Program-made: the position numbers and the translations under genes
Shown: piece by piece, positions 1-32,000 of the stretch
Layout: each line of letters starts with the position of its first letter
How positions within the stretch are numbered: position 1 is the first letter of the stretch
Notes under the pieces: generated by a model
What the model saw: the letters and a program-made list of their open reading frames with translations, nothing else
What the model was told of the DNA's origin: nothing
Databases searched by the model: none
From: Fidelibacterota bacterium
GTDB lineage: Bacteria > Fidelibacterota > Fidelibacteria > Fidelibacterales > Fidelibacteraceae
Direction of reading: 5' to 3'
NCBI GenBank assembly: GCA_021157965.1
Contig: JAGGVO010000041.1
Span: 224,119-256,118, forward strand
Length of the DNA: 32,000 nt

Positions 1-22
1 ATGATGATGTGTAATCTGGATT

Positions 23-454
23 TCATCGTTCCACCAGGGCTGTGGTTTGACCTCCCGGGAGGATGAAAAGGGCTTTTTTGCTTTCACCCCGTATCTCCGG
101 CGGTGAAATGATTCGGACCGGAGACGCCAGGATTTCATTCCATACACGGTCCATATCACTCACACGCATGACGATGGTGTCTGTTCCCGGGATTCCGGCT
201 GTTATTATGAAGCCCTTGTTAAAAACATAACATGTCCTGTCCTTTGTTATTACGTGATCCAGCTTCTTTATGCGAAGAACTTCCTCGAAAAAAAAAGCAT
301 CGGCTTCAGGATCCTGTGAGGGAACGACCCATTCTCCGGACAGGATAAGGGGTTCTTCCGGCAGGTTCCGAATCAGCGTCGTGTTGAAAAACCAGATAAT
401 AACGGCAATCAGGATAAGAATTGCCGAAACACGTTGTATGGGGCTAATGCTCAT
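23..454 (-). CDS. hypothetical membrane-anchored protein
   Basis: The track ORF 23..487 begins with TTG. The internal ATG at 454 gives MSISPIQRVSAILILIAVIIWFF, one N-terminal hydrophobic helix followed by about 120 aa of soluble sequence. No motif recognised. It overlaps the upstream CPBP gene by 11 nt on the same strand. Confidence 0.4.
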   Translation of the reverse strand: MSISPIQRVSAILILIAVIIWFFNTTLIRNLPEEPLILSGEWVVPSQDPEADAFFFEEVLRIKKLDHVITKDRTCYVFNKGFIITAGIPGTDTIVMRVSDMDRVWNEILASPVRIISPPEIRGESKKALFILPGGQTTALVER

Positions 455-1121
455 GAAAAAAGACTTTTGCAGCTTTGGGAAAAACAAAGAGGTTCATCAG
501 GTTCACACTCAGGTGTATACCCCATGGCATGACGAGACTTTGGCGGGTGACGATAAAATATGAGAGAATCAGGCTTGTAATAAATATCCATACTGTGGCA
601 CTTATTTGCTGAATGTTGGTATGGACGAAGGCAAAGATGGCGGACAGGAGTATTGCCGCCCACAACCAGTGAGTCCATACGGAGATCAGTGCCATAAAAA
701 GGTAAGCCCGGAACAGAATCTCTTCCACCAATGAGGCGCTCAGGTTAATGGCAAAAGCCCAGCGGCGCTGGACAGGGGTTTGGGGGATGAGTTCGTCCTG
801 CCGGGACAGGCGCTCGATGGGTGATTCACCTTTAATACGGCTGATAAGCCATTCCAGAAAAAGAAAAAGGAAGGAAAGAACTGCTCCGGCCAAAAGACCC
901 AGGACCAAATCAGGGATCAGATTCTCCAGGGTAAATAATCCACCAACACGGGATAACCACCGGTATAAAGAATCGTATTTAAGGGGATTTATGGAATAGA
1001 AAAGCCAGACAATGGCCGGAATGGCAGCGGTAAAGAGCCATAAAAAAATCTGCTGATAGAATCCAATGGGACTCCACACCAATGAGGCAGAAATTTTAAG
1101 GTCATTCGGGTCCTTGTCCAT
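444..1121 (-). CDS. CPBP family intramembrane glutamic endopeptidase (CAAX protease/Abi-like)
   Basis: Polytopic membrane protein carrying the family motifs EEILFRAYLF (EExxxR), FAFVH (FxxxH) and HLSVN (HxxxN). AAGGA Shine-Dalgarno site upstream of the ATG at 1121. Confidence 0.75.
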   Translation of the reverse strand: MDKDPNDLKISASLVWSPIGFYQQIFLWLFTAAIPAIVWLFYSINPLKYDSLYRWLSRVGGLFTLENLIPDLVLGLLAGAVLSFLFLFLEWLISRIKGESPIERLSRQDELIPQTPVQRRWAFAINLSASLVEEILFRAYLFMALISVWTHWLWAAILLSAIFAFVHTNIQQISATVWIFITSLILSYFIVTRQSLVMPWGIHLSVNLMNLFVFPKAAKVFFHEH

Positions 1122-1138
1122 ATTTCCTTATCACAGGT

Positions 1139-1627
1139 TTACAGGGTTTTTTTGATTTCTTCCTCCCAGAAGGTGCGGGGACGGTAGCCGGTTACTTTGT
1201 TGACAATTCTGCCTTTTTTATCGATAACGAAGGTTGTGGGAATGCTTTGAAAATTGTCGTAATTCCTGACCACTTCCGGTGTAAACATAACTACGGGATA
1301 TTGAATCCCCATGTTCTGAATGTATTTATCCACTGCTTCCCAGCCGGTCTGGTCAACTGAAACTCCCACGATCATAAGACCATCCTCTTTATACTGATCA
1401 TACAAATCGATAAAATCGGGAATTTCGCGCTGGCAGGGTGGACACCAGGTGGCCCAGAAGTTCAAAATAATCATTTTTCCTTTATGATCGGACAAAATAA
1501 AGGTTTCCCCGTATCCGTTACGGAGTGTGAAATCCGGTGCATCTTTCAGGTTTTCTTTATTCTTATTGCATCCGGTCAGCATCATGGTCATGACCAGTAT
1601 AGACATCACAAACAAGCTTTTTTTCAT
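1139..1627 (-). CDS. TlpA/ResA-like thiol-disulfide oxidoreductase lipoprotein
   Basis: Signal peptide with lipobox (MMLTGC). Thioredoxin-fold active site FWATWCPPCQREIP. AGGAGA Shine-Dalgarno site upstream. Confidence 0.85.
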   Translation of the reverse strand: MKKSLFVMSILVMTMMLTGCNKNKENLKDAPDFTLRNGYGETFILSDHKGKMIILNFWATWCPPCQREIPDFIDLYDQYKEDGLMIVGVSVDQTGWEAVDKYIQNMGIQYPVVMFTPEVVRNYDNFQSIPTTFVIDKKGRIVNKVTGYRPRTFWEEEIKKTL

Positions 1628-1699
1628 TTTACGTCTCCTGTTTTTCTTTTAACCTTTTTAACCATCACGTTTGTTTTTAGGCGGTTAAAAGAAAAAAAG

Positions 1700-2167
1700 T
1701 TACAACTTTCCGGACTTCAACCGGCCAACCAGAAATTCCAGACCTTCCAGGTAACTCTGTTCTTTTTTTCCGGAAAATGTGGCAAGGCATACATCACGAA
1801 TCATGGACACCCGCCGAAAGGGATCACGCGAACTGATATCCGAAAGGTGAATTTCCACGACAGGGATTTTTATCAACTCAATGGCGTCCCGGATGGCAAT
1901 GCTGGTATGGGTATACGCGGCAGGATTTATCAGGATGCCGTCCACATATTTTCGCTGCCGTTGTAAGAGCGTTACCAGATTTCCTTCATGGTTAGTCTGA
2001 TAAAATTTGACATCTACATCCAGCTCCCGGGCCTTTTTACGGATGAGCGTGTTCAGTTTATCCAGGGTCAGACGGCCGTAGTGTTTCGGATCCCGGTGTC
2101 CCAGCAGATTCAAATTGGGGCCATGAAGTACAAGAATTTTTAGTTTTTTTTCAGATGGCTTTGACAA
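1700..2167 (-). CDS. aroQ: 3-dehydroquinate dehydratase, type II
   Basis: LVLHGPNLNLLG and HLSDISSRDPFR motifs typical of type II DHQase. Size is right at 155 aa. Overlaps the end of aroB. Confidence 0.92.
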   Translation of the reverse strand: MSKPSEKKLKILVLHGPNLNLLGHRDPKHYGRLTLDKLNTLIRKKARELDVDVKFYQTNHEGNLVTLLQRQRKYVDGILINPAAYTHTSIAIRDAIELIKIPVVEIHLSDISSRDPFRRVSMIRDVCLATFSGKKEQSYLEGLEFLVGRLKSGKL

Positions 2168-3260
2168 ACTGAAGGTCCTTTACCCATTCAAGAGTTTCGT
2201 AAATAATGGATTTTGGGACATCATCCCGGATCACGGCATCGCCGATTTTTTGCAGAAGCACAAACTGGATTTTCCCGTTCCGAACTTTTTTATCGTGCGT
2301 CATGGCTTCGTACATCCGGTCGGTATCGTATTTTTTCAGGGATCCGGGGACAGGTATCCGCAGGAGATGCTGAATATATTGTTGAGAGACATCCGCCGGA
2401 AGGAGGCCCATGTCGGTGCTGAGTTTTAAGGCGGCACACATACCGATAATGACAGCCTCGCCGTGGGTGTACGTTCCGTAGCCTGCCGTATGTTCCACGG
2501 CGTGGCCAATGGTGTGGCCGAAATTCAGTACCATCCGCAAATTGCTTTCATGTTCATCGGCTGATACAATGAAGGACTTGATCTCAATAGCCCGGATAAT
2601 GGCCGCATTCACATGATCCAGGTTTTTCAGGGTTAGAATCTCGGAAAAATTTTCCAGGAGGAACTGTGTAAAAATACGGTCCCTGATAAACCCATATTTA
2701 ATTACTTCTCCAAAACCGGAAACCCTCTGGCGGAATTCCAGGGTTTTAAGAACCGTCGGATCGACAATCACAATTTTCGGCTGATAGATGGCTCCAATCA
2801 GGTTTTTCCCCCGGGCATGATTGATGCCCACCTTCCCGCCAATGGAAGAATCCACCTGGGCCAGAAGGGTTGTAGGGATCTGTACCAGATTCATACCCCG
2901 GTATATGGTGGCTGCCAGAAAACCTGCCGTATCCCCTACGACGCCACCTCCCAGGGCGATGACTGTGGATCCCCGGTCCATCTTTAAATCCAGCATGGTA
3001 TCATACAGATACTGTACCGTTTTCAGGTTTTTGTTGGCTTCCCCGCTGGGCATGAGAATATAGCAAACCTGAAAGCCCTCTTGTTTCAGCGATTTTTCCA
3101 CCACATTCTTATAAAGGGCTGATACATGCTGACTGGATACAAGTACCACACGAGAGCTGATATTCAATTTTTTCAGTATGCTTCCCACAGTGGGAAGGCT
3201 CTCGTTTTTTACGTAGATGGGATAACTGCGTTCGTGAAGGTCTACTCGTATTTTATGCAT
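2151..3260 (-). CDS. aroB: 3-dehydroquinate synthase
   Basis: GGGVVGDTAGFLAATIYRGMNLVQIPTTLLAQVDSSIGGKVGINH nucleotide and metal binding block. HGEAV motif. 369 aa. Confidence 0.93.
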   Translation of the reverse strand: MHKIRVDLHERSYPIYVKNESLPTVGSILKKLNISSRVVLVSSQHVSALYKNVVEKSLKQEGFQVCYILMPSGEANKNLKTVQYLYDTMLDLKMDRGSTVIALGGGVVGDTAGFLAATIYRGMNLVQIPTTLLAQVDSSIGGKVGINHARGKNLIGAIYQPKIVIVDPTVLKTLEFRQRVSGFGEVIKYGFIRDRIFTQFLLENFSEILTLKNLDHVNAAIIRAIEIKSFIVSADEHESNLRMVLNFGHTIGHAVEHTAGYGTYTHGEAVIIGMCAALKLSTDMGLLPADVSQQYIQHLLRIPVPGSLKKYDTDRMYEAMTHDKKVRNGKIQFVLLQKIGDAVIRDDVPKSIIYETLEWVKDLQFVKAI

Positions 3261-3765
3261 TTTTTTTATCTAACTTTTCAAGAATTTCCCGAACGATGTC
3301 ACGGATGCTTCTTCCGTCGGTTTGAATATAATAATTCGCTTGTTTATAAACAAAAGTTCGTTTGTCCAGAATTTGCTGAATGTGAGCCGGCTGGAGAGGT
3401 TGAGGTAACAGAGGCCTGTTTTCACTCATTTTTACACGCTCCAGGATAGTTTGGGGTTCCGCCTGCAGCCAGATGACCACTCCCGTGGACTTCATCCATT
3501 CCCGGTTTCTTTCGTCCAGAGGAAATCCACCGCCGGTGGCAATGACCATATCAGAGGTATTGGGAAGAGGATCATGTTTTATGTCTCTTTCCAGTTTCCG
3601 GAAAGCCTCTTCACCTTCTGTCCGGAATATTTCCGGAATGCTCTTCCCTGTCTTTTTTTCCAGATAATGGTCCAGATCCAAAAAGGTGCATTTGAGTGAT
3701 TTTGCCAGAGCCTGGCCCACTTCGGTCTTGCCGGTTCCCATCATACCTGTCAGGAAGATGATCAT
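3253..3765 (-). CDS. aroK: shikimate kinase
   Basis: Walker A motif GMMGTGKTEVG at the N-terminus. 170 aa. ATGA stop/start overlap with aroC. Confidence 0.9.
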   Translation of the reverse strand: MIIFLTGMMGTGKTEVGQALAKSLKCTFLDLDHYLEKKTGKSIPEIFRTEGEEAFRKLERDIKHDPLPNTSDMVIATGGGFPLDERNREWMKSTGVVIWLQAEPQTILERVKMSENRPLLPQPLQPAHIQQILDKRTFVYKQANYYIQTDGRSIRDIVREILEKLDKKNA

Positions 3766-4901
3766 TGGAATGCTTCCCGGTGTTTCAGGGTTTCTTCCCA
3801 GCTGTCTCCGCCGAATTTCATGAGAAAAGCCTCAAGAAGGGGAATAGCCGTGACATTTTCGGCTACGACGGAGGCTGCCGGGACGGCACAACTGTCTGTC
3901 CGTTCTTTATGAGCAGATGTCTGCTTTCCTGTTTTCAAATCCACGCTGGCCAGAGGTTTGGAGAGGGTGGGGATGGGTTTCATGACGGCGGAGAAAATCA
4001 GGTCGCAGCCGTTGCTCATCCCTCCTTCAATCCCGCCGCTATGATTGGTGCTCCGGTAAATTTTCCCCTCTTTTATTTCAAGGGGGTCGTGGACACGGCT
4101 TCCCGGGAGTTCAGCTGCTTTAAATCCCAGGCCGAATTCAATCCCGCGGATGGCGGGAATCCCAAGGATTTGAGCGGCAATCATGGATGTCAGGCGCTCG
4201 TTCCATTGGGTATAACTCCCAAGACCTACAGGCAGATTCCGAACGGCGACACGGAACAGGCCTCCCAGGGAATCACCCTCTTTCCGGGCAGTGTCAATAG
4301 CTTTTATCATCAATTTTTCCGTCTTGGAATCCGGACAACGTACGGGAGATTTATCTGCCTGAATCCAGTCTGCCACAGGAGGCATGTGTTCTGGATCCAC
4401 TCCTGCCGGACCGATCCGTGTGACAATAGAGTAAAGAGAGATGCCGGCATTTTCAAGAAACTGGCGGCATACGGCCCCGGCCAGAGTTCGGACTGCAGTT
4501 TCGCGGGCACTGGCTCGCTCCAGAATATTCCGAAGATCGTCGGTTTTATACTTCAGCATGCCGGCGTAATCGGCATGACCGGGCCGGGGGACTGAAATTT
4601 TTTCCGACAAATCTGCCCGGACCGGGTCCATCGTTTTCTTCCAGTTTTCAAAATCCCGATTCCGGATGATACAGGCGAGGGGACTTCCAAGAGTCATGCT
4701 GTTTCGCAGTCCGGAAAGAATTTCCACCCGATCCGTCTCAATTCTCATCCGGCCACCCCGTCCGTAACCCTTCTGACGGCGACTCAGCTGTCGATTGATT
4801 TCATCCACATCTAAGCGGAATCCCGATGGGAGACCGTGGATGATAACGCTGAGTGCCGGACCGTGACTTTCACCGGCCGTGATACATTGGATTCGTTTCA
4901 T
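3762..4901 (-). CDS. aroC: chorismate synthase
   Basis: The GESHGPAL signature sits directly after MKRIQCITA. I start at the ATG at 4901, which forms an ATGA overlap with the aroE stop. The track ORF extends to 4985, but that 28-aa basic extension lies inside aroE. Confidence 0.9.
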   Translation of the reverse strand: MKRIQCITAGESHGPALSVIIHGLPSGFRLDVDEINRQLSRRQKGYGRGGRMRIETDRVEILSGLRNSMTLGSPLACIIRNRDFENWKKTMDPVRADLSEKISVPRPGHADYAGMLKYKTDDLRNILERASARETAVRTLAGAVCRQFLENAGISLYSIVTRIGPAGVDPEHMPPVADWIQADKSPVRCPDSKTEKLMIKAIDTARKEGDSLGGLFRVAVRNLPVGLGSYTQWNERLTSMIAAQILGIPAIRGIEFGLGFKAAELPGSRVHDPLEIKEGKIYRSTNHSGGIEGGMSNGCDLIFSAVMKPIPTLSKPLASVDLKTGKQTSAHKERTDSCAVPAASVVAENVTAIPLLEAFLMKFGGDSWEETLKHREAFQ

Positions 4902-5722
4902 GATGACATCCCCGTTTGTTTTATGATCGCCAGGCGGAGAGACTCCCGGTTGATTTTTTTCACGATGCCGGGCTCTTTTCGCCAAATGGCCTGGCTGTCA
5001 AGCGCTTGTTCAATGAGAAGTCCCAGACCATCTGCCGTTTCAATGCCATAATGCCGGAAATAACGTTGGAAATGGGTAGGCAAAGGTGCGTAATTCAAAT
5101 CAAGAAAGCTGTCCCCGGCCCTGGGGATTACCTGAAAAACCGCCGGAATTTCCGGATGGTTGACCGATCCTGCAGGTGTTGCATTGATCCAAAGTGTAGA
5201 TCCGGAATAGACCTCCTTTTCTGAATAGGGCAGAAGGTTGAATCGTGCGCAGAATTTCCGGATTGTTTCAGGAGATCTTCCGGCAATATAAATAGCATGA
5301 ATACCCTGTGATTTCAGGGCGTTGACTACCGCCGGGGCCACACCACCGTATCCAAAGAGAACATAGCGGTTAAATGAGGTGTAACCCTCAGCCTTCAGGA
5401 TCCGGACCATCCCCGTCATGTCCGTGTTCCATGCCTGGATTTCTGAATCGGAAAAATACAGCGTATTTGCCGAGCCGCATTGTTTTGCACTGATATCCTG
5501 CTGCCGGGCAAAGGGGAGGACATCTTTTTTGTAGGGGATAGTTATGTTGACTCCTGTATATCCCTCCTGTTGCAGGCGGGACAGGGTTTTTTCCAGATCG
5601 GACGGTGGAATATCAAACCGTTCATATTGAAGTGAAAGTAAACCGGTTTTTTTCCCAATAAGGGTGTGAAGGTATGGGCTGATGGAGTAGGCAATATGAT
5701 GTCCGATAATCCCCAGTTTCAT
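4898..5722 (-). CDS. aroE: shikimate 5-dehydrogenase
   Basis: SISPYLH, NTDMTG and GYGGVAPAV (NADP Rossmann) motifs. 274 aa. Confidence 0.9.
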   Translation of the reverse strand: MKLGIIGHHIAYSISPYLHTLIGKKTGLLSLQYERFDIPPSDLEKTLSRLQQEGYTGVNITIPYKKDVLPFARQQDISAKQCGSANTLYFSDSEIQAWNTDMTGMVRILKAEGYTSFNRYVLFGYGGVAPAVVNALKSQGIHAIYIAGRSPETIRKFCARFNLLPYSEKEVYSGSTLWINATPAGSVNHPEIPAVFQVIPRAGDSFLDLNYAPLPTHFQRYFRHYGIETADGLGLLIEQALDSQAIWRKEPGIVKKINRESLRLAIIKQTGMSS

Positions 5723-5725
5723 AAT

Positions 5726-7015
5726 TTACTGCCGGATTTTTTCAAGTGTGCTGAAGAAATCCGGATAGCTGATATCCACAACCGAGTAATCTTCGATAAT
5801 CACGGGGTCTGAAGCAATCAACCCGGCAATGGCCATGGTCATGGCGATCCGGTGGTCCATATAGGCATTAACGATGCCGCCGTGAAGGGGCGTGGAACCG
5901 TGGATTGTCATACCGTCCTCGTGTTCTTCAATCTCGGCACCCAGGGTTTTCAGACATGCAACGGTTGTGGCGATGCGGTCACTCTCTTTCACACGGAGTT
6001 CCCGGGCACCGCGAACGCGCGTGATTCCCTTTGCCTGAGTGGCGATGAGCGCCAGTATGGGAATTTCATCAATGAGGTCGGGAATATTTCTGGATGTCAC
6101 GGAAAATCCCTGGAGTTCTGAACTTTTTACAACAATATCTCCATAGGGTTCATGACTTCTTTTTTCTTCACTGCAGTGAATATCGGCACCGGCATTTTGC
6201 AGAAGCCTGATATATGCAATGCGCGTGGGATTCAGGCTGACATTGTTCAGGACAATGCGGCTTTTAGGAAGTAAAAGTGCCGCTGCCACCCAAAATGCAG
6301 CTGAGGAAGGATCAGCGGGCACATTATATTCAAATCCGGGAATCGGCCGTTTCAGGGTATGGACCATCCACGTGTTTTTCTTTTTGAATATGGGAATGCC
6401 CAGCATTTTCATCATCCGCTCGGTATGATCCCTGCACCGGACCGGTTCAGTCACATGGGTTTTACCCTCTGCCAGGAGTCCGGCCAGCAGGATGGCGGAT
6501 TTGACCTGTGCACTGGCCACAGGCAGGGTGTAGCGGATTCCTTTGAGTTTCGAGGGAAAAATATTTAAAGGCAGATGACCATCCGTACTGTCAAAGACGG
6601 CATTCATTTTTGACAGGGGCTCAATTATCCGTCCCATGGGCCGGCGGGAGAGAGATTCGTCACCGTAGAGAACCGATTCAAAGGACTGTCCTGCCAGAAG
6701 TCCGGCAAGAAGGCGGGTTGTGGTTCCGGAGTTCCCGCAATTAAAGGCGGTTTTATCCTCTCCGGACCAGCCATGAAGCCCCGGGCTCTTTACATTGACG
6801 GTATAGCGGCCCAATTGAAAATGAACTCCTACTTTTTGCAGGCATGCTATGGTTGAAAGGACATCCACACCTTTATTCAGATAGCGGATTTTGGATTTTC
6901 CTTTGGCAATGGCGGCAAAAATCAAGGCCCGGTGACTGATGGATTTGTCCCCCGGAAGCGAGATTTTTCCCCGGACCCGTTCAGCGGGTATTATTTTGCA
7001 GGTGTTTTTAATCAT
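5726..7015 (-). CDS. aroA: 3-phosphoshikimate 1-carboxyvinyltransferase (EPSP synthase)
   Basis: LPGDKSISHRALIFAA N-terminal signature. 429 aa. DHRIAMT near the C-terminus. Confidence 0.93.
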   Translation of the reverse strand: MIKNTCKIIPAERVRGKISLPGDKSISHRALIFAAIAKGKSKIRYLNKGVDVLSTIACLQKVGVHFQLGRYTVNVKSPGLHGWSGEDKTAFNCGNSGTTTRLLAGLLAGQSFESVLYGDESLSRRPMGRIIEPLSKMNAVFDSTDGHLPLNIFPSKLKGIRYTLPVASAQVKSAILLAGLLAEGKTHVTEPVRCRDHTERMMKMLGIPIFKKKNTWMVHTLKRPIPGFEYNVPADPSSAAFWVAAALLLPKSRIVLNNVSLNPTRIAYIRLLQNAGADIHCSEEKRSHEPYGDIVVKSSELQGFSVTSRNIPDLIDEIPILALIATQAKGITRVRGARELRVKESDRIATTVACLKTLGAEIEEHEDGMTIHGSTPLHGGIVNAYMDHRIAMTMAIAGLIASDPVIIEDYSVVDISYPDFFSTLEKIRQ

Positions 7016-8315
7016 CCATGATAACGGAAATAAAATCCGTGATATTGTAATCCAAATCCTGAATACCGGAACGGATTAGTTTCAAATTATGCAATTTTAC
7101 ACAAGTTTCGGGGGCAATCACAAAGGCATTTTGTGGAATATCTCCCCGTGACAGCATCGCGGCGGCTGCGGCGGTGTCCCGTTCTTCCACCTGAGGGATG
7201 TCAGGATAGTGGGTACTCAGATAGCTTTTGCACTGACGCAGGGCCTGAAGGTGTGAATGTATTGATGCCGGCTTTCCCTCAAAATCCGGCCGGGATAAAA
7301 GGCACTGTTTGACCAGAAAGGGGAAATGACCTGAAATTTTGCAGCGGGTCCCGGCGAGATGGGTCAGGGTTTCCTGAACTACACCGCCTACGGCATTCTG
7401 TATAGGCAGCAAACCGATGTCAATGCGTCCCAGTTCAAGATGCTCCAGCACATTTTCCGCCGATGTCAGGCAAAGCACTTCCCCGTTCACAAGCTGACGA
7501 TCCCGGATATACTGTAAAGCCGCCTCATGGGAAAAACTTCCCTCATCACCCATGGCACCGACACGGACCTTTTCTTTCCGGATGTTGAAGGACTCCTTTC
7601 GTATCAGAGACGCCACTGTATGGGTCGCTTTCATGAAAGCTCTGAACATTTCCGAGGAATGTTCATTGTACATAAGCATATCTCTGAAAAGCTGTGACGT
7701 GTCATGGCTGCAAAAGGTCTCTACTGCCCGGAGCATGCCGTATCCCTTGGTAGGTGTTTTAGACTCGGGCAAATTCAGGGTCAGAAGAATATTTCCTATA
7801 AAATGGGTGAGGCCCTGGGACTCGGCAATGTGTTTGTCATGTTCATCAGGACTTAAAATCCGGGTAAAAAAATGCCATTCCTGAAAAGTATCCCGCCATG
7901 TTTCGGCCAGTTGGGGGTATTGACCGGAAGGTGTGAGGATAATCAGGTTGACCCGGTTTTCCGCATAGCTGTCCGGACCAAAAAGAGGGTGAATCCCCAG
8001 ATGGGGGATATGGGGAATGATCTCATCCATCCACCGTACAGGATAAGCCTTCACCGATCCTGTATCAATGACTATAGATGTTGAATTGATTTTGTCCCGG
8101 TTTTCATGAAGAAAGGCCGGAATGGCCGATATGGGGATGCAGAGAAAAATCACCTCTTTTTGAAGTGCCTCATCCAGGGACACCTGTCTGATTTTCTTTT
8201 CAGGGGTTACGGAATTTATGTCGTAGACAGATACTGTCCCGTACCGGGCAAGGATAGAGGCAAAAACCCGGCCGAAACGGCCGTAACCGATGATAGCAAA
8301 TTCACGGGATTTCAT
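7008..8315 (-). CDS. bifunctional prephenate dehydrogenase / prephenate dehydratase fusion (TyrA-PheA), no ACT domain
   Basis: The N-terminal ~245 aa carry the Rossmann motif FAIIGYGRFGRVFA and a TyrA-like core (HPLFGP, DEHDKHIA). The C-terminal ~190 aa is PDT-like (VGAMGDEGSFSHEAA, PIQNAVGGVV, NITDF in place of NxTRF). The protein ends 7 aa after that motif. Confidence 0.8.
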   Translation of the reverse strand: MKSREFAIIGYGRFGRVFASILARYGTVSVYDINSVTPEKKIRQVSLDEALQKEVIFLCIPISAIPAFLHENRDKINSTSIVIDTGSVKAYPVRWMDEIIPHIPHLGIHPLFGPDSYAENRVNLIILTPSGQYPQLAETWRDTFQEWHFFTRILSPDEHDKHIAESQGLTHFIGNILLTLNLPESKTPTKGYGMLRAVETFCSHDTSQLFRDMLMYNEHSSEMFRAFMKATHTVASLIRKESFNIRKEKVRVGAMGDEGSFSHEAALQYIRDRQLVNGEVLCLTSAENVLEHLELGRIDIGLLPIQNAVGGVVQETLTHLAGTRCKISGHFPFLVKQCLLSRPDFEGKPASIHSHLQALRQCKSYLSTHYPDIPQVEERDTAAAAAMLSRGDIPQNAFVIAPETCVKLHNLKLIRSGIQDLDYNITDFISVIMDD

Positions 8316-9334
8316 TTTTTCAGCAATCCCCGCCCGATCACCTGACTGATGATATGGAGCTCTTTCATAAGATGGTTGAATTGTTTGGGGTAGAGGGATT
8401 GAGGCCCGTCAGAGAGAGCATTGATGGGATCGTCATGAACTTCCACCATGATGCCGTCCGCTCCGGCGGCTACGGCAGCCCGGGCCATGGGAACCACAAG
8501 CTCCCGGTTTCCCATGGCATGGCTTGGATCCACAATGATGGGTAAATGGGACAATTTTTTCACTACGGGGACTGAAGAGAGGTCCAGGGTAAAACGGGTG
8601 GAATTTTCAAATGTCCGGATCCCGCGTTCACATAAAATCACCTTTGAATTTCCGCCGTTCACAATATATTCGGCGGCATTCAGCCACTCTTCCACTGTGG
8701 CGGAGATGCCCCGTTTGAGGATCACCGGCTTGTCTACAGTCCCCAGGGCTTTGAGAAGGCTGTAATTCTGCATATTCCGGGCACCGACCTGAAGGGCATC
8801 CACATATTTGCAAAACAGGTCGATATCCGATATGGCCATCACTTCGGAAACACAGGGGATCCCCGATGCAAAGGCCGCATCCTGCAGGTATTTCAGTCCC
8901 TCTTCTCCCAGTCCCTGAAAGGTATAGGGGGATGACCGGGGTTTGTATGCACCGCCCCGGAGTACATGAGCACCGTAACGTTTGATTTCCCGGGAGAGCT
9001 TGTGAACCATCTTTTCATTTTCCACGGAGCAGGGACCGGCGATGACGGCGATTTCTTTGCCCCCGAAGGGGACTTTCCCCACATGGACAATGGTGTTTGA
9101 CGGCTTAAATGTCCGGGAACACTGTTTATAACTTTCTGATATCCGGATGACTTTGTTAACACCGTCAAACCCTTTGATTTTTTCGATGTCAACCCGGGAA
9201 ATATCTCCGATAATCCCAAGGATCATGTGATCTTCACCCCGGGATTTATGTATTTTCAGATCTAGTTTGTGCAGGTGCTCGGAAATCTGTTCGATTTGGG
9301 CGTCCTTTGCGCCCTGATTCATTACAATAATCAT
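8312..9334 (-). CDS. aroF: 3-deoxy-7-phosphoheptulonate (DAHP) synthase, type I-beta with N-terminal ferredoxin-like regulatory domain
   Basis: Architecture and many blocks match Thermotoga-type DAHPS: MIIVM..GIIGD N-terminal domain, IAGPCSVE, LRGGAYKPRSSPYTFQGLGEEGL, GARNMQN, ILCERGIRTF, VDPSH. Confidence 0.9.
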   Translation of the reverse strand: MIIVMNQGAKDAQIEQISEHLHKLDLKIHKSRGEDHMILGIIGDISRVDIEKIKGFDGVNKVIRISESYKQCSRTFKPSNTIVHVGKVPFGGKEIAVIAGPCSVENEKMVHKLSREIKRYGAHVLRGGAYKPRSSPYTFQGLGEEGLKYLQDAAFASGIPCVSEVMAISDIDLFCKYVDALQVGARNMQNYSLLKALGTVDKPVILKRGISATVEEWLNAAEYIVNGGNSKVILCERGIRTFENSTRFTLDLSSVPVVKKLSHLPIIVDPSHAMGNRELVVPMARAAVAAGADGIMVEVHDDPINALSDGPQSLYPKQFNHLMKELHIISQVIGRGLLKK

Positions 9335-9636
9335 GATGAATGCTCCTTGTTCTCATTCGTATCTCTGGCACCCTCTTGTCCGGCCTTACGTCCAAGGGCA
9401 ATGATCTGCGTGAACAAGGCTTTCAGGTCCGCTGGTTTTAAAAAGCGGGATTGAACGCCCTCCAGGGAGTGATAAATTTCCTCTTCACGTCCCGGAACCG
9501 TCACAGGTTGTCCTGTTTTCCCCTTCTCCCTCCCGATCTGGTAGGCCAGTTCCATCCTTTTGGTTAAAAGTTCGACCAAAGATTTGTCGATACTGTCAAT
9601 TTGGCTCCGGAGAGATTGTATGATTGTTTCATCCAT
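9331..9636 (-). CDS. chorismate mutase (AroQ class)
   Basis: 101 aa helical protein. LRSQIDSIDKSLVELLTKRMELAYQIGREK and the later PGREEEI are typical of CM type 2. ATGA overlap with the DAHPS gene. Confidence 0.85.
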   Translation of the reverse strand: MDETIIQSLRSQIDSIDKSLVELLTKRMELAYQIGREKGKTGQPVTVPGREEEIYHSLEGVQSRFLKPADLKALFTQIIALGRKAGQEGARDTNENKEHSS

Positions 9637-9645
9637 GGGAAGAAT

Positions 9646-10068
9646 TTATTCTCCTATAATTTTAACCAAAACCCGTTTGGGCCTGCGCCCGTCAAATTCA
9701 CCATAGAAGATCTGTTCCCAGGGACCAAAATCAAGGCGGCCTTTTGTGACGGCCACAACGACTTCACGTCCCATGATTTGCCGCTTGTGGTGAGCATCTC
9801 CGTTATCTTCCCCGGTCCTGTTGTGAGCATACAGATCTGTTCCCGGATCAAAGGGCGCCAGTTTTTCCAACCAGCGTTTATAATCCTGGTGAAGACCCGG
9901 CTCGTCGTCATTAATGAAAACAGAGGCGGTAATGTGCATGGCATTGACAAGACACAATCCTTCCTTTATGCCCGATTCACGAACCAGATCTTCCACATGG
10001 CCGGTGATATTTACAAAATCCATCCTCGCGGGAATGTTAAATGTAAGGTGTTTTGTCAGTGATTTCAT
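9646..10068 (-). CDS. YjbQ/UPF0047 family protein (secondary thiamine-phosphate synthase-like)
   Basis: Matches the YjbQ pattern ([61 protein letters not shown]). Start set at the ATG at 10068, which has an AAAGGGGG Shine-Dalgarno site. The track ORF runs to 10125. Confidence 0.8.
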
Positions 10069-10149
10069 AAGACCCCCTTTAACTTGAAAAGGTAAGGAAA
10101 AAAGAAGGAAAATAGAAAGCAACATTCTTCGCCATTCAGAGTAAAACTA

Positions 10150-10179
10150 TTGAAAAGTGGAACAGACATCCCGTATATT
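10150..10179 (+). promoter_or_regulatory. candidate sigma70-type promoter for the eRF1-like gene
   Basis: TTGAAA (10150-10155), an 18-nt spacer, then TATATT (10174-10179), about 65 nt upstream of the ATG at 10244. Pattern match only. Confidence 0.3.
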
Positions 10180-10243
10180 GAATTAGAAATGCCTCGAATA
10201 ACATAAATATCTCAACATAACAATTAGTACAAGGAGGACTGGT

Positions 10244-11374
10244 ATGAATTCAGTGACGGTAATTCAGTCTCTGCAAACACTGAAAACCGAAGGGAATCCC
10301 GTAACAACGGTTTATCTTGACGTGTCTACATCCCAAAAGCTCCGAAATGCAGTTGTTGTTGTCAACAACATGTTTAAACAGAAAAAAGAGAAGACTTTTT
10401 ATAAAAACCTTTCAGAAAAGGAAAAAGTGTCTGTGCGGAAAGATGTGGAGGGTATTATCAAATTCCTTAATAACCAGCTGGGAGAAGATCGACAGTCGTT
10501 AATGATCGTATCGTCCAATCGGGCTTATGTGTGGCAGGTGATTCATCTGGGATTTCCGGTTGAAAATATGATGATGATTCAGGACCGCCCCTATCTGCGC
10601 CCTTTTCTGGAAGGCATCAGCCATGAACGGAATTATGCCATTGTCATGGTGGATCAGGGAAAGGCTAAAATTCTGATGAATCATCTCGGGAACAAGGAAG
10701 AAATGTTCAATGTGGTGAATCTGCTTCCTGAAGATGCCAATGAAGGCGGTTTTGGCGGTATGGATGAACGGAAGAATGAACGCCATCGTGAAGAGGTTGT
10801 GGCCAAGCATTATAAAAATGTGGCGGCTCAACTGGAAACACTGGATCGGAAATACCATTTTGACTGGATAATTTTGGGCGGACTCCGTGAGAGTATCTCC
10901 GATTTTGCCAACTATCTTAAAACCAATCTGAAGGATAAAATCAGCCGTGAAATCCATGTGGATCCCAATCTTCCCATGGATAAAGTTTTTCAGCTTGTGG
11001 ATAAGGAGATCCCGGGATGCCGTATGGATTTTGAGAAAGACATCCTGAATATGTTTGCCAATGAATTCCACAAGAACTACAAAGGTGTTGCCGGAATACA
11101 CCAGACGGAAGAAGCTCTTCAAAAGGGACAGGTGGACATGCTGATGATTCAGAATGGTTTTCAGACCAAAGGACGGGTGTGTAAATGGTGTTTGCACATG
11201 ACAACAGGGGAAGAAGACGAATGCCCCGGTTGCGGTCATCCCATGGTCCGAACCCTGGATATTACTGATGAGCTGATTCACCAGGCTTTGGATACCGGAG
11301 CGAAAATTGAATTTATCTCCTCGGATATGGGAGAATTTTCGCCCTTGTGCGGACTTCTTCGATATAAACCGTAA
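10244..11374 (+). CDS. bacterial eRF1/Pelota-like protein (baeRF-type) with C-terminal zinc ribbon, GGQ-less
   Basis: Central and C-terminal domain pattern of eRF1/Pelota: YAIVMVDQGKAKIL, WIILGG, GVAGIHQTEEALQKGQVDMLMI. Four-Cys insert CKWC..CPGC. Strong AAGGAGG Shine-Dalgarno site. Confidence 0.55.
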   Translation: MNSVTVIQSLQTLKTEGNPVTTVYLDVSTSQKLRNAVVVVNNMFKQKKEKTFYKNLSEKEKVSVRKDVEGIIKFLNNQLGEDRQSLMIVSSNRAYVWQVIHLGFPVENMMMIQDRPYLRPFLEGISHERNYAIVMVDQGKAKILMNHLGNKEEMFNVVNLLPEDANEGGFGGMDERKNERHREEVVAKHYKNVAAQLETLDRKYHFDWIILGGLRESISDFANYLKTNLKDKISREIHVDPNLPMDKVFQLVDKEIPGCRMDFEKDILNMFANEFHKNYKGVAGIHQTEEALQKGQVDMLMIQNGFQTKGRVCKWCLHMTTGEEDECPGCGHPMVRTLDITDELIHQALDTGAKIEFISSDMGEFSPLCGLLRYKP

Positions 11375-11389
11375 CCTGTTGATAATGCA

Positions 11390-11422
11390 GGGACTTTTAG
11401 GAAAAGTCTCAACAAATTTTTT
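11390..11422 (+). terminator. weak candidate rho-independent terminator
   Basis: Stem GGGACTTTT / AAAAGTCTC (one G-U pair) with a 3-nt loop. A T6 run follows after a 6-nt spacer. Begins 16 nt after the stop at 11374. Confidence 0.35.
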
Positions 11423-11460
11423 AATAAAAGGGTTTAAAACTATGATATATAGTTTTTATC

Positions 11461-11489
11461 TTGACTTTCATGTGTTTTGAATTTATATT
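11461..11489 (+). promoter_or_regulatory. candidate sigma70-type promoter of the rotor-stator operon
   Basis: TTGACT (11461-11466), a 17-nt spacer, then TATATT (11484-11489), set in an AT-rich 187-bp intergenic region about 70 nt upstream of the ATG at 11562. Confidence 0.4.
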
Positions 11490-11561
11490 TTTTTAAGTAT
11501 GTATATATGTTGAAAGTTGTTATTCAACAACCGTAAATTCAAAATAAAAAAGGAAAACAGG

Positions 11562-12488
11562 ATGTCCCTCAATCGATGGCTTCGTTTGGGAACCGTTTTG
11601 GTGTTGTTGTCAGGTTGTGCCTGGTTCAGGGGGGGCGAGAGTCCCGAAGGGGACGAAGGACTTGCCGTTGATTCAACGGAAATAGCTTTACAGAATGATT
11701 TAATTCAACAGGAAATGAATGAGATCACGACTTCCGGTACCCGGGATAGTGTTATTCAGGAGCGGGATTATTCCTTTGTTTTGAATGAGCTCTCCTATGA
11801 ATTGAAAAAACAGGGTGCCCGGATCAAACACCTGGAATCTGAGCTGAAAGACCTGAAGGCAAAATCCACCCTCTGGGAGAATCCCCTGAAGATTTATAAT
11901 AAAGAAATCATTCTTCAGAACGGGACCAGCATGTTTGGCAAGATCATGTACCAGGATAGTGATATTTTAAAAGTTCAAACGCTCATCGGGTACTTTGTCC
12001 TTTCCCGTGATGAGGTAGTGCGTATTGTGGATAATATTCCCGCATCTGCTGTTGAAAGCCGCGAAGTTGCGGCGGATCAGGCTTCCGGACAGCCGGTATC
12101 GGTACCGACAGCGGAAACGATTTCTCCTGTTGAATTACCGGAAAGACCCTCACCATCGGCGGTGGATGCAAATTGTATTTTGGTGGGGAACATCCGTGAA
12201 AGCACGGATCCCTCGGGGAATCGCATTTTTTCTGGAGAGGTGAAGAATATAGGTGCCCGTCGGGCTGATTTTGTAAAGATCACATTTGTCTTTCGCATGA
12301 ACTGGAGCGGTGAGACGAAAACCCTGACGACCTTTGTCAAGGGATCCTTTATGAATTATGCCAGTGGTGTTAGCTCTGATGCGGCCTTACTGCCCGGTGC
12401 CACCGGAAGGTTCACATTGAATATTCCGGCATCTTTTGGTACATTTATCGGTTATTCATATAGCATTAACTGGGAGGAATATGATTAA
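11562..12488 (+). CDS. lipoprotein with coiled-coil segment and C-terminal beta-sandwich-like domain
   Basis: Start at the ATG at 11562 (AAGGAAAA upstream). Signal peptide plus lipobox LVLLSGC. Heptad-rich LSYELKKQGARIKHLESELKDLKAK. The C-terminal part has alternating beta-strand patterns (FSGEVKNIGARRADFVKITFVF). No enzymatic motif. Confidence 0.6.
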   Translation: MSLNRWLRLGTVLVLLSGCAWFRGGESPEGDEGLAVDSTEIALQNDLIQQEMNEITTSGTRDSVIQERDYSFVLNELSYELKKQGARIKHLESELKDLKAKSTLWENPLKIYNKEIILQNGTSMFGKIMYQDSDILKVQTLIGYFVLSRDEVVRIVDNIPASAVESREVAADQASGQPVSVPTAETISPVELPERPSPSAVDANCILVGNIRESTDPSGNRIFSGEVKNIGARRADFVKITFVFRMNWSGETKTLTTFVKGSFMNYASGVSSDAALLPGATGRFTLNIPASFGTFIGYSYSINWEEYD

Positions 12489-13422
12489 GCGATTCTCGGC
12501 GTTACCGCATGTGATGATTCCGCTGCTTTTCTCTGTCCTTTTTCTTGCAGCCTGCGGAGGATCCCGTCCGGAAGTTCCTCCGGAGAAACTACAGCGGACC
12601 GAAGATGACCTGCGGAGGCGCGAACAGGAAGTCCAGCAAAAAACCATCGAGATTCTTGATCTGAAAAACCAGATCATTATACTCCAAAGTGAAATCAGTG
12701 AACTGAAATCCAATATTATCGAACTGGAAAGCCATCGTGATTCCCTTCGCTCCAGGCTGATGAATGAAAAAATGTCTGCCGAAGAGCTGGAGGGGATGTT
12801 ATCGGAACTGGACGAAAAAAACCTGGAACTGAAACGACAAAACGAGCTGCTTCAATCGTACCTGAATGCATCGCAGGATTCTATCCTGAAGGCGCTGGAA
12901 ACGGCTGCCGTGAAAGAATCCGAACAAAATCTTTTAAAAACAATCTCCCGGAATGAACCGGTAAAAACCGATACGGCAGTGGGAAAAATCGTTGCCGACA
13001 CAAGCGCTTTGAATGCAGCTATAAGTCCTGTCATGGATCTGACCCAGGATGAATACCTGCAGCGGTATCAGGATGCTCTGGACCTCCTGTTCGACAAACA
13101 ACGCAATAAGGCCATCGAGGAATTCAGGGAATTGATCCGAATTGCCCCGGATAACGATTATTCAGACAATTGCCAATACTGGATTGGTGAAGGGTATTAT
13201 GCACAGGGGCTCTACAGTCGTGCCATTGAGGAATTTGAAAAAGTCAAAACGCTGCCGAACGGCAATAAAGCTGATCATGCCCAATTTAAAATCGGTCTGT
13301 CTTACCTGAAACTGGGACAGAAAGTAGAAGGTCTGGAAGCCTTTAAAAAACTTCTGGAGGAATATCCGAACAGTGAATTGGTCGGCAAGGTCCGGGATAT
13401 GATTAATTCAGGACAGTTCTGA
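12481..13422 (+). CDS. YbgF/CpoB-like coiled-coil + TPR lipoprotein
   Basis: Start at 12481 (GGGAGGA Shine-Dalgarno site, ATGATTAA overlap with the previous stop). Lipobox LFLAACGG. Long coiled coil. C-terminal block NCQYWIGEGYYAQGLYSRAIEEFEKV..KADHAQFKIGLSYLKLGQ..EEYPNSE matches the YbgF/CpoB TPR domain. Confidence 0.7.
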   Translation: MIKRFSALPHVMIPLLFSVLFLAACGGSRPEVPPEKLQRTEDDLRRREQEVQQKTIEILDLKNQIIILQSEISELKSNIIELESHRDSLRSRLMNEKMSAEELEGMLSELDEKNLELKRQNELLQSYLNASQDSILKALETAAVKESEQNLLKTISRNEPVKTDTAVGKIVADTSALNAAISPVMDLTQDEYLQRYQDALDLLFDKQRNKAIEEFRELIRIAPDNDYSDNCQYWIGEGYYAQGLYSRAIEEFEKVKTLPNGNKADHAQFKIGLSYLKLGQKVEGLEAFKKLLEEYPNSELVGKVRDMINSGQF

Positions 13423-13423
13423 T

Positions 13424-14080
13424 ATGAAATTTTTGTGTTTCGTCTGTTCTTTGACATGTTTTGCCACTTTGGGTTTTTCTCAGGACCCTATGCTGGATAT
13501 GGATATGCTTTTTCCTGAACGGTCCGTCAGACAGGATTCTGCCCTGATAAACCTGCAATCTTCAGGAACGGATATGGGAGGGGCCGTCTCTCTGGCGGAA
13601 TTGCAAAAACGTATAGAACGCCTGGAAGAAGAAGTCCGATTGCTTAAAAAAGCCCTGGAAGAACGGCAACAGGTTACAGAAAAAAAGCCTGATGATCCGG
13701 GATTTCCTCTCATTGAGCAGCAACTGTATGCCCGGGCTCTCCGCTATTTTACAGCCGGGGATTATGGAAAGGCATCCGAATTGCTTCGGCAGGTGAGAGA
13801 AAACACACAAGAGAAAGAACTGAACCTCAGCGCCCTCTACTGGCTGGGGGAATGTGCCTTTCGGCAAAACAACTACAATGAAGCCGTGGTGCTTCTCCAG
13901 GAACTGCTTTCCGAAGAGAGTAAAATATTCCGGGAAAATGCCCTGATCCTTGTTGCCATCAGTTTCAGAAATCTCGGAAAACAGGCCGAATCCGAACGCT
14001 ATTTTCAGGCATATCTGGAAGCATACCCCGATTCAAAATATTCGGCCCTCGCCCGGAGAGAATTGAAAAAAAATCAGTGA
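13424..14080 (+). CDS. secreted YbgF/CpoB-like coiled-coil + TPR protein (second copy)
   Basis: Signal peptide MKFLCFVCSLTCFATLGFSQ. Short coiled coil (LQKRIERLEEEVRLLKKALEE). TPR block ALYWLGECAFRQNNYNEAVVLLQELL..AYPDSKYSALA. Starts 1 nt after the previous stop. Confidence 0.65.
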   Translation: MKFLCFVCSLTCFATLGFSQDPMLDMDMLFPERSVRQDSALINLQSSGTDMGGAVSLAELQKRIERLEEEVRLLKKALEERQQVTEKKPDDPGFPLIEQQLYARALRYFTAGDYGKASELLRQVRENTQEKELNLSALYWLGECAFRQNNYNEAVVLLQELLSEESKIFRENALILVAISFRNLGKQAESERYFQAYLEAYPDSKYSALARRELKKNQ

Positions 14081-14097
14081 TAAAAGTGATAAAAAAC

Positions 14098-15438
14098 ATG
14101 AAACAATTAAAATGGCTGTTCCTTCTGTTATGCGTGGTACTGTACGGCCATACGGCCCACGCATCCTCTCAGGTTTCCTTTATGAAACCGGGGCCCATGA
14201 TGCGGGTGCCGTCAAGTTCTGTGGAAGACTCACCCTATCTTTTCCGGACCGGTTTCGGTTCCGATCTGTACGGAATCGAAGATTTTCGCATGTCCAAAGG
14301 GGTCTTTTTCGATATGGACATTATCAATTCACTGAATGTGGGATTCTCCGTGATCCAGCCCTATGATGTTACCGCCATGAATACATCCGATGTGGAATAC
14401 GGCTTTCACCTGACGAAACGGGTTATGGCCTATGGGGATATTTCCATGGCTGTGGGACTTTGGGATTTTGTCCTGAGGAATATCGATGACGAAATGCAGG
14501 TGGATAATCAGAACTTTTCCTTTTTTGCTGTGATTTCTACTGAAAAGATGATGGGAGAAACGGGTTTTAATACATATATGGGTGTGGGTAGCGGTGGACT
14601 TTCCCGGGGTTTTTCAAGTAATGATACTACCACAAGTATAGGGGTTTTTGCCGGTTTCCTGTTCAGGACCGGTATGATGGCAGATCGGGGAGGGATTAAC
14701 CTGATTGGTGAATTTGACGGAGGGGGATTGAATCTGGGGATGGAAATCCCCCTGACGACAGAATACAGGTTGAATCTGGGTATCTCCCAATTACAGTGGC
14801 TGCCGAATTTTGGGAAGGAAAATGAGACCGATCTGCCGGCCATATCCATGGGCCTCACCCTGGCCATCCCCCGAAGTTTGCCGGGACGGGCATCACGGCG
14901 CAGCGGTATAGCGGTTGGTACGGGTGAGAATACAGGAACATCGGCGACAGAATCGGAATACCGTGCCAAACTGGATTCCATCCTGAGAGAAGCAGATGCC
15001 ACCATTATGGGCCTCCGGGATTCCCTGAGGATATCTGTCCAGACGGTGGACGACCTGAACAATACCATCGCCCTTCTCCGTCAGCAGAAATCCGTCCTGG
15101 AAGATTCTCTCCAATCGGTGAAACTTCAGCAGCATGTGATGCAGCAAAATATCAATCTGGCCCTGAAGCATTTGAGCCGGAGTCTCCGGTATTTTTATGC
15201 CGGCGATTATATTCAGGCGCTGAATGAGGTGGATATTGCCATCCAGCTCAATCCCAATCTTTCTCTTGCCTACGCACGCCGGGGGTCGATTTATTACAAA
15301 ATGGGAGATATTCAAAGGGCGGCGATCAACTGGAATCTGGCCCTGCAGATCGACCCCGAATATGATGATGTCCGCAATATTCTGAAGGTCCTCCAGGAAA
15401 CCCGCTCTCGTACAGGGTCCTTCATGAACAATAACTAA
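14098..15438 (+). CDS. secreted beta-barrel-like domain + coiled coil + TPR fusion protein
   Basis: The ATG at 14098 gives the signal peptide MKQLKWLFLLLCVVLYGHTAHASS. A GTG at 14077 overlapping the previous TGA is the alternative start. The first ~250 aa are Gly/aromatic-rich alternating strands (YGFHLTKRVMAYGDISMAVGLWDF, GINLIGEFDGGGLNLGMEI, YRLNLGISQLQW). A coiled coil follows, then TPRs (YFYAGDYIQALNEVDIAIQLNPN, AYARRGSIYYKMGD). Confidence 0.6.
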   Translation: MKQLKWLFLLLCVVLYGHTAHASSQVSFMKPGPMMRVPSSSVEDSPYLFRTGFGSDLYGIEDFRMSKGVFFDMDIINSLNVGFSVIQPYDVTAMNTSDVEYGFHLTKRVMAYGDISMAVGLWDFVLRNIDDEMQVDNQNFSFFAVISTEKMMGETGFNTYMGVGSGGLSRGFSSNDTTTSIGVFAGFLFRTGMMADRGGINLIGEFDGGGLNLGMEIPLTTEYRLNLGISQLQWLPNFGKENETDLPAISMGLTLAIPRSLPGRASRRSGIAVGTGENTGTSATESEYRAKLDSILREADATIMGLRDSLRISVQTVDDLNNTIALLRQQKSVLEDSLQSVKLQQHVMQQNINLALKHLSRSLRYFYAGDYIQALNEVDIAIQLNPNLSLAYARRGSIYYKMGDIQRAAINWNLALQIDPEYDDVRNILKVLQETRSRTGSFMNNN

Positions 15439-15447
15439 GGAGTCTGA

Positions 15448-16242
15448 ATGGATTTTGCAACCATCTTAGGGATTTTTATGGGCCTGGGACTGATCTTTTT
15501 TGGAATTACACTCCTTACACAGGATTATCAGATGTTTTGGTCCCTGCCCTCCCTTGCCATTGTTTTGGGAGGATCCCTTGCCGCCACACTGATTGCCTTT
15601 CCCCTTCACGAAGTCGGCCGCGTTTTTAAGGTGATTGGCATTGTCTTCAGAAAAGAACGGCGGGATATGCAAACGCTGGTCCGCCAGGTTACGGAACTGG
15701 CGGCTTTTGCCCGGCGGGGTCCAACAGAACTTGAGAAGCACATTGAAGAGGTGAAACATCCCTTTTTGAAGGATGGTATTCAGCTTGTGATTGACGGCTA
15801 TAGTGATGCTGATATCCGGGAAATCCTCACGTTGCGGATTGTAAACCGTGAACAGCGTGAAAAAGGGGAAGTGAATGTTGTAAAAACCATGGGAAAACTA
15901 TCCCCTGCTTTTGGTATGATCGGAACCCTTATCGGATTGGTTGTGATGCTATATGGCATGAGTGTAAGCGATGCGTCGGGCGATATGGCGGCTCAGCTTG
16001 GAAGAGGGATGGGTGCGGCCATTGTGACAACCTTCTACGGGGCTATTCTGGCGAATCTCTTTTTCAATCCAGCTGCCGCGAAAATCGATTCCCGTATTCA
16101 GAAAGCTTCCATGCTTCAACTGATGCTCATCGAAGGTGTTTGTCTTCTCTATCACCGGAAACATCCCCTCATTGTCCGGGAAAAGCTGAATTCCTTTCTC
16201 CCCCCCCGGGACTGGATCCGTGAAGAAGAACGAAAAGGCTGA
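15448..16242 (+). CDS. motA: flagellar-type stator protein MotA/PomA
   Basis: MDFATILGIFMGLGLIFFGI N-terminus. Four TM segments. Cytoplasmic loop ARRGPTELEKHIEEVKHPFLKDGIQLVIDGYSD aligns with the PomA/MotA loop. Conserved channel prolines SPAFGMIGTLIGLV and FFNPAAAKI. AAGGAG Shine-Dalgarno site. Confidence 0.88.
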   Translation: MDFATILGIFMGLGLIFFGITLLTQDYQMFWSLPSLAIVLGGSLAATLIAFPLHEVGRVFKVIGIVFRKERRDMQTLVRQVTELAAFARRGPTELEKHIEEVKHPFLKDGIQLVIDGYSDADIREILTLRIVNREQREKGEVNVVKTMGKLSPAFGMIGTLIGLVVMLYGMSVSDASGDMAAQLGRGMGAAIVTTFYGAILANLFFNPAAAKIDSRIQKASMLQLMLIEGVCLLYHRKHPLIVREKLNSFLPPRDWIREEERKG

Positions 16243-16901
16243 TGGAAAAAACAAAGAAAAAAATACCCCTTCCCCCTGAAGAGACGGATTCGGAAGAGTG
16301 GCTTGTTACCTATTCGGATATCATGACACTGCTCATGACTTTTTTCGTATTGCTTTTTTCCATGTCCACCATCGACCCTGTGAAAATTGAACAGTTTGGT
16401 GAGGCGATGGGAAAGGAACTGGGAGTCAAGACCTCTGAAAGAACCGGCCGGGTCTCCCTTGCCCAGATTGACCGGGACGTGAAGGAGATTGTCAACGAAG
16501 AAAACTTAAACGAATATGTGGAAGTCACCCATTCCTACAGAGGGGTGACTATCTCGATTGTGGCTGATATCCTGTTTACCCGGGGAAGTGCCGAGCTGAA
16601 TCCCCGGGTCTATTCGATTCTTAACAAATTTATTCCGAAGATTCAAAATTCCATCTATCAGATTGCTGTGGAGGGACATACAGACAGTGATCCCATCCAT
16701 TCGGATAAATATCCGTCAAACTGGGAATTGTCTGCTGCCAGAGCCTCGCAGGTTGTCAATTATTATATTTCACAAGGCATTGATCCGGAACGTTTCAGGG
16801 CCATTGGTTTTGCTCATACCCGGCCTAAAAAACCAAATACAAGTCCGGAAAACAAGAGCCAGAACCGCCGGGTTGAAATAACATTCCTGGCAATATCTTA
16901 A
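16242..16901 (+). CDS. motB: stator protein MotB with OmpA-like peptidoglycan-binding domain
   Basis: WLVTYSDIMTLLMTFFVLLF plug/TM segment with the channel Asp (D26, nt 16317-16319). C-terminal OmpA-like block VEGHTDSDPI..NWELSAARASQV..NRRVEI. TGATG overlap with motA. Confidence 0.88.
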   Translation: MEKTKKKIPLPPEETDSEEWLVTYSDIMTLLMTFFVLLFSMSTIDPVKIEQFGEAMGKELGVKTSERTGRVSLAQIDRDVKEIVNEENLNEYVEVTHSYRGVTISIVADILFTRGSAELNPRVYSILNKFIPKIQNSIYQIAVEGHTDSDPIHSDKYPSNWELSAARASQVVNYYISQGIDPERFRAIGFAHTRPKKPNTSPENKSQNRRVEITFLAIS

Positions 16902-16916
16902 TAAAGGAGAGCTACA

Positions 16917-18470
16917 ATGAATTGTCGGAATCGCATGTGTTTAACTCTGGCAATAATTCTGTTAACATCAGCTATGCTGAGTGGTGAATCCCCGAATTAT
17001 CTGTCCCAGAAACTCGCACTCGAACAGGCACTCCAGAATAAAATTTCACAGGCTGTAGAACGCATTCTCGGGAATAATCATTTTATTGTTGATGTGAAAG
17101 CAGATTTGGATTTTGTTCCCGATCAGCGCGTTGAGGAAGTGTATGAACCGGCGGTACCGGGACGTGCACTTGTACAACCGGCTCCTGAAGCCGAAAGTTC
17201 CCGGGAAAGGGACAGGGCCTACGAAGAAGAATACAATGAAATTCTCCCCGGCATACCTGCGCGGATTGGCGACCGCGGATTGGATATCCTGACAGAAGAG
17301 CTTCCGTCAGATACTTCCCGTATCCGCGAGGAGCAAACAGCCGTTCTGCCGGGAGTTGAGAATATTGAACCGGAGAGGCTCAAAAGCCGTTCGGTTGCCC
17401 GTTCTGTTCCCCTGATTCCGAAAGTCAGGAAACTGGACATCAGCATCATTTTAAAGGAAGGCATCGAGCCGGATCTGGTGGAATCCATTCGTCAGGTGGC
17501 AATGATTGCCTCCCATTTCGACCGCTCCCGGGGAGATATGCTGAGTATTATGACAACGACTTTCAGGGATGACAAGCTGATGGCCGGTGCGGAAACCGGA
17601 GTAATACCGGGAGATGTTGAGTATCAGCCATCCCGCGAAGAACAGGAACGGACCGATGAAACTCAGGAACTGATTCGCCAAATCCAGGATCAGATTGAAC
17701 GGCTTTCACAACAGCAGCAGAGGCAGGCGCCCCGGAGCAATGAACCCACACCAACGGAAAACATGCTGCTTAAAATCATTGATAAGCTCAATACCCGTCA
17801 GTCCCTTGCCGATGATCTGGAAACACAGAAGATGATTACGGAGCAGAAGCTCCGGCTTGAAATGCTGGGACGCGATACTACCCGATTGCAGGAACTCCGG
17901 GATGAAATAGCAGCCCTGAAACTTCAGCTGGCAACCCGGGAAATGGCTGTTGAAGACCGGGAAAGTACACGGGCTGCATCAGACAGTATGCTTCGGGAAA
18001 AAGAAGAACTGGAAGAGGCCATTGCGGAAAAAATCGCCCTCCTCTCGGAGACGCAAAAAGAGCTTATGGACATGCAAAAGGCTCAAATCCCCTGGTGGTT
18101 CTGGGGGCTTCTGGCTGCTTTGCTTGCTGTTGTCATTGTGCTGGTTGTACTGATTCTGAACCGCGGCAGAGTGCGCCGTCAGGAGGAAGAAGCTCCGAAA
18201 CCGGAACCGGCAGCCAGCGAGGATGCCCTCCGTGAAAAGATTCTCAGGGAATTGCGGGAAAGCAAGAAAGAGAGCAAACTTGAGCGGGAACCGGATCAGG
18301 GATCCGATATGGCTGAAAAGCGGGCGGAGCTGGAAGGAATCCGGAAAAATATCGTCAATATGAGTGTAGCCAACCCCGATACTGCCAGCAAGATTATCCG
18401 GGATTGGATGGAAGAAGATGAAACGCCCGCAGACCAGGCGGAAGAAAAAGGAGAACGGAAAAATGAGTGA
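16917..18470 (+). CDS. FliF-like ring protein: RBM3-like domain + long coiled coil + TM helix + FliG-binding-like tail (RBM1/RBM2 absent)
   Basis: N-terminal hydrophobic segment. LEQALQNKISQAVERILGNNHFIVDVKADLDF resembles the start of FliF RBM3 (LEQRVEQILSPIVGNGNVHAQVTAQLDF). KLDISIILKEG..IRQVAMIASHFDRSRGDMLSIMTTTF resembles its end (LSVAVVVN..GFSDKRGDTLNVVNSPF). About 165 aa of coiled coil follow, then TM IPWWFWGLLAALLAVVIVLVVLIL. The tail ASKIIRDWMEEDE resembles the C-terminal IRQWM FliG-binding helix of FliF as I recall it. Confidence 0.65.
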   Translation: MNCRNRMCLTLAIILLTSAMLSGESPNYLSQKLALEQALQNKISQAVERILGNNHFIVDVKADLDFVPDQRVEEVYEPAVPGRALVQPAPEAESSRERDRAYEEEYNEILPGIPARIGDRGLDILTEELPSDTSRIREEQTAVLPGVENIEPERLKSRSVARSVPLIPKVRKLDISIILKEGIEPDLVESIRQVAMIASHFDRSRGDMLSIMTTTFRDDKLMAGAETGVIPGDVEYQPSREEQERTDETQELIRQIQDQIERLSQQQQRQAPRSNEPTPTENMLLKIIDKLNTRQSLADDLETQKMITEQKLRLEMLGRDTTRLQELRDEIAALKLQLATREMAVEDRESTRAASDSMLREKEELEEAIAEKIALLSETQKELMDMQKAQIPWWFWGLLAALLAVVIVLVVLILNRGRVRRQEEEAPKPEPAASEDALREKILRELRESKKESKLEREPDQGSDMAEKRAELEGIRKNIVNMSVANPDTASKIIRDWMEEDETPADQAEEKGERKNE

Positions 18471-19398
18471 TCCTCAAAAACTTTCCAATCTGGACAGGGC
18501 CGCAATCATTTATAAAATATTGGGGGACAATTTATCCGTCTCCCTTTTCAGGCACCTTTCCCAGGCGCAGTTGACTAAATTGCGGCGCCATGCCGAAACG
18601 CTGACTAAAGTGCCTTTCGATCTGAAAAGAAAGGTTCTGGAAGAGTATTATTTTCAGCTTATGTCTGAAAAAATCCGGTCCGTCAGCGACGGGGACCAGA
18701 AAGTGCTTTTTGATTTCTTAAAACCTATGTCTTCTGATCAAATCAAATACCTGCTGGAGCCGGAAAGCGAACTGGTAAAAGCCCTTGTCCTGAGCCAGCT
18801 GAGCATTGAAGTACAGGTGGATGTCATAAAAAACATGGAAGAAGATGAACGGGCACGGGTTTTAATACAGATGAATGATATCGATAAAATCCCTTATGAA
18901 GGGATTATCAATATTGAGAACGATATTCGCGAAAAATCCCGGCTGGTTCCCCATAAAGCCCATTTTAACAAAGGAGGATCCAAACAGATTGCTGATATCC
19001 TGAGTAAGCTGGAGCCGGATTTTGAAGAACAGTTTGTAAGTCATGTACAAAATGAAGACCCGGAACTGGCCCGTGATCTGGCGAAATATTACATACCTTT
19101 TGACAGTTTCGACAAACTTCCGGTGGATGTGGTCAGGGAGGCGCTGAAAAGCGTGGAACTGAATGATCTGGCCCTGGCCCTGAAGGGAATGAGCGAAGAA
19201 TTTGTCACCTATATTCTGGGAAATCTGCCACAGAAAACCCAGATAATGCTGGAAGATGAAATAAAGGATGTGGAAGGTCCCCAGCCCCGGCGGAAAGTTG
19301 AAAGTGCACGGCGCAAACTGACCCAGGCCGTGAAACAACTTGCTGCCGAGGGTAAATTTGATATTGAGGATTTCCTCGATACGGATATGGTGGAATAA
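18463..19398 (+). CDS. fliG: FliG-like rotor/switch protein
   Basis: Start at the ATG at 18463 (AAAGGAGAA Shine-Dalgarno site, ATGAGTGA overlap with the upstream stop). Collinear with FliG throughout: LDRAAIIYKILG, LLEPESELVKALVLSQL (EHPQ region), NKGGSKQIADILSKLEP (Gly-Gly linker), EDPELA, LNDLALALKGMSEE, torque helix LPQKTQIMLEDEI, GPQPRRKVESARRKLTQAVKQLAAEGKFDI. Confidence 0.85.
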   Translation: MSDPQKLSNLDRAAIIYKILGDNLSVSLFRHLSQAQLTKLRRHAETLTKVPFDLKRKVLEEYYFQLMSEKIRSVSDGDQKVLFDFLKPMSSDQIKYLLEPESELVKALVLSQLSIEVQVDVIKNMEEDERARVLIQMNDIDKIPYEGIINIENDIREKSRLVPHKAHFNKGGSKQIADILSKLEPDFEEQFVSHVQNEDPELARDLAKYYIPFDSFDKLPVDVVREALKSVELNDLALALKGMSEEFVTYILGNLPQKTQIMLEDEIKDVEGPQPRRKVESARRKLTQAVKQLAAEGKFDIEDFLDTDMVE

Positions 19399-19429
19399 AA
19401 GCCGGAGATCTGATAAAAAGATATCTTAT

Positions 19430-19462
19430 GCCGGACGGGGTGTTTCCTGTCCGGCATTTTTT
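19430..19462 (+). terminator. rho-independent terminator ending the rotor-stator operon
   Basis: GC-rich hairpin GCCGGACGGGG / CCTGTCCGGC with a 5-nt loop, followed by A and a T6 run. Begins 32 nt after the fliG-like stop. Confidence 0.7.
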
Positions 19463-19488
19463 CGCATTCAGGTAAAGAGGAGATAACA

Positions 19489-19926
19489 ATGTCCCGCTTT
19501 GAAGAAATTATCGAATTTGCCATTGATCAGGAAATAAAAGCTGCCCGCCGTTATGAACGTCTTGCCGACCTCGTGGAGAATCCCCGTGCCCGCGAAATGC
19601 TCCTCCGGATAAAAACCATGGAAGAAGAACACCGGAAAAAACTGGAAAATCTGGATATCAGTGAGTTTCTGAATTATACAGACAAACCGATCCCGGATCT
19701 CCATCTGAGTGATGAAAAGGATATTCAATCTAAATTAAAGGATTTGACGCCGGAAGATATCTTGGTTATGGCAGATGATTTTGAAAATGATGCCCGTGAA
19801 CTTTATCTGACACTGGCAGACCGGGTACCTGTAGGATCGGCAACCCGGGATCTTTTTCTGAAACTTGCCGAAGAAGAGGCCCGGCATAAATACGACATTG
19901 AATCACAATTAAAATCCGGAATTTAA
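19489..19926 (+). CDS. ferritin-like diiron four-helix-bundle protein (rubrerythrin-family domain)
   Basis: Four-helix pattern with E (DQEIKAARRYE), ExxH (EEEHRKK), E (ENDARELY) and ExxH (EEARH). 145 aa. GAGGAG Shine-Dalgarno site. Confidence 0.6.
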   Translation: MSRFEEIIEFAIDQEIKAARRYERLADLVENPRAREMLLRIKTMEEEHRKKLENLDISEFLNYTDKPIPDLHLSDEKDIQSKLKDLTPEDILVMADDFENDARELYLTLADRVPVGSATRDLFLKLAEEEARHKYDIESQLKSGI

Positions 19927-19932
19927 CCTGTT

Positions 19933-20757
19933 ATGAAATCGATTCGTCGCTTTTTCAGAATTATTAGTATCCTCCTTTTGTTTCTTATCTTGATAATCCT
20001 TTTAGGAGTGCTAAAAGGGGTGATCATGCTTTTCAGCAGGACAAAAGGAGATCAGATGGTTTTTTATGTTATCAAGCCCTTTTGTACTCTGCTCCGCCTG
20101 ATATGCGGAGTCCGAATTCACGTGGAAGGAAGGGAAAACATTCCCTCCAAAAACGGGTATCTGGTTGTCGGAAACCATTACAGTTATGTGGAAGTAGTCA
20201 GTACCATGTCTGTCGTTTCGGCCGTTCCCGTTTCTAAATCGGAAATCCGCAACTGGCCCATTTTCGGTCATGCCGCCCGGCTTGGAGGAACCGTTTTTGT
20301 GGATCGGGAAAAAGGGGGATTGTCCGGGGCATATATTGAAGTCCTCATGAATACATTGCGAAAGGGCATCAATATTATCTTTTTTCCGGAGGGAACGACC
20401 ACCGACGGCACTTACCTGAAACGTTTCAAATCCGCTCTCTTTGTCCCCGCCAACCGGCTTAAGGTCCCTGTGCTGCCCATTGTAAGCACTGTTACGGCCA
20501 TCGATGGAAAACCGGTTCCTTCTGATCAGCGGGATTTGATTGCATGGTATGGCGGTGCTCCATTTGTCCCTCATGCCATGCGCCTGCTTGCTTTCCGCCG
20601 GATTGACCTGAAGTTTAAAATTGGCGAACCGATTATTCCCGATTATGACGATTCTTCAATTGATGAAAGACGGGAATTTGCCAGGCTCGTCCAAAACCGG
20701 ATGGATGCAGCACTATGGGAAATTGCCCCCGATTATCAGGGGATCCGGGACGAGTAA
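19933..20757 (+). CDS. plsC: 1-acyl-sn-glycerol-3-phosphate acyltransferase family protein
   Basis: N-terminal TM helix. Acyltransferase block I VGNHYSYVEV (HX4 with E in place of D). FVDRE and FPEGTTT blocks. Confidence 0.8.
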   Translation: MKSIRRFFRIISILLLFLILIILLGVLKGVIMLFSRTKGDQMVFYVIKPFCTLLRLICGVRIHVEGRENIPSKNGYLVVGNHYSYVEVVSTMSVVSAVPVSKSEIRNWPIFGHAARLGGTVFVDREKGGLSGAYIEVLMNTLRKGINIIFFPEGTTTDGTYLKRFKSALFVPANRLKVPVLPIVSTVTAIDGKPVPSDQRDLIAWYGGAPFVPHAMRLLAFRRIDLKFKIGEPIIPDYDDSSIDERREFARLVQNRMDAALWEIAPDYQGIRDE

Positions 20758-20819
20758 ACAGTCGATTTAAGAATAAAAAGTTATTACATTTCTTTAACAA
20801 CAAAAATACAGGACCCTCC

Positions 20820-21317
20820 ATGAATCTCGTGCTTATGCGCCATGGTCTGGCCGAACCCCGGGAGAGGCACCATGACAGCGATTCAGACAGGAATTTAACG
20901 AATGAAGGACGCCTGAAACTCATGCAGTTTATCCCCCTGATCCATCCGTGGTTTCCCAAACCGGACAGACTTTTAACCAGCCCGGCCATCCGGACACAGC
21001 AGACGGCAGAAATTCTGTGTGATATATTGCATGTAAACAGGGATGAAATTCAGGTTGATCCTTTGATCCTGAATGGTTCTGCAGGGGAAATTGTTTCACA
21101 GCTGGTGGAGATGGATCTGCCCTCCTGTTTATGGATTGTCGGGCACCAACCTACCTTGGGACAGCTCCTGAGCGTTCTGATAGGACTGGATGTTTTCCGG
21201 GGTTTTCATATGAGTCCAGGCGATTGTGCCCTCGTGTCTTTTCAGGATAAACCGGATATCAATGAAGGACGTTTGCTCAGTTATGCTTCCCCCAGGTTGA
21301 TAGACAGGTCGATGTAG
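20820..21317 (+). CDS. sixA: phosphohistidine phosphatase SixA-like (histidine phosphatase superfamily)
   Basis: The internal ATG at 20820 gives MNLVLMRHGLAEP (RHG catalytic motif). Second His in IVGHQPTLGQL. About 165 aa. The longer track ORF from 20715 overlaps plsC. Confidence 0.75.
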   Translation: MNLVLMRHGLAEPRERHHDSDSDRNLTNEGRLKLMQFIPLIHPWFPKPDRLLTSPAIRTQQTAEILCDILHVNRDEIQVDPLILNGSAGEIVSQLVEMDLPSCLWIVGHQPTLGQLLSVLIGLDVFRGFHMSPGDCALVSFQDKPDINEGRLLSYASPRLIDRSM

Positions 21318-21329
21318 CAGGAAGGTAAA

Positions 21330-22298
21330 ATGATTCACTGGCTAAAAGTTTTTTTTTCCAAATCGCTGAATACGGCCTATGACTGCGTAGATGCCATCGG
21401 TCGGGGGGAAACGGGTGTGCACCTGACGGAAACTCTGACAGAATCCATCCGGAGGAGCATGGTATCCGCCCACCTTTTAGGTGTAGCCACCGGTCATGAG
21501 AATTTTTTCCGGGAAATTGGGATTTTGCAGAGGATTCTGAATATTTGTCAGGTATATATCCTCCATCAGGGCCGGATCCTCTATTTTGAAGCGTCTGCCT
21601 ATCAGAACCGAAAGGGAGCCCTCCGGGGTGCTCTTTATGTGGAAACACTTCAACGGAAGGATTTTGAAAGCCGGCGAAAAAAACTCCCCTTCCAACTGGA
21701 AAAAAGTTTCCATCCCGAACGGAAAGCAGAATTTTTACACAAGATCGAGCGGCTTCCGGAAAGCATCACAAATCCGGATAAATTGCACAAAGTTACCCTG
21801 GACTACCTGATCCCCCTTGTGTTGATCAAAACGGTGGATTTTGGCAAACTGACCATGAAACTACCCGGCGAACTGCTCCCGGATTTTGAAGGACTTCATG
21901 CCTTTTTGCTGGCGATGGGACAGGGAGATGTTTTCTGGAAAAAAGATGTGGAAATTATTCACAAAATCATCAAAGGAATCCGGACGGTTCTTTACCTCGA
22001 TGAAAATTTCAGTACCGTGAAAAAAGTTTTGCTGGAAGAGCGCGAAAAAACCATTCAGCTGCTGAAAGGGAATATATTCGACCAGTATAAAATGCTGAAC
22101 AAATGGGATGAGGTATTGCGCATGCTGGCAACCCGGAATGATAAAGGATTGATTAAATTTCTCACCCAGCTTGTTCGGGACCGGAAGGAAGCCGTTGATG
22201 AGCTGCGTAGTTTGCAGAAAACCTGTGAAGAGAAGGAGCTTTGGAAGAATTATTATAAAAAAATTGAAAACTTGTTCGTAACATCCGATGCAGTTTGA
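21330..22298 (+). CDS. hypothetical cytoplasmic protein
   Basis: 322-aa ORF with no TM or signal sequence, mostly helical and charged. No motif recognised. Same-strand packing: 12 nt after sixA and 18 nt before the next gene. Confidence 0.5.
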   Translation: MIHWLKVFFSKSLNTAYDCVDAIGRGETGVHLTETLTESIRRSMVSAHLLGVATGHENFFREIGILQRILNICQVYILHQGRILYFEASAYQNRKGALRGALYVETLQRKDFESRRKKLPFQLEKSFHPERKAEFLHKIERLPESITNPDKLHKVTLDYLIPLVLIKTVDFGKLTMKLPGELLPDFEGLHAFLLAMGQGDVFWKKDVEIIHKIIKGIRTVLYLDENFSTVKKVLLEEREKTIQLLKGNIFDQYKMLNKWDEVLRMLATRNDKGLIKFLTQLVRDRKEAVDELRSLQKTCEEKELWKNYYKKIENLFVTSDAV

Positions 22299-22316
22299 TA
22301 ACTAAAAGGGAAAACT

Positions 22317-23072
22317 ATGAAGTATTGCGTAAAAATATCCCTCCTGTTTTTGCTTTTGGTCGGCTCACTGGCGGCACAGTTCGTCCCGGCACCGGTTCAG
22401 TTAATTAATACCCCGACTGTCGCAACCCTGGCACGGGGATCTTACCTGACTGATTTACGTTTTACCACCAATGGCGGGGTGCTGATCGGGGCAACAGTAG
22501 GTCTGACAGATCGTTTTTCCATGGGTATATCCTATGGAGGATCCAACATTATCGGCAATGAAAATATCACCTGGAATCCCCAGCCCGGTGTGAGTGTCAA
22601 ATATCGACTTATTGATGAAGGAATGAAAAAACCGGGTGTCTCTATGGGATTTTCCTCTCAGGGCTATGGGGCTTATACCGACGGGAATTATGAAATTCCT
22701 TCCTCCGGCTTTTATTCTGTCCTCAGCAAAAACTGGCATTTTATCGGCAATACAAGCCTTCATGCAGGGGCTAATTATTCCCTGGAACAGCCAGACAGCA
22801 CCTATATCCCCTCTTTCTTTGCCGGGGCTGCCATTGAACTAAATCCTCAATTCTCTATTATGATCGAATATGATGCCGCCCTGAATTATGAAAAATTTTC
22901 AGATTTAAAAAAATTCAAAATTTCCGGCGGGTACGGTTTTCTGAATGCCGGTGTCCGCGTTGGCATTACGGAAAATCTCTACCTGGAAGTGGATCTGAAC
23001 AATCTTATCTGGGGCGAAAATGTGGAATCCTTTAACCGTGAAATTAAATTGATGTATTTTGATATCTTCTGA
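22317..23072 (+). CDS. outer-membrane beta-barrel protein (possibly YjbH-like)
   Basis: Signal peptide MKYCVKISLLFLLLVGSLAAQ. Alternating amphipathic strands. C-terminal aromatic residue (..KLMYFDIF). The N-terminal INTPTVATLARGSY resembles the start of YjbH-type barrels, from memory only. Confidence 0.6.
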   Translation: MKYCVKISLLFLLLVGSLAAQFVPAPVQLINTPTVATLARGSYLTDLRFTTNGGVLIGATVGLTDRFSMGISYGGSNIIGNENITWNPQPGVSVKYRLIDEGMKKPGVSMGFSSQGYGAYTDGNYEIPSSGFYSVLSKNWHFIGNTSLHAGANYSLEQPDSTYIPSFFAGAAIELNPQFSIMIEYDAALNYEKFSDLKKFKISGGYGFLNAGVRVGITENLYLEVDLNNLIWGENVESFNREIKLMYFDIF

Positions 23073-23073
23073 C

Positions 23074-24726
23074 ATGAAATCCTTTCAGCTTTCTTCCGAG
23101 ATTCTTGCTTCCAAATCCAAAGATGAACTGATAGATATTATCAGAATCATTCAGGACCGGGTCAATGTTTTTGTCTCGGTAGGGACATCCCTCAGTACGG
23201 AAAAAAACCAGGATGTCCTCCTGGAAAATATTGTAACCTATGCGAAAAAATTAACCGGTGCCGATGCCGCAACGCTTTATATGATGTCGGAAGATGAAAA
23301 AAAACTCAGGTTTAGCATTGTCCATACAGATTCCATGAATATCCGGATGGGGGGGACATCGGGAAATCCCATCGATTGGTATCCGGTGAAATTGTATAAT
23401 GAGGATGGATCGCCCTATCTGGAGATGGTTGCGGCGTATGTTGCATTGAAGAAGGAAACCCTGAACTTTGAAGATGTGTACGATGTAAAAGATTTTAATT
23501 TTACCGGTACACGGCAGTTTGACCGAAAAACCGGTTACCGGACTCAGTCCATGCTGGCTCTGCCAATGCTGAACCATGTAAATGAAGTGATTGGTGTACT
23601 CCAATTAATCAATGCAAAAGACGAATCGGGGAACACCATTGCCTTCTGTCCTGAATTCCAGGCGCTGACGGAAGCTCTGGCCAGTCAGGCCGCCGTGGCC
23701 ATTACGGAAAACCGTCTTATCAATGGACTTGAAGAATTATTGAATTCCATCATCCGTGTAATTGCTTCGGCGATTGATGAAAAATCCAAATATACAAGTG
23801 GTCACATTGAACGGGTGGCGAAACTGGCAGTGTATCTGGCACAACAGATTTCTGAAAGCCGGGACGGTGTTTACAAAGATGTCCGCTACAGTGACGAGAA
23901 AATTGAGGAGATCCGTTTTGCCGGCCTTCTTCACGATATCGGTAAGATTACCACACCGGAATACGTGGTGGATAAATCCACAAAACTGGAAACCATTTAT
24001 GACAGGATCCGGACGATTTTTCTCCGTTTTGAATTGCTGAAAAAAGATCGTGAAATAGAGATGTGGAAGGCTTTAGCAGGAACGCCGCAAGATGATTCTT
24101 CCAGAGCTGAACGGGAAAATCTGATGAAAGAGCTGGAAGAAGAAATCCGGAAAATCAGTGAGGATTATGCCTTTATTCAGCGGATGAATACAGGGGGTGA
24201 GTTTCTCAAACCCGAATACAAGAACCGGATTTGCGATATTGCACGGTATACTGTTACGATAGATGGAAAAAGTACGCCTATCTTAACGGATGATGAGATT
24301 CTTAATCTGCATATTTCCAAAGGTACACTGACCGAGGAAGAACGGCAAATCATTAATAATCATGCGGTTGTCACTGATAAAATGCTCTCACAGCTTCCAT
24401 TTCCCAAGAAATTGAAAAATGTTCCCGAGTATGCTGCCAACCACCATGAACGCATGGACGGTTCGGGATATCCCAAGGGACTTAAAGCGGAAGATTTGGA
24501 ATTGCCGGCGCGTATCATGGCCATGGCCGATATTTTTGAAGCCTTAACAGCGCCGGACAGACCCTACAAAAAAGGGAAAACACTTTCTGAAGCCATGAAA
24601 ATCATGGAATTTATGGTGAAGGATTATCATATCGATCCGGATCTGTTTGCCTTTTTCAAGGAAGCTAAAGTATACCGCTGGTATGCAGAAAAATTCATGA
24701 ATCCCGAACAAATTGATATGGATTAG
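23074..24726 (+). CDS. GAF domain-containing HD-GYP c-di-GMP phosphodiesterase
   Basis: HD-GYP signature: GHIERVAKLA, FAGLLHDIGKI, NHHERMDGSGYPKGL, ADIFEALTAPDRPYKK. The N-terminal ~200 aa is GAF-like (ADAATLYMM..LRF..QSMLALPM..VIGVLQLIN). About a 100-aa insert lies between the HD and GYP halves. The ATG at 23074 is preferred over the TTG at 23059. Confidence 0.85.
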   Translation: MKSFQLSSEILASKSKDELIDIIRIIQDRVNVFVSVGTSLSTEKNQDVLLENIVTYAKKLTGADAATLYMMSEDEKKLRFSIVHTDSMNIRMGGTSGNPIDWYPVKLYNEDGSPYLEMVAAYVALKKETLNFEDVYDVKDFNFTGTRQFDRKTGYRTQSMLALPMLNHVNEVIGVLQLINAKDESGNTIAFCPEFQALTEALASQAAVAITENRLINGLEELLNSIIRVIASAIDEKSKYTSGHIERVAKLAVYLAQQISESRDGVYKDVRYSDEKIEEIRFAGLLHDIGKITTPEYVVDKSTKLETIYDRIRTIFLRFELLKKDREIEMWKALAGTPQDDSSRAERENLMKELEEEIRKISEDYAFIQRMNTGGEFLKPEYKNRICDIARYTVTIDGKSTPILTDDEILNLHISKGTLTEEERQIINNHAVVTDKMLSQLPFPKKLKNVPEYAANHHERMDGSGYPKGLKAEDLELPARIMAMADIFEALTAPDRPYKKGKTLSEAMKIMEFMVKDYHIDPDLFAFFKEAKVYRWYAEKFMNPEQIDMD

Positions 24727-24855
24727 ACATCTCTCCCGGTGTAGACCGATGGATGATGCCGTGATGAATGGCGACAGGGTAAGCCTGCACAAGCCGGATT
24801 TCCCGTGACGCCTGAACAGCAACTTTTACACTCGCTTATCGGAAATCTTTGAATT

Positions 24856-26022
24856 ATGAGTTATACACGTATTCTCATTCCGGATGCATATCACACCTAT
24901 CTTGGCATCCCCTATGATGAAGAAATTGTTCCCTTCCCCAATTTTGGTACGGTTCTGATTCAACACCGGCGCTATCTGCCGGATAAACCGGCATTCATCT
25001 GGGAAAATGTCCCGCCTGTTACATTTAAAGAATGGAGTTCCGGCGTCAGACTTCTGTCTGGCGCTCTAAAACAAGCTGGGCTGGATTTTTCCTCGCGTGT
25101 ACGCCTGAACCTGGACCTGGGTCCCCGAACCCTCTTCCTCTTTCATGCCCTGCTGGACGGGGGCATTCCGGCAATTTTAACAACCGATCCGGATACCGGT
25201 TTCACATTTCCCCTGCCGGGTGATGTGATCATGCCGGGAGAATTTATCCTGAAGGGTCCCGGGGATATATCCGGTTCGATTCATTCCGTCGTTGACACCT
25301 TGCTTCATACCCGTCCTGAAGCTCCGGATCCCTTTGAAGTTCCCTATATCTCCCTGGACCATTCCGCACTCTTCTGTTTTGATGAAGAGATGTGGTATGA
25401 GTTCACTCAGTATAATCTCCTTTCTGCGGCTCAATCCGTGGGGAAAGAACTCTCCCTGTTCCGGGACGGGGAAACTCTTTTTGCCAAATCCGCCGCAGAT
25501 TTGGCAGATTGGCTTTTCGCTGCCCTTGCATCCTTTTATTACGGATCGACGACGCGCTTTGAAACGGATATGGACGCACAAAAGGCGGAAAATATCCTCA
25601 AAGAGAGAAAAACACAGGTTCTGATTCCTGATATTTCCCGGACCGGTATATTCTCACCGGACCTGACAACCGGAGAAGTTCTCCGGGATGCTGCGATCCT
25701 CTGCAGAGATCCACGGATCGGGAAAATTCCGGAAACCCTTTCTTTTCCCTGGCGCTGTTTCTGGACAGCTCCGGTCTTTGCCGGCAATGGGGTTTTTGTA
25801 TCCGAAAAAAAAGGGACTTGTTGCAAAGGACTGGATTTCATCGTATCCGGGTCACCAGACAGAGGACGATTGATGGTGCTGGGGCATTCCGTTCCCCATG
25901 CTGTCTGGCTGGAAGAACCGGAGCATTGGGAATCCCAATTCAAAAAACACCTGGAGCTCCCCTTTTATGTCCGCTGTGAAGACCCGCAGCGCAGGACTTT
26001 CATTGTCCTTGATGATCAATGA
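24856..26022 (+). CDS. hypothetical protein (remote, degenerate resemblance to adenylate-forming enzyme N-terminus)
   Basis: 388-aa ORF. The segment DKPAFIWENVPPVTFKEWSSGVRLLSGALKQAGLDFSSRV resembles the substrate-announcing N-terminus of acyl-CoA ligases. I see no SGTTG-type P-loop. No clear Shine-Dalgarno site. Confidence 0.45.
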   Translation: MSYTRILIPDAYHTYLGIPYDEEIVPFPNFGTVLIQHRRYLPDKPAFIWENVPPVTFKEWSSGVRLLSGALKQAGLDFSSRVRLNLDLGPRTLFLFHALLDGGIPAILTTDPDTGFTFPLPGDVIMPGEFILKGPGDISGSIHSVVDTLLHTRPEAPDPFEVPYISLDHSALFCFDEEMWYEFTQYNLLSAAQSVGKELSLFRDGETLFAKSAADLADWLFAALASFYYGSTTRFETDMDAQKAENILKERKTQVLIPDISRTGIFSPDLTTGEVLRDAAILCRDPRIGKIPETLSFPWRCFWTAPVFAGNGVFVSEKKGTCCKGLDFIVSGSPDRGRLMVLGHSVPHAVWLEEPEHWESQFKKHLELPFYVRCEDPQRRTFIVLDDQ

Positions 26023-26061
26023 AATAAAAGGTATTTTACTTGAAAAATAGCAGGATTAGTC

Positions 26062-26880
26062 ATGGATATTGCAACACTTTTCGGCTTACTTATCGGACTT
26101 GGACTCATTGCCTTTGGCATGATGGATGAATCATTCAGCATTCCTCACACCTTTCTGAACTGGAATGCCATGGCGGTTGTGCTGGGAGGGACCCTGGCCG
26201 CCACAATGATCAATTATCCCTTCAAACAATTTCTCGGCCTTTTGAAAGTGACGGGAAAAGCTTTTGCCAGACATCACCAGGAAAGTCTGAAAACCATTCA
26301 TCAGCTTGTGGGTTACAGCAAGCTGATTCGTGCAAAGGGCCTGCTTTCCCTGGAAGACCAACTGCCGGAGATGAAGAACCGTTTCATGCAAACGGGTATT
26401 GAAATGGCACTTATCGAAAAAGACAGCAAAAAACTTGAGCGATTTTTAAGAAGTGAACTGACCAATATGGTTATTCGCCACAAGAACGGCCAGGAGATGT
26501 TTTATAATATGGGATCCTATGCTCCGGCATTCGGGCTCTTGGGGACCGTGATGGGTCTTATTCTGATGATGACCCAGCAGAGTCAGGTCACCGGAGTGAT
26601 GACTTTTGCCCAGGACACCCAAGTGATGATGACATCCCTGCTAAGTGGCATGGGAAGAGCCCTGGTAACCACATTTTACGGAGTTCTCCTTGCAAACCTT
26701 ATTTTTATCCCTATTGGTGGAAAACTGAAAACCCGGTCCGATGAAGAAATCTTCATTAACGAAATCATCCTGACAGGCATATTAAGTCTTCACGCCCGGG
26801 AACATCCCCTGATTATGGAAGAAAAACTTCTGACCTTTATTCCCAAAGCTGAAAAAGATTTTCTGAAACACCATGACTGA
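26062..26880 (+). CDS. motA: flagellar-type stator protein MotA/PomA, second copy
   Basis: MDIATLFGLLIGLGLIAFGM. Loop IRAKGLLSLEDQ is very close to PomA ARKDGLLALEGQ. APAFGLLGTVMGLI and FIPIGGKL channel prolines. 272 aa. Confidence 0.88.
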   Translation: MDIATLFGLLIGLGLIAFGMMDESFSIPHTFLNWNAMAVVLGGTLAATMINYPFKQFLGLLKVTGKAFARHHQESLKTIHQLVGYSKLIRAKGLLSLEDQLPEMKNRFMQTGIEMALIEKDSKKLERFLRSELTNMVIRHKNGQEMFYNMGSYAPAFGLLGTVMGLILMMTQQSQVTGVMTFAQDTQVMMTSLLSGMGRALVTTFYGVLLANLIFIPIGGKLKTRSDEEIFINEIILTGILSLHAREHPLIMEEKLLTFIPKAEKDFLKHHD

Positions 26881-27571
26881 TGACAGGATGCGTTATAAAA
26901 CATTCGACAGAGACGGCTGGAAAATTATATACGCCTCCCTGCTTACGGGGATTCTGGCCTTTTTCCTCCTCTTTGTCAGTCGGGCGACCAATGAAGCGAC
27001 ATCCGTATTCAGTTTTTCAGACAATCTGACAGCCCGGATCGGCCGTCAGCTGGAGCAGATCAGGGAACGGGAAGGAATGGATTGGCTGTATATTGAAAAC
27101 ACAGGAACAAAAGGGATTAAAATTCTCATTCCCTCCCGGGTGGAAAACCAGCCCTTTTTTAATTCAGCATCGGATGAAATCAACCCCAATTTTTATCCCT
27201 ATCTGGCACAGCTTGTGAGTCTGATCAATGAAACCGACCTTCCCCTGCTGGAGGCGATGTACCGGGAACAGATTGCCCGGATTGAATCCTATGGATACTA
27301 CATCGATACGGATATCCGAATTGAAGGACATTCGGATCAGCAACCTATCCGAACACAACGGTTTTCGGATAATTGGGATCTGTCCACAGCCAGGGCTTAT
27401 CAGGTGATGCAATATCTGCAATACCGCCTGCCTGTGCCGGAGGATTATTTTTCGATTGCGGGATACGGCTCCTTTCATCCTTTGCACGATGTCAGAAACT
27501 GGGACGAGAACCGCCGGGTCGAAATCTATATTAAGGTGAATATGATAAACAGGCGGGGCGGAACATCATGA
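26873..27571 (+). CDS. MotB-like OmpA-domain protein lacking the channel aspartate
   Basis: TM segment WKIIYASLLTGILAFFLLF, where Ser22 (nt 26936-26938) occupies the invariant Asp position. OmpA-like C-terminus IEGHSDQQPI..NWDLSTARAYQV..NRRVEIYI. Overlaps the motA stop. Confidence 0.8.
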   Translation: MTDDRMRYKTFDRDGWKIIYASLLTGILAFFLLFVSRATNEATSVFSFSDNLTARIGRQLEQIREREGMDWLYIENTGTKGIKILIPSRVENQPFFNSASDEINPNFYPYLAQLVSLINETDLPLLEAMYREQIARIESYGYYIDTDIRIEGHSDQQPIRTQRFSDNWDLSTARAYQVMQYLQYRLPVPEDYFSIAGYGSFHPLHDVRNWDENRRVEIYIKVNMINRRGGTS

Positions 27572-28272
27572 AACTTTTTTCCACACGGCAGGACACCTTG
27601 TCCAGTCGTGAAAGGGCTGTCCGCTCCGGGTGGATTCTCTCTTTTGGTGATATCATGACCCTTTTGCTGACATTTTTCATCATGATGATTGCCCGTCAGT
27701 CAGGTGAAATCAGCCGGATCCACCGGTGGACCCATGACCGGCTGCAAGAAACCGGCCGGGAAATCCGTTTAGCCATTGAAAAGCAGGATTTGTCAGCCTT
27801 TACTGTGAACTATCATTCAAAAGGCGTACAGATTACCATCAGCGGTGAATCGCTGTTTAATCCGGGAGAGGCAGAACCCCTTCCGGAGTTCAGGCGTCAA
27901 CTGACAGATCTGGCACATGCGATTCGCACTCTGGATATTCTGGATTTGACTCAAACGGAACATCGGCAGTTGCTTCGGGAATTGCGGGAAAACGGCCTGG
28001 CCTGGCAGGTGGAAATCCGCATAGAGGGACATACGGATAATGTCCCCTTAGGTCCTAATGTCCGGTTTAGGGACAACTGGGAATTGAGCGCCGCCCGGGC
28101 CCAGAGTGTGATGCGGATTCTACATCAGGAAACAGAAATTCCTGAGGAACGTTTTGCCGTGGCTGGCTTTGGTGAGTTCAACCCTGTGGCGTCCAACGAG
28201 ACTGAATCGGGGAGAAACCGGAACCGGCGTGTAGAAATCTATATTGATGCTTCCATTCAAAAAATTCAGTAA
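27568..28272 (+). CDS. motB: MotB-like OmpA-domain stator protein (Asp present)
   Basis: WILSFGDIMTLLLTFFIMMIA with D28 (nt 27649-27651). IEGHTDNVPL..NWELSAARAQSV..NRRVEIYI. ATGA overlap with the preceding gene. Confidence 0.85.
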   Translation: MKLFSTRQDTLSSRERAVRSGWILSFGDIMTLLLTFFIMMIARQSGEISRIHRWTHDRLQETGREIRLAIEKQDLSAFTVNYHSKGVQITISGESLFNPGEAEPLPEFRRQLTDLAHAIRTLDILDLTQTEHRQLLRELRENGLAWQVEIRIEGHTDNVPLGPNVRFRDNWELSAARAQSVMRILHQETEIPEERFAVAGFGEFNPVASNETESGRNRNRRVEIYIDASIQKIQ

Positions 28273-28326
28273 TCTATAGGCAGGTGATTTCGTACACTCT
28301 TCCAACAAAAACATATCGGGAGAATT

Positions 28327-29400
28327 ATGGAACTTGGATTCATCGGCGTTAAATTTTCCGGAAAAAGCACCCTTTTTGAACTTCTCACCGGGAATCATTT
28401 TGAAATCCTCCGGTCCGGTCTGGCGGAATCCCGGCGGGGAAGGGTGGTAGTTCCTGATCCTCGTGTGGATAACCTTTCTGACATTTTCAAGCCGAAGAAA
28501 ACGACGCATGCCACATTCAATTGCATTGATATCATGGGTATTCCGTCAGGGAACCGGCACGATACATCTTCAAAATATCTGGAAGCGGTTCGTCAGGTGG
28601 ATGGCCTGGTGGCGGTTGTCCGTGTTTTTGAAGGCTACGGGGATGACGGGAAACCTGTTACCATCAATCCTCCCGGTGAAATCCGGCATCTGGAAGAGGA
28701 AATACAATTTGCCGACCTGGTAGTTGCTGAAAGTCGCCTTGAGAAGGTGGAACATCTGAAACAGCGGGGAGCTCCCCAGTATGATAAACATGAACATGAA
28801 ATTCTGATACGGTGCAAAGAAGCGTTGGACGAGGGTCAGCCTATTCGTGAAATCCCTTTTACGGAGGAAGAAGAAAAGCGAATCCGGGGATTCCAGTTTT
28901 TGTCCGCCAAACCCCTCCTGGCAATTCTGAACTGCAGCGATACGTTGTACGAGAATCGGGACGCTTATATCCGGGAGGTGAAAGAAAAATTTCCGAATAT
29001 GGCTGTAACCGCTGTATCAGCCCTGTCAGAAAAGGAGATTCAGGAGCTGGAAGAAGATGATCGGGCGCTTTTCATGGAAGAACTGGGGATCGATGAACCG
29101 GCCATTCATCATGTCATCCGGGCGGCTTATGAAGGACTTGGACTTTTAAGTTTTTTTACAGTTGGAGAAGATGAGGTCAAAGCCTGGACACTCCGGCAGG
29201 GACTCACAGCACCTGCAGCAGCCGGTGTTATACACTCCGATCTGGAAAAGGGGTTTATCCGGGCGGAAGTCATTTCTTATGATGTGTTTATGGAAACCCA
29301 ATCCATGACAAAAGCGAAAGCGAATGGTCAGGTCCGCCTGGAGGGAAAAGACTATGTTGTACAGGATGGTGATATATTAAATATTCGATTTAACGTATAG
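28327..29400 (+). CDS. ychF: YchF/OLA1-family P-loop NTPase, divergent
   Basis: P-loop GVKFSGKST. G3 motif DIMG. VPDPRVDNL. C-terminal TGS-like block TAPAAAGVIHSDLEKGFIRAEVISYDVF..GKDYVVQDGDILNIRFNV is classic YchF. Confidence 0.8.
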   Translation: MELGFIGVKFSGKSTLFELLTGNHFEILRSGLAESRRGRVVVPDPRVDNLSDIFKPKKTTHATFNCIDIMGIPSGNRHDTSSKYLEAVRQVDGLVAVVRVFEGYGDDGKPVTINPPGEIRHLEEEIQFADLVVAESRLEKVEHLKQRGAPQYDKHEHEILIRCKEALDEGQPIREIPFTEEEEKRIRGFQFLSAKPLLAILNCSDTLYENRDAYIREVKEKFPNMAVTAVSALSEKEIQELEEDDRALFMEELGIDEPAIHHVIRAAYEGLGLLSFFTVGEDEVKAWTLRQGLTAPAAAGVIHSDLEKGFIRAEVISYDVFMETQSMTKAKANGQVRLEGKDYVVQDGDILNIRFNV

Positions 29401-29408
29401 GATAAACC

Positions 29409-29858
29409 ATGGCCAGACCGCAAAAAAACAGGCATGTTAAAAATCCACCCCGTTTCAGACAGTTCAAACCCCTGGGAATTCCTTCGCGGCAACTGGATGA
29501 ACTTATTCTTTCCCTGGATGAATATGAAGCACTCCGGCTTGCAGACGGCGAGAGATATAACCAGTCCCGGGCGGCGGAGCTGATGGGCATTTCGCGTCCT
29601 ACCTTTACAAGACTGATCGAAAGCGCCAGGTATAAAATGGCGGAATTTCTAGAAAAAGGTCCTCTTCTCACGATCGACGGAGGTGCCGTTCACTTTCTGA
29701 AGGATCAGTGGTGGTGCCGGAAATGCGGCCATGCCTTCAGTGGCGAATTGGTAACCCATCCCGGTCAATGTCCCCAATGCGGCAGTACGGATCTCCACTC
29801 CCTGGCAGAAAGATACGGCCATGGAATATGTTGCCGGGAATCATCAAATTATTTTTAA
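29409..29858 (+). CDS. DUF134/UPF0251 family HTH protein with C-terminal zinc ribbon
   Basis: MARPQKNRHVKNPPRFRQFKPLGIP..LSLDEYEALRLAD..QSRAAELMGISRPTFTRLIESAR matches the DUF134 pattern. The C-terminal CRKC..CPQC is a four-Cys ribbon. Confidence 0.75.
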   Translation: MARPQKNRHVKNPPRFRQFKPLGIPSRQLDELILSLDEYEALRLADGERYNQSRAAELMGISRPTFTRLIESARYKMAEFLEKGPLLTIDGGAVHFLKDQWWCRKCGHAFSGELVTHPGQCPQCGSTDLHSLAERYGHGICCRESSNYF

Positions 29859-30513
29859 AAAGCAGGAAGTTAACACCTCGATGCACCCGCTTTGTGGTCT
29901 GCCCGGTGACCGGAAAGATGGAAGATTGGATGAATGTAAGACAAAAAATCAGACACCATATATAATAATATTATTTTACATTAAGCTCGATTCCTGTGTA
30001 TTTTTCTCCCGGGGTAGTGGGCGATCACATCGCAGAATCCATATATCCGATTTCTCTTATTATCGTTATAGCAGACAATAGAAAATTCAATCAATCATAT
30101 CAATCTGACAATCTCTACCCCATAACGGGATTAACAATTCTCAGCTCTTTACTCAATTCAGAATTCCGGTATACCTCTCCTCAGTATCTAACAACATCAC
30201 GTTAGCATCCGTCAGGAATTGGGCCGTTTTCAGATCGGTGAATCGTTCCCAAATGTTTCCGCTGCATGGTTTGCCCGCCCAGGATCTGTATAGACAGGAT
30301 TATAAATATTTAATTGTTTTTTTCATTCTCTTTTTTGATTTATTTGGGATATAACCAGTTTTCATAAGCTTTGTTGTTGATGTAGTTCACGTGAAAAAGG
30401 AGGCCTGCCTTTAAATCTGTAAAATTTGTTTAATAAACGGCAGGAATCCCTTATTTTTAACAGTTATGATAACGAATCGTTTCAGGGAAGAAACACAGTG
30501 AGGTGTTGAAAAA

Positions 30514-30963
30514 ATGACTACATATCTTGAAAAAATTCAGCTTGATTTAAAGGACGCCATGAAAAAACGGGATGCCGTGCGTACCCGAACATTGCGAATG
30601 CTCCTATCCAAATTGAAAGAGAAACGCATTGAGGTGCTCCACGACCTGAAAGAAGAGGAAGAGTTGACGGTAATCCGGAAAGCAGCCAAAGAACGCCAGG
30701 ATTCTGCCCGGACTTATCAGGAGGCGGGCCGGACTGATTTGGCGGAAAAGGAAGAAGAGGAGTTGAAAATTATTGAAACGTACCTTCCTGCGGAAATGGA
30801 CGATGAAGCCATCCGTCAGATAGTCCGAAAAATTATCCGAAAAAGCGGGGCCGAAAGTATCCGGGATCTTGGAAAGGTTATGGGACCGGCCATGAAAGAA
30901 CTGACCGGCCGTGCAGACGGGAAACGGGTCCAAATAATAGTTCGGGAAGAACTGGGAGGTTAA
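30514..30963 (+). CDS. yqeY: GatB/YqeY domain-containing protein
   Basis: LKDAMKKRDAVRTRTLRMLLSKLKEKRIE, ETYLPAEM and LGKVMGPAMKELTGRADGKRV are typical YqeY. 149 aa. Confidence 0.85.
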   Translation: MTTYLEKIQLDLKDAMKKRDAVRTRTLRMLLSKLKEKRIEVLHDLKEEEELTVIRKAAKERQDSARTYQEAGRTDLAEKEEEELKIIETYLPAEMDDEAIRQIVRKIIRKSGAESIRDLGKVMGPAMKELTGRADGKRVQIIVREELGG

Positions 30964-30964
30964 T

Positions 30965-31696
30965 ATGCACTGGATGGATATCCTGGCCATTATCATTGTT
31001 GCCTGGTTTGTAGTAAAAGACTATTTCAACGGATTGATTTTAAGCAGTTTCCGGCTGATTGGGCTGGTGCTGGGTATTATCATCGGATCAAATTACAGTG
31101 TGAGTGTGGGGAACGCCCTTTTTGGCCGTTTTGACTGGAATCCCACCCTGATCATGGCACTGGGATTTGTCGTCATTTTCCTCGGTGTTGTGATTATATC
31201 ACAGATTCTGGCCAACCTGATCCGGGCAGCTCTGAACCTTGTCCTTTTAGGCTGGGTGGATAAACTGGGTGGTATTGCCCTGGGCGTTTTAAAGGCCGTG
31301 ATTGTCCTGAGTGTTATTTTCTGGATTTTTGATCTGATGCCCAACAATAACTGGGTTCCTAAAATTAAACAGAATGCTAAAAGTTATGAACTTCTTGAAC
31401 GCGTTGTTCCTGTGGTTCATAAAACCCTCATTGAACCCTTTTTTGATGAAGGCAAACTTCGTCAGCAGTTGAATAACAGAGTCCGGGAGGATATTCTGCC
31501 GGCAATCCAGGGTACGACAGAGGAATTTGCCAGGCACCTTCGCCAGATGGATGCTTTTGATTTTCAGGAACAGCAGTATCTTGTGGAAAATTTTAAGAAA
31601 CTGCCCCTGCCTGAGCGAAAAGAGATTATGCTGAAATTAAAAAAGGGGGGACAGGAAATGCGTGAAGCCATAGAACGATTGAACCAGGGATTATGA
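30965..31696 (+). CDS. cvpA: CvpA family membrane protein
   Basis: MHWMDILAIIIVAWFVVKDYFNGLI start and four TM helices typical of CvpA. About 100 aa of charged C-terminal extension. Sits upstream of mutS2, a gene order I recall from other bacteria. Confidence 0.75.
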   Translation: MHWMDILAIIIVAWFVVKDYFNGLILSSFRLIGLVLGIIIGSNYSVSVGNALFGRFDWNPTLIMALGFVVIFLGVVIISQILANLIRAALNLVLLGWVDKLGGIALGVLKAVIVLSVIFWIFDLMPNNNWVPKIKQNAKSYELLERVVPVVHKTLIEPFFDEGKLRQQLNNRVREDILPAIQGTTEEFARHLRQMDAFDFQEQQYLVENFKKLPLPERKEIMLKLKKGGQEMREAIERLNQGL

Positions 31697-31703
31697 CAGG
31701 ATT

Positions 31704-32000
31704 ATGATACACCCCGAAGCGGTCCTGGGGTTTGACCGGGTCCGGCGTCTTCTCCGGGCGGAGACCTTTACGGAAAAGGCCGGTGACCTGGCAGGTAATT
31801 TGCATTCTTTCCAACCTCCTGAAACCTTCCGGAAAACACAGGATTTAATCCTCGAAATGCGGGATCTCATTGCCCTGGATACGGCACTTCCCCTCTCCGG
31901 TTTCAGCGATCAGATCCATATTTTTAAACGTGCAGCTGTACAGGGAACGGCCTTATCGGGTGAAGAGCTCTTCACGCTGGGATCCATTCTTCAAACCGGC
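31704..32000 (+). CDS. mutS2: endonuclease MutS2 (N-terminal fragment, runs off window)
   Basis: My own translation from the ATG at 31704 gives MIHPEAVLGFDRVRRLLRAETFTEKAGDLAGNL..ILEMRDLIALDTALPLSGFSDQIHIFKRAAVQGTALSGEELFTLGSIL. This follows the MutS2 N-terminal pattern (LEFdkI..L......G......L.P; ..eL..i...L). The frame stays open to the window end and is absent from the ORF track. Confidence 0.65.
   Translation, partial: MIHPEAVLGFDRVRRLLRAETFTEKAGDLAGNLHSFQPPETFRKTQDLILEMRDLIALDTALPLSGFSDQIHIFKRAAVQGTALSGEELFTLGSILQTG

What the first reader, a model, noticed from the sequence alone, without database searches (positions are those of the whole stretch)
11461..19462. Eight-gene operon joins a flagellar-type stator (MotA/MotB) to a minimal FliF/FliG rotor and four secreted TPR, coiled-coil or beta-barrel proteins, with no other flagellar genes in 32 kb
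Seen in sequence:
- Eight same-strand genes: 11562-12488, 12481-13422, 13424-14080, 14098 (or 14077)-15438, 15448-16242, 16242-16901, 16917-18470 and 18463-19398.
- They are separated by 17 nt or less (taking the ATG start at 14098), or joined by overlapping stop/start codons: ATGATTAA at 12481, TGATG at 16240 and ATGAGTGA at 18463.
- They are bracketed by TTGACT-17-TATATT (11461-11489) and a GC hairpin with a T6 run (19430-19462).
- The products are a lipoprotein, two YbgF/CpoB-like TPR proteins, a barrel-coiled-coil-TPR fusion, MotA, MotB, a FliF-like protein and a FliG-like protein.

Established knowledge:
- Canonical fliF-fliG is followed by fliH-fliI-fliJ.
- Flagellar loci also carry fliM/N, flhA/B, fliPQR and rod, hook or ring genes. 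None is present here. The next genes are a ferritin-like protein, plsC and sixA.
- TPR proteins PflA/PflB scaffold stators in Campylobacterota. CpoB/YbgF works with the related Tol-Pal motor.

Inference: this could be a self-contained, ion-driven rotor-stator machine that acts on the envelope rather than a filament-bearing flagellum. I do not know of a described system with this composition, but I cannot search the literature here.
Basis: partly seen in the sequence, partly recalled or inferred. Interest (0 to 1): 0.9.

Follow-up and report, generated by a model that had tools for sequence, protein, structure and literature searches.

The report
Flagellar-type motor without a flagellum
An eight-gene operon conserved throughout the abundant ocean and subsurface phylum Marinimicrobia (SAR406/Fidelibacterota) combines a flagellar stator (MotA/MotB) with a FliG-like protein, a stripped-down FliF-like ring protein and four periplasmic or outer-membrane proteins, apparently in bacteria with no flagellum; this would be the first use of the flagellar rotor for something other than swimming.

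Summary
Eight tightly packed same-strand genes (11562-19398) end in a strong terminator and encode:
- a lipoprotein;
- two CpoB/YbgF-like coiled-coil-TPR proteins;
- a 12-strand outer-membrane-barrel / long-helix / TPR fusion;
- a PomA-like MotA and a MotB with plug, Asp and OmpA domain;
- a FliF-like protein and a three-domain FliG-like protein.

The FliF-like protein has only a signal peptide, the RBM3/collar ring domain, a fixed-length helical spacer, one TM helix and the FliG-binding tail. It lacks the RBM1/RBM2 domains that house the export gate.

The cassette is collinear in 42 species-level genomes, all or nearly all of this one phylum, down to 31% FliG identity. All eight genes are under strong purifying selection (dN/dS 0.02-0.15). 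The charged residues of the MotA-FliG interface and the MotB Asp are conserved. The FliM-binding motif of FliG has decayed.

In a published table, 9 of 14 Marinisomatota MAGs have fliG and none has fliM or fliN. The only cultured member of the phylum is non-motile. I found no prior description.

It is most likely a self-contained, flagellum-derived, ion-driven envelope machine. Rotation and function are inferred. One correction: a second MotA/MotB-type set lies at 26062-28272.

The parts
11461..11489 (+). sigma-70-like TTGACT-17-TATATT upstream of g1 (possible promoter, unproven)
   Evidence: 10/12 match, but the number of such matches in the region equals the shuffle expectation. It lies in a 187-nt AT-rich intergenic region.
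11562..12488 (+). g1: lipoprotein (308 aa), coiled-coil segment plus C-terminal domain of unknown fold
   Evidence: Lipobox LLSG|C, conserved as L-x-[GAS]-C in most of the 30 orthologues aligned. No Pfam or PDB relative. dN/dS 0.07-0.10. First gene of the cassette in all loci.
12481..13422 (+). g2: exported (lipobox LAAC|G) coiled-coil + CpoB/YbgF-like TPR protein (313 aa)
   Evidence: TIGR02795 ybgF 7.8e-20, below cutoff. Best natural PDB matches are YbgF 2xev at 4.6e-10 and CpoB 6g5s at 9.7e-10, over residues 196-306. Signal peptide or lipobox present in orthologues.
13424..14080 (+). g3: secreted coiled-coil + CpoB/YbgF-like TPR protein (218 aa)
   Evidence: TIGR02795 5.3e-15, below cutoff. 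YbgF 2xev 6.5e-5. Signal peptide present. Least conserved member of the cassette (dN/dS 0.13-0.15).
14098..15438 (+). g4: signal peptide + ~12-strand outer-membrane beta-barrel-like domain + 84-residue helix + TPR (446 aa; 453 aa if the GTG at 14077 is used)
   Evidence: AF2 model with pLDDT 74: strands 47-258, helix 285-368, TPR 371-445. Foldseek hits FapF, NanC, OMPLA and a designed 12-strand barrel, E down to 9e-6, plus TPR arrays. 31-57% identity across the phylum. More than 100 full-length homologues, and every one that carries a taxon name is Marinimicrobia.
15448..16242 (+). g5: MotA/PomA-type stator A subunit (264 aa)
   Evidence: PF01618 7.9e-25. MotP/PomA/MotA NCBIfam models 1e-45 to 1e-53, below equivalog cutoffs. 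31% identity to a PomA sequence recalled from memory, E 3e-40. R89, E96, P153, P208, T160, T194 and T195 invariant in 34/34.
16242..16901 (+). g6: MotB-type stator B subunit with plug, channel Asp and OmpA-like peptidoglycan-binding domain (219 aa)
   Evidence: MotB_plug 5.3e-19 and OmpA 1.2e-19. D26 aligns with E. coli D32 and is invariant in 35/35.
16917..18470 (+). g7: truncated FliF-like ring protein (517 aa): signal peptide, RBM3/collar-like domain (~26-216), helical spacer (~240-387), TM helix (394-417), cytoplasmic FliG-binding-type tail (~463-500)
   Evidence: PF08345 4.5e-7. Family profile against Salmonella FliF 6scn residues 240-440 gives 1.2e-4, with the tail aligned to the FliF C-terminus. 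AF2 topology. Foldseek top 12 are all FliF S-ring. Exhaustive search: 55 clusters at E<=1e-10, then canonical-size FliFs matching only at RBM3. W497 is 25/25, and spacer length is fixed.
18463..19398 (+). g8: FliG-like rotor protein (311 aa) with N, M and C domains
   Evidence: FliG_N 4.3e-13, FliG_M 2e-9, FliG_C 8.4e-23. Profile against 1lkv 1e-38 and 3hjl 2.6e-32. Torque-helix charges conserved and EHPQR motif decayed. dN/dS 0.02-0.03.
19428..19462 (+). intrinsic terminator (13-bp stem, 8 GC pairs, loop 4, T6 tail)

Best explanation
The operon encodes a self-contained envelope-spanning machine, derived from the flagellar motor and driven by ion flow, that has no filament and no type III export apparatus.

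Proposed mechanism:
- PomAB-type stator units (g5/g6) anchor to peptidoglycan through the MotB OmpA domain and conduct ions past the conserved Asp.
- Their MotA cytoplasmic loops (R89/E96) push on the charged torque helix of the FliG-like protein (g8).
- FliG-like is held, through its N-domain, on the C-terminal tail of the FliF-like protein (g7).
- g7 forms an RBM3-type ring in the periplasm, joined to its single TM helix by a fixed-length helical spacer of 131 or 178 residues.
- The ring is thus driven, most likely rotated, and transmits mechanical work across the periplasm to an outer-membrane assembly. That assembly consists of the barrel-helix-TPR protein (g4), two CpoB-like coiled-coil-TPR proteins (g2, g3) and a lipoprotein (g1).

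Shown here: homology, domain content, residue conservation, synteny and purifying selection.
Inferred: ring formation, rotation, contacts with g1-g4, and the output. My best guess for the output is an outer-membrane or cell-surface task, such as envelope tethering or constriction, or moving or exporting surface material. It is not swimming.
For: - **Domains.** FliG homology is strong and full-length. FliF homology is restricted to RBM3/collar plus the tail.
- **Interface residues conserved phylum-wide.** MotB Asp is 35/35. MotA R89, E96, both prolines and three Thr are 34/34. The FliG position aligned to R281 is Arg in 32 and Lys in 10 sequences. The acidic pair is conserved in 35/42, and R276 is conserved. 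The FliF tail Trp is 25/25.
- **Synteny.** The cassette is collinear in every one of ~30 loci with enough upstream DNA, among 42 species-representative loci. Flanks differ, and FliG identity goes down to 31%.
- **Selection.** dN/dS is 0.02-0.15 for all eight genes, as low as or lower than the housekeeping neighbours.
- **Signs that the flagellar partners are gone.** RBM1, RBM2 and TM1 of FliF are absent. The FliM-binding EHPQR motif has decayed, with R replaced by E in 39/44. 0 of 14 Marinisomatota MAGs have fliM or fliNY, while 9 have fliG. The cultured Fidelibacter multiformis is non-motile.
- **Exported partners.** g1-g4 all carry export signals. g4 has an outer-membrane barrel fold with a 12-nm helix.
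Against: - No direct genome-wide scan for flhA/B, fliPQR, fliI, rod, hook or flagellin genes was possible. The absence rests on three marker genes in 14 incomplete pelagic MAGs and on the phenotype of one isolate. I could not confirm that this isolate carries the cassette.
- The FliF-like model has low confidence (pLDDT 62), and the fold-search E-values are weak (0.007-0.7).
- No multimer modelling was possible, so ring formation, FliF-tail/FliG-N binding and any contact with g1-g4 are untested.
- One paper states that Marinimicrobia MAGs carry 'flagellar assembly' genes, although this cassette alone would produce that call.
- The function is unknown.
Confidence: 0.62

Rival explanations
1. 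A non-rotating scaffold. The FliF-like/FliG-like ring is a static docking platform that recruits and un-plugs MotAB units. The work is delivered through the stator or the TPR proteins to the outer membrane, in the manner of Tol-Pal with CpoB. The system would then be a Tol-Pal-like envelope-integrity or division device that merely borrowed flagellar parts.
For: g2 and g3 have the CpoB architecture (coiled coil + YbgF-type TPR). MotB keeps its plug and PG-binding domain. Nothing here shows rotation.
Against: The residues that are conserved are exactly those of the torque-generating MotA-FliG interface, and the FliG Gly-Gly hinge is also kept. A passive dock would not need these. MotA matches TolQ/ExbB models only at E~0.02. 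g2 and g3 are below the YbgF model cutoff.
Confidence: 0.2
2. An ordinary but divergent flagellar locus. These are the MS-ring, FliG and stator genes of a normal flagellum whose remaining ~30 genes lie elsewhere in the genome.
For: All four core proteins are flagellar homologues. A published study lists 'flagellar assembly' genes in Marinimicrobia MAGs. Genome-wide absence was not directly tested here.
Against: - The FliF-like protein lacks TM1, RBM1 and RBM2, which surround the export gate.
- The FliM-binding motif of FliG has decayed.
- 0 of 14 MAGs have fliM or fliNY, against 9 with fliG. Mean completeness of those nine is ~79%. Flagellated phyla in the same table score 1/1/1.
- The cultured relative is non-motile.
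- No fliH/I/J follows fliG in any of 42 loci.
- The operon partners are unique to this phylum.
Confidence: 0.07
3. An evolutionary relic. These are leftover genes from a lost ancestral flagellum that no longer do anything.
For: The lineage appears to lack the rest of the flagellum. The core proteins are very divergent from canonical ones (19-25% identity for FliG).
Against: dN/dS is 0.02-0.15 for all eight genes. Gene order is intact across a whole phylum. Functional residues are invariant. Accessory genes are dedicated and co-conserved. The helical spacer has a fixed length.
Confidence: 0.03
4. A Zorya-like anti-phage system or other MotAB-based defence module.
For: MotB matches ZorB models at 3e-24, which reflects generic MotB homology.
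Against: No ZorA, ZorC, ZorD or other defence-model hit for any of the other seven proteins. The cassette is vertically conserved phylum-wide in a fixed chromosomal context (upstream baeRF gene) rather than patchy like defence islands. MotA has the short PomA-type architecture.
Confidence: 0.02

Closest known systems
Bacterial flagellar motor core (FliF MS-ring, FliG, MotAB/PomAB stator)
   Same: The four core proteins are homologous. The MotB plug, Asp and OmpA domain are present. The MotA Arg/Glu loop, prolines and PomA-like Thr residues are present. FliG has three domains with a Gly-Gly hinge and a charged torque helix. The FliF RBM3/collar, C-terminal TM helix and FliG-binding tail are present.
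   Different: There is no FliM/FliN, no fT3SS gate or ATPase, and no rod, hook, rings or filament in the locus, and apparently none in the lineage. FliF lacks TM1, RBM1 and RBM2, and has a 131-178-residue helical spacer between the ring and the membrane. The FliG EHPQR motif has decayed. The partners are an outer-membrane barrel-TPR protein, CpoB-like proteins and a lipoprotein.
Tol-Pal system with CpoB/YbgF
   Same: An ion-driven 5:2-type motor is encoded next to periplasmic coiled-coil + YbgF-type TPR proteins and a PG-binding OmpA-like domain. A plausible envelope or outer-membrane role is shared.
   Different: The stator is of the flagellar (PomA/MotP) type, not TolQR (E~0.02). No TolA, TolB or Pal is present. 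A FliG/FliF rotor is present, which Tol-Pal lacks. g2 and g3 score below the YbgF equivalog cutoff.
Myxococcus Agl-Glt / Agl-Nfs surface motors
   Same: A MotAB/TolQR-family motor is coupled to a trans-envelope set of TPR lipoproteins and outer-membrane beta-barrel proteins, to move material at the cell surface without a flagellum (concept in PMC3858216, listed).
   Different: No sequence relationship beyond generic TPR (GltE model E 0.03). Agl-Glt has no FliG or FliF. The stator subfamily is different.
Type IX secretion / gliding motor GldLM-PorLM (FCB superphylum)
   Same: It is found in the same superphylum. An inner-membrane ion-driven motor drives a long periplasmic shaft that reaches an outer-membrane-associated ring. 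This is analogous to the long helical spacer of the FliF-like protein and the 12-nm helix of g4.
   Different: No GldL, GldM, PorK or PorN homology was detected in any of the eight proteins. The coupling here would be through FliG in the cytoplasm.
SctJ / SpoIIIAG-type RBM ring proteins
   Same: Sec-exported ring-building-motif protein anchored by a C-terminal TM helix. This is the SctJ-like topology, from established knowledge.
   Different: The RBM here is of the FliF RBM3/collar type. The protein carries a FliG-binding cytoplasmic tail and a long coiled-coil spacer. No secretion or sporulation partners are present.

Membership tests
Bacterial flagellum (complete organelle) | FliM/FliN switch complex (C-ring) partnering FliG | tested here: not met
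   No FliM or FliN gene in the window or in ~40 related loci. 0 of 14 Marinisomatota MAGs have fliM or fliNY in PMC10359470 supplementary file 4. The FliM-binding EHPQR motif of FliG has decayed.
Bacterial flagellum (complete organelle) | Flagellar type III export apparatus (FlhA, FlhB, FliPQR, FliHIJ) | not testable with these tools
   None is present in the 32-kb window or within +/-10 kb of the cassette in the related loci. Whole genomes could not be scanned. The FliF-like protein lacks the RBM1/RBM2 domains that house the gate.
Bacterial flagellum (complete organelle) | Rod, hook, filament genes and motility phenotype | not testable with these tools
   None is present in the window. The cultured phylum member F. 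multiformis IA91 is described as non-motile (PMC11652737), but I could not verify that IA91 carries the cassette.
FliG (flagellar rotor/switch protein) | FliG_N, FliG_M and FliG_C domains above Pfam gathering scores | tested here: met
   Scores are 50.2, 38.0 and 81.2 bits against cutoffs of 25, 25 and 23.3. The profile hits FliG structures at up to 1e-38.
FliG (flagellar rotor/switch protein) | NCBIfam/TIGRFAM equivalog score (TIGR00207) | tested here: not met
   96.9 bits against a cutoff of 226.7. Identity to canonical FliG is 19-25%.
FliG (flagellar rotor/switch protein) | Charged torque-helix residues facing MotA (E. coli R281, D288, D289, R297) | tested here: met
   K/R258, D265, E266 and R276 are aligned and conserved across 42-44 family members. 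The T. maritima alignment agrees.
FliF (MS-ring protein) | Full architecture TM1-RBM1-RBM2-RBM3/collar-TM2-tail; TIGR00206 equivalog score | tested here: not met
   26.8 bits against a cutoff of 129.75, matching only model positions 240-289. There is no YscJ_FliF (RBM1/2) Pfam hit. The N-terminus is a cleavable-type signal peptide.
FliF (MS-ring protein) | RBM3/collar domain and C-terminal FliG-binding tail | tested here: met
   PF08345 scores 30.9 bits against a cutoff of 23.8. The profile against 6scn residues 240-440 gives 1.2e-4, with the tail aligned to ...DPRVVALVIRQWMSND. The Foldseek top 12 are FliF S-ring structures. Tail Trp is invariant.
MotA/MotB flagellar-type stator (PomAB/MotPS-like) | MotA_ExbB domain, MotB plug + channel Asp + OmpA domain, MotA rotor-facing Arg/Glu and channel prolines | tested here: met
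   The best NCBIfam models are MotP, PomA, MotA and MotD/MotS (1e-45 to 1e-53), although below their equivalog cutoffs.
Tol-Pal / CpoB | TolQ-TolR-TolA-TolB-Pal gene set; CpoB equivalog score | tested here: not met
   TolQ models hit only at E 0.017-0.019. g2 and g3 score 71.7 and 56.1 bits against a cutoff of 90.1 for TIGR02795. There is no TolA, TolB or Pal.
Zorya anti-phage system | ZorA with long cytoplasmic tail plus ZorC/D or ZorE effectors | tested here: not met
   Only MotB matches ZorB. There is no ZorA, ZorC, ZorD or ZorE hit.
T9SS/gliding motor GldLM-PorLM | GldL/PorL and GldM/PorM homologues | tested here: not met
   No such Pfam or NCBIfam hit for any of the eight proteins at E<=0.1.

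The most novel reading that the evidence does not exclude
This is a previously undescribed kind of trans-envelope rotary machine, and the first case of the FliG/FliF rotor and a flagellar-type stator working without a type III export apparatus, rod or filament. It is conserved across the whole SAR406/Marinimicrobia phylum. It uses a ring held on a fixed-length coiled-coil 'drive shaft' to do mechanical work on an outer-membrane barrel/TPR complex. It would show that the rotor-stator module of the flagellar motor is a separable unit. It is either exapted after flagellar loss or resembles a pre-flagellar stage.
Probability: 0.5. Interest if true: 0.92.

Novelty: new variant of a known kind. Interest (0 to 1): 0.82.

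Why it matters
- **A separable rotor.** FliG and FliF are known only from flagella. A conserved, selected FliG/FliF/MotAB module without export apparatus, rod or filament would show that the torque-generating core can exist and be useful on its own. This makes the long-standing question of the modular origin of the flagellar motor directly testable.
- **An abundant, unexplained machine.** The carriers (SAR406 / Marinimicrobia / Fidelibacterota) are among the most abundant bacteria of the dark ocean and subsurface. A phylum-wide envelope machine of unknown function is therefore a real gap in understanding their cell biology. The phylum now has a cultured member on which cryo-ET and genetics could be tried.
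- **A practical annotation problem.** This cassette makes KEGG-style or marker-gene pipelines report 'flagellar assembly' or fliG in organisms that probably cannot swim. That biases trait-based ecology.

Tried and rejected
- **Promoter.** The TTGACT-17-TATATT site is real, but such matches are at chance frequency, so I do not count it as evidence.
- **RNA elements.** An Rfam scan of the whole window found nothing, so there is no known riboswitch in the leader.
- **Defence systems.** The PADLOC scan gave only generic ZorB-MotB homology, so I rejected the Zorya reading.
- **Structure jobs.** The AFDB50 fold library was unavailable.
- **Inaccessible paper.** The primary IA91 paper (Nat Microbiol 2024) is not held. 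I could not see its cryo-EM data or check for the cassette in AP035449.
- **Literature with nothing relevant.** Searches on Marinimicrobia with flagell*/fliG/motA/T9SS, and on FliG-like or FliF-like non-flagellar systems, gave no description of this system. The MotAB-evolution paper (PMC12505986) does not cover the phylum.
- **Second stator set.** I considered whether the set at 26-28 kb belongs to the cassette. It is linked only in the closest relatives, so I list it separately.
- **g1.** No family or solved-structure relative was found.

Full report
**1. Observation**

The eight ORFs are present exactly as described: 11562-12488, 12481-13422, 13424-14080, 14098 (or GTG 14077)-15438, 15448-16242, 16242-16901, 16917-18470 and 18463-19398, all on the + strand.

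- Junctions are -8, 1, 17, 9, -1, 15 and -8 nt. The quoted overlap strings ATGATTAA, TGATG and ATGAGTGA are exact, and most starts have an AGGA/GGAG-type ribosome-binding site.
- A 13-bp hairpin (8 GC pairs) with a T6 tail at 19428-19462 is the best terminator-like site in the region.
- The TTGACT-17-TATATT site exists, but promoter-like matches occur at chance frequency: 13 found against 11.6 +/- 3.6.
- No Rfam family matches anywhere in the window.

**2. What the proteins are**

Pfam and NCBIfam confirm the following.

- **g5** is MotA_ExbB (7.9e-25). Its best full-length models are MotP, PomA and MotA (1e-45 to 1e-53), while TolQ/ExbB models reach only E~0.02.
- **g6** is MotB_plug (5.3e-19) plus OmpA (1.2e-19).
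- **g8** has FliG_N, FliG_M and FliG_C, all above gathering scores.
- **g7** matches YscJ_FliF_C (4.5e-7, above gathering) and a fragment of TIGR fliF.
- **g2 and g3** have YbgF/CpoB-type TPR domains, below the equivalog cutoff. Their best natural PDB matches are YbgF 2xev and CpoB 6g5s (4.6e-10 and 9.7e-10 for g2; 6.5e-5 for g3). Both have an N-terminal coiled coil, as CpoB does.
- **g4** has a C-terminal TPR. Its AF2 model (pLDDT 74) shows about 13 strands (47-258), one 84-residue helix (285-368) and the TPR. Foldseek matches 12-strand outer-membrane barrels (FapF, NanC, OMPLA and a designed 12-strand barrel; E down to 9e-6) and TPR arrays.
- **g1** is a lipoprotein (LLSG|C) with no detectable relatives.
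- g1-g4 and g7 all carry export signals that are conserved in orthologues.

**3. The FliF-like protein is a stripped FliF**

A family profile hits Salmonella FliF (6scn) only over residues 240-440, which is the RBM3/beta-collar region, at E 1.2e-4. A second, weak domain aligns the C-terminal tail (...IVNLSVANPDAASKILRDWLEE) with the FliG-binding end of FliF (...IREMSDNDPRVVALVIRQWMSND).

The AF2 model (pLDDT 62) gives this order:
- signal peptide;
- alpha-beta-beta, a disordered insert, then beta-beta-alpha;
- helices 240-269 and 279-387;
- TM helix 394-421;
- tail helices.

The top 12 Foldseek PDB hits are all FliF S-ring/RBM3 structures. They are weak (E 0.007-0.7, TM ~0.4) but unanimous.

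An exhaustive profile search of 1.84 billion representatives finds a small discrete family: 33 clusters at 1e-30 and 55 at 1e-10. Below about 1e-7 come proteins of canonical FliF size that match only at their residues ~230-430.

There is no RBM1/RBM2 (YscJ_FliF) match, and TM1 is replaced by a signal peptide with A-x-[GAS]|Q-type sites. From established knowledge of MS-ring structures, RBM1/RBM2 surround the export gate, so their absence fits a machine with no gate.

The helical segment between the ring domain and the TM helix has a strikingly fixed length. It is 130-132 residues in 19 of 25 sequences that are only ~25% identical, 120-129 in two others, and 175-178 in the window's clade. This suggests a spacer of defined reach.

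**4. The stator-rotor interface is intact, and the switch interface is not**

- MotB D26 aligns with D32.
- FliG-like K258, D265/E266 and R276 align with R281, D288/D289 and R297.
- MotA1 is 31% identical to PomA.

Across 34-44 family members recovered from related loci:
- MotB Asp is 35/35.
- MotA R89, E96, P153, P208, T160, T194 and T195 are 34/34.
- The FliG position aligned to R281 is Arg in 32 and Lys in 10 sequences.
- The acidic pair is conserved in 35/42.
- The Gly-Gly hinge is 43-44/44.
- The FliF-tail Trp is 25/25.

By contrast, the FliM-binding EHPQR motif keeps only the Glu and usually the Pro. His becomes Thr/Ser, Gln becomes Arg/Val/Leu/Lys, and Arg becomes Glu in 39/44.

**5. 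Distribution and selection**

- FliG-like homologues form a tight clade of 43-97% identity. All named members are Marinimicrobia. There is then a gap to canonical FliGs at 19-25%. The FliF-like and g4 families show the same restriction.
- A scan of one genome per species found 42 loci, essentially all Marinimicrobia / Neomarinimicrobiota / Fidelibacterota. One contig is binned as Bathyarchaeota, which is probably contamination. FliG identity goes down to 31%.
- In every locus with enough upstream DNA, the eight genes are present in the same order. Downstream neighbours change, and only a baeRF-family gene stays upstream.
- Pairwise dN/dS against three relatives is 0.02-0.15 for all eight genes. 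FliG-like is lowest at 0.02-0.03. The neighbouring plsC and baeRF genes give 0.07-0.14.
- The identical FliG-like protein is found on 10 independent environmental contigs with the same context. g4 is 100% identical to a protein of a Guaymas Basin MAG.

**6. Is there a flagellum elsewhere?**

I could not scan whole genomes. The indirect evidence is consistent.

- A published table of 962 ODZ MAGs (PMC10359470, supplementary file 4) lists HMM calls for fliG, fliM and fliNY. Of the 14 Marinisomatota rows I read, 9 have fliG=1 with fliM=0 and fliNY=0. Their completeness is 57-93%.
- The other 5 have none of the three. These are mostly less complete MAGs of the same genera.
- None has fliM, fliNY or che genes.
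- Latescibacterota, Krumholzibacteriota and Nitrospinota rows in the same table score 1/1/1.
- The only cultured member of the phylum, Fidelibacter multiformis IA91 (GTDB class AB16, genus 46-47, 45.6% G+C), is described as non-motile and was examined by cryo-EM (PMC11652737).
- The window's nearest species representative is 'Marinimicrobia bacterium 46_43' (97% FliG identity). That is probably the same lineage, but I could not verify that IA91 carries the cassette.
- A statement that Marinimicrobia MAGs carry 'flagellar assembly' genes is what this cassette alone would produce.

**7. Mechanism (inferred)**

- PomAB-type stators anchored to peptidoglycan conduct ions past MotB Asp. The all-Thr channel positions resemble Na+-type PomA, which is speculative.
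- MotA loops act on the FliG-like torque helix.
- FliG-like sits on the FliF-like tail.
- The FliF-like RBM3 ring is carried on a fixed-length helical spacer into the periplasm.
- There it can meet the 12-nm helix and TPR of the outer-membrane barrel protein g4, the CpoB-like g2 and g3, and lipoprotein g1.
- The output is probably mechanical work at the outer membrane or cell surface, not swimming.

A static-scaffold, Tol-Pal-like variant is the main rival. An ordinary flagellar locus, a relic and a Zorya-like defence system are disfavoured.

**8. Comparison and novelty**

The system works like the flagellar motor core. It fails membership of 'flagellum' on FliM/FliN and on full-length FliF, and it scores below the equivalog cutoffs for FliG, FliF and MotA/B. 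It is not Tol-Pal, Agl-Glt, GldLM or Zorya by sequence.

Ten full-text searches and seven papers gave no description of such a system. I rate it a new variant of a known kind: a flagellar-type rotor-stator. There is a substantial chance that it is a categorically new envelope machine.

**9. Also seen**

A second flagellar-type stator cluster lies at 24856-28272:
- an unknown 388-aa protein;
- MotA2, 31% identical to MotA1;
- an OmpA-domain MotB-like protein with Ser in place of the channel Asp;
- MotB2, with plug and Asp.

It is linked to the cassette only in the closest relatives. It could supply alternative stators for the same rotor. This is untested.

Noticed in passing
window 24856-28272 (+): A second flagellar-type stator operon that the finding does not mention. 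It comprises a 388-aa protein with no family hit; MotA2 (26062-26880, PomA/MotP-like at 1e-48 to 1e-50, 31% identical to MotA1); an OmpA-domain MotB-like protein lacking the channel Asp (26873-27571, 'IIYASLLT'); and MotB2 with plug and Asp (27568-28272). The start and stop codons overlap. It lies downstream of the cassette in L004 (L003 ends at x388), and not within 10 kb in the ~35 other loci.
   Followed up: partly
window 23059-24726 (+): A GAF + HD/HD_5 (HD-GYP-like) protein sits between the cassette and the second stator set. It may be a cyclic-nucleotide or c-di-GMP phosphodiesterase and could be regulatory. It is conserved in L003 and L004.
   Followed up: no
window 10244-11374 (+); e.g. 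L001 1313-2467: A bacterial archaeo-eukaryotic release-factor-like gene (baeRF_family10 + eRF1 domain 3) sits immediately upstream of the cassette in the window and in most related loci (29-50% identity in distant relatives, 74-90% in the closest). This holds even where all other flanking genes differ.
   Followed up: partly
window 17634-18098 (g7 residues ~240-394) and orthologues in L001-L039: The helical spacer of the FliF-like protein has a near-fixed length despite low sequence identity. It is 130-132 residues in 19 of 25 sequences, 120-129 in two (L001, L019), and 175-178 in the window's clade (window, L003-L006). It looks like a molecular ruler with two settings.
   Followed up: partly
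literature: bioRxiv 10.1101/2020.06.03.132969; PMC10359470 supplementary file 4: Metagenomic studies report 'flagellar assembly' genes or fliG in Marinimicrobia MAGs. This cassette (fliF/fliG/motA/motB homologues) is the likely cause, so trait pipelines may mis-score these organisms as potentially motile.
   Followed up: partly
L043 (JAUVYS010000166.1, 3117 bp): A contig carrying MotA, MotB, FliF-like and FliG-like genes of this family is binned in a 'Candidatus Bathyarchaeota archaeon' MAG. This is almost certainly a binning contaminant.
   Followed up: no
window 21330-22298 and 22317-23072 (+): Two adjacent proteins (322 and 251 aa) have no Pfam or NCBIfam hit. One or both are conserved downstream of the cassette in the closer relatives (L003 and L004 at 82-94%; h322 at 48% in L005; h251 at 62% in L006).
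   Followed up: no
window 2151-9636 (- strand): An aromatic amino-acid (shikimate) biosynthesis gene cluster. It contains DHQ synthase, chorismate synthase, EPSP synthase, a fused prephenate dehydrogenase/dehydratase, and by my reading of the translations a DAHP synthase and a chorismate mutase. It is ordinary housekeeping context.
   Followed up: partly

What the first reader, a model, noticed from the sequence alone, without database searches (positions are those of the whole stretch)
16917..18470. FliF-like protein keeps only the RBM3 ring module and the FliG-binding tail, and replaces RBM1/RBM2 with a ~165-aa coiled coil
Seen in sequence:
- Directly after the N-terminal hydrophobic segment, residues ~33-66 (nt ~17013-17114) read LALEQALQNKISQAVERILGNNHFIVDVKADLDF.
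- Residues ~172-216 read KLDISIILKEG..FDRSRGDMLSIMTTTF.
- From memory these match the beginning and end of Salmonella FliF RBM3 (..RIEAILSPIVGNGNVHAQVTAQLDF.. and ..LSVAVVVN..DKRGDTLNVVNSPF).
- I see no sequence corresponding to RBM1 or RBM2.
- A heptad-rich, Q/E/R-rich stretch of ~165 aa follows, then one TM helix (WWFWGLLAALLAVVIVLVVLIL) and a charged tail ending ..ASKIIRDWMEEDE.. (nt ~18384-18422). The tail resembles the FliF C-terminal helix that docks FliG-N.

Established knowledge: RBM3 forms the S-ring and beta-collar. RBM1/RBM2 form the inner M-ring that houses the type III export gate.

Inference: a ring with a C-ring adaptor but no export-gate socket fits a rotor that does not secrete or assemble an axial rod.
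Basis: partly seen in the sequence, partly recalled or inferred. Interest (0 to 1): 0.8.

Follow-up and report, generated by a model that had tools for sequence, protein, structure and literature searches.

The report
Flagellar-type rotor core without a flagellum
A marine bacterial phylum that appears to lack flagella keeps a stripped-down flagellar ring protein, its partner FliG and the MotAB ion motor in one conserved operon, which suggests the flagellar torque engine is used for something other than swimming.

Summary
ORF 16917-18470 (517 aa) has this layout: cleavable signal peptide, FliF RBM3 domain split by a collar-type insertion, ~155-aa periplasmic helical stalk, one TM helix, cytoplasmic tail.

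- **RBM3:** Pfam PF08345 scores above its cutoff. The top 18 Foldseek hits to PDB are all FliF S-ring/RBM3 structures.
- **Tail:** it is homologous to canonical FliF C-termini, the FliG-binding region (HHalign 95%, E 2e-8).
- **RBM1/RBM2:** there is no PF01514 hit and no room for these domains.

The helical stretch lies after RBM3, stretching the RBM3-TM2 linker, so it does not occupy the RBM1/2 position. The N-terminal hydrophobic segment is a signal peptide, not TM1.

The gene sits in an 8-gene operon: lipoprotein, two CpoB-like coiled-coil/TPR proteins, a TPR protein, MotA, MotB, FliF-like, FliG-like. The core is syntenic in 80 Marinimicrobia (Fidelibacterota) species genomes and under purifying selection (dN/dS 0.03-0.14). 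No export-gate, rod or switch genes lie nearby. Published MAG tables show fliG without fliM/fliN.

Best reading: a filament-less MotAB-FliG-FliF rotor acting on the envelope. Rotation, ring formation and genome-wide absence of flagellar genes remain untested.

The parts
11517..12488 (+). First operon gene: 323-aa lipoprotein (lipobox LLSGC) with a coiled-coil segment. No known domain.
   Evidence: ORF and sequence. No Pfam or PDB match. Syntenic in 61 of 80 Marinimicrobia loci.
12436..13422 (+). CpoB/YbgF-like lipoprotein (lipobox LAAC): long coiled coil plus a YbgF-type TPR domain.
   Evidence: Pfam TPR_6 and YfiO. TIGR02795 tol_pal_ybgF E 9e-20, 71.5 bits, below the 90.1-bit cutoff. Syntenic.
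13424..14080 (+). Second secreted coiled-coil + YbgF-type TPR protein.
   Evidence: Pfam TPR families. TIGR02795 E 5e-15.
14077..15438 (+). 453-aa secreted protein: ~280-aa beta-rich N-terminal region of unknown fold, then coiled coil, then TPR.
   Evidence: Only the TPR part matches Pfam or PDB. Syntenic in 70 of 80 loci.
15448..16242 (+). Flagellar-type MotA/PomA stator A subunit.
   Evidence: NCBIfam MotP/PomA/MotA E 1e-53 to 1e-45. PDB C. sporogenes MotA E 2e-44 over the full length. R90/E98 equivalents are >=90% conserved in the family.
16242..16901 (+). MotB: TM helix with channel Asp, plug, and OmpA-like peptidoglycan-binding domain.
   Evidence: Pfam MotB_plug E 5e-19 and OmpA E 1e-19. 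The Asp in TYSDIM is conserved in the family.
16917..18470 (+). FliF-like protein, 517 aa (the finding).
16917..16985 (+). Signal peptide (residues 1-23; predicted cleavage LSG|E, Q at +1 in nearly all relatives).
   Evidence: 77 of 77 relatives have [G/A/S]|Q 5-8 residues before RBM3 helix 1, after a K/R n-region and a ~14-aa h-region. Cleavage itself is inferred.
16992..17150 (+). RBM3 first half (residues 26-78): helix 1 and strands 1-2.
   Evidence: Aligns to Salmonella FliF 240-~290. AlphaFold pLDDT 81-91.
17151..17378 (+). Insertion inside RBM3 (residues 79-154), at the position of the FliF beta-collar/loop. Carries the invariant P111 in ILPGIP.
   Evidence: Variable length, with an invariant Pro and the (I/L)PG motif. 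In the profile alignment the PG aligns with Salmonella GGVPGALSNQP. Disordered in the monomer model.
17379..17564 (+). RBM3 second half (residues 155-216): strands, helix 2 and the last strand (FDRSRGDMLSIMTTTF).
   Evidence: Aligns to Salmonella FliF ~360-439. pLDDT 86-92. Most conserved block of the family.
17625..18086 (+). Periplasmic helical/coiled-coil stalk (residues ~237-390).
   Evidence: AlphaFold helices 240-269 and 279-387. Heptad signal is patchy. The RBM3-to-TM linker is 120-207 aa in 74 relatives.
18090..18161 (+). Single transmembrane helix (residues 392-415), followed by NRGRVRR (positive-inside).
   Evidence: Hydropathy scan on close homologs P0001-P0014. Helix 394-421 in the model. 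Sequence.
18327..18416 (+). Cytoplasmic helix-Pro-helix tail (residues 471-500: ELEGIRKNIVNMSVANPDTASKIIRDWMEE), homologous to the FliG-N-binding C-terminus of FliF.
   Evidence: HHalign against canonical FliF tails: 95.4%, E 1.8e-8. Aligns to Salmonella ...IREMSDNDPRVVALVIRQWMSND. W497 is invariant. Binding was not tested.
18463..19398 (+). FliG-like protein (311 aa from ATG 18463; 8-nt overlap with the FliF-like stop).
   Evidence: Pfam FliG_N E 5e-13, FliG_M 3e-9, FliG_C 1e-22. PDB T. maritima FliG E 3e-17. SD sequence and ATGAGTGA overlap. Family conservation. Only ~21% identical to canonical FliGs.
19428..19457 (+). Intrinsic-terminator-like hairpin closing the operon.
   Evidence: 13-bp stem with 8 GC pairs, followed by a T-run.

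Best explanation
The gene encodes the membrane-spanning rotor subunit of a filament-less motor derived from, or related to, the flagellar rotor-stator core.

**Shown**
- After signal-peptide removal the protein starts directly with a FliF-type RBM3 ring-building domain. The domain still carries a collar-position insertion with a conserved PG motif.
- RBM3 is held away from the inner membrane by a ~120-200-residue helical stalk. The longest predicted helix has 109 residues, about 16 nm if straight.
- One TM helix follows, then a cytoplasmic helix-Pro-helix tail homologous to the FliF tail that docks FliG-N.
- The next gene is translationally coupled and encodes a three-domain FliG. The two genes before it encode a flagellar-type MotA, which keeps the Arg/Glu pair that contacts FliG, and a MotB with channel Asp, plug and peptidoglycan anchor.

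**Inferred**
- RBM3 oligomerises into an S-ring-like ring.
- Each tail recruits one FliG-like subunit under the membrane.
- Peptidoglycan-anchored MotAB units convert ion flow into torque on FliG-C.
- The whole FliG/TM/stalk/RBM3 assembly turns.
- Because RBM1/RBM2, the socket for the type III export gate, are absent, nothing is exported and no rod is built.
- The distal ring instead works on the co-encoded outer-membrane lipoproteins and CpoB-like coiled-coil/TPR proteins.
- The output is therefore mechanical work on the peptidoglycan/outer-membrane layer. This could be movement of surface or outer-membrane components, or Tol-Pal-like envelope coordination.

The nature of the load is the weakest step.
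For: **Domain identities**
- RBM3.
- Tail homology. Canonical FliFs (PF01514 + PF08345) also match the family profile best through their C-terminal TM2 + tail.
- FliG N/M/C domains. FliG-N is the best-conserved part of the family.
- Flagellar-type stator with conserved R/E, Asp, plug and OmpA domain. These are the features a 2025 study lists as specific to flagellar stators (PMC12505986).

**Operon structure**
- Gaps or overlaps of -53 to +15 nt run from 11517 to 19398. The FliF/FliG overlap is 8 nt and a terminator lies at 19428.
- The lipoprotein-TPR-MotA-MotB-FliF-like-FliG-like block is syntenic in 80 Marinimicrobia species genomes and in L081.

**Selection**
- dN/dS is 0.10-0.14 for FliF-like and 0.03 for FliG-like.

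**Absence of other flagellar genes**
- None lie within +-10 kb. Downstream genes are unrelated housekeeping genes.
- In a published MAG table, 5 of the 9 Marinisomatota rows seen have fliG. All 9 lack fliM, fliNY and cheA/B/R (PMC10359470 Suppl. Dataset 3).
- The only isolate of the phylum is a non-motile diderm (PMC11652737).

**Ring formation**
- Isolated Salmonella RBM3 forms rings on its own (PMC8786727).
Against: - Nothing shows ring formation, FliG binding or rotation. Only monomer models were possible, and the insertion is disordered.
- The FliG torque-helix acidic pair is not conserved across the family. The D288 equivalent is Pro in most members, although a neighbouring Glu is >=90% conserved.
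- A FliG ring without FliM/FliN has no natural precedent.
- I did not test genome-wide absence of export-gate, rod, hook or filament genes. The MAGs cited are 50-85% complete.
- I did not check whether the non-motile isolate carries the operon.
- A few metagenomic relatives have almost no stalk, so the stalk is not universal.
- The load is unknown.
Confidence: 0.55

Rival explanations
1. Static platform rather than rotor. The FliF-like/FliG-like assembly is a fixed membrane scaffold that recruits and unplugs MotAB units. The ion-driven motion of MotAB, not rotation of a ring, energises the periplasmic CpoB-like/TPR partners, in a Tol-Pal/TonB-like manner. The stalk and RBM3 serve only as a spacer or adaptor to the peptidoglycan/outer-membrane layer.
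For: - Two CpoB/YbgF-like proteins and OmpA-type anchors are in the operon.
- FliM/FliN are absent.
- The torque-helix acidic pair is not conserved family-wide.
- The output is unknown.
Against: - The stator is of the flagellar type, not the TolQR/ExbBD type (TolQ E 0.017 against MotP 8e-53).
- It keeps the FliG-contacting R/E pair.
- FliG-C is well conserved (Pfam E 1e-22).
- RBM3 is a ring-building module.
- No TolA, TolB or Pal homologue was seen in the operon.
Confidence: 0.25
2. It is the MS-ring protein of a genuine but very divergent flagellum. The export gate, rod, hook and filament genes lie elsewhere in the genome. The RBM1/RBM2 function is supplied by another protein.
For: - All four genes are flagellar homologues, and databases name the protein FliF.
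- I could not scan whole genomes.
Against: - fliF-fliG is not followed by fliH/I/J in any of 80 loci.
- The Marinisomatota MAG rows seen lack fliM, fliN and che genes.
- The cultured member is non-motile.
- RBM1/RBM2 are conserved in almost all FliF orthologues surveyed, Chlamydiaceae excepted (PMC4768692).
- A ~16-nm stalk would displace the S-ring from its normal position.
Confidence: 0.1
3. Decaying remnant of a lost flagellum with no present function.
For: The proteins are far from canonical FliF and FliG (TIGR00206 and TIGR00207 scores are far below cutoffs; ~21% identity to canonical FliG).
Against: - Intact ORFs and the same gene order occur in 80 species genomes spanning 25-90% identity.
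- dN/dS is 0.03-0.14.
- Functional residues are conserved.
- The genes are translationally coupled and the operon ends in a terminator.
Confidence: 0.03

Closest known systems
Flagellar MS-ring protein FliF (Salmonella/Vibrio; PDB 6SCN, 6SD1, 7D84, 8Z4G)
   Same: - RBM3 fold with an insertion at the collar position and a conserved PG motif.
- C-proximal TM helix.
- C-terminal helix-Pro-helix tail with the ...P(D/E)xAxxI(R/K)xW(L/M)xE motif.
- Gene immediately upstream of fliG.

   Different: - No RBM1/RBM2 (PF01514).
- A signal peptide instead of TM1.
- A 120-207-aa helical stalk between RBM3 and the TM helix, where canonical FliF has almost none.
- TIGR00206 scores 26.8 bits against a 129.75-bit cutoff.
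- No export-gate, rod or switch genes nearby.

Chlamydiaceae FliF-FliG fusion (Bergeron 2016, PMC4768692)
   Same: A truncated FliF in a bacterium regarded as non-flagellated, physically or genetically coupled to FliG.
   Different: It is the converse truncation. Chlamydia keeps RBM2 plus an unassigned RBM-like segment, lacks the RBM3/SpoIIIAG-like domain, and is fused to FliG-M. It co-occurs with FlhA/FliI and an injectisome, and no association with MotAB is described.
Flagellar rotor-stator pair FliG / MotA5B2 (e.g. PDB 8UCS MotA with FliG-C)
   Same: - FliG N, M and C domains.
- MotA R90/E98 equivalents.
- MotB Asp, plug and OmpA domain.

   Different: - The EHPQR FliM-binding motif is degenerate.
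- The acidic pair of the torque helix is not conserved family-wide.
- FliM/FliN are apparently absent.
- FliG is ~21% identical to canonical FliGs.

SpoIIIAG sporulation ring (PDB 5WC3) and SctJ/PrgK
   Same: An RBM-type ring-building fold with an insertion (SpoIIIAG).
   Different: They are much weaker structural matches (E 0.08 and 0.06, against 5e-7 for FliF RBM3). They have no FliG-binding tail and no stator genes.
Tol-Pal system with CpoB/YbgF
   Same: The operon combines a MotA/TolQ-superfamily ion motor, an OmpA-type peptidoglycan anchor and coiled-coil + YbgF-type TPR proteins.
   Different: - The motor is flagellar-type MotAB, not TolQR.
- There is no TolA, TolB or Pal.
- TIGR02795 scores are below cutoff.
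- A FliF/FliG pair is present.
GldLM/PorLM gliding and type IX secretion motor of Bacteroidota (own knowledge)
   Same: It works like the proposed model. A non-flagellar, ion-driven inner-membrane motor in the FCB group has a long periplasmic shaft that transmits motion toward the outer membrane.
   Different: No homology was detected. GldL/GldM are not FliG/FliF/MotAB, and no Gld or Por domain was found in the operon.

Membership tests
FliF (flagellar MS-ring protein) | RBM3 / 'YscJ_FliF_C' domain (PF08345) | tested here: met
   PF08345 at 30.9 bits against a 23.8-bit cutoff, residues 48-216. PDB profile hit to Salmonella FliF 240-439. The Foldseek top 18 are all FliF RBM3.
FliF (flagellar MS-ring protein) | RBM1-RBM2 SctJ-homology region (PF01514), which forms the inner M-ring around the export gate | tested here: not met
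   No PF01514 hit at E <= 0.1. The mature N-terminus lies 5 residues before RBM3. The remaining periplasmic part is all-helical.
FliF (flagellar MS-ring protein) | Full-length equivalog score (TIGR00206 cutoff 129.75 bits) | tested here: not met
   26.8 bits. Only model positions 240-289 matched.
FliF (flagellar MS-ring protein) | Two TM helices flanking the periplasmic region | tested here: not met
   The C-proximal TM helix is present (392-415). The N-terminal segment has signal-peptide features with [G/A/S]|Q in 77 of 77 relatives. Cleavage is inferred, not shown.
FliF (flagellar MS-ring protein) | C-terminal cytoplasmic tail that binds FliG-N | tested here: inconclusive
   Sequence homology of the tail is supported (HHalign 95.4%, E 1.8e-8). 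The tail-only search of the PDB was not significant (E 0.4). Binding could not be tested because no multimer prediction was available.
FliF (flagellar MS-ring protein) | Oligomerises into a ~33-34-mer ring | not testable with these tools
   Only monomer AlphaFold was available. Isolated Salmonella RBM3 forms rings (PMC8786727).
FliF (flagellar MS-ring protein) | Co-occurrence with the flagellar export gate, rod, hook and filament genes | tested here: inconclusive
   None lie within +-10 kb in 80 genomes. The MAG rows seen lack fliM/fliN. Whole genomes were not scanned.
FliG (rotor/switch protein) | FliG_N, FliG_M and FliG_C domains | tested here: met
   PF14842 E 5e-13, PF14841 E 3e-9, PF01706 E 1e-22. 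PDB FliG hits.
FliG (rotor/switch protein) | Equivalog score (TIGR00207 cutoff 226.7 bits) | tested here: not met
   96.7 bits. About 21% identity to canonical FliGs.
FliG (rotor/switch protein) | EHPQR motif (FliM docking) | tested here: not met
   The window protein has E-S-E-L and the family has E-x-P-R. The R160 equivalent is not conserved.
FliG (rotor/switch protein) | Charged torque-helix residues (E. coli K264, R281, D288, D289, R297) | tested here: inconclusive
   The window protein has K..QK..LEDEI..PRR, so all are represented. In the family, the Lys at the R281 position is >=70% conserved, an adjacent Glu >=90%, and an Arg near R297 >=90%. The D288 position is Pro in most members.
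Flagellar-type stator MotAB/PomAB | MotA with an expanded cytoplasmic torque domain and the R90/E98 pair; MotB with channel Asp, plug and OmpA-like domain | tested here: met
   Full-length alignments to MotA/PomA structures at E 2e-44 to 1e-32. R and E are >=90% conserved, and the Asp is conserved. MotB_plug and OmpA hits. NCBIfam equivalog cutoffs are not reached, e.g. 179 against 394 bits.
SpoIIIAG / SctJ ring proteins | Best structural and sequence match to these RBM families | tested here: not met
   SpoIIIAG is at rank 29 (E 0.08) and the PrgK/PrgH model at rank 25 (E 0.06), against FliF RBM3 at E 5e-7.
Tol-Pal system | TolQ/TolR motor, TolA, TolB, Pal, CpoB | tested here: not met
   MotA matches TolQ only at E 0.017. 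CpoB-like TPR proteins score below the TIGR02795 cutoff. No TolA, TolB or Pal domain is in the operon.

The most novel reading that the evidence does not exclude
Marinimicrobia (Fidelibacterota) run a free-standing MotAB-FliG-FliF rotary motor that has no type III export apparatus, rod, hook, filament or FliM/FliN switch. Its RBM3 ring, carried on a long periplasmic stalk, drives outer-membrane or peptidoglycan-associated coiled-coil/TPR proteins. This would be the first non-flagellar use of the FliG/MotA torque couple. It would be either an exapted remnant of a lost flagellum or a living analogue of the export-independent proto-motor postulated in scenarios of flagellar origin.
Probability: 0.45. 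Interest if true: 0.92.

Novelty: new variant of a known kind. Interest (0 to 1): 0.8.

Why it matters
**Why it would be surprising.** As far as I know, the FliG-MotA torque couple and the FliF ring are described only as parts of the flagellum. The flagellar-type stator features are reported as tied to flagellar motility (PMC12505986). A phylum-wide, selected operon that keeps exactly the torque-generating core, discards the export-gate socket and adds envelope proteins would change that picture. It would show that the rotor-stator core can work as an autonomous module.

**What it would open up.**
- It gives a natural test case for whether rotation and type III export are separable, which is central to models of flagellar origin.
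- It points to an unknown energy-dependent envelope function in one of the most abundant deep-ocean bacterial groups.
- It offers a minimal FliF (RBM3 only, one TM helix) for structural work on S-ring assembly and FliF-FliG coupling.

**Practical warning.** fliG, fliF or motAB hits alone should not be read as evidence of motility in MAG surveys.

Tried and rejected
**Searches that added little or failed**
- The protein search with the 37-sequence family alignment returned only the close homologues already known. Coiled-coil words probably swamped the word index.
- The search for related loci with the same alignment failed for lack of a conserved stretch. A 12-sequence subset worked.
- The tail-only profile against the PDB put the Vibrio FliF C-terminus on top, but at E 0.4. 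It was replaced by a profile-profile test.
- Pfam, NCBIfam and PDB sequence searches of the accessory proteins gave only TPR/YbgF-like hits. The lipoprotein and the beta-rich N-terminal region gave nothing.

**Literature**
- Ten literature searches found no description of this operon or of an RBM3-only FliF.
- Absence from this open-access library is not proof of absence.

**Tests I could not run**
- Co-folding the tail with FliG-N was not possible.
- Whole-genome census of flagellar genes was not possible.

**Readings rejected**
- Cryptic RBM1/RBM2: there is no room and the region is all-helical.
- SpoIIIAG or SctJ identity: both are weaker structural matches than FliF RBM3 (E 0.06-0.08 against 5e-7).
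- Pseudogene remnant: dN/dS is 0.03-0.14.
Full report
**1. What is at the coordinates**

ORF 16917-18470 (+) encodes 517 aa. An AAAGGAG ribosome-binding site lies 7 nt upstream.

- Pfam places PF08345 (YscJ_FliF_C, the RBM3 region) on residues 48-216, above its gathering score: 30.9 against 23.8 bits, E 4.5e-7.
- Pfam finds no PF01514, the RBM1-RBM2 region.
- TIGR00206 matches only model positions 240-289, at 26.8 bits against a 129.75-bit cutoff.
- A profile of 12 close homologues aligns to Salmonella FliF residues 240-439 (E 3e-5).

**2. Structure**

The full-length AlphaFold monomer is of low confidence (pLDDT 62). It shows helices 240-269 and 279-387, a TM helix at 394-421, and a helix-break-helix tail at 463-485 and 487-500.

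Residues 25-237 were modelled with a 50-sequence alignment. The core has pLDDT 85-92 and the order alpha-beta-beta-[disordered 84-158]-beta-beta-alpha-beta.

Foldseek against the PDB returns 18 hits at E 5e-7 to 2e-5. All are FliF RBM3/S-ring structures. The list then jumps to E 0.04, with a PrgK/PrgH model at rank 25 and SpoIIIAG at rank 29.

The domain is therefore specifically FliF RBM3, split by an insertion at the beta-collar position. That insertion keeps an invariant Pro in an (I/L)PG motif. In the profile alignment, this motif falls on Salmonella GGVPGALSNQP.

**3. The two ends**

*N-terminus.* In 77 of 77 relatives the N-terminus has a K/R n-region, a ~14-residue hydrophobic core and [G/A/S]|Q. 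This lies 5-8 residues before RBM3 helix 1. That is a signal-peptidase I signature, and it matches the Q-at-+1 habit known from Bacteroidota (own knowledge). It is not a TM helix. The window protein has G|E at this site.

*C-terminus.* The tail (NIVNMSVANPDTASKIIRDWMEED) aligns with Salmonella IREMSDNDPRVVALVIRQWMSND.
- Canonical FliFs, confirmed to carry PF01514 + PF08345, match the family profile best through their TM2 + tail.
- A tail-only profile against a profile of 23 canonical FliF C-termini gives HHalign probability 95.4%, E 1.8e-8.
- A tail-only search of the PDB was not significant by itself (E 0.4), although the Vibrio FliF C-terminus ranked first.

*Topology.* It follows from the signal peptide, the single TM helix and the positive-inside NRGRVRR. 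RBM3 and the helical stretch are periplasmic and the tail is cytoplasmic.

**4.

The helical stretch does not sit where RBM1/RBM2 would be, which is N-terminal to RBM3. It lies between RBM3 and the TM helix.

In canonical FliF, TM2 is predicted at about 445-470, directly after RBM3 (PMC4768692). Here the RBM3-to-TM distance is 120-207 aa, median 156, in 74 species representatives. The 109-residue helix would span about 16 nm if straight.

The heptad signal is patchy. 'Helical stalk' is safer than 'coiled coil'. A few metagenomic relatives nearly lack it.

**5. Family and distribution**

- Close homologues are all Marinimicrobia.
- An exhaustive HMM search of 1.84 billion representatives finds 33 clusters below 1e-30 and 55 below 1e-10. 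Below that lie canonical FliFs matching only through RBM3 or the tail, at 1e-8 to 1e-4. This is a distinct subfamily.
- A scan of GTDB species genomes found 130 genomes with a relative. Of the best 80, 63 carry a Marinimicrobia/Neomarinimicrobiota/Fidelibacterota label. The other 17 carry generic labels (uncultured bacterium, FCB group bacterium), apart from one 2.9-kb contig binned as SAR86.
- NCBI names members 'FliF C-terminal domain-containing protein [Fidelibacterota]'.

**6. Context**

*In the window.* Eight + strand genes from 11517 to 19398 are packed with gaps or overlaps of -53 to +15 nt. They end at a strong terminator-like hairpin at 19428-19457. In order:
- a lipoprotein of unknown fold;
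- two coiled-coil + YbgF-type TPR proteins (TIGR02795 E 9e-20 and 5e-15, both below cutoff);
- a 453-aa secreted protein with an unknown beta-rich region, a coiled coil and a TPR domain;
- MotA;
- MotB;
- the FliF-like protein;
- the FliG-like protein, whose likely start at ATG 18463 overlaps the FliF-like stop by 8 nt.

*Across the 80 loci (tblastn).*

| Gene | Loci with a match (of 80) |
|---|---|
| MotB | 77 |
| FliG-like | 75 |
| MotA | 72 |
| 453-aa protein | 70 |
| Lipoprotein | 61 |

All are in the same order, and the misses are mostly at contig ends. All-against-all clustering agrees, and downstream genes are unrelated housekeeping genes. A divergent member on a 439-kb contig has the same layout.

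**7. Are the partners functional types?**

*Stator.*
- MotA aligns over its full length with flagellar MotA/PomA structures (E 2e-44).
- It scores MotP 8e-53 against TolQ 0.017.
- The equivalents of E. coli R90 and E98 are >=90% conserved in the family, as is the MotB channel Asp.
- MotB has a plug and an OmpA domain.
- These are the features listed as specific to flagellar stators (PMC12505986).

*FliG-like protein.*
- It has N, M and C domains.
- It is only ~21% identical to canonical FliGs, with a sharp gap below the 43% identity seen within the phylum.
- FliG-N is the best-conserved part.
- The EHPQR FliM-docking motif is degenerate.
- The window protein keeps the torque-helix charges (QK...LEDEI...PRR). 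Most of the family has Pro at the D288 position, next to a conserved Glu.

*Selection.* dN/dS is 0.10-0.14 for the FliF-like gene and 0.03 for the FliG-like gene.

**8. Is the organism flagellated?**

I could not scan whole genomes. The indirect evidence is:
- No other flagellar gene lies within +-10 kb in 80 genomes.
- In a published table of oxygen-deficient-zone MAGs, 5 of the 9 Marinisomatota rows I saw have fliG. All 9 lack fliM, fliNY, cheA, cheB and cheR. Completeness is 53-85% (PMC10359470 Suppl. Dataset 3).
- The only cultured member, Fidelibacter multiformis, is a non-motile diderm (PMC11652737).

**9. Mechanism proposed**

*Shown:* the domain identities, topology logic, operon structure, conservation and selection.

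*Inferred:*
- RBM3 forms an S-ring-like ring. Isolated Salmonella RBM3 does so (PMC8786727).
- The tail docks FliG-N.
- MotAB pushes FliG-C.
- The ring, lifted on the stalk toward the peptidoglycan/outer-membrane zone, acts on the co-encoded lipoprotein and TPR proteins.
- No export gate can be housed without RBM1/RBM2.

*Confidence and rivals:* confidence in the main reading is 0.55. Three rivals remain:
- a static stator-recruiting platform with Tol-Pal-like output (0.25);
- a genuine divergent flagellum (0.10);
- a decaying relic (0.03).

**10. Comparison and novelty**

The nearest described oddity is the chlamydial FliF. It is the converse truncation: it keeps RBM2, lacks RBM3, and is fused to FliG-M (PMC4768692).

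Ten literature searches found no description of an RBM3-only FliF or of this operon.

- At the protein level this is a new architectural variant of FliF.
- At the system level it may be a new kind of machine. That rests on the untested steps above.

Noticed in passing
window 26062-28272: A second flagellar-type stator set. MotA2 (272 aa, MotP/MotA/PomA E ~1e-50) keeps the R/E pair. Two MotB/OmpA-like genes follow, one without a plug hit, and then YchF. Two stator sets for one FliG would resemble dual-stator flagellar motors.
   Followed up: partly
window 10244-11374: A bacterial eRF1-like release-factor gene (baeRF_family10) lies directly upstream of the operon. The same is true in about 10 other Marinimicrobia loci and in L081. 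The reason is unknown.
   Followed up: partly
window 16917-16985 and L001-L080 FliF-like N-termini: All 77 family N-termini examined have [G/A/S]|Q at the predicted signal-peptidase site. The second TPR protein reads GFS|QDP. The Bacteroidota 'Q-rule' (N-terminal Gln after cleavage) may extend to this phylum.
   Followed up: partly
window 23059-24726: A 555-aa HDIG/HD-GYP-like protein resembles c-di-GMP phosphodiesterases (NosR-family hit E 9e-19). It is not conserved next to the operon.
   Followed up: no
window 7008-8315 (- strand): Prephenate dehydrogenase (PDH_N) and prephenate dehydratase (PDT) domains are fused in one 435-aa ORF. It lies inside a complete shikimate/aromatic amino-acid operon (2151-9334).
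   Followed up: no
window 22317-23072: A 251-aa secreted, beta-rich protein ends in ...YFDIF, like an outer-membrane barrel. It has no Pfam family. It is present downstream in L001 and L003 only.
   Followed up: no
window 19428-19457: A strong intrinsic-terminator-like hairpin (13-bp stem, 8 GC pairs, T-run) lies 30 nt after the FliG-like stop and marks the operon end.
   Followed up: yes
window 11517-12488 and 14077-14900; clusters in L001-L080: The first-gene lipoprotein family and the ~280-aa N-terminal region of the 453-aa protein family are conserved across the phylum. They match no Pfam, NCBIfam or PDB sequence, so they are candidate novel folds tied to the motor.
   Followed up: partly

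Follow-up and report, generated by a model that had tools for sequence, protein, structure and literature searches.

FliG, FliF and MotAB, which generate torque at the core of the flagellum, are not, to our knowledge, known in any other role. Charged residues of FliG carry the electrostatic contact between stator and rotor, its EHPQ motif helps bind FliM, and FliG is thought to need FliM and FliN for the C-ring. Among the periplasmic domains of FliF, RBM3 is the ring-forming domain, and in flagella RBM1 and RBM2 surround the type III export gate. In Tol-Pal (TolQRA-TolB-Pal-CpoB), the Agl-Glt gliding complex and GldLM/PorLM type IX secretion, too, the genes of an ion-driven inner-membrane motor accompany genes for outer-membrane components and for TPR or coiled-coil proteins of the periplasm, and these motors act on one periplasm-spanning protein (TolA, GltG/J or GldM). 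Flagellar families without a filament occur as partial sets in non-flagellated bacteria, such as Chlamydiota (FliF/FliI/FlhA), Lysobacter and the ‘half a motor’ cases (PMC12199754). In a recent survey, approximately 11% of the species classed as non-motile had no filament but had retained one or more rotor proteins, whose role was left open (PMC12199754). This general remark was the nearest item that we found in the literature, and the supplements of that study held no usable data on Marinimicrobia. In the literature searched, neither Marinimicrobia flagella nor a FliF/FliG/MotAB system outside the flagellum was described, and the phylum-wide genomic literature searched did not mention flagella, motility or chemotaxis.

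The window analyzed here, a stretch of 32,000 nucleotides from a Marinimicrobia (Fidelibacterota) genome, contains an eight-gene operon (11517–19398) in which neighbouring genes are tightly spaced or overlapping (Table 1). The gene order is a lipoprotein, two CpoB/YbgF-like TPR proteins, a barrel/coiled-coil/TPR protein, MotA, MotB, a short FliF and, last, the FliG-like protein. The promoter-like site was the best sigma-70-type match in 11200–19700 (10/12) and, together with the terminator-like hairpin 30 nt past the fliG-like stop codon, it brackets the operon. The eight genes form one conserved operon, and its products include what is probably an outer-membrane barrel as well as secreted proteins of the TPR/CpoB-like kind. 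We lean, by a modest margin, towards the reading that it encodes a non-flagellar, switch-less, ion-driven motor made from flagellar-type parts, with the FliG-like protein as the cytoplasmic rotor subunit; rotation, ring formation and the outer-membrane link are inferred.

Table 1. Coordinates of the operon, its flanking signals and the second stator set, as positions in the window.
Feature	Coordinates	Strand	Evidence
Promoter-like site TTGACT-17-TATATT, 5′ of first operon gene	11461..11489	+	Consensus match only
Lipoprotein, fold unknown, 323 aa, lipobox LLSGC, first operon gene	11517..12488	+	Sequence
CpoB/YbgF-like lipoprotein, coiled coil and C-terminal TPR, lipobox FLAAC	12436..13422	+	TIGR02795, Pfam TPR_6, YfiO
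Second CpoB/YbgF-like secreted TPR protein, 218 aa	13424..14080	+	TIGR02795 5.3e-15, Pfam TPR families
Secreted 453-aa protein, ~13 beta strands, 85-residue helix, C-terminal TPR	14077..15438	+	AF2, Foldseek
MotA, stator A subunit, flagellar type	15448..16242	+	Pfam MotA_ExbB 7.9e-25; PDB
MotB, stator B subunit, plug and OmpA-like peptidoglycan-binding domain	16242..16901	+	Pfam MotB_plug 5.3e-19, OmpA 1.2e-19
Reduced FliF, 517 aa	16917..18470	+	Pfam, family profile vs PDB
FliG-like rotor protein, 311 aa	18463..19398	+	Pfam, PDB sequence search, AF2/Foldseek, alignments, dN/dS
Torque helix LPQKTQIMLEDEI, residues 255–267	19225..19263	+	AF2 helix, clade conservation, E. coli alignment
Terminator-like hairpin, 13 pairs, 8 G-C, then T run	19428..19457	+	Strongest terminator-like site of the region
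Second stator set, one MotA and two MotB paralogues	26062..28272	+	Pfam; PDB
Second-set MotA	26062..26880	+	Pfam; PDB 8ucs 5.6e-44
Second-set MotB paralogues	26873..27571, 27568..28272	+	Pfam

The last gene of the operon encodes a genuine, though unusual, FliG homologue with three domains. A GGAG sequence lies 9 nt 5′ of its ATG, and homologues use the same start point. Pfam FliG_N, FliG_M and FliG_C were matched in collinear order (4.3e-13, 2e-9 and 8.4e-23, respectively), and a PDB sequence search retrieved T. maritima FliG (1lkv; 3e-17). The AF2 model (pLDDT 75.7) matched Salmonella FliG (8umx_B; 5.5e-11) in a Foldseek search of the PDB, each of its domains matching FliG N, M or C structures at 1.2–3.2 Å. 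Flagellar FliG (E. coli/Salmonella; T. maritima 1lkv; Salmonella 8umx/8umd) shares with it the three-domain order, the fold, the Gly-Gly hinge, the Lys of ALKG (K264), the basic residue (R281) and acidic pair (D288/D289) of the torque helix, a presumed pairing of the N domain with a FliF tail motif, and a gene directly 3′ of fliF. The protein differs in being only ~20% identical and ~20–30 residues shorter, in scoring below the curated NCBIfam equivalog cut-offs (TIGR00207, 96.9 vs 226.7 bits; NF004260, 31.7 vs 550), in having neither fliM/fliN nor fliH/I/J nearby, in falling into a separate clade, and in its FliM-binding EHPQR motif, which is reduced to its Glu, with R160 mostly replaced by Glu.

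Residue registers were obtained from two independent alignments, HMMER to 1lkv and MAFFT of 168 FliGs including that of E. coli. The hinge residues G171/G172 in NKGGSKQIADIL aligned with E. coli G194/G195, and K241 in DLALALKGMSEE aligned with K264. The torque helix, modelled by AF2 as a helix at 257–269, is the most conserved block of the clade and aligns with E. coli R281–D289; P256, Q260, I261, E264, D265 and E266 were invariant in alignment A1. In both registers, K258 corresponded to R281, E264 to R287, and D265/E266 to D288/D289. All 39 orthologues carried R or K at the R281 position and K at the K264 position, and 33 of the 39 carried D/E at D288/D289 (column by column, D in 33 and E in 33); the G194/G195 equivalents were also kept. 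The R297 column was Pro, and the next residue, R276, was invariant. EHPQ aligned with E101-S102-E103-L104 (ESEL) and R160 with Q136. Across the clade, the Glu of EHPQR was retained in 39/39 and the Pro in 29/39, with H126 replaced by T/S, Q128 by R/V/K, and R160 by E (35/39), vs H in 77, P in 94, Q in 96 and R in 95 of 97 canonical FliGs at the same columns. The alignments show that the acidic and basic charges of the torque helix are kept and that EHPQR is lost save for its Glu.

A preliminary description, made from the sequence alone, had proposed collinear FliG N, M and C domains with a Gly-Gly hinge, the position of the torque helix, the equivalence of K258 and R281, a charged loop in both MotA copies of the window, and the absence of a FliM/FliN partner nearby. 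All of these held, the last for the window and 47 related loci. Its assignment of E264/D265 to D288/D289 was off by one and its reading of EHPQ as EPES off by two, although the degeneracy of the motif itself held. Registers aside, its inference was supported that torque contacts are preserved and the FliM surface altered, in a rotor without a switch or with an unknown partner. Three outcomes had been named beforehand as refuting it, namely charged residues lying elsewhere, an affiliation with MgtE-N-type domains, and co-occurring fliM/fliN. None was encountered: the charged residues sit on the torque helix (39 orthologues), Pfam and the fold search gave FliG rather than MgtE-N, and no fliM/fliN was found in the window or the 47 related loci, whole genomes not being covered. 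The description had missed the reduced FliF just upstream and the phylum-wide conservation of the operon.

The reduced fliF lies directly 5′ of fliG, and the two reading frames overlap by 8 nt. Its product consists of an N-terminal TM or signal sequence, an RBM3-like ring domain with a variable insert, a periplasmic coiled coil of ~175 aa, TM2 and a cytoplasmic tail. Pfam YscJ_FliF_C (PF08345) matched residues 48–216 (4.5e-7), the family profile matched residues 241–439 of Salmonella FliF (6scn; E 1e-6), and TIGR00206 gave 26.8 bits vs a cut-off of 129.75. Only the RBM3/PF08345 region was found, RBM1 and RBM2 being absent; because the RBM3 match begins ~10 residues past the first hydrophobic segment, there is no room for them. 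The tail carries a putative FliG-binding motif, NPDTASKIIRDWMEED, in which P487, D488, A490, S491, W497 and E500 are invariant in the family. It could be aligned to DPRVVALVIRQWMSND of FliF with the family profile only, in weak secondary stretches (E-values of 18 and about 4000) against the Salmonella and Vibrio FliF tails, and the 63-residue tail alone retrieved nothing relevant from the PDB with phmmer. Flagellar FliF (Salmonella 6scn/6sd1) likewise has two hydrophobic segments bracketing a periplasmic region, an RBM3-type domain split by an insert and, going by the weak tail alignment, a comparable C-terminal tail motif, [DN]P..A..I[IR].W[ML], which binds FliG_N in flagella. In contrast to it, the reduced form lacks RBM1 and RBM2, has a variable Pro/Glu-rich insert in place of the beta-collar and ~175 extra coiled-coil residues, and is represented in other phyla by a short FliF fused to FliG in one chain. 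The FliG N domain thus has a putative cognate partner in the conserved tail of this upstream protein, as inferred from a sequence motif alone.

The operon MotA matched C. sporogenes MotA (8ucs; 2.4e-44) and PomA (1.4e-32) in the PDB, and its equivalents of R90, E98, P173 and P222 were invariant in 33/33 orthologues, as was the MotB channel Asp (YSDIMTLL) in 35/35. Both PDB and NCBIfam placed MotA with the flagellar type; the stator scores fell below the NCBIfam equivalog cut-offs (179 vs 394 for MotP), so the assignment is at the family level. A second stator set lies further downstream; among the orthologous loci, only one other (L006) had such a set near the operon. In both MotA copies the charged loop was present and the best structure matches were flagellar MotA/PomA (8ucs, about 2e-44), and the NCBIfam tolQ profile gave a match to the second MotA only (E 0.0019). 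The window stators resemble MotAB/PomAB of the flagellar ion transporter class (PMC12505986), their best matches, in having a four-TM MotA with a charged cytoplasmic loop and a MotB with a plug, a channel Asp and an OmpA-like domain. They differ in being encoded beside a rotor without switch complex or axial parts, in a MotA loop shortened by one residue between its conserved Arg and Glu, and in the two MotB paralogues of the second set.

The remaining four operon genes encode envelope proteins. The 323-aa lipoprotein, which has a coiled coil and a beta-rich C-terminus, matched no Pfam family, and none of the proteobacterial fused loci yielded a homologue; in Marinimicrobia, all loci of sufficient length had an orthologue at this position. 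The CpoB/YbgF-like lipoprotein, whose position is also conserved, matched TIGR02795 (tol_pal_ybgF) at 8.6e-20, under the cut-off, and its true start is likely an ATG near 12478. The second CpoB/YbgF-like gene was missing from a minority of the orthologous loci. The 453-aa protein had 1320 homologues at E ≤ 1e-5 and an AF2 model with a pLDDT of 68 overall and >90 in the TPR, which was strongly matched in Foldseek, and its beta region weakly matched the outer-membrane barrels OpcA, FapF and PelB. This region is likely an outer-membrane barrel, as predicted from a model of moderate pLDDT (55–79) and weak matches. No TolA, TolB or Pal family was matched in the operon (Pfam, NCBIfam), and families of the Agl-Glt or GldLM type gave no Pfam or NCBIfam match except a weak Tgl TPR (no dedicated profiles). 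The operon resembles Tol-Pal, Agl-Glt and GldLM in its overall composition, and Tol-Pal additionally in its two CpoB-like proteins; however, none of these systems has a FliG/FliF ring, and the window stator is of the flagellar rather than the TolQ/ExbB class. Membership in Tol-Pal was rejected, as only CpoB-like TPR proteins under the cut-off were found and the motor is MotAB-type.

A genome-collection search recovered the operon from 42 species-level genomes, all Marinimicrobia where named, with the same order wherever loci were long enough; these orthologous operons reach down to 31% FliG identity, and a pelagic SAR406 contig carries the same order. FliG had the lowest dN/dS of the operon (0.02–0.03). 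No FliM or FliN was found in the window, either by Pfam on 30 large ORFs or by phmmer with E. coli FliM/FliN against every ORF of ≥60 aa, nor canonical fliM/fliN near the fliG-like gene in the 47 related loci. In 771 kb of the 48 loci there was no FliE/H/I/J/K/L/M/N/O/P/Q/R, FlgA-L or FlhA/B, and fliF-fliG was never followed by fliH/fliI/fliJ. This absence covers only about ±10 kb per genome; other parts of the genomes could still encode FliM, FliN and axial proteins. An apparent FlgD in one locus (L015) was a type IX secretion C-terminal sorting domain rather than a hook protein, and CheY-like matches in another (L024) were an ordinary receiver protein and hybrid kinases. MCP and CheW genes lie directly downstream of the operon in L015, indicating that some members have chemosensory systems. 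The phylum has only one cultured member, a non-motile one (PMC11652737); it was not among the 42 hits of the search and may or may not carry the operon.

In a neighbour-joining tree of 70 sampled sequences, 15 Marinimicrobia FliGs, 18 fusion FliGs and a 342-aa unfused non-canonical FliG (P0079) were split from 36 canonical FliGs in 100/100 bootstraps; the tree is distance-based, with saturated distances and no outgroup. The Arg at the R160 position was lost across this non-canonical clade, mostly to Glu. The clade includes natural short-FliF::FliG fusion proteins of 580–720 aa from Proteobacteria. MAGs of Gamma- and Deltaproteobacteria provided six loci in which the fusion adjoins a TPR protein homologous to the TPR part of the 453-aa protein (five with E 1e-12 to 1e-24 and one with 4.5e-5); MotA-MotB then follow in the three longest. 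No flagellar genes were called in the fusion loci, which are small gene clusters in proteobacterial contigs. In the fused forms, K264 and the acidic pair were poorly conserved, and torque generation may therefore not extend to all members of the family.

In the motor that we propose, stator units of the MotA5B2 type, anchored to peptidoglycan, would use ion flow to push a FliG ring that is suspended from an inner-membrane FliF ring. With FliM/FliN missing, the ring presumably could not switch direction through CheY. Force or rotation may travel via the periplasmic part of FliF (an RBM3 ring and, in Marinimicrobia, the long coiled coil) to the partners, namely the TPR and outer-membrane proteins. 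What the motor achieves is unknown; it might serve movement on surfaces, a Tol-Pal-like remodelling of the envelope or outer membrane, or transport. A bolder reading, about which we are more hesitant than persuaded, is that of a flagellum-independent rotary motor, in which a reduced FliF and FliG ring is turned one way by MotAB and coupled to TPR/outer-membrane proteins, occurring across the abundant marine phylum Marinimicrobia/SAR406 and, in Proteobacteria, as single-chain fusions. Such a motor would stand as a sister lineage to the flagellar motor core, having either branched off early or survived from a rotor-stator module that predates the flagellum.

Four other explanations were weighed against the proposed motor. 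The locus could belong to an ordinary flagellum with a divergent FliG; fliM/fliN and the genes for the export apparatus, rod, hook and filament would then lie in other parts of the genome, and the TPR proteins would serve as periplasmic stator scaffolds like PflA/PflB, MotC/MotK or FlcA/B. In favour of this, MotA, MotB, FliF and FliG are all flagellar families, TPR proteins are known as stator scaffolds in several flagellar motors (PMC13023049), MCP/CheW adjoin the operon in one genome, and loci rather than whole genomes were scanned. We nevertheless regard it as unlikely, as the FliF-like protein lacks the domains that hold the export gate, EHPQR has been lost, most orthologues having Glu at the R160 position, and the FliG and FliF equivalog scores are far under their cut-offs. 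In addition, neither fliH/fliI/fliJ after fliF-fliG nor any other flagellar gene was seen in the 48 loci, the clade stands apart from canonical FliG and includes fused proteobacterial modules without flagellar genes, and the cultured member of the phylum is non-motile. A decaying, functionless remnant of an ancestral flagellum is very unlikely. Retention of filament-less rotor proteins in some non-motile species (PMC12199754) speaks for it, but the ORFs are intact, the order is the same in all of the 42 genomes with sufficiently long loci, down to 31% identity, functional residues are invariant, and the non-flagellar partners that joined the operon are conserved as well; this reading was rejected on dN/dS and synteny. 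An MgtE-N-type or other ARM-like domain protein is all but excluded. Its only support is a weak Pfam MgtE_N match to residues 81–139, part of the M domain (6.6e-7, 30.2 bits), whereas the three FliG domains score better and in order, the neighbours are FliF-like, MotA and MotB, the fold search gave MgtE structures only at E > 1, and CBS or MgtE membrane domains are absent from the 311-aa protein. Pfam and the fold search refute it.

The remaining possibility is a static platform, in which a non-rotating inner-membrane FliF/FliG adaptor recruits MotAB and the energy goes into Tol-Pal-like envelope tethering or remodelling, or into signalling, via the CpoB-like TPR and outer-membrane proteins. 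The resemblance of two operon proteins to CpoB/YbgF of Tol-Pal, the binding of MotB to peptidoglycan, the lack of an axial structure to turn, and the variation of torque-helix charges in the fused family are all compatible with this, and it remains possible. Against it, the moving-contact residues are the most conserved part of FliG in Marinimicrobia, their MotA partners are invariant, and RBM3 forms rings. From what is established for MotAB, a 5:2 stator that pushes on a ring of identical sites should turn it, provided that nothing holds the ring; for this locus, this is an inference.

Like the Chlamydiota, Lysobacter and ‘half a motor’ sets, the locus presents flagellar families without a filament. 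Those sets are export-apparatus-centred or scattered remnants, whereas the set in the window comprises rotor and stator only, in one phylum-conserved operon with its own non-flagellar partners. The locus offers a defined, testable gene set for the question of filament-less rotor proteins raised previously (PMC12199754). If the proposed motor is real, this conserved and strongly selected operon has retained exactly the rotor-stator interface and dispensed with switch, export gate and every axial part, which would mean that the core works, or is useful, alone. It would then provide a natural minimal system for studies of torque generation and bear on the evolutionary assembly of the flagellar motor. 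SAR406 is among the most abundant bacterial groups of the deep ocean, with almost no experimental biology, and an unrecognized envelope motor in this group, if confirmed, could matter for particle encounter or envelope upkeep.

The product of the FliG-like gene is a 311-aa protein in which Pfam recovered FliG_N (4.3e-13), FliG_M (2e-9), and FliG_C (8.4e-23), in this order. A GGAG sequence lies 9 nt upstream of the start at 18463, which is further supported by homologues of 310–314 aa sharing the same start point. A PDB sequence search returned T. maritima FliG (1lkv; 3e-17), and an AlphaFold2 model (pLDDT 75.7) matched Salmonella FliG (8umx_B) at 5.5e-11, with its three domains superposing on FliG C, M, and N structures at 1.2–3.2 Å. 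The collinearity with these three domains claimed in the preliminary description was confirmed by these comparisons.

Residue registers were determined using an alignment of E. coli FliG, 97 canonical FliGs, 39 orthologues from Marinimicrobia (the phylum also called SAR406, Neomarinimicrobiota, or Fidelibacterota), and 31 single-chain proteins joining a short FliF to FliG (hereafter, fusions); a HMMER alignment to 1lkv gave identical registers. G171 and G172 correspond to E. coli G194 and G195, K241 to K264, K258 to R281, E264 to R287, D265 to D288, E266 to D289, and P275 to R297, with the adjoining R276 invariant. The most conserved stretch of the clade is the torque-helix block PQ[KR]xQI[ML][LM]EDE...EGPQPR[RK]KVE, and the FliG-like protein keeps an intact stator-facing surface. 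FliM is bound by EHPQR (EHPQ plus R160 in E. coli), and this motif is lost save its Glu, the aligned residues being E101-S102-E103-L104 and Q136. R160 is replaced by Glu in most Marinimicrobia and fusion FliGs, and H126 and Q128 are missing in both groups; in the fusions, K264 is also lost and the acidic pair is variable. Among the earlier residue claims, the pairing of K258 with R281 and the altered FliM-binding motif held, as did, in substance, the retained torque-helix charges; the acidic pair had been placed one residue off (E264/D265 for D265/E266) and the EHPQ equivalent two residues off (EPES for E-S-E-L). The cognate flagellar-type stator keeps its rotor-facing and ion-path residues: the MotA equivalents of R90, E98, P173, and P222 were invariant among 33 orthologues, and the channel Asp of MotB among 35.

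Eight genes, closely spaced or overlapping, make up the operon, which ends with the FliG-like gene. The AlphaFold2 model of the 453-aa barrel-TPR protein, of moderate overall confidence, shows approximately 13 beta strands, an 85-residue helix, and a confident TPR part, and the beta part weakly matches the outer-membrane barrels OpcA, FapF, and PelB. At E<=1e-5, 1320 homologues of this protein were retrieved, and its sequence is 100% identical to DRP86_04285 of a Candidatus Neomarinimicrobiota MAG. Besides an aromatic amino-acid operon and housekeeping genes, the remainder of the window contains a second stator set; no FliM, FliN, or further flagellar protein is encoded in the window, as judged by Pfam scans and phmmer. 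In the second stator set, which lies near the operon in only one other locus (L006), the two MotB paralogues suggest, on sequence alone, a possible heterodimeric B subunit.

Coordinates of features in the window and in related loci (handles beginning with L)
Feature	Position	Description
Aromatic amino-acid operon	1700-9334	
PDH_N–PDT ORF	7008-8315 (-)	Prephenate dehydrogenase and prephenate dehydratase domains in one ORF, within the aromatic amino-acid operon
eRF1-like gene	10244-11374 (+)	Bacterial; baeRF family 10 and eRF1 domain 3; directly upstream of the operon
Promoter-like site	11461-11489	Best of region; 5' of the operon
Operon	11517-19398 (+)	Eight genes
Gene 1		323-aa lipoprotein, no known family
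Gene 2		CpoB/YbgF-like coiled-coil/TPR lipoprotein; TIGR02795 8.6e-20, below cut-off
Gene 3		Second CpoB/YbgF-like coiled-coil/TPR protein, secreted, not lipidated; TIGR02795 5.3e-15, below cut-off
Gene 4	14077-15438 (+)	Secreted 453-aa barrel-TPR protein
Genes 5, 6		MotA, MotB; both flagellar type
Gene 7	16917-18470 (+)	517-aa FliF-like protein
Gene 8	18463-19398 (+)	FliG-like protein
Hairpin	19428-19457	13-bp, G+C-rich, with T run; 3' of the operon
GAF + HD_5 protein	23059-24726 (+)	HD-GYP-type, possible cyclic-di-GMP phosphodiesterase; between the two stator loci
388-aa ORF	24856-26022	No Pfam family; upstream of the second stator set
Second stator set	26062-28272 (+)	Flagellar-type; one MotA, then two differing MotB paralogues
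L001, eRF1-like gene	1313-2467	Same position as in the window
L003, eRF1-like gene	2264-3406	Same position as in the window
L015, chemosensory region	11015-19877	FliG-like gene, then TPR - MCP (dCache) - CheW - porin - MCP (4HB) - CheW - 7TM/PAS kinase
L048, fusion locus	3196-7338	Gamma-/Deltaproteobacteria MAGs
L049, fusion locus	3575-8715	Gamma-/Deltaproteobacteria MAGs
L051, fusion locus	10001-13624	Gamma-/Deltaproteobacteria MAGs
L053, fusion locus	9191-13503	Gamma-/Deltaproteobacteria MAGs
L054, fusion locus	8243-13443	Gamma-/Deltaproteobacteria MAGs
L054, 352-aa protein	8243-9301	Upstream of the TPR gene; weak sub-threshold match to FlgO (8.5e-4)

The FliF-like protein matched only the RBM3 (PF08345) part of FliF in Pfam, and its family profile aligned with residues 241-439 of Salmonella FliF (6scn; E 1e-6). 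Because the RBM3 match begins approximately 10 residues past the N-terminal hydrophobic segment, RBM1 and RBM2 are absent. The conserved tail NPDTASKIIRDWMEED was aligned by the family profile to the tails that bind FliG in Salmonella (DPRVVALVIRQWMSND) and Vibrio (PELAAQVVKNWMND), only in weak secondary stretches. FliF is cut down to the domain that forms the ring and, going by this weak alignment, a predicted FliG-binding tail. A coiled-coil segment of approximately 175 residues (217-392) separates RBM3 from the second TM segment. Its length differs among genomes: it is shorter in the 447-aa protein of the related locus L001, while the L055 protein reaches 614 aa in total, and proteobacterial fusions lack it altogether. 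Should the N-terminal segment prove to be a signal peptide that is cleaved off, this coiled coil could serve as a stalk that places the RBM3 ring far from the inner membrane.

Close FliG-like homologues (approximately 310 aa) form a tight group at 43–97% identity, every named one from Marinimicrobia, with a sharp fall to approximately 21% for canonical FliGs. When one genome was scanned for each GTDB species, 42 loci were retrieved at 31–97% FliG identity; their named records all belong to this phylum, apart from a single 3-kb contig assigned to an archaeal bin. Every sufficiently long locus showed the order lipoprotein - TPR (one or two) - barrel-TPR - MotA - MotB - FliF-like - FliG-like, and the most divergent loci retain lipoprotein - barrel-TPR - MotA - MotB - FliF - FliG. 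The same cluster occurs on a pelagic contig located via a barrel-TPR homologue also recorded in Tara Oceans data. The eRF1-like gene (baeRF family 10) often lies upstream of the operon over a large part of the phylum, being in the same position in approximately 28 related loci. Comparison of the window genes with two relatives (dS ~0.65) yielded dN/dS values of 0.02–0.03 for the FliG-like protein, 0.04 for MotA, 0.05 for MotB, 0.09 for the FliF-like protein, and 0.10–0.12 for the barrel-TPR protein. The rotor and stator genes are co-transcribed and co-conserved with those for the secreted TPR proteins and for a probable outer-membrane protein.

phmmer queries with 32 flagellar and chemotaxis proteins of E. 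coli, run on every ORF in the window and in 47 related loci (771 kb), matched no flagellar proteins besides FliF, FliG, MotA, and MotB, and the earlier claim that no FliM/FliN partner lies nearby held across this set. The remaining matches were CheW/MCP genes in one locus (L015) and receiver domains in another; a FlgD match in one locus was false and represents a type IX sorting domain. The gene order of L015, where in one Marinimicrobia genome this array directly follows the FliG-like gene, means that some members have chemosensory genes beside the motor without FliM, the usual CheY target.

Approximately 30 of the best 150 matches in an exhaustive profile search, ranked just after the Marinimicrobia proteins, were 580–720-aa proteins with an entire FliG at the C-terminus. 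Their N-terminal halves carry a signal or TM segment, an RBM3-like domain (YscJ_FliF_C in the homologue P0120; FliF-like profile E 1e-9 to 1e-16), and a second TM, and they are thus natural short-FliF::FliG fusions; several have a tail-like motif ahead of FliG_N. Those with a named source come from Saccharospirillaceae/Pseudomonadales, Gammaproteobacteria, a Deltaproteobacteria MAG, and Pseudomonadota; P0080, for instance, belongs to a Saccharospirillaceae MAG. Their annotation is either hypothetical or an automatic FliG assignment. In these loci, a gene for an unknown protein of ~355 aa and then a TPR gene precede the fusion; MotA and MotB come next in the three longest (L051, L053, and L054), the others lacking adjoining MotAB or being too short. 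The TPR protein of these loci shows specific homology to the TPR end of the Marinimicrobia barrel-TPR protein (E between 1e-12 and 1e-24 for five of six loci, 4.5e-5 in the sixth), and MotA and MotB scored approximately 160–200 bits against the Marinimicrobia profiles. Downstream of the fusion, L049 carries a TraF_2/PorP-like outer-membrane barrel; downstream of MotB, L053 carries a MoxR-DUF58-VWA set. FlgO, weakly matched in L054, is a flagellar outer-membrane-associated protein of Vibrio. In a distance-based, unrooted NJ tree, the Marinimicrobia FliGs, the fusions, and the unfused marine homologue P0079 split from canonical FliG in 100/100 bootstrap replicates.

An ordinary flagellar FliG whose missing partner genes lie elsewhere in the genome is unlikely, judged from loci and not from whole genomes. 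Against it stand the domain and motif losses and the scores under the equivalog cut-offs. As a flagellar FliG, the FliG-like protein failed four of the tested criteria (equivalog score, EHPQR motif, gene context, and tree position), and the FliF-like protein failed the three-RBM criterion. Also opposing the flagellar reading are the gene neighbourhoods, the clade's separation from canonical FliG, and the fused proteobacterial cassettes, as do the non-motility of the only cultured member of the phylum (PMC11652737), in which the presence of the operon is unknown, and the lack of any mention of motility in two phylum-wide genomic studies. A static platform for a Tol-Pal-like task is rather unlikely; it would suit the CpoB-like operon proteins, but the exact conservation of the moving interface does not fit. 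A decaying relic is very unlikely, being excluded by synteny and dN/dS. An MgtE-type protein, the other identity considered, is all but excluded by Pfam domain scores and fold comparison, which identify FliG: MgtE_N reached only 30 bits and covered just part of the M domain, and MgtE structures matched the AlphaFold2 model only at E>1.

We found no description of the operon system in the searchable literature. It resembles Tol-Pal, Agl-Glt, and GldLM in overall logic only: all share an ion motor whose genes accompany those of periplasmic TPR or coiled-coil proteins and of outer-membrane components. The operon system works like the torque core of the flagellar motor. In that motor, MotA5B2 units rotate, pushing FliG; FliG_N co-folds 1:1 with the FliF tail, a pairing that the natural fusions echo; and RBM3 builds the S-ring, while RBM1/2 hold the export gate. 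Combining the sequence evidence with this established knowledge, we infer that ion flow would turn an inner-membrane ring with neither switch nor secretion channel, and that the periplasmic part of FliF would transmit force to envelope partners. TPR proteins are stator scaffolds in several flagellar motors (PMC13023049), and by analogy some operon TPR proteins may act likewise. As a whole, we lean towards a non-flagellar, switch-less motor, whose output is unknown and for which the fliM/fliN/cheY search covers loci, not whole genomes; actual rotation of the FliF/FliG assembly could as well prove true as false. That these bacteria possess a distinct, flagellum-independent rotary machine is held with less confidence still, though the chance that they do is substantial.

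Follow-up and report, generated by a model that had tools for sequence, protein, structure and literature searches.

A conserved motA-motB-motB operon of Fidelibacterota encodes a MotB paralog without the ion-binding aspartate

The window, by which we mean the entire 32,000-nucleotide stretch of DNA analysed here, contains two stator loci. One of these, motA1-motB1 (positions 15448-16901), is adjoined by the FliG-like gene of the window. The second, pointed out in an earlier note on this DNA, is real. It is a three-gene operon, motA2-motB2a-motB2b, with every feature on the forward (+) strand, and codes for a MotA and a pair of MotB proteins belonging to an ion motor of flagellar type. The gene motA2 (26062-26880) specifies a stator A subunit of 272 aa (PF01618, E=1e-24), motB2a (26873-27571) a MotB paralog of 232 aa without the channel Asp (OmpA domain, E=5e-10) and motB2b (27568-28272) an Asp-keeping MotB paralog of 234 aa (OmpA, E=2e-14; MotB_plug, 34 bits). 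The overlaps between the genes were read from the sequence and confirmed from the open reading frames: the stop codon of motA2 and the start codon of motB2a lie within ATGACTGA (26873-26880), and those of motB2a and motB2b within ATGA (27568-27571). The triad is flanked by genes for an HD-GYP protein, for YchF and for an unknown protein of 388 aa.

The closest solved relative of MotA2 is the MotA of Clostridium sporogenes (6YSF/8UCS; E=6e-44, residues 2-265). Scores against MotP, MotA and PomA were 165-172 bits, and the score against TolQ was 18 bits. The position equivalent to E. coli R90 is occupied by R in 21 and by K in 3 of the 26 triads (R/K in 24/26), and the equivalents of E98, P173, P222 and T209 are kept in all 26. 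MotA2 possesses the MotA_ExbB channel domain, both Pro residues and the FliG-contacting charged residues of flagellar-type stators (MotA/PomA with MotB/PomB), which constitute the 'FIT' group (PMC12505986). The A180 position is occupied in 26/26 triads by Thr, the Na+-type residue, and we infer that the stator is probably sodium-coupled. No FliG-like protein was found in the marine triad-bearing Marinimicrobia lineages, and the phylum's sole isolate lacks motility (PMC11652737). Identity with the Zorya anti-phage system (ZorAB), in which a ZorA with a long cytoplasmic tail goes with ZorC, ZorD or other partner genes, was considered and rejected: no PADLOC model is matched by MotA2, the resemblance of the B proteins to ZorB comes from general MotB/OmpA similarity only, and the neighbours are the three named above.

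Both MotB2a and MotB2b display the organization of a stator B subunit, namely one membrane helix, a plug/linker segment and an OmpA-like peptidoglycan-binding domain. In MotB2a the membrane helix comprises residues 16-37 (WKIIYASLLTGILAFFLLFVSR; 26918-26983) and lies inside a longer helix (residues 15-67) of the AF2 model (pLDDT 85.6), which is followed by an alpha/beta periplasmic domain corresponding to the peptidoglycan-binding domain (approximately residues 73-226; 27089-27550). The best fold matches of MotB2a are the periplasmic domains of MotS, PomB and MotB (Foldseek, MotS E=3e-11; PomBc5, TM 0.77, rmsd 2.8). Its score against MotB_plug, 18 bits, is under the gathering cut-off of 24. 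Of 20 positions in its membrane helix, 11 agree with E. coli MotB, a higher figure than that of MotB2b.

The spacing between the conserved Trp and the Asp column is equal in the three MotB proteins of the window, as had been proposed and as we verified by hand: W20...D26 in MotB1, W22...D28 in MotB2b (Asp28 codon GAT, 27649-27651) and W16...S22 in MotB2a. Independent alignments concur that in MotB2a the place of the ion-binding Asp of MotB is taken by Ser22 (codon TCC, 26936-26938); phmmer pairs residues 14-43 of MotB2a with residues 17-46 of the MotB chain from Clostridium sporogenes (6YSF), Ser22 lying opposite Asp. Because of this replacement MotB2a is to be regarded as a stator B-subunit homolog, but not as a canonical MotB. 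The earlier note had allowed that a corrected alignment might reveal a channel-facing acidic residue elsewhere in MotB2a; the alignments give no such alternative, and there is no Asp or Glu in the membrane helix (residues 16-37). An acidic residue does occur at +19 (E41 in MotB2a, D45 in MotB1, E47 in MotB2b). E41 was rejected as a substitute for the Asp, being present in Asp-bearing as well as Asp-less MotB2a lineages and having counterparts in MotB1 and MotB2b. No compensating acidic residue was found in any subunit, and no column of MotA2 or MotB2b follows the Asp/non-Asp state of MotB2a. In the marine clade the MotB2b Asp is found within GDT beside Asp-type MotB2a and within GDM beside Ser-type MotB2a, yet a linked change was rejected: the pattern is probably phylogenetic, since it is broken by locus L093 (Asp with GDM) and locus L114 (Ser with ADT).

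Metagenome contigs were scanned with the N-terminal 100 residues of MotB2a. The order motA2-motB2a-motB2b was found in all 22 loci with enough flanking DNA, distributed between Marinimicrobia and a Thiotrichales-type group that includes two cultured species, Thiomicrospira aerophila (strain AL3, triad at THIAE_02950 and adjacent genes) and Thiomicrorhabdus indica. As a rule motB2a overlaps motB2b by 4-8 nt (e.g. L081, L083, L111, L112, L114, L115). In loci L111-L115 the A subunit is closest to MotA2, the first B subunit to MotB2a and the second to MotB2b. By sequence comparison, the triad is orthologous as one unit. What had been described as a single locus thus stands, but as one instance of a conserved three-gene module present in at least two phyla. 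The Thiotrichales triads sit among housekeeping genes, and genes related to c-di-GMP adjoin several triads (HD-GYP in the clade of the window, GGDEF in L115, PilZ and GGDEF-EAL in L112). A comparable arrangement came to light among 80 unrelated loci that had been matched through generic OmpA motifs and were used as a random sample: in Desulfobacterales the order flgD-flgE-motA-motB'(Gly/Ser/Gly)-motB(Asp)-fliL-fliM-fliN occurs in flagellar operons, and this motB duplication is probably of separate, independent origin.

Orthologs of MotB2a number approximately 90 in Marinimicrobia (Fidelibacterota), with 40-100% identity, besides the Thiotrichales relatives. Across 104 sequences the Asp column of MotB2a contains D in 50, S in 47, A in 5 and G in 2, and requires 10 parsimony steps; in MotB2b it contains Asp in 26/26 triads and in 116/116 full-length homologs. 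Therefore, the first MotB lacks the Asp in the window, as originally noticed, but not throughout the family, where many orthologs of the marine clade carry it, and the site is dispensable rather than uniformly lost. The same counts bear on the suggested conservation of the Ser, which is shared by 47 of the 104 sequences and replaced by Asp, Ala or Gly in the others. The Ser codons are TCN in the clade of the window and AGY in a marine subclade, which implies at least two separate Ser replacements; neighbour-joining trees rooted on the paralog do not separate repeated loss of the Asp from a single regain. Since approximately half of the MotB2a proteins have Asp, both sites may work in those lineages.

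Except for the Asp column, the MotB2a helix is nearly invariant in the 104 sequences, positions W16, Y20, L23, T25, L28, A29, F30 and F31 requiring 1-4 parsimony steps each. The helices of MotB2a and MotB2b, each conserved inside its own family, share 5 of 20 residues. The motifs GH[ST]D, NW[DE]LSxxRA and NRRVE of MotB2a are invariant in 25 orthologs. The dN/dS values of MotB2a range from 0.02 to 0.05 (0.051, and 0.080 for MotB2b, in the comparison of loci L086 and L087), and pN of MotB2a is similar to that of MotB2b in most of nine locus pairs and above it in two. Such substitution patterns indicate that MotB2a is under as much constraint as MotB2b. The Asp replacement has been passed down through about 100 related sequences that evolve under purifying selection, which is more than chance would produce. 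The comparative data mark the Asp-less MotB2a as a gene that functions and is kept by selection, with strong conservation across at least two phyla.

With respect to canonical MotA5MotB2/PomA5PomB2 stators (6YSF, 6YKM, 8BRD), MotA2 aligns end to end and keeps the rotor-facing and channel-lining residues, and each B protein combines a single membrane helix with a peptidoglycan-binding domain of the MotB/PomB/MotS type. Unlike those stators, however, the locus contains two distinct B genes with dissimilar helices, and MotB2a is devoid of the Asp that known MotB and PomB keep invariantly. The motA-motB1-motB2 operon of Aquifex aeolicus (PMC4525482) is likewise flagellar-type, with a pair of motB genes behind a single motA. 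Aquifex MotB1 and MotB2 are interchangeable and have helices that are 97% identical, and each protein worked with MotA alone as a chimera (PMC4525482). Both carry the Asp and differ in the periplasmic part, whereas in the window it is the helices that differ and one is Asp-less, so that the locus does not have the character of Aquifex-type alternative MotB1/MotB2. The analogy drawn earlier with the Myxococcus gliding motor AglRQS proved to be loose: one A and two B subunits are indeed common to both, but AglQ and AglS are TolR-like, and each has retained the mid-membrane Asp (PMC9389320). For the Myxococcus motor an AlphaFold model suggests AglR5:AglQ:AglS with a heterodimeric axle (PMC11761067). 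AglRQS belongs to another, TolQ/TolR-like branch of the family, in which the A subunit has a condensed cytoplasmic domain and lacks the torque interface of MotA, and the B subunits have no OmpA-like domain; MotA2 favours MotP/MotA/PomA, and both B proteins of the window have OmpA domains. In Xanthomonas exbB-exbD1-exbD2, tandem B paralogs also follow one A gene and the second has a distinct role (PMC3551730), but that is a Ton-family system rather than a flagellar-type stator. Dual stators (Pseudomonas MotAB/MotCD; Bacillus MotAB/MotPS) resemble the window in that it also encodes a second stator locus, yet the known ones are made of full A+B pairs that have an Asp each, and an Asp-less B subunit occurs in none of them.

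The best reading of the locus, to which we assign a probability of about 0.5, is a MotA2(5):MotB2a:MotB2b stator with a heterodimeric axle and one obligatory Asp. The three genes would form a single flagellar-type stator unit in which a MotB2a/MotB2b heterodimer constitutes the axle within the MotA2 pentamer (A5:B':B). MotB2b would supply the only obligatory ion-binding Asp. MotB2a would be a full structural partner, contributing a MotB-like membrane helix, a plug-like helix and a peptidoglycan-binding domain, while its Asp site would be dispensable and drift among the small residues Ser, Ala, Gly and Asp. In the Ser lineages, including that of the window, ions would pass through just one of the two pathways. 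Both the 5:1:1 stoichiometry and the single-pathway conduction are what we infer from sequence. If the axle is a heterodimer in which a single Asp works, the two motB genes should strictly occur together and be coupled in translation, and a variable MotB2a site should contrast with an invariant MotB2b site; all of this is seen. Substitutions of Asp32 in E. coli MotB, in work by Zhou and colleagues of 1998, reportedly abolish function and are dominant negative. Current rotation models need both Asp residues to be protonated in alternation (bioRxiv 10.64898/2026.04.14.718414). In the light of these models and of the E. coli substitutions, a one-Asp motor needs a modified cycle. The missing FliG-like match in marine Marinimicrobia, the non-motile isolate and the Asp found in about half of the MotB2a sequences also count against this reading. 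That an obligate heterodimeric 5:2 motor with a single Asp (A5:B':B) exists, and probably evolved at least twice independently, we propose more tentatively, at somewhat less than even odds.

It is rather unlikely, though the strongest of the alternatives, that one MotA2 serves two homodimeric stators, with MotB2b(2) as the working motor and MotB2a(2) as a non-conducting brake, place-holder or torque regulator; MotA2(5):MotB2a(2) would then attach to the rotor shared with the working motor as well as to the cell wall. For Aquifex it is documented that one MotA serves each of two MotB proteins on its own (PMC4525482), every peptidoglycan-binding motif is kept in MotB2a, and the c-di-GMP genes recurring near triads fit regulated braking. 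Marine MotB2a proteins with Asp, however, would turn the brake into a motor in half of the family with nothing else changed systematically, and two helices identical at 5 of 20 positions (97% in Aquifex) would both have to fit the MotA2 ring as symmetric dimers. Tight translational coupling suggests, in addition, equimolar synthesis.

Less probable still is that MotB2a lies outside the MotA2 ring, as a membrane-anchored accessory that scaffolds the MotA2/MotB2b stator or anchors it to peptidoglycan, in the manner of MotY, FliL and MotC or of TonB/TolA at the periphery of ExbB/TolQ. Loss of the Asp would be expected in a non-channel protein, and the MotB_plug score under the Pfam cut-off together with the well-conserved periplasmic domain would suit such a role. 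Yet the MotB signature W..xY.x[LF]LT..LAFF is kept around the lost Asp, in a helix with the 11/20 identity to E. coli MotB given above, and no residues besides D, S, A and G are tolerated in the Asp column, large hydrophobic ones never occurring, which suggests tight polar packing and not exposure to lipid. Finally, the idea that MotB2a is a functionless, decaying MotB duplicate, an objection that the earlier note had itself foreseen and that would account for the missing residue held essential and the weak MotB_plug score, has a negligible probability and is already refuted by the comparative data, in view of some 90 intact orthologs (40-100% identity) and the Thiotrichales relatives, dN/dS of 0.02-0.05, the invariant helix and peptidoglycan-binding motifs and the confident AF2 model.

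The ion-binding Asp of MotB/PomB/ExbD/TolR is treated as the single residue that 5:2 motors cannot do without. We found no published Asp-less MotB paralog in the open-access literature; subscription journals lay outside this search, so that absence is unproven. Stator surveys that take the gene just 3' of motA as MotB (PMC12505986) would select the Asp-less copy here. A selected Asp-less B subunit that is always co-encoded with an Asp-bearing partner represents a natural experiment on the two-Asp assumption. The system is tractable, for the module is present in two bacteria that are cultured and flagellated, Thiomicrospira aerophila AL3 and Thiomicrorhabdus indica, and has a counterpart in the flagellar operons of Desulfobacterales, and sister lineages whose site is Asp or Ser are ready-made controls. 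If MotB2a and MotB2b belong to separate complexes, the Asp-less unit would be a built-in stator of a new kind that conducts no ions and serves as a brake or place-holder. If they form one axle, a single site would drive the motor, and step size, ion-to-rotation coupling and directionality would need rethinking. Should the heterodimer be obligate, one ion pathway would suffice to turn the MotA ring and strict alternation of two Asp residues would not be required; by toggling the second site between Asp, Ser, Ala and Gly over evolution, the family would then offer natural one-site and two-site versions of the motor for comparison.

Re-reading of the sequence placed the three genes of the second stator locus (the triad), all on the + strand, exactly where the earlier note had put them: motA2 at 26062–26880 (MotA_ExbB by Pfam, E=1e-24), motB2a at 26873–27571 and motB2b at 27568–28272, the first two overlapping by ATGACTGA (26873–26880) and the last two by ATGA (27568–27571). 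Both motB products carry an OmpA domain, and MotB_plug exceeded the Pfam cut-off of 24 bits only in MotB2b (34 bits; 18 bits in MotB2a). The spacing from the Trp to the ion-binding Asp position is equal in all three MotB proteins of the window, and the residues found there are likewise as claimed: D26 in MotB1, the channel Asp D28 (GAT, 27649–27651) in MotB2b and Ser22 (TCC, 26936–26938) in MotB2a. The replacement was upheld by phmmer, which aligned MotB2a residues 14–43 to the MotB helix of Clostridium sporogenes (6YSF) with Ser22 opposite the Asp. The MotB2a helix (residues 16–37) contains no acidic residue. E41, 19 positions past the site, was rejected as a substitute for the lost Asp, since an acidic residue also occurs there in MotB1, MotB2b and both the Asp-type and Asp-less MotB2a proteins; the reservation that an acidic channel residue might lie elsewhere in MotB2a therefore falls away.

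The nearest proteins have Candidatus Marinimicrobia, Fidelibacterota or FCB group as their source name. The ∼90 orthologs of MotB2a (40–100% identity) share an almost invariant helix and the invariant peptidoglycan-binding motifs GH[ST]D, NW[DE]LSxxRA and NRRVE. For the related loci L086 and L087, dN/dS was 0.029 for MotA2, 0.051 for MotB2a and 0.080 for MotB2b. Non-synonymous divergence of MotB2a was similar to that of MotB2b in most of nine locus pairs and higher in two (L088/L089 and L092/L095). Thus, motB2a is under purifying selection. The AlphaFold2 model of MotB2a (pLDDT 85.6) consists of a single long helix (15–67) followed by an alpha/beta domain that is structurally closest to the periplasmic domains of MotS, PomB and the Helicobacter and Salmonella MotB proteins.

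Among 104 MotB2a sequences, the Asp column holds D in 50, S in 47, A in 5 and G in 2, that is, Asp or small residues only, and requires 10 parsimony steps, compared with 1–4 for each of the helix positions W16, Y20, L23, T25, L28, A29, F30 and F31. MotB2b keeps its Asp in all 26 triads and in all 116 full-length homologs. TCN Ser codons are used in the window clade, deeper Marinimicrobia lineages and Thiotrichales-type loci, and AGY codons in one marine subclade that branches among lineages with Asp (GAY); GGT and GCA occur in one locus each. As TCN and AGY cannot be interconverted in one step without leaving Ser, Asp and Ser were swapped at least twice. Rooted neighbour-joining trees placed the Asp-type marine clade as derived, which would imply a regain of Asp followed by another loss, although a long-branch artefact is possible. 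No column of MotA2 or MotB2b was found to track the state of MotB2a, and hence nothing compensates for the loss of Asp.

Along its entire length, MotA2 aligned with MotA and PomA chains of known structure, best with C. sporogenes MotA (E=6e-44). E98, P173, P222 and T209 are retained in 26/26 triads, and R or K occupies the position of E. coli R90 in 24/26. Every one of the 26 has Thr at the A180 position, which we take to be the sodium-type Thr (PomA T158) of the PomAB structures. Eleven residues past the Asp position, Leu is found in MotB2a and MotB1, in common with the sodium-type MotS and PomB, whereas proton-type MotB has Val; MotB2b has Met, a residue shared there by Bacillus alcalophilus MotS, which is of the Na+/K+ type (PMC3457975). 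Assignment to Zorya was rejected, as MotA2 has no ZorA match and Zorya partner genes are absent nearby. Taken together, the MotA alignment, the retained residues, the Thr, the Leu/Met and the lack of a ZorA match identify the triad as a flagellar-type stator, probably sodium-coupled. Compared with solved MotA chains, MotA2 and its orthologs also have an insertion of ∼14 residues in the periplasmic loop that joins membrane helices three and four (in the region of residues ∼170–193; window 26569–26640).

The order motA2-motB2a-motB2b is kept in 22/22 related loci with enough flanking DNA, and since neighbouring genes vary between clades, the triad is self-contained. Directly 5' of motA2 lies a 388-aa ORF (24856–26022) with no match in Pfam, NCBIfam or PADLOC; its position is kept in related loci, and it evolves fast (41% identity where MotA2 shows 80%). 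In the window clade, an HD-GYP/GAF protein is encoded two genes upstream of the triad (window 23059–24726) and is conserved out to L088. A NIT-GGDEF protein adjoins one triad (L115 3699–5315), and two PilZ proteins and one PAS-GGDEF-EAL protein are encoded 4–7 kb downstream of another (L112 13608–16760). Such c-di-GMP genes could reflect either chance or regulation. In marine Marinimicrobia (L081 and L083), the triad is preceded by genes for a SurA-like chaperone and a small Haem_bd protein and followed by one for a Peptidase_C25 protein of 1288 aa that includes a FlgD_ig-like domain (L081 7505–11371, L083 7501–11367), a neighbourhood common to Asp-type and Ser-type lineages. One Marinimicrobia contig has an extra motA-motB pair ∼0.8 kb upstream of its triad (L090 1787–3327; 48% identical to MotA2, 36% to MotB2b).

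Searching 1.84 billion representative proteins with a profile turned up further full-length relatives outside the phylum, some in cultured Gammaproteobacteria: Thiomicrospira aerophila AL3 (THIAE_02950; L111 7167–9427, CP007030.1 ∼616.9–619.1 kb), Thiomicrorhabdus indica (L112 7140–9562, on a contig encoding a protein identical to T. indica WP_321275919.1) and one Thiotrichales MAG. In all five contexts examined, motA is followed first by an Asp-less and then by an Asp-bearing motB, and each protein has its own counterpart as best match in the window; hence orthology extends to the whole triad. Thiotrichales MotB2a proteins carry Ser in place of the Asp, or Gly in T. aerophila AL3. There the triad lies 3' of glyQ-glyS and of genes for a HAD phosphatase and an acyltransferase, and 5' of ung and gyrB, thus outside any flagellar operon.

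The first stator cluster (window 10244–19398; also L117 1313–10945) is not part of a flagellar operon either; fliE, H, I, M, N and the export-gate genes are absent from it. Besides motA1 (15448–16242) and motB1 (16242–16901), it encodes three TPR/YfiO-like proteins (11517–15438), an eRF1-like protein, a ∼320-aa protein of no assigned family, a short FliF-like protein (16917–18470; only the RBM3/YscJ_FliF_C region, C-terminal membrane helix and cytoplasmic tail) and a FliG-like protein (18418–19398) in which the three FliG domains are all present. The cluster recurs in another Marinimicrobia MAG (FliG identity 43%). The ∼17 FliG-like orthologs were found only in the non-marine clade of the window, beyond which identity falls to ∼20% with canonical FliG. 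The phylum has a single isolate, which is non-motile (PMC11652737), and the first locus may encode a minimal rotor-stator device that lacks a flagellum.

Among 80 unrelated loci from a genome scan, seven had A-B-B arrangements. In three, all from Desulfobacterales MAGs, the Asp position is filled by Gly, Ser or Gly in the first MotB and by Asp in the second. These genes (L002 4908–7496, L015 254–2562, L055 5172–7393) sit within the core flagellar operon, flanked by flgE and fliL, in the Pfam-confirmed order flgD-flgE-motA-motB'-motB-fliL-fliM-fliN, one operon running on to fliR. Both Desulfobacterales MotBs are nearer to each other and to MotB1 of the window than to MotB2a or MotB2b, which points to a separate duplication and to a second, probably independent case of Asp-less MotB. 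In both cases the Asp-less copy directly follows motA.

Myxococcus AglRQS shares the A+B+B composition, and a heterodimeric axle has been proposed for it from an AlphaFold model, but it is TolQR-like and keeps the Asp in both B subunits (PMC9389320, PMC11761067). Xanthomonas exbB-exbD1-exbD2 is a parallel within the Ton family (PMC3551730). Asp-less paralogs go unmentioned in a stator survey of 205 genomes, where only the gene immediately 3' of motA was counted as the B subunit (PMC12505986). Searches of an open-access library yielded no description of such a triad with an Asp-less MotB, which does not prove that none exists. Current mechanistic work requires both Asp residues to be protonated alternately (bioRxiv 10.64898/2026.04.14.718414).

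The likeliest reading, to which we assign a probability of about one half, is a MotA2(5):MotB2a:MotB2b complex in which the axle is a heterodimer and one Asp is obligatory. It is favoured by the strict co-occurrence and translational coupling of the triad genes, the equal selective constraint on both MotBs, and the MotB signature kept in the MotB2a helix (11/20 positions identical to E. coli MotB), Asp excepted. The MotB2a and MotB2b helices are divergent (5/20 identical) yet each conserved within its own family, unlike those of Aquifex motA-motB1-motB2, whose Asp-bearing MotBs are separately functional and interchangeable, with helices 97% identical (PMC4525482). The Asp varies freely in MotB2a and is absolutely conserved in MotB2b, and a like arrangement recurs in Desulfobacterales. 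Two homodimeric complexes, of which the one without Asp would serve as a brake or place-holder, are a less probable arrangement, with which the recurrence of c-di-GMP genes near triads is consistent. It is more doubtful still that MotB2a is a peripheral anchoring accessory. Decay of motB2a is refuted by the ∼90 orthologs, low dN/dS, invariant motifs and confident MotB-like fold. The earlier interpretation is partly supported: both of its refuting conditions fail, motB2a being selected, intact and without a substitute acid, while the 5:1:1 stoichiometry itself we infer. In the heterodimeric stator, MotB2a and MotB2b would together form the axle inside the MotA2 pentamer, and the sole obligatory Asp would come from MotB2b.
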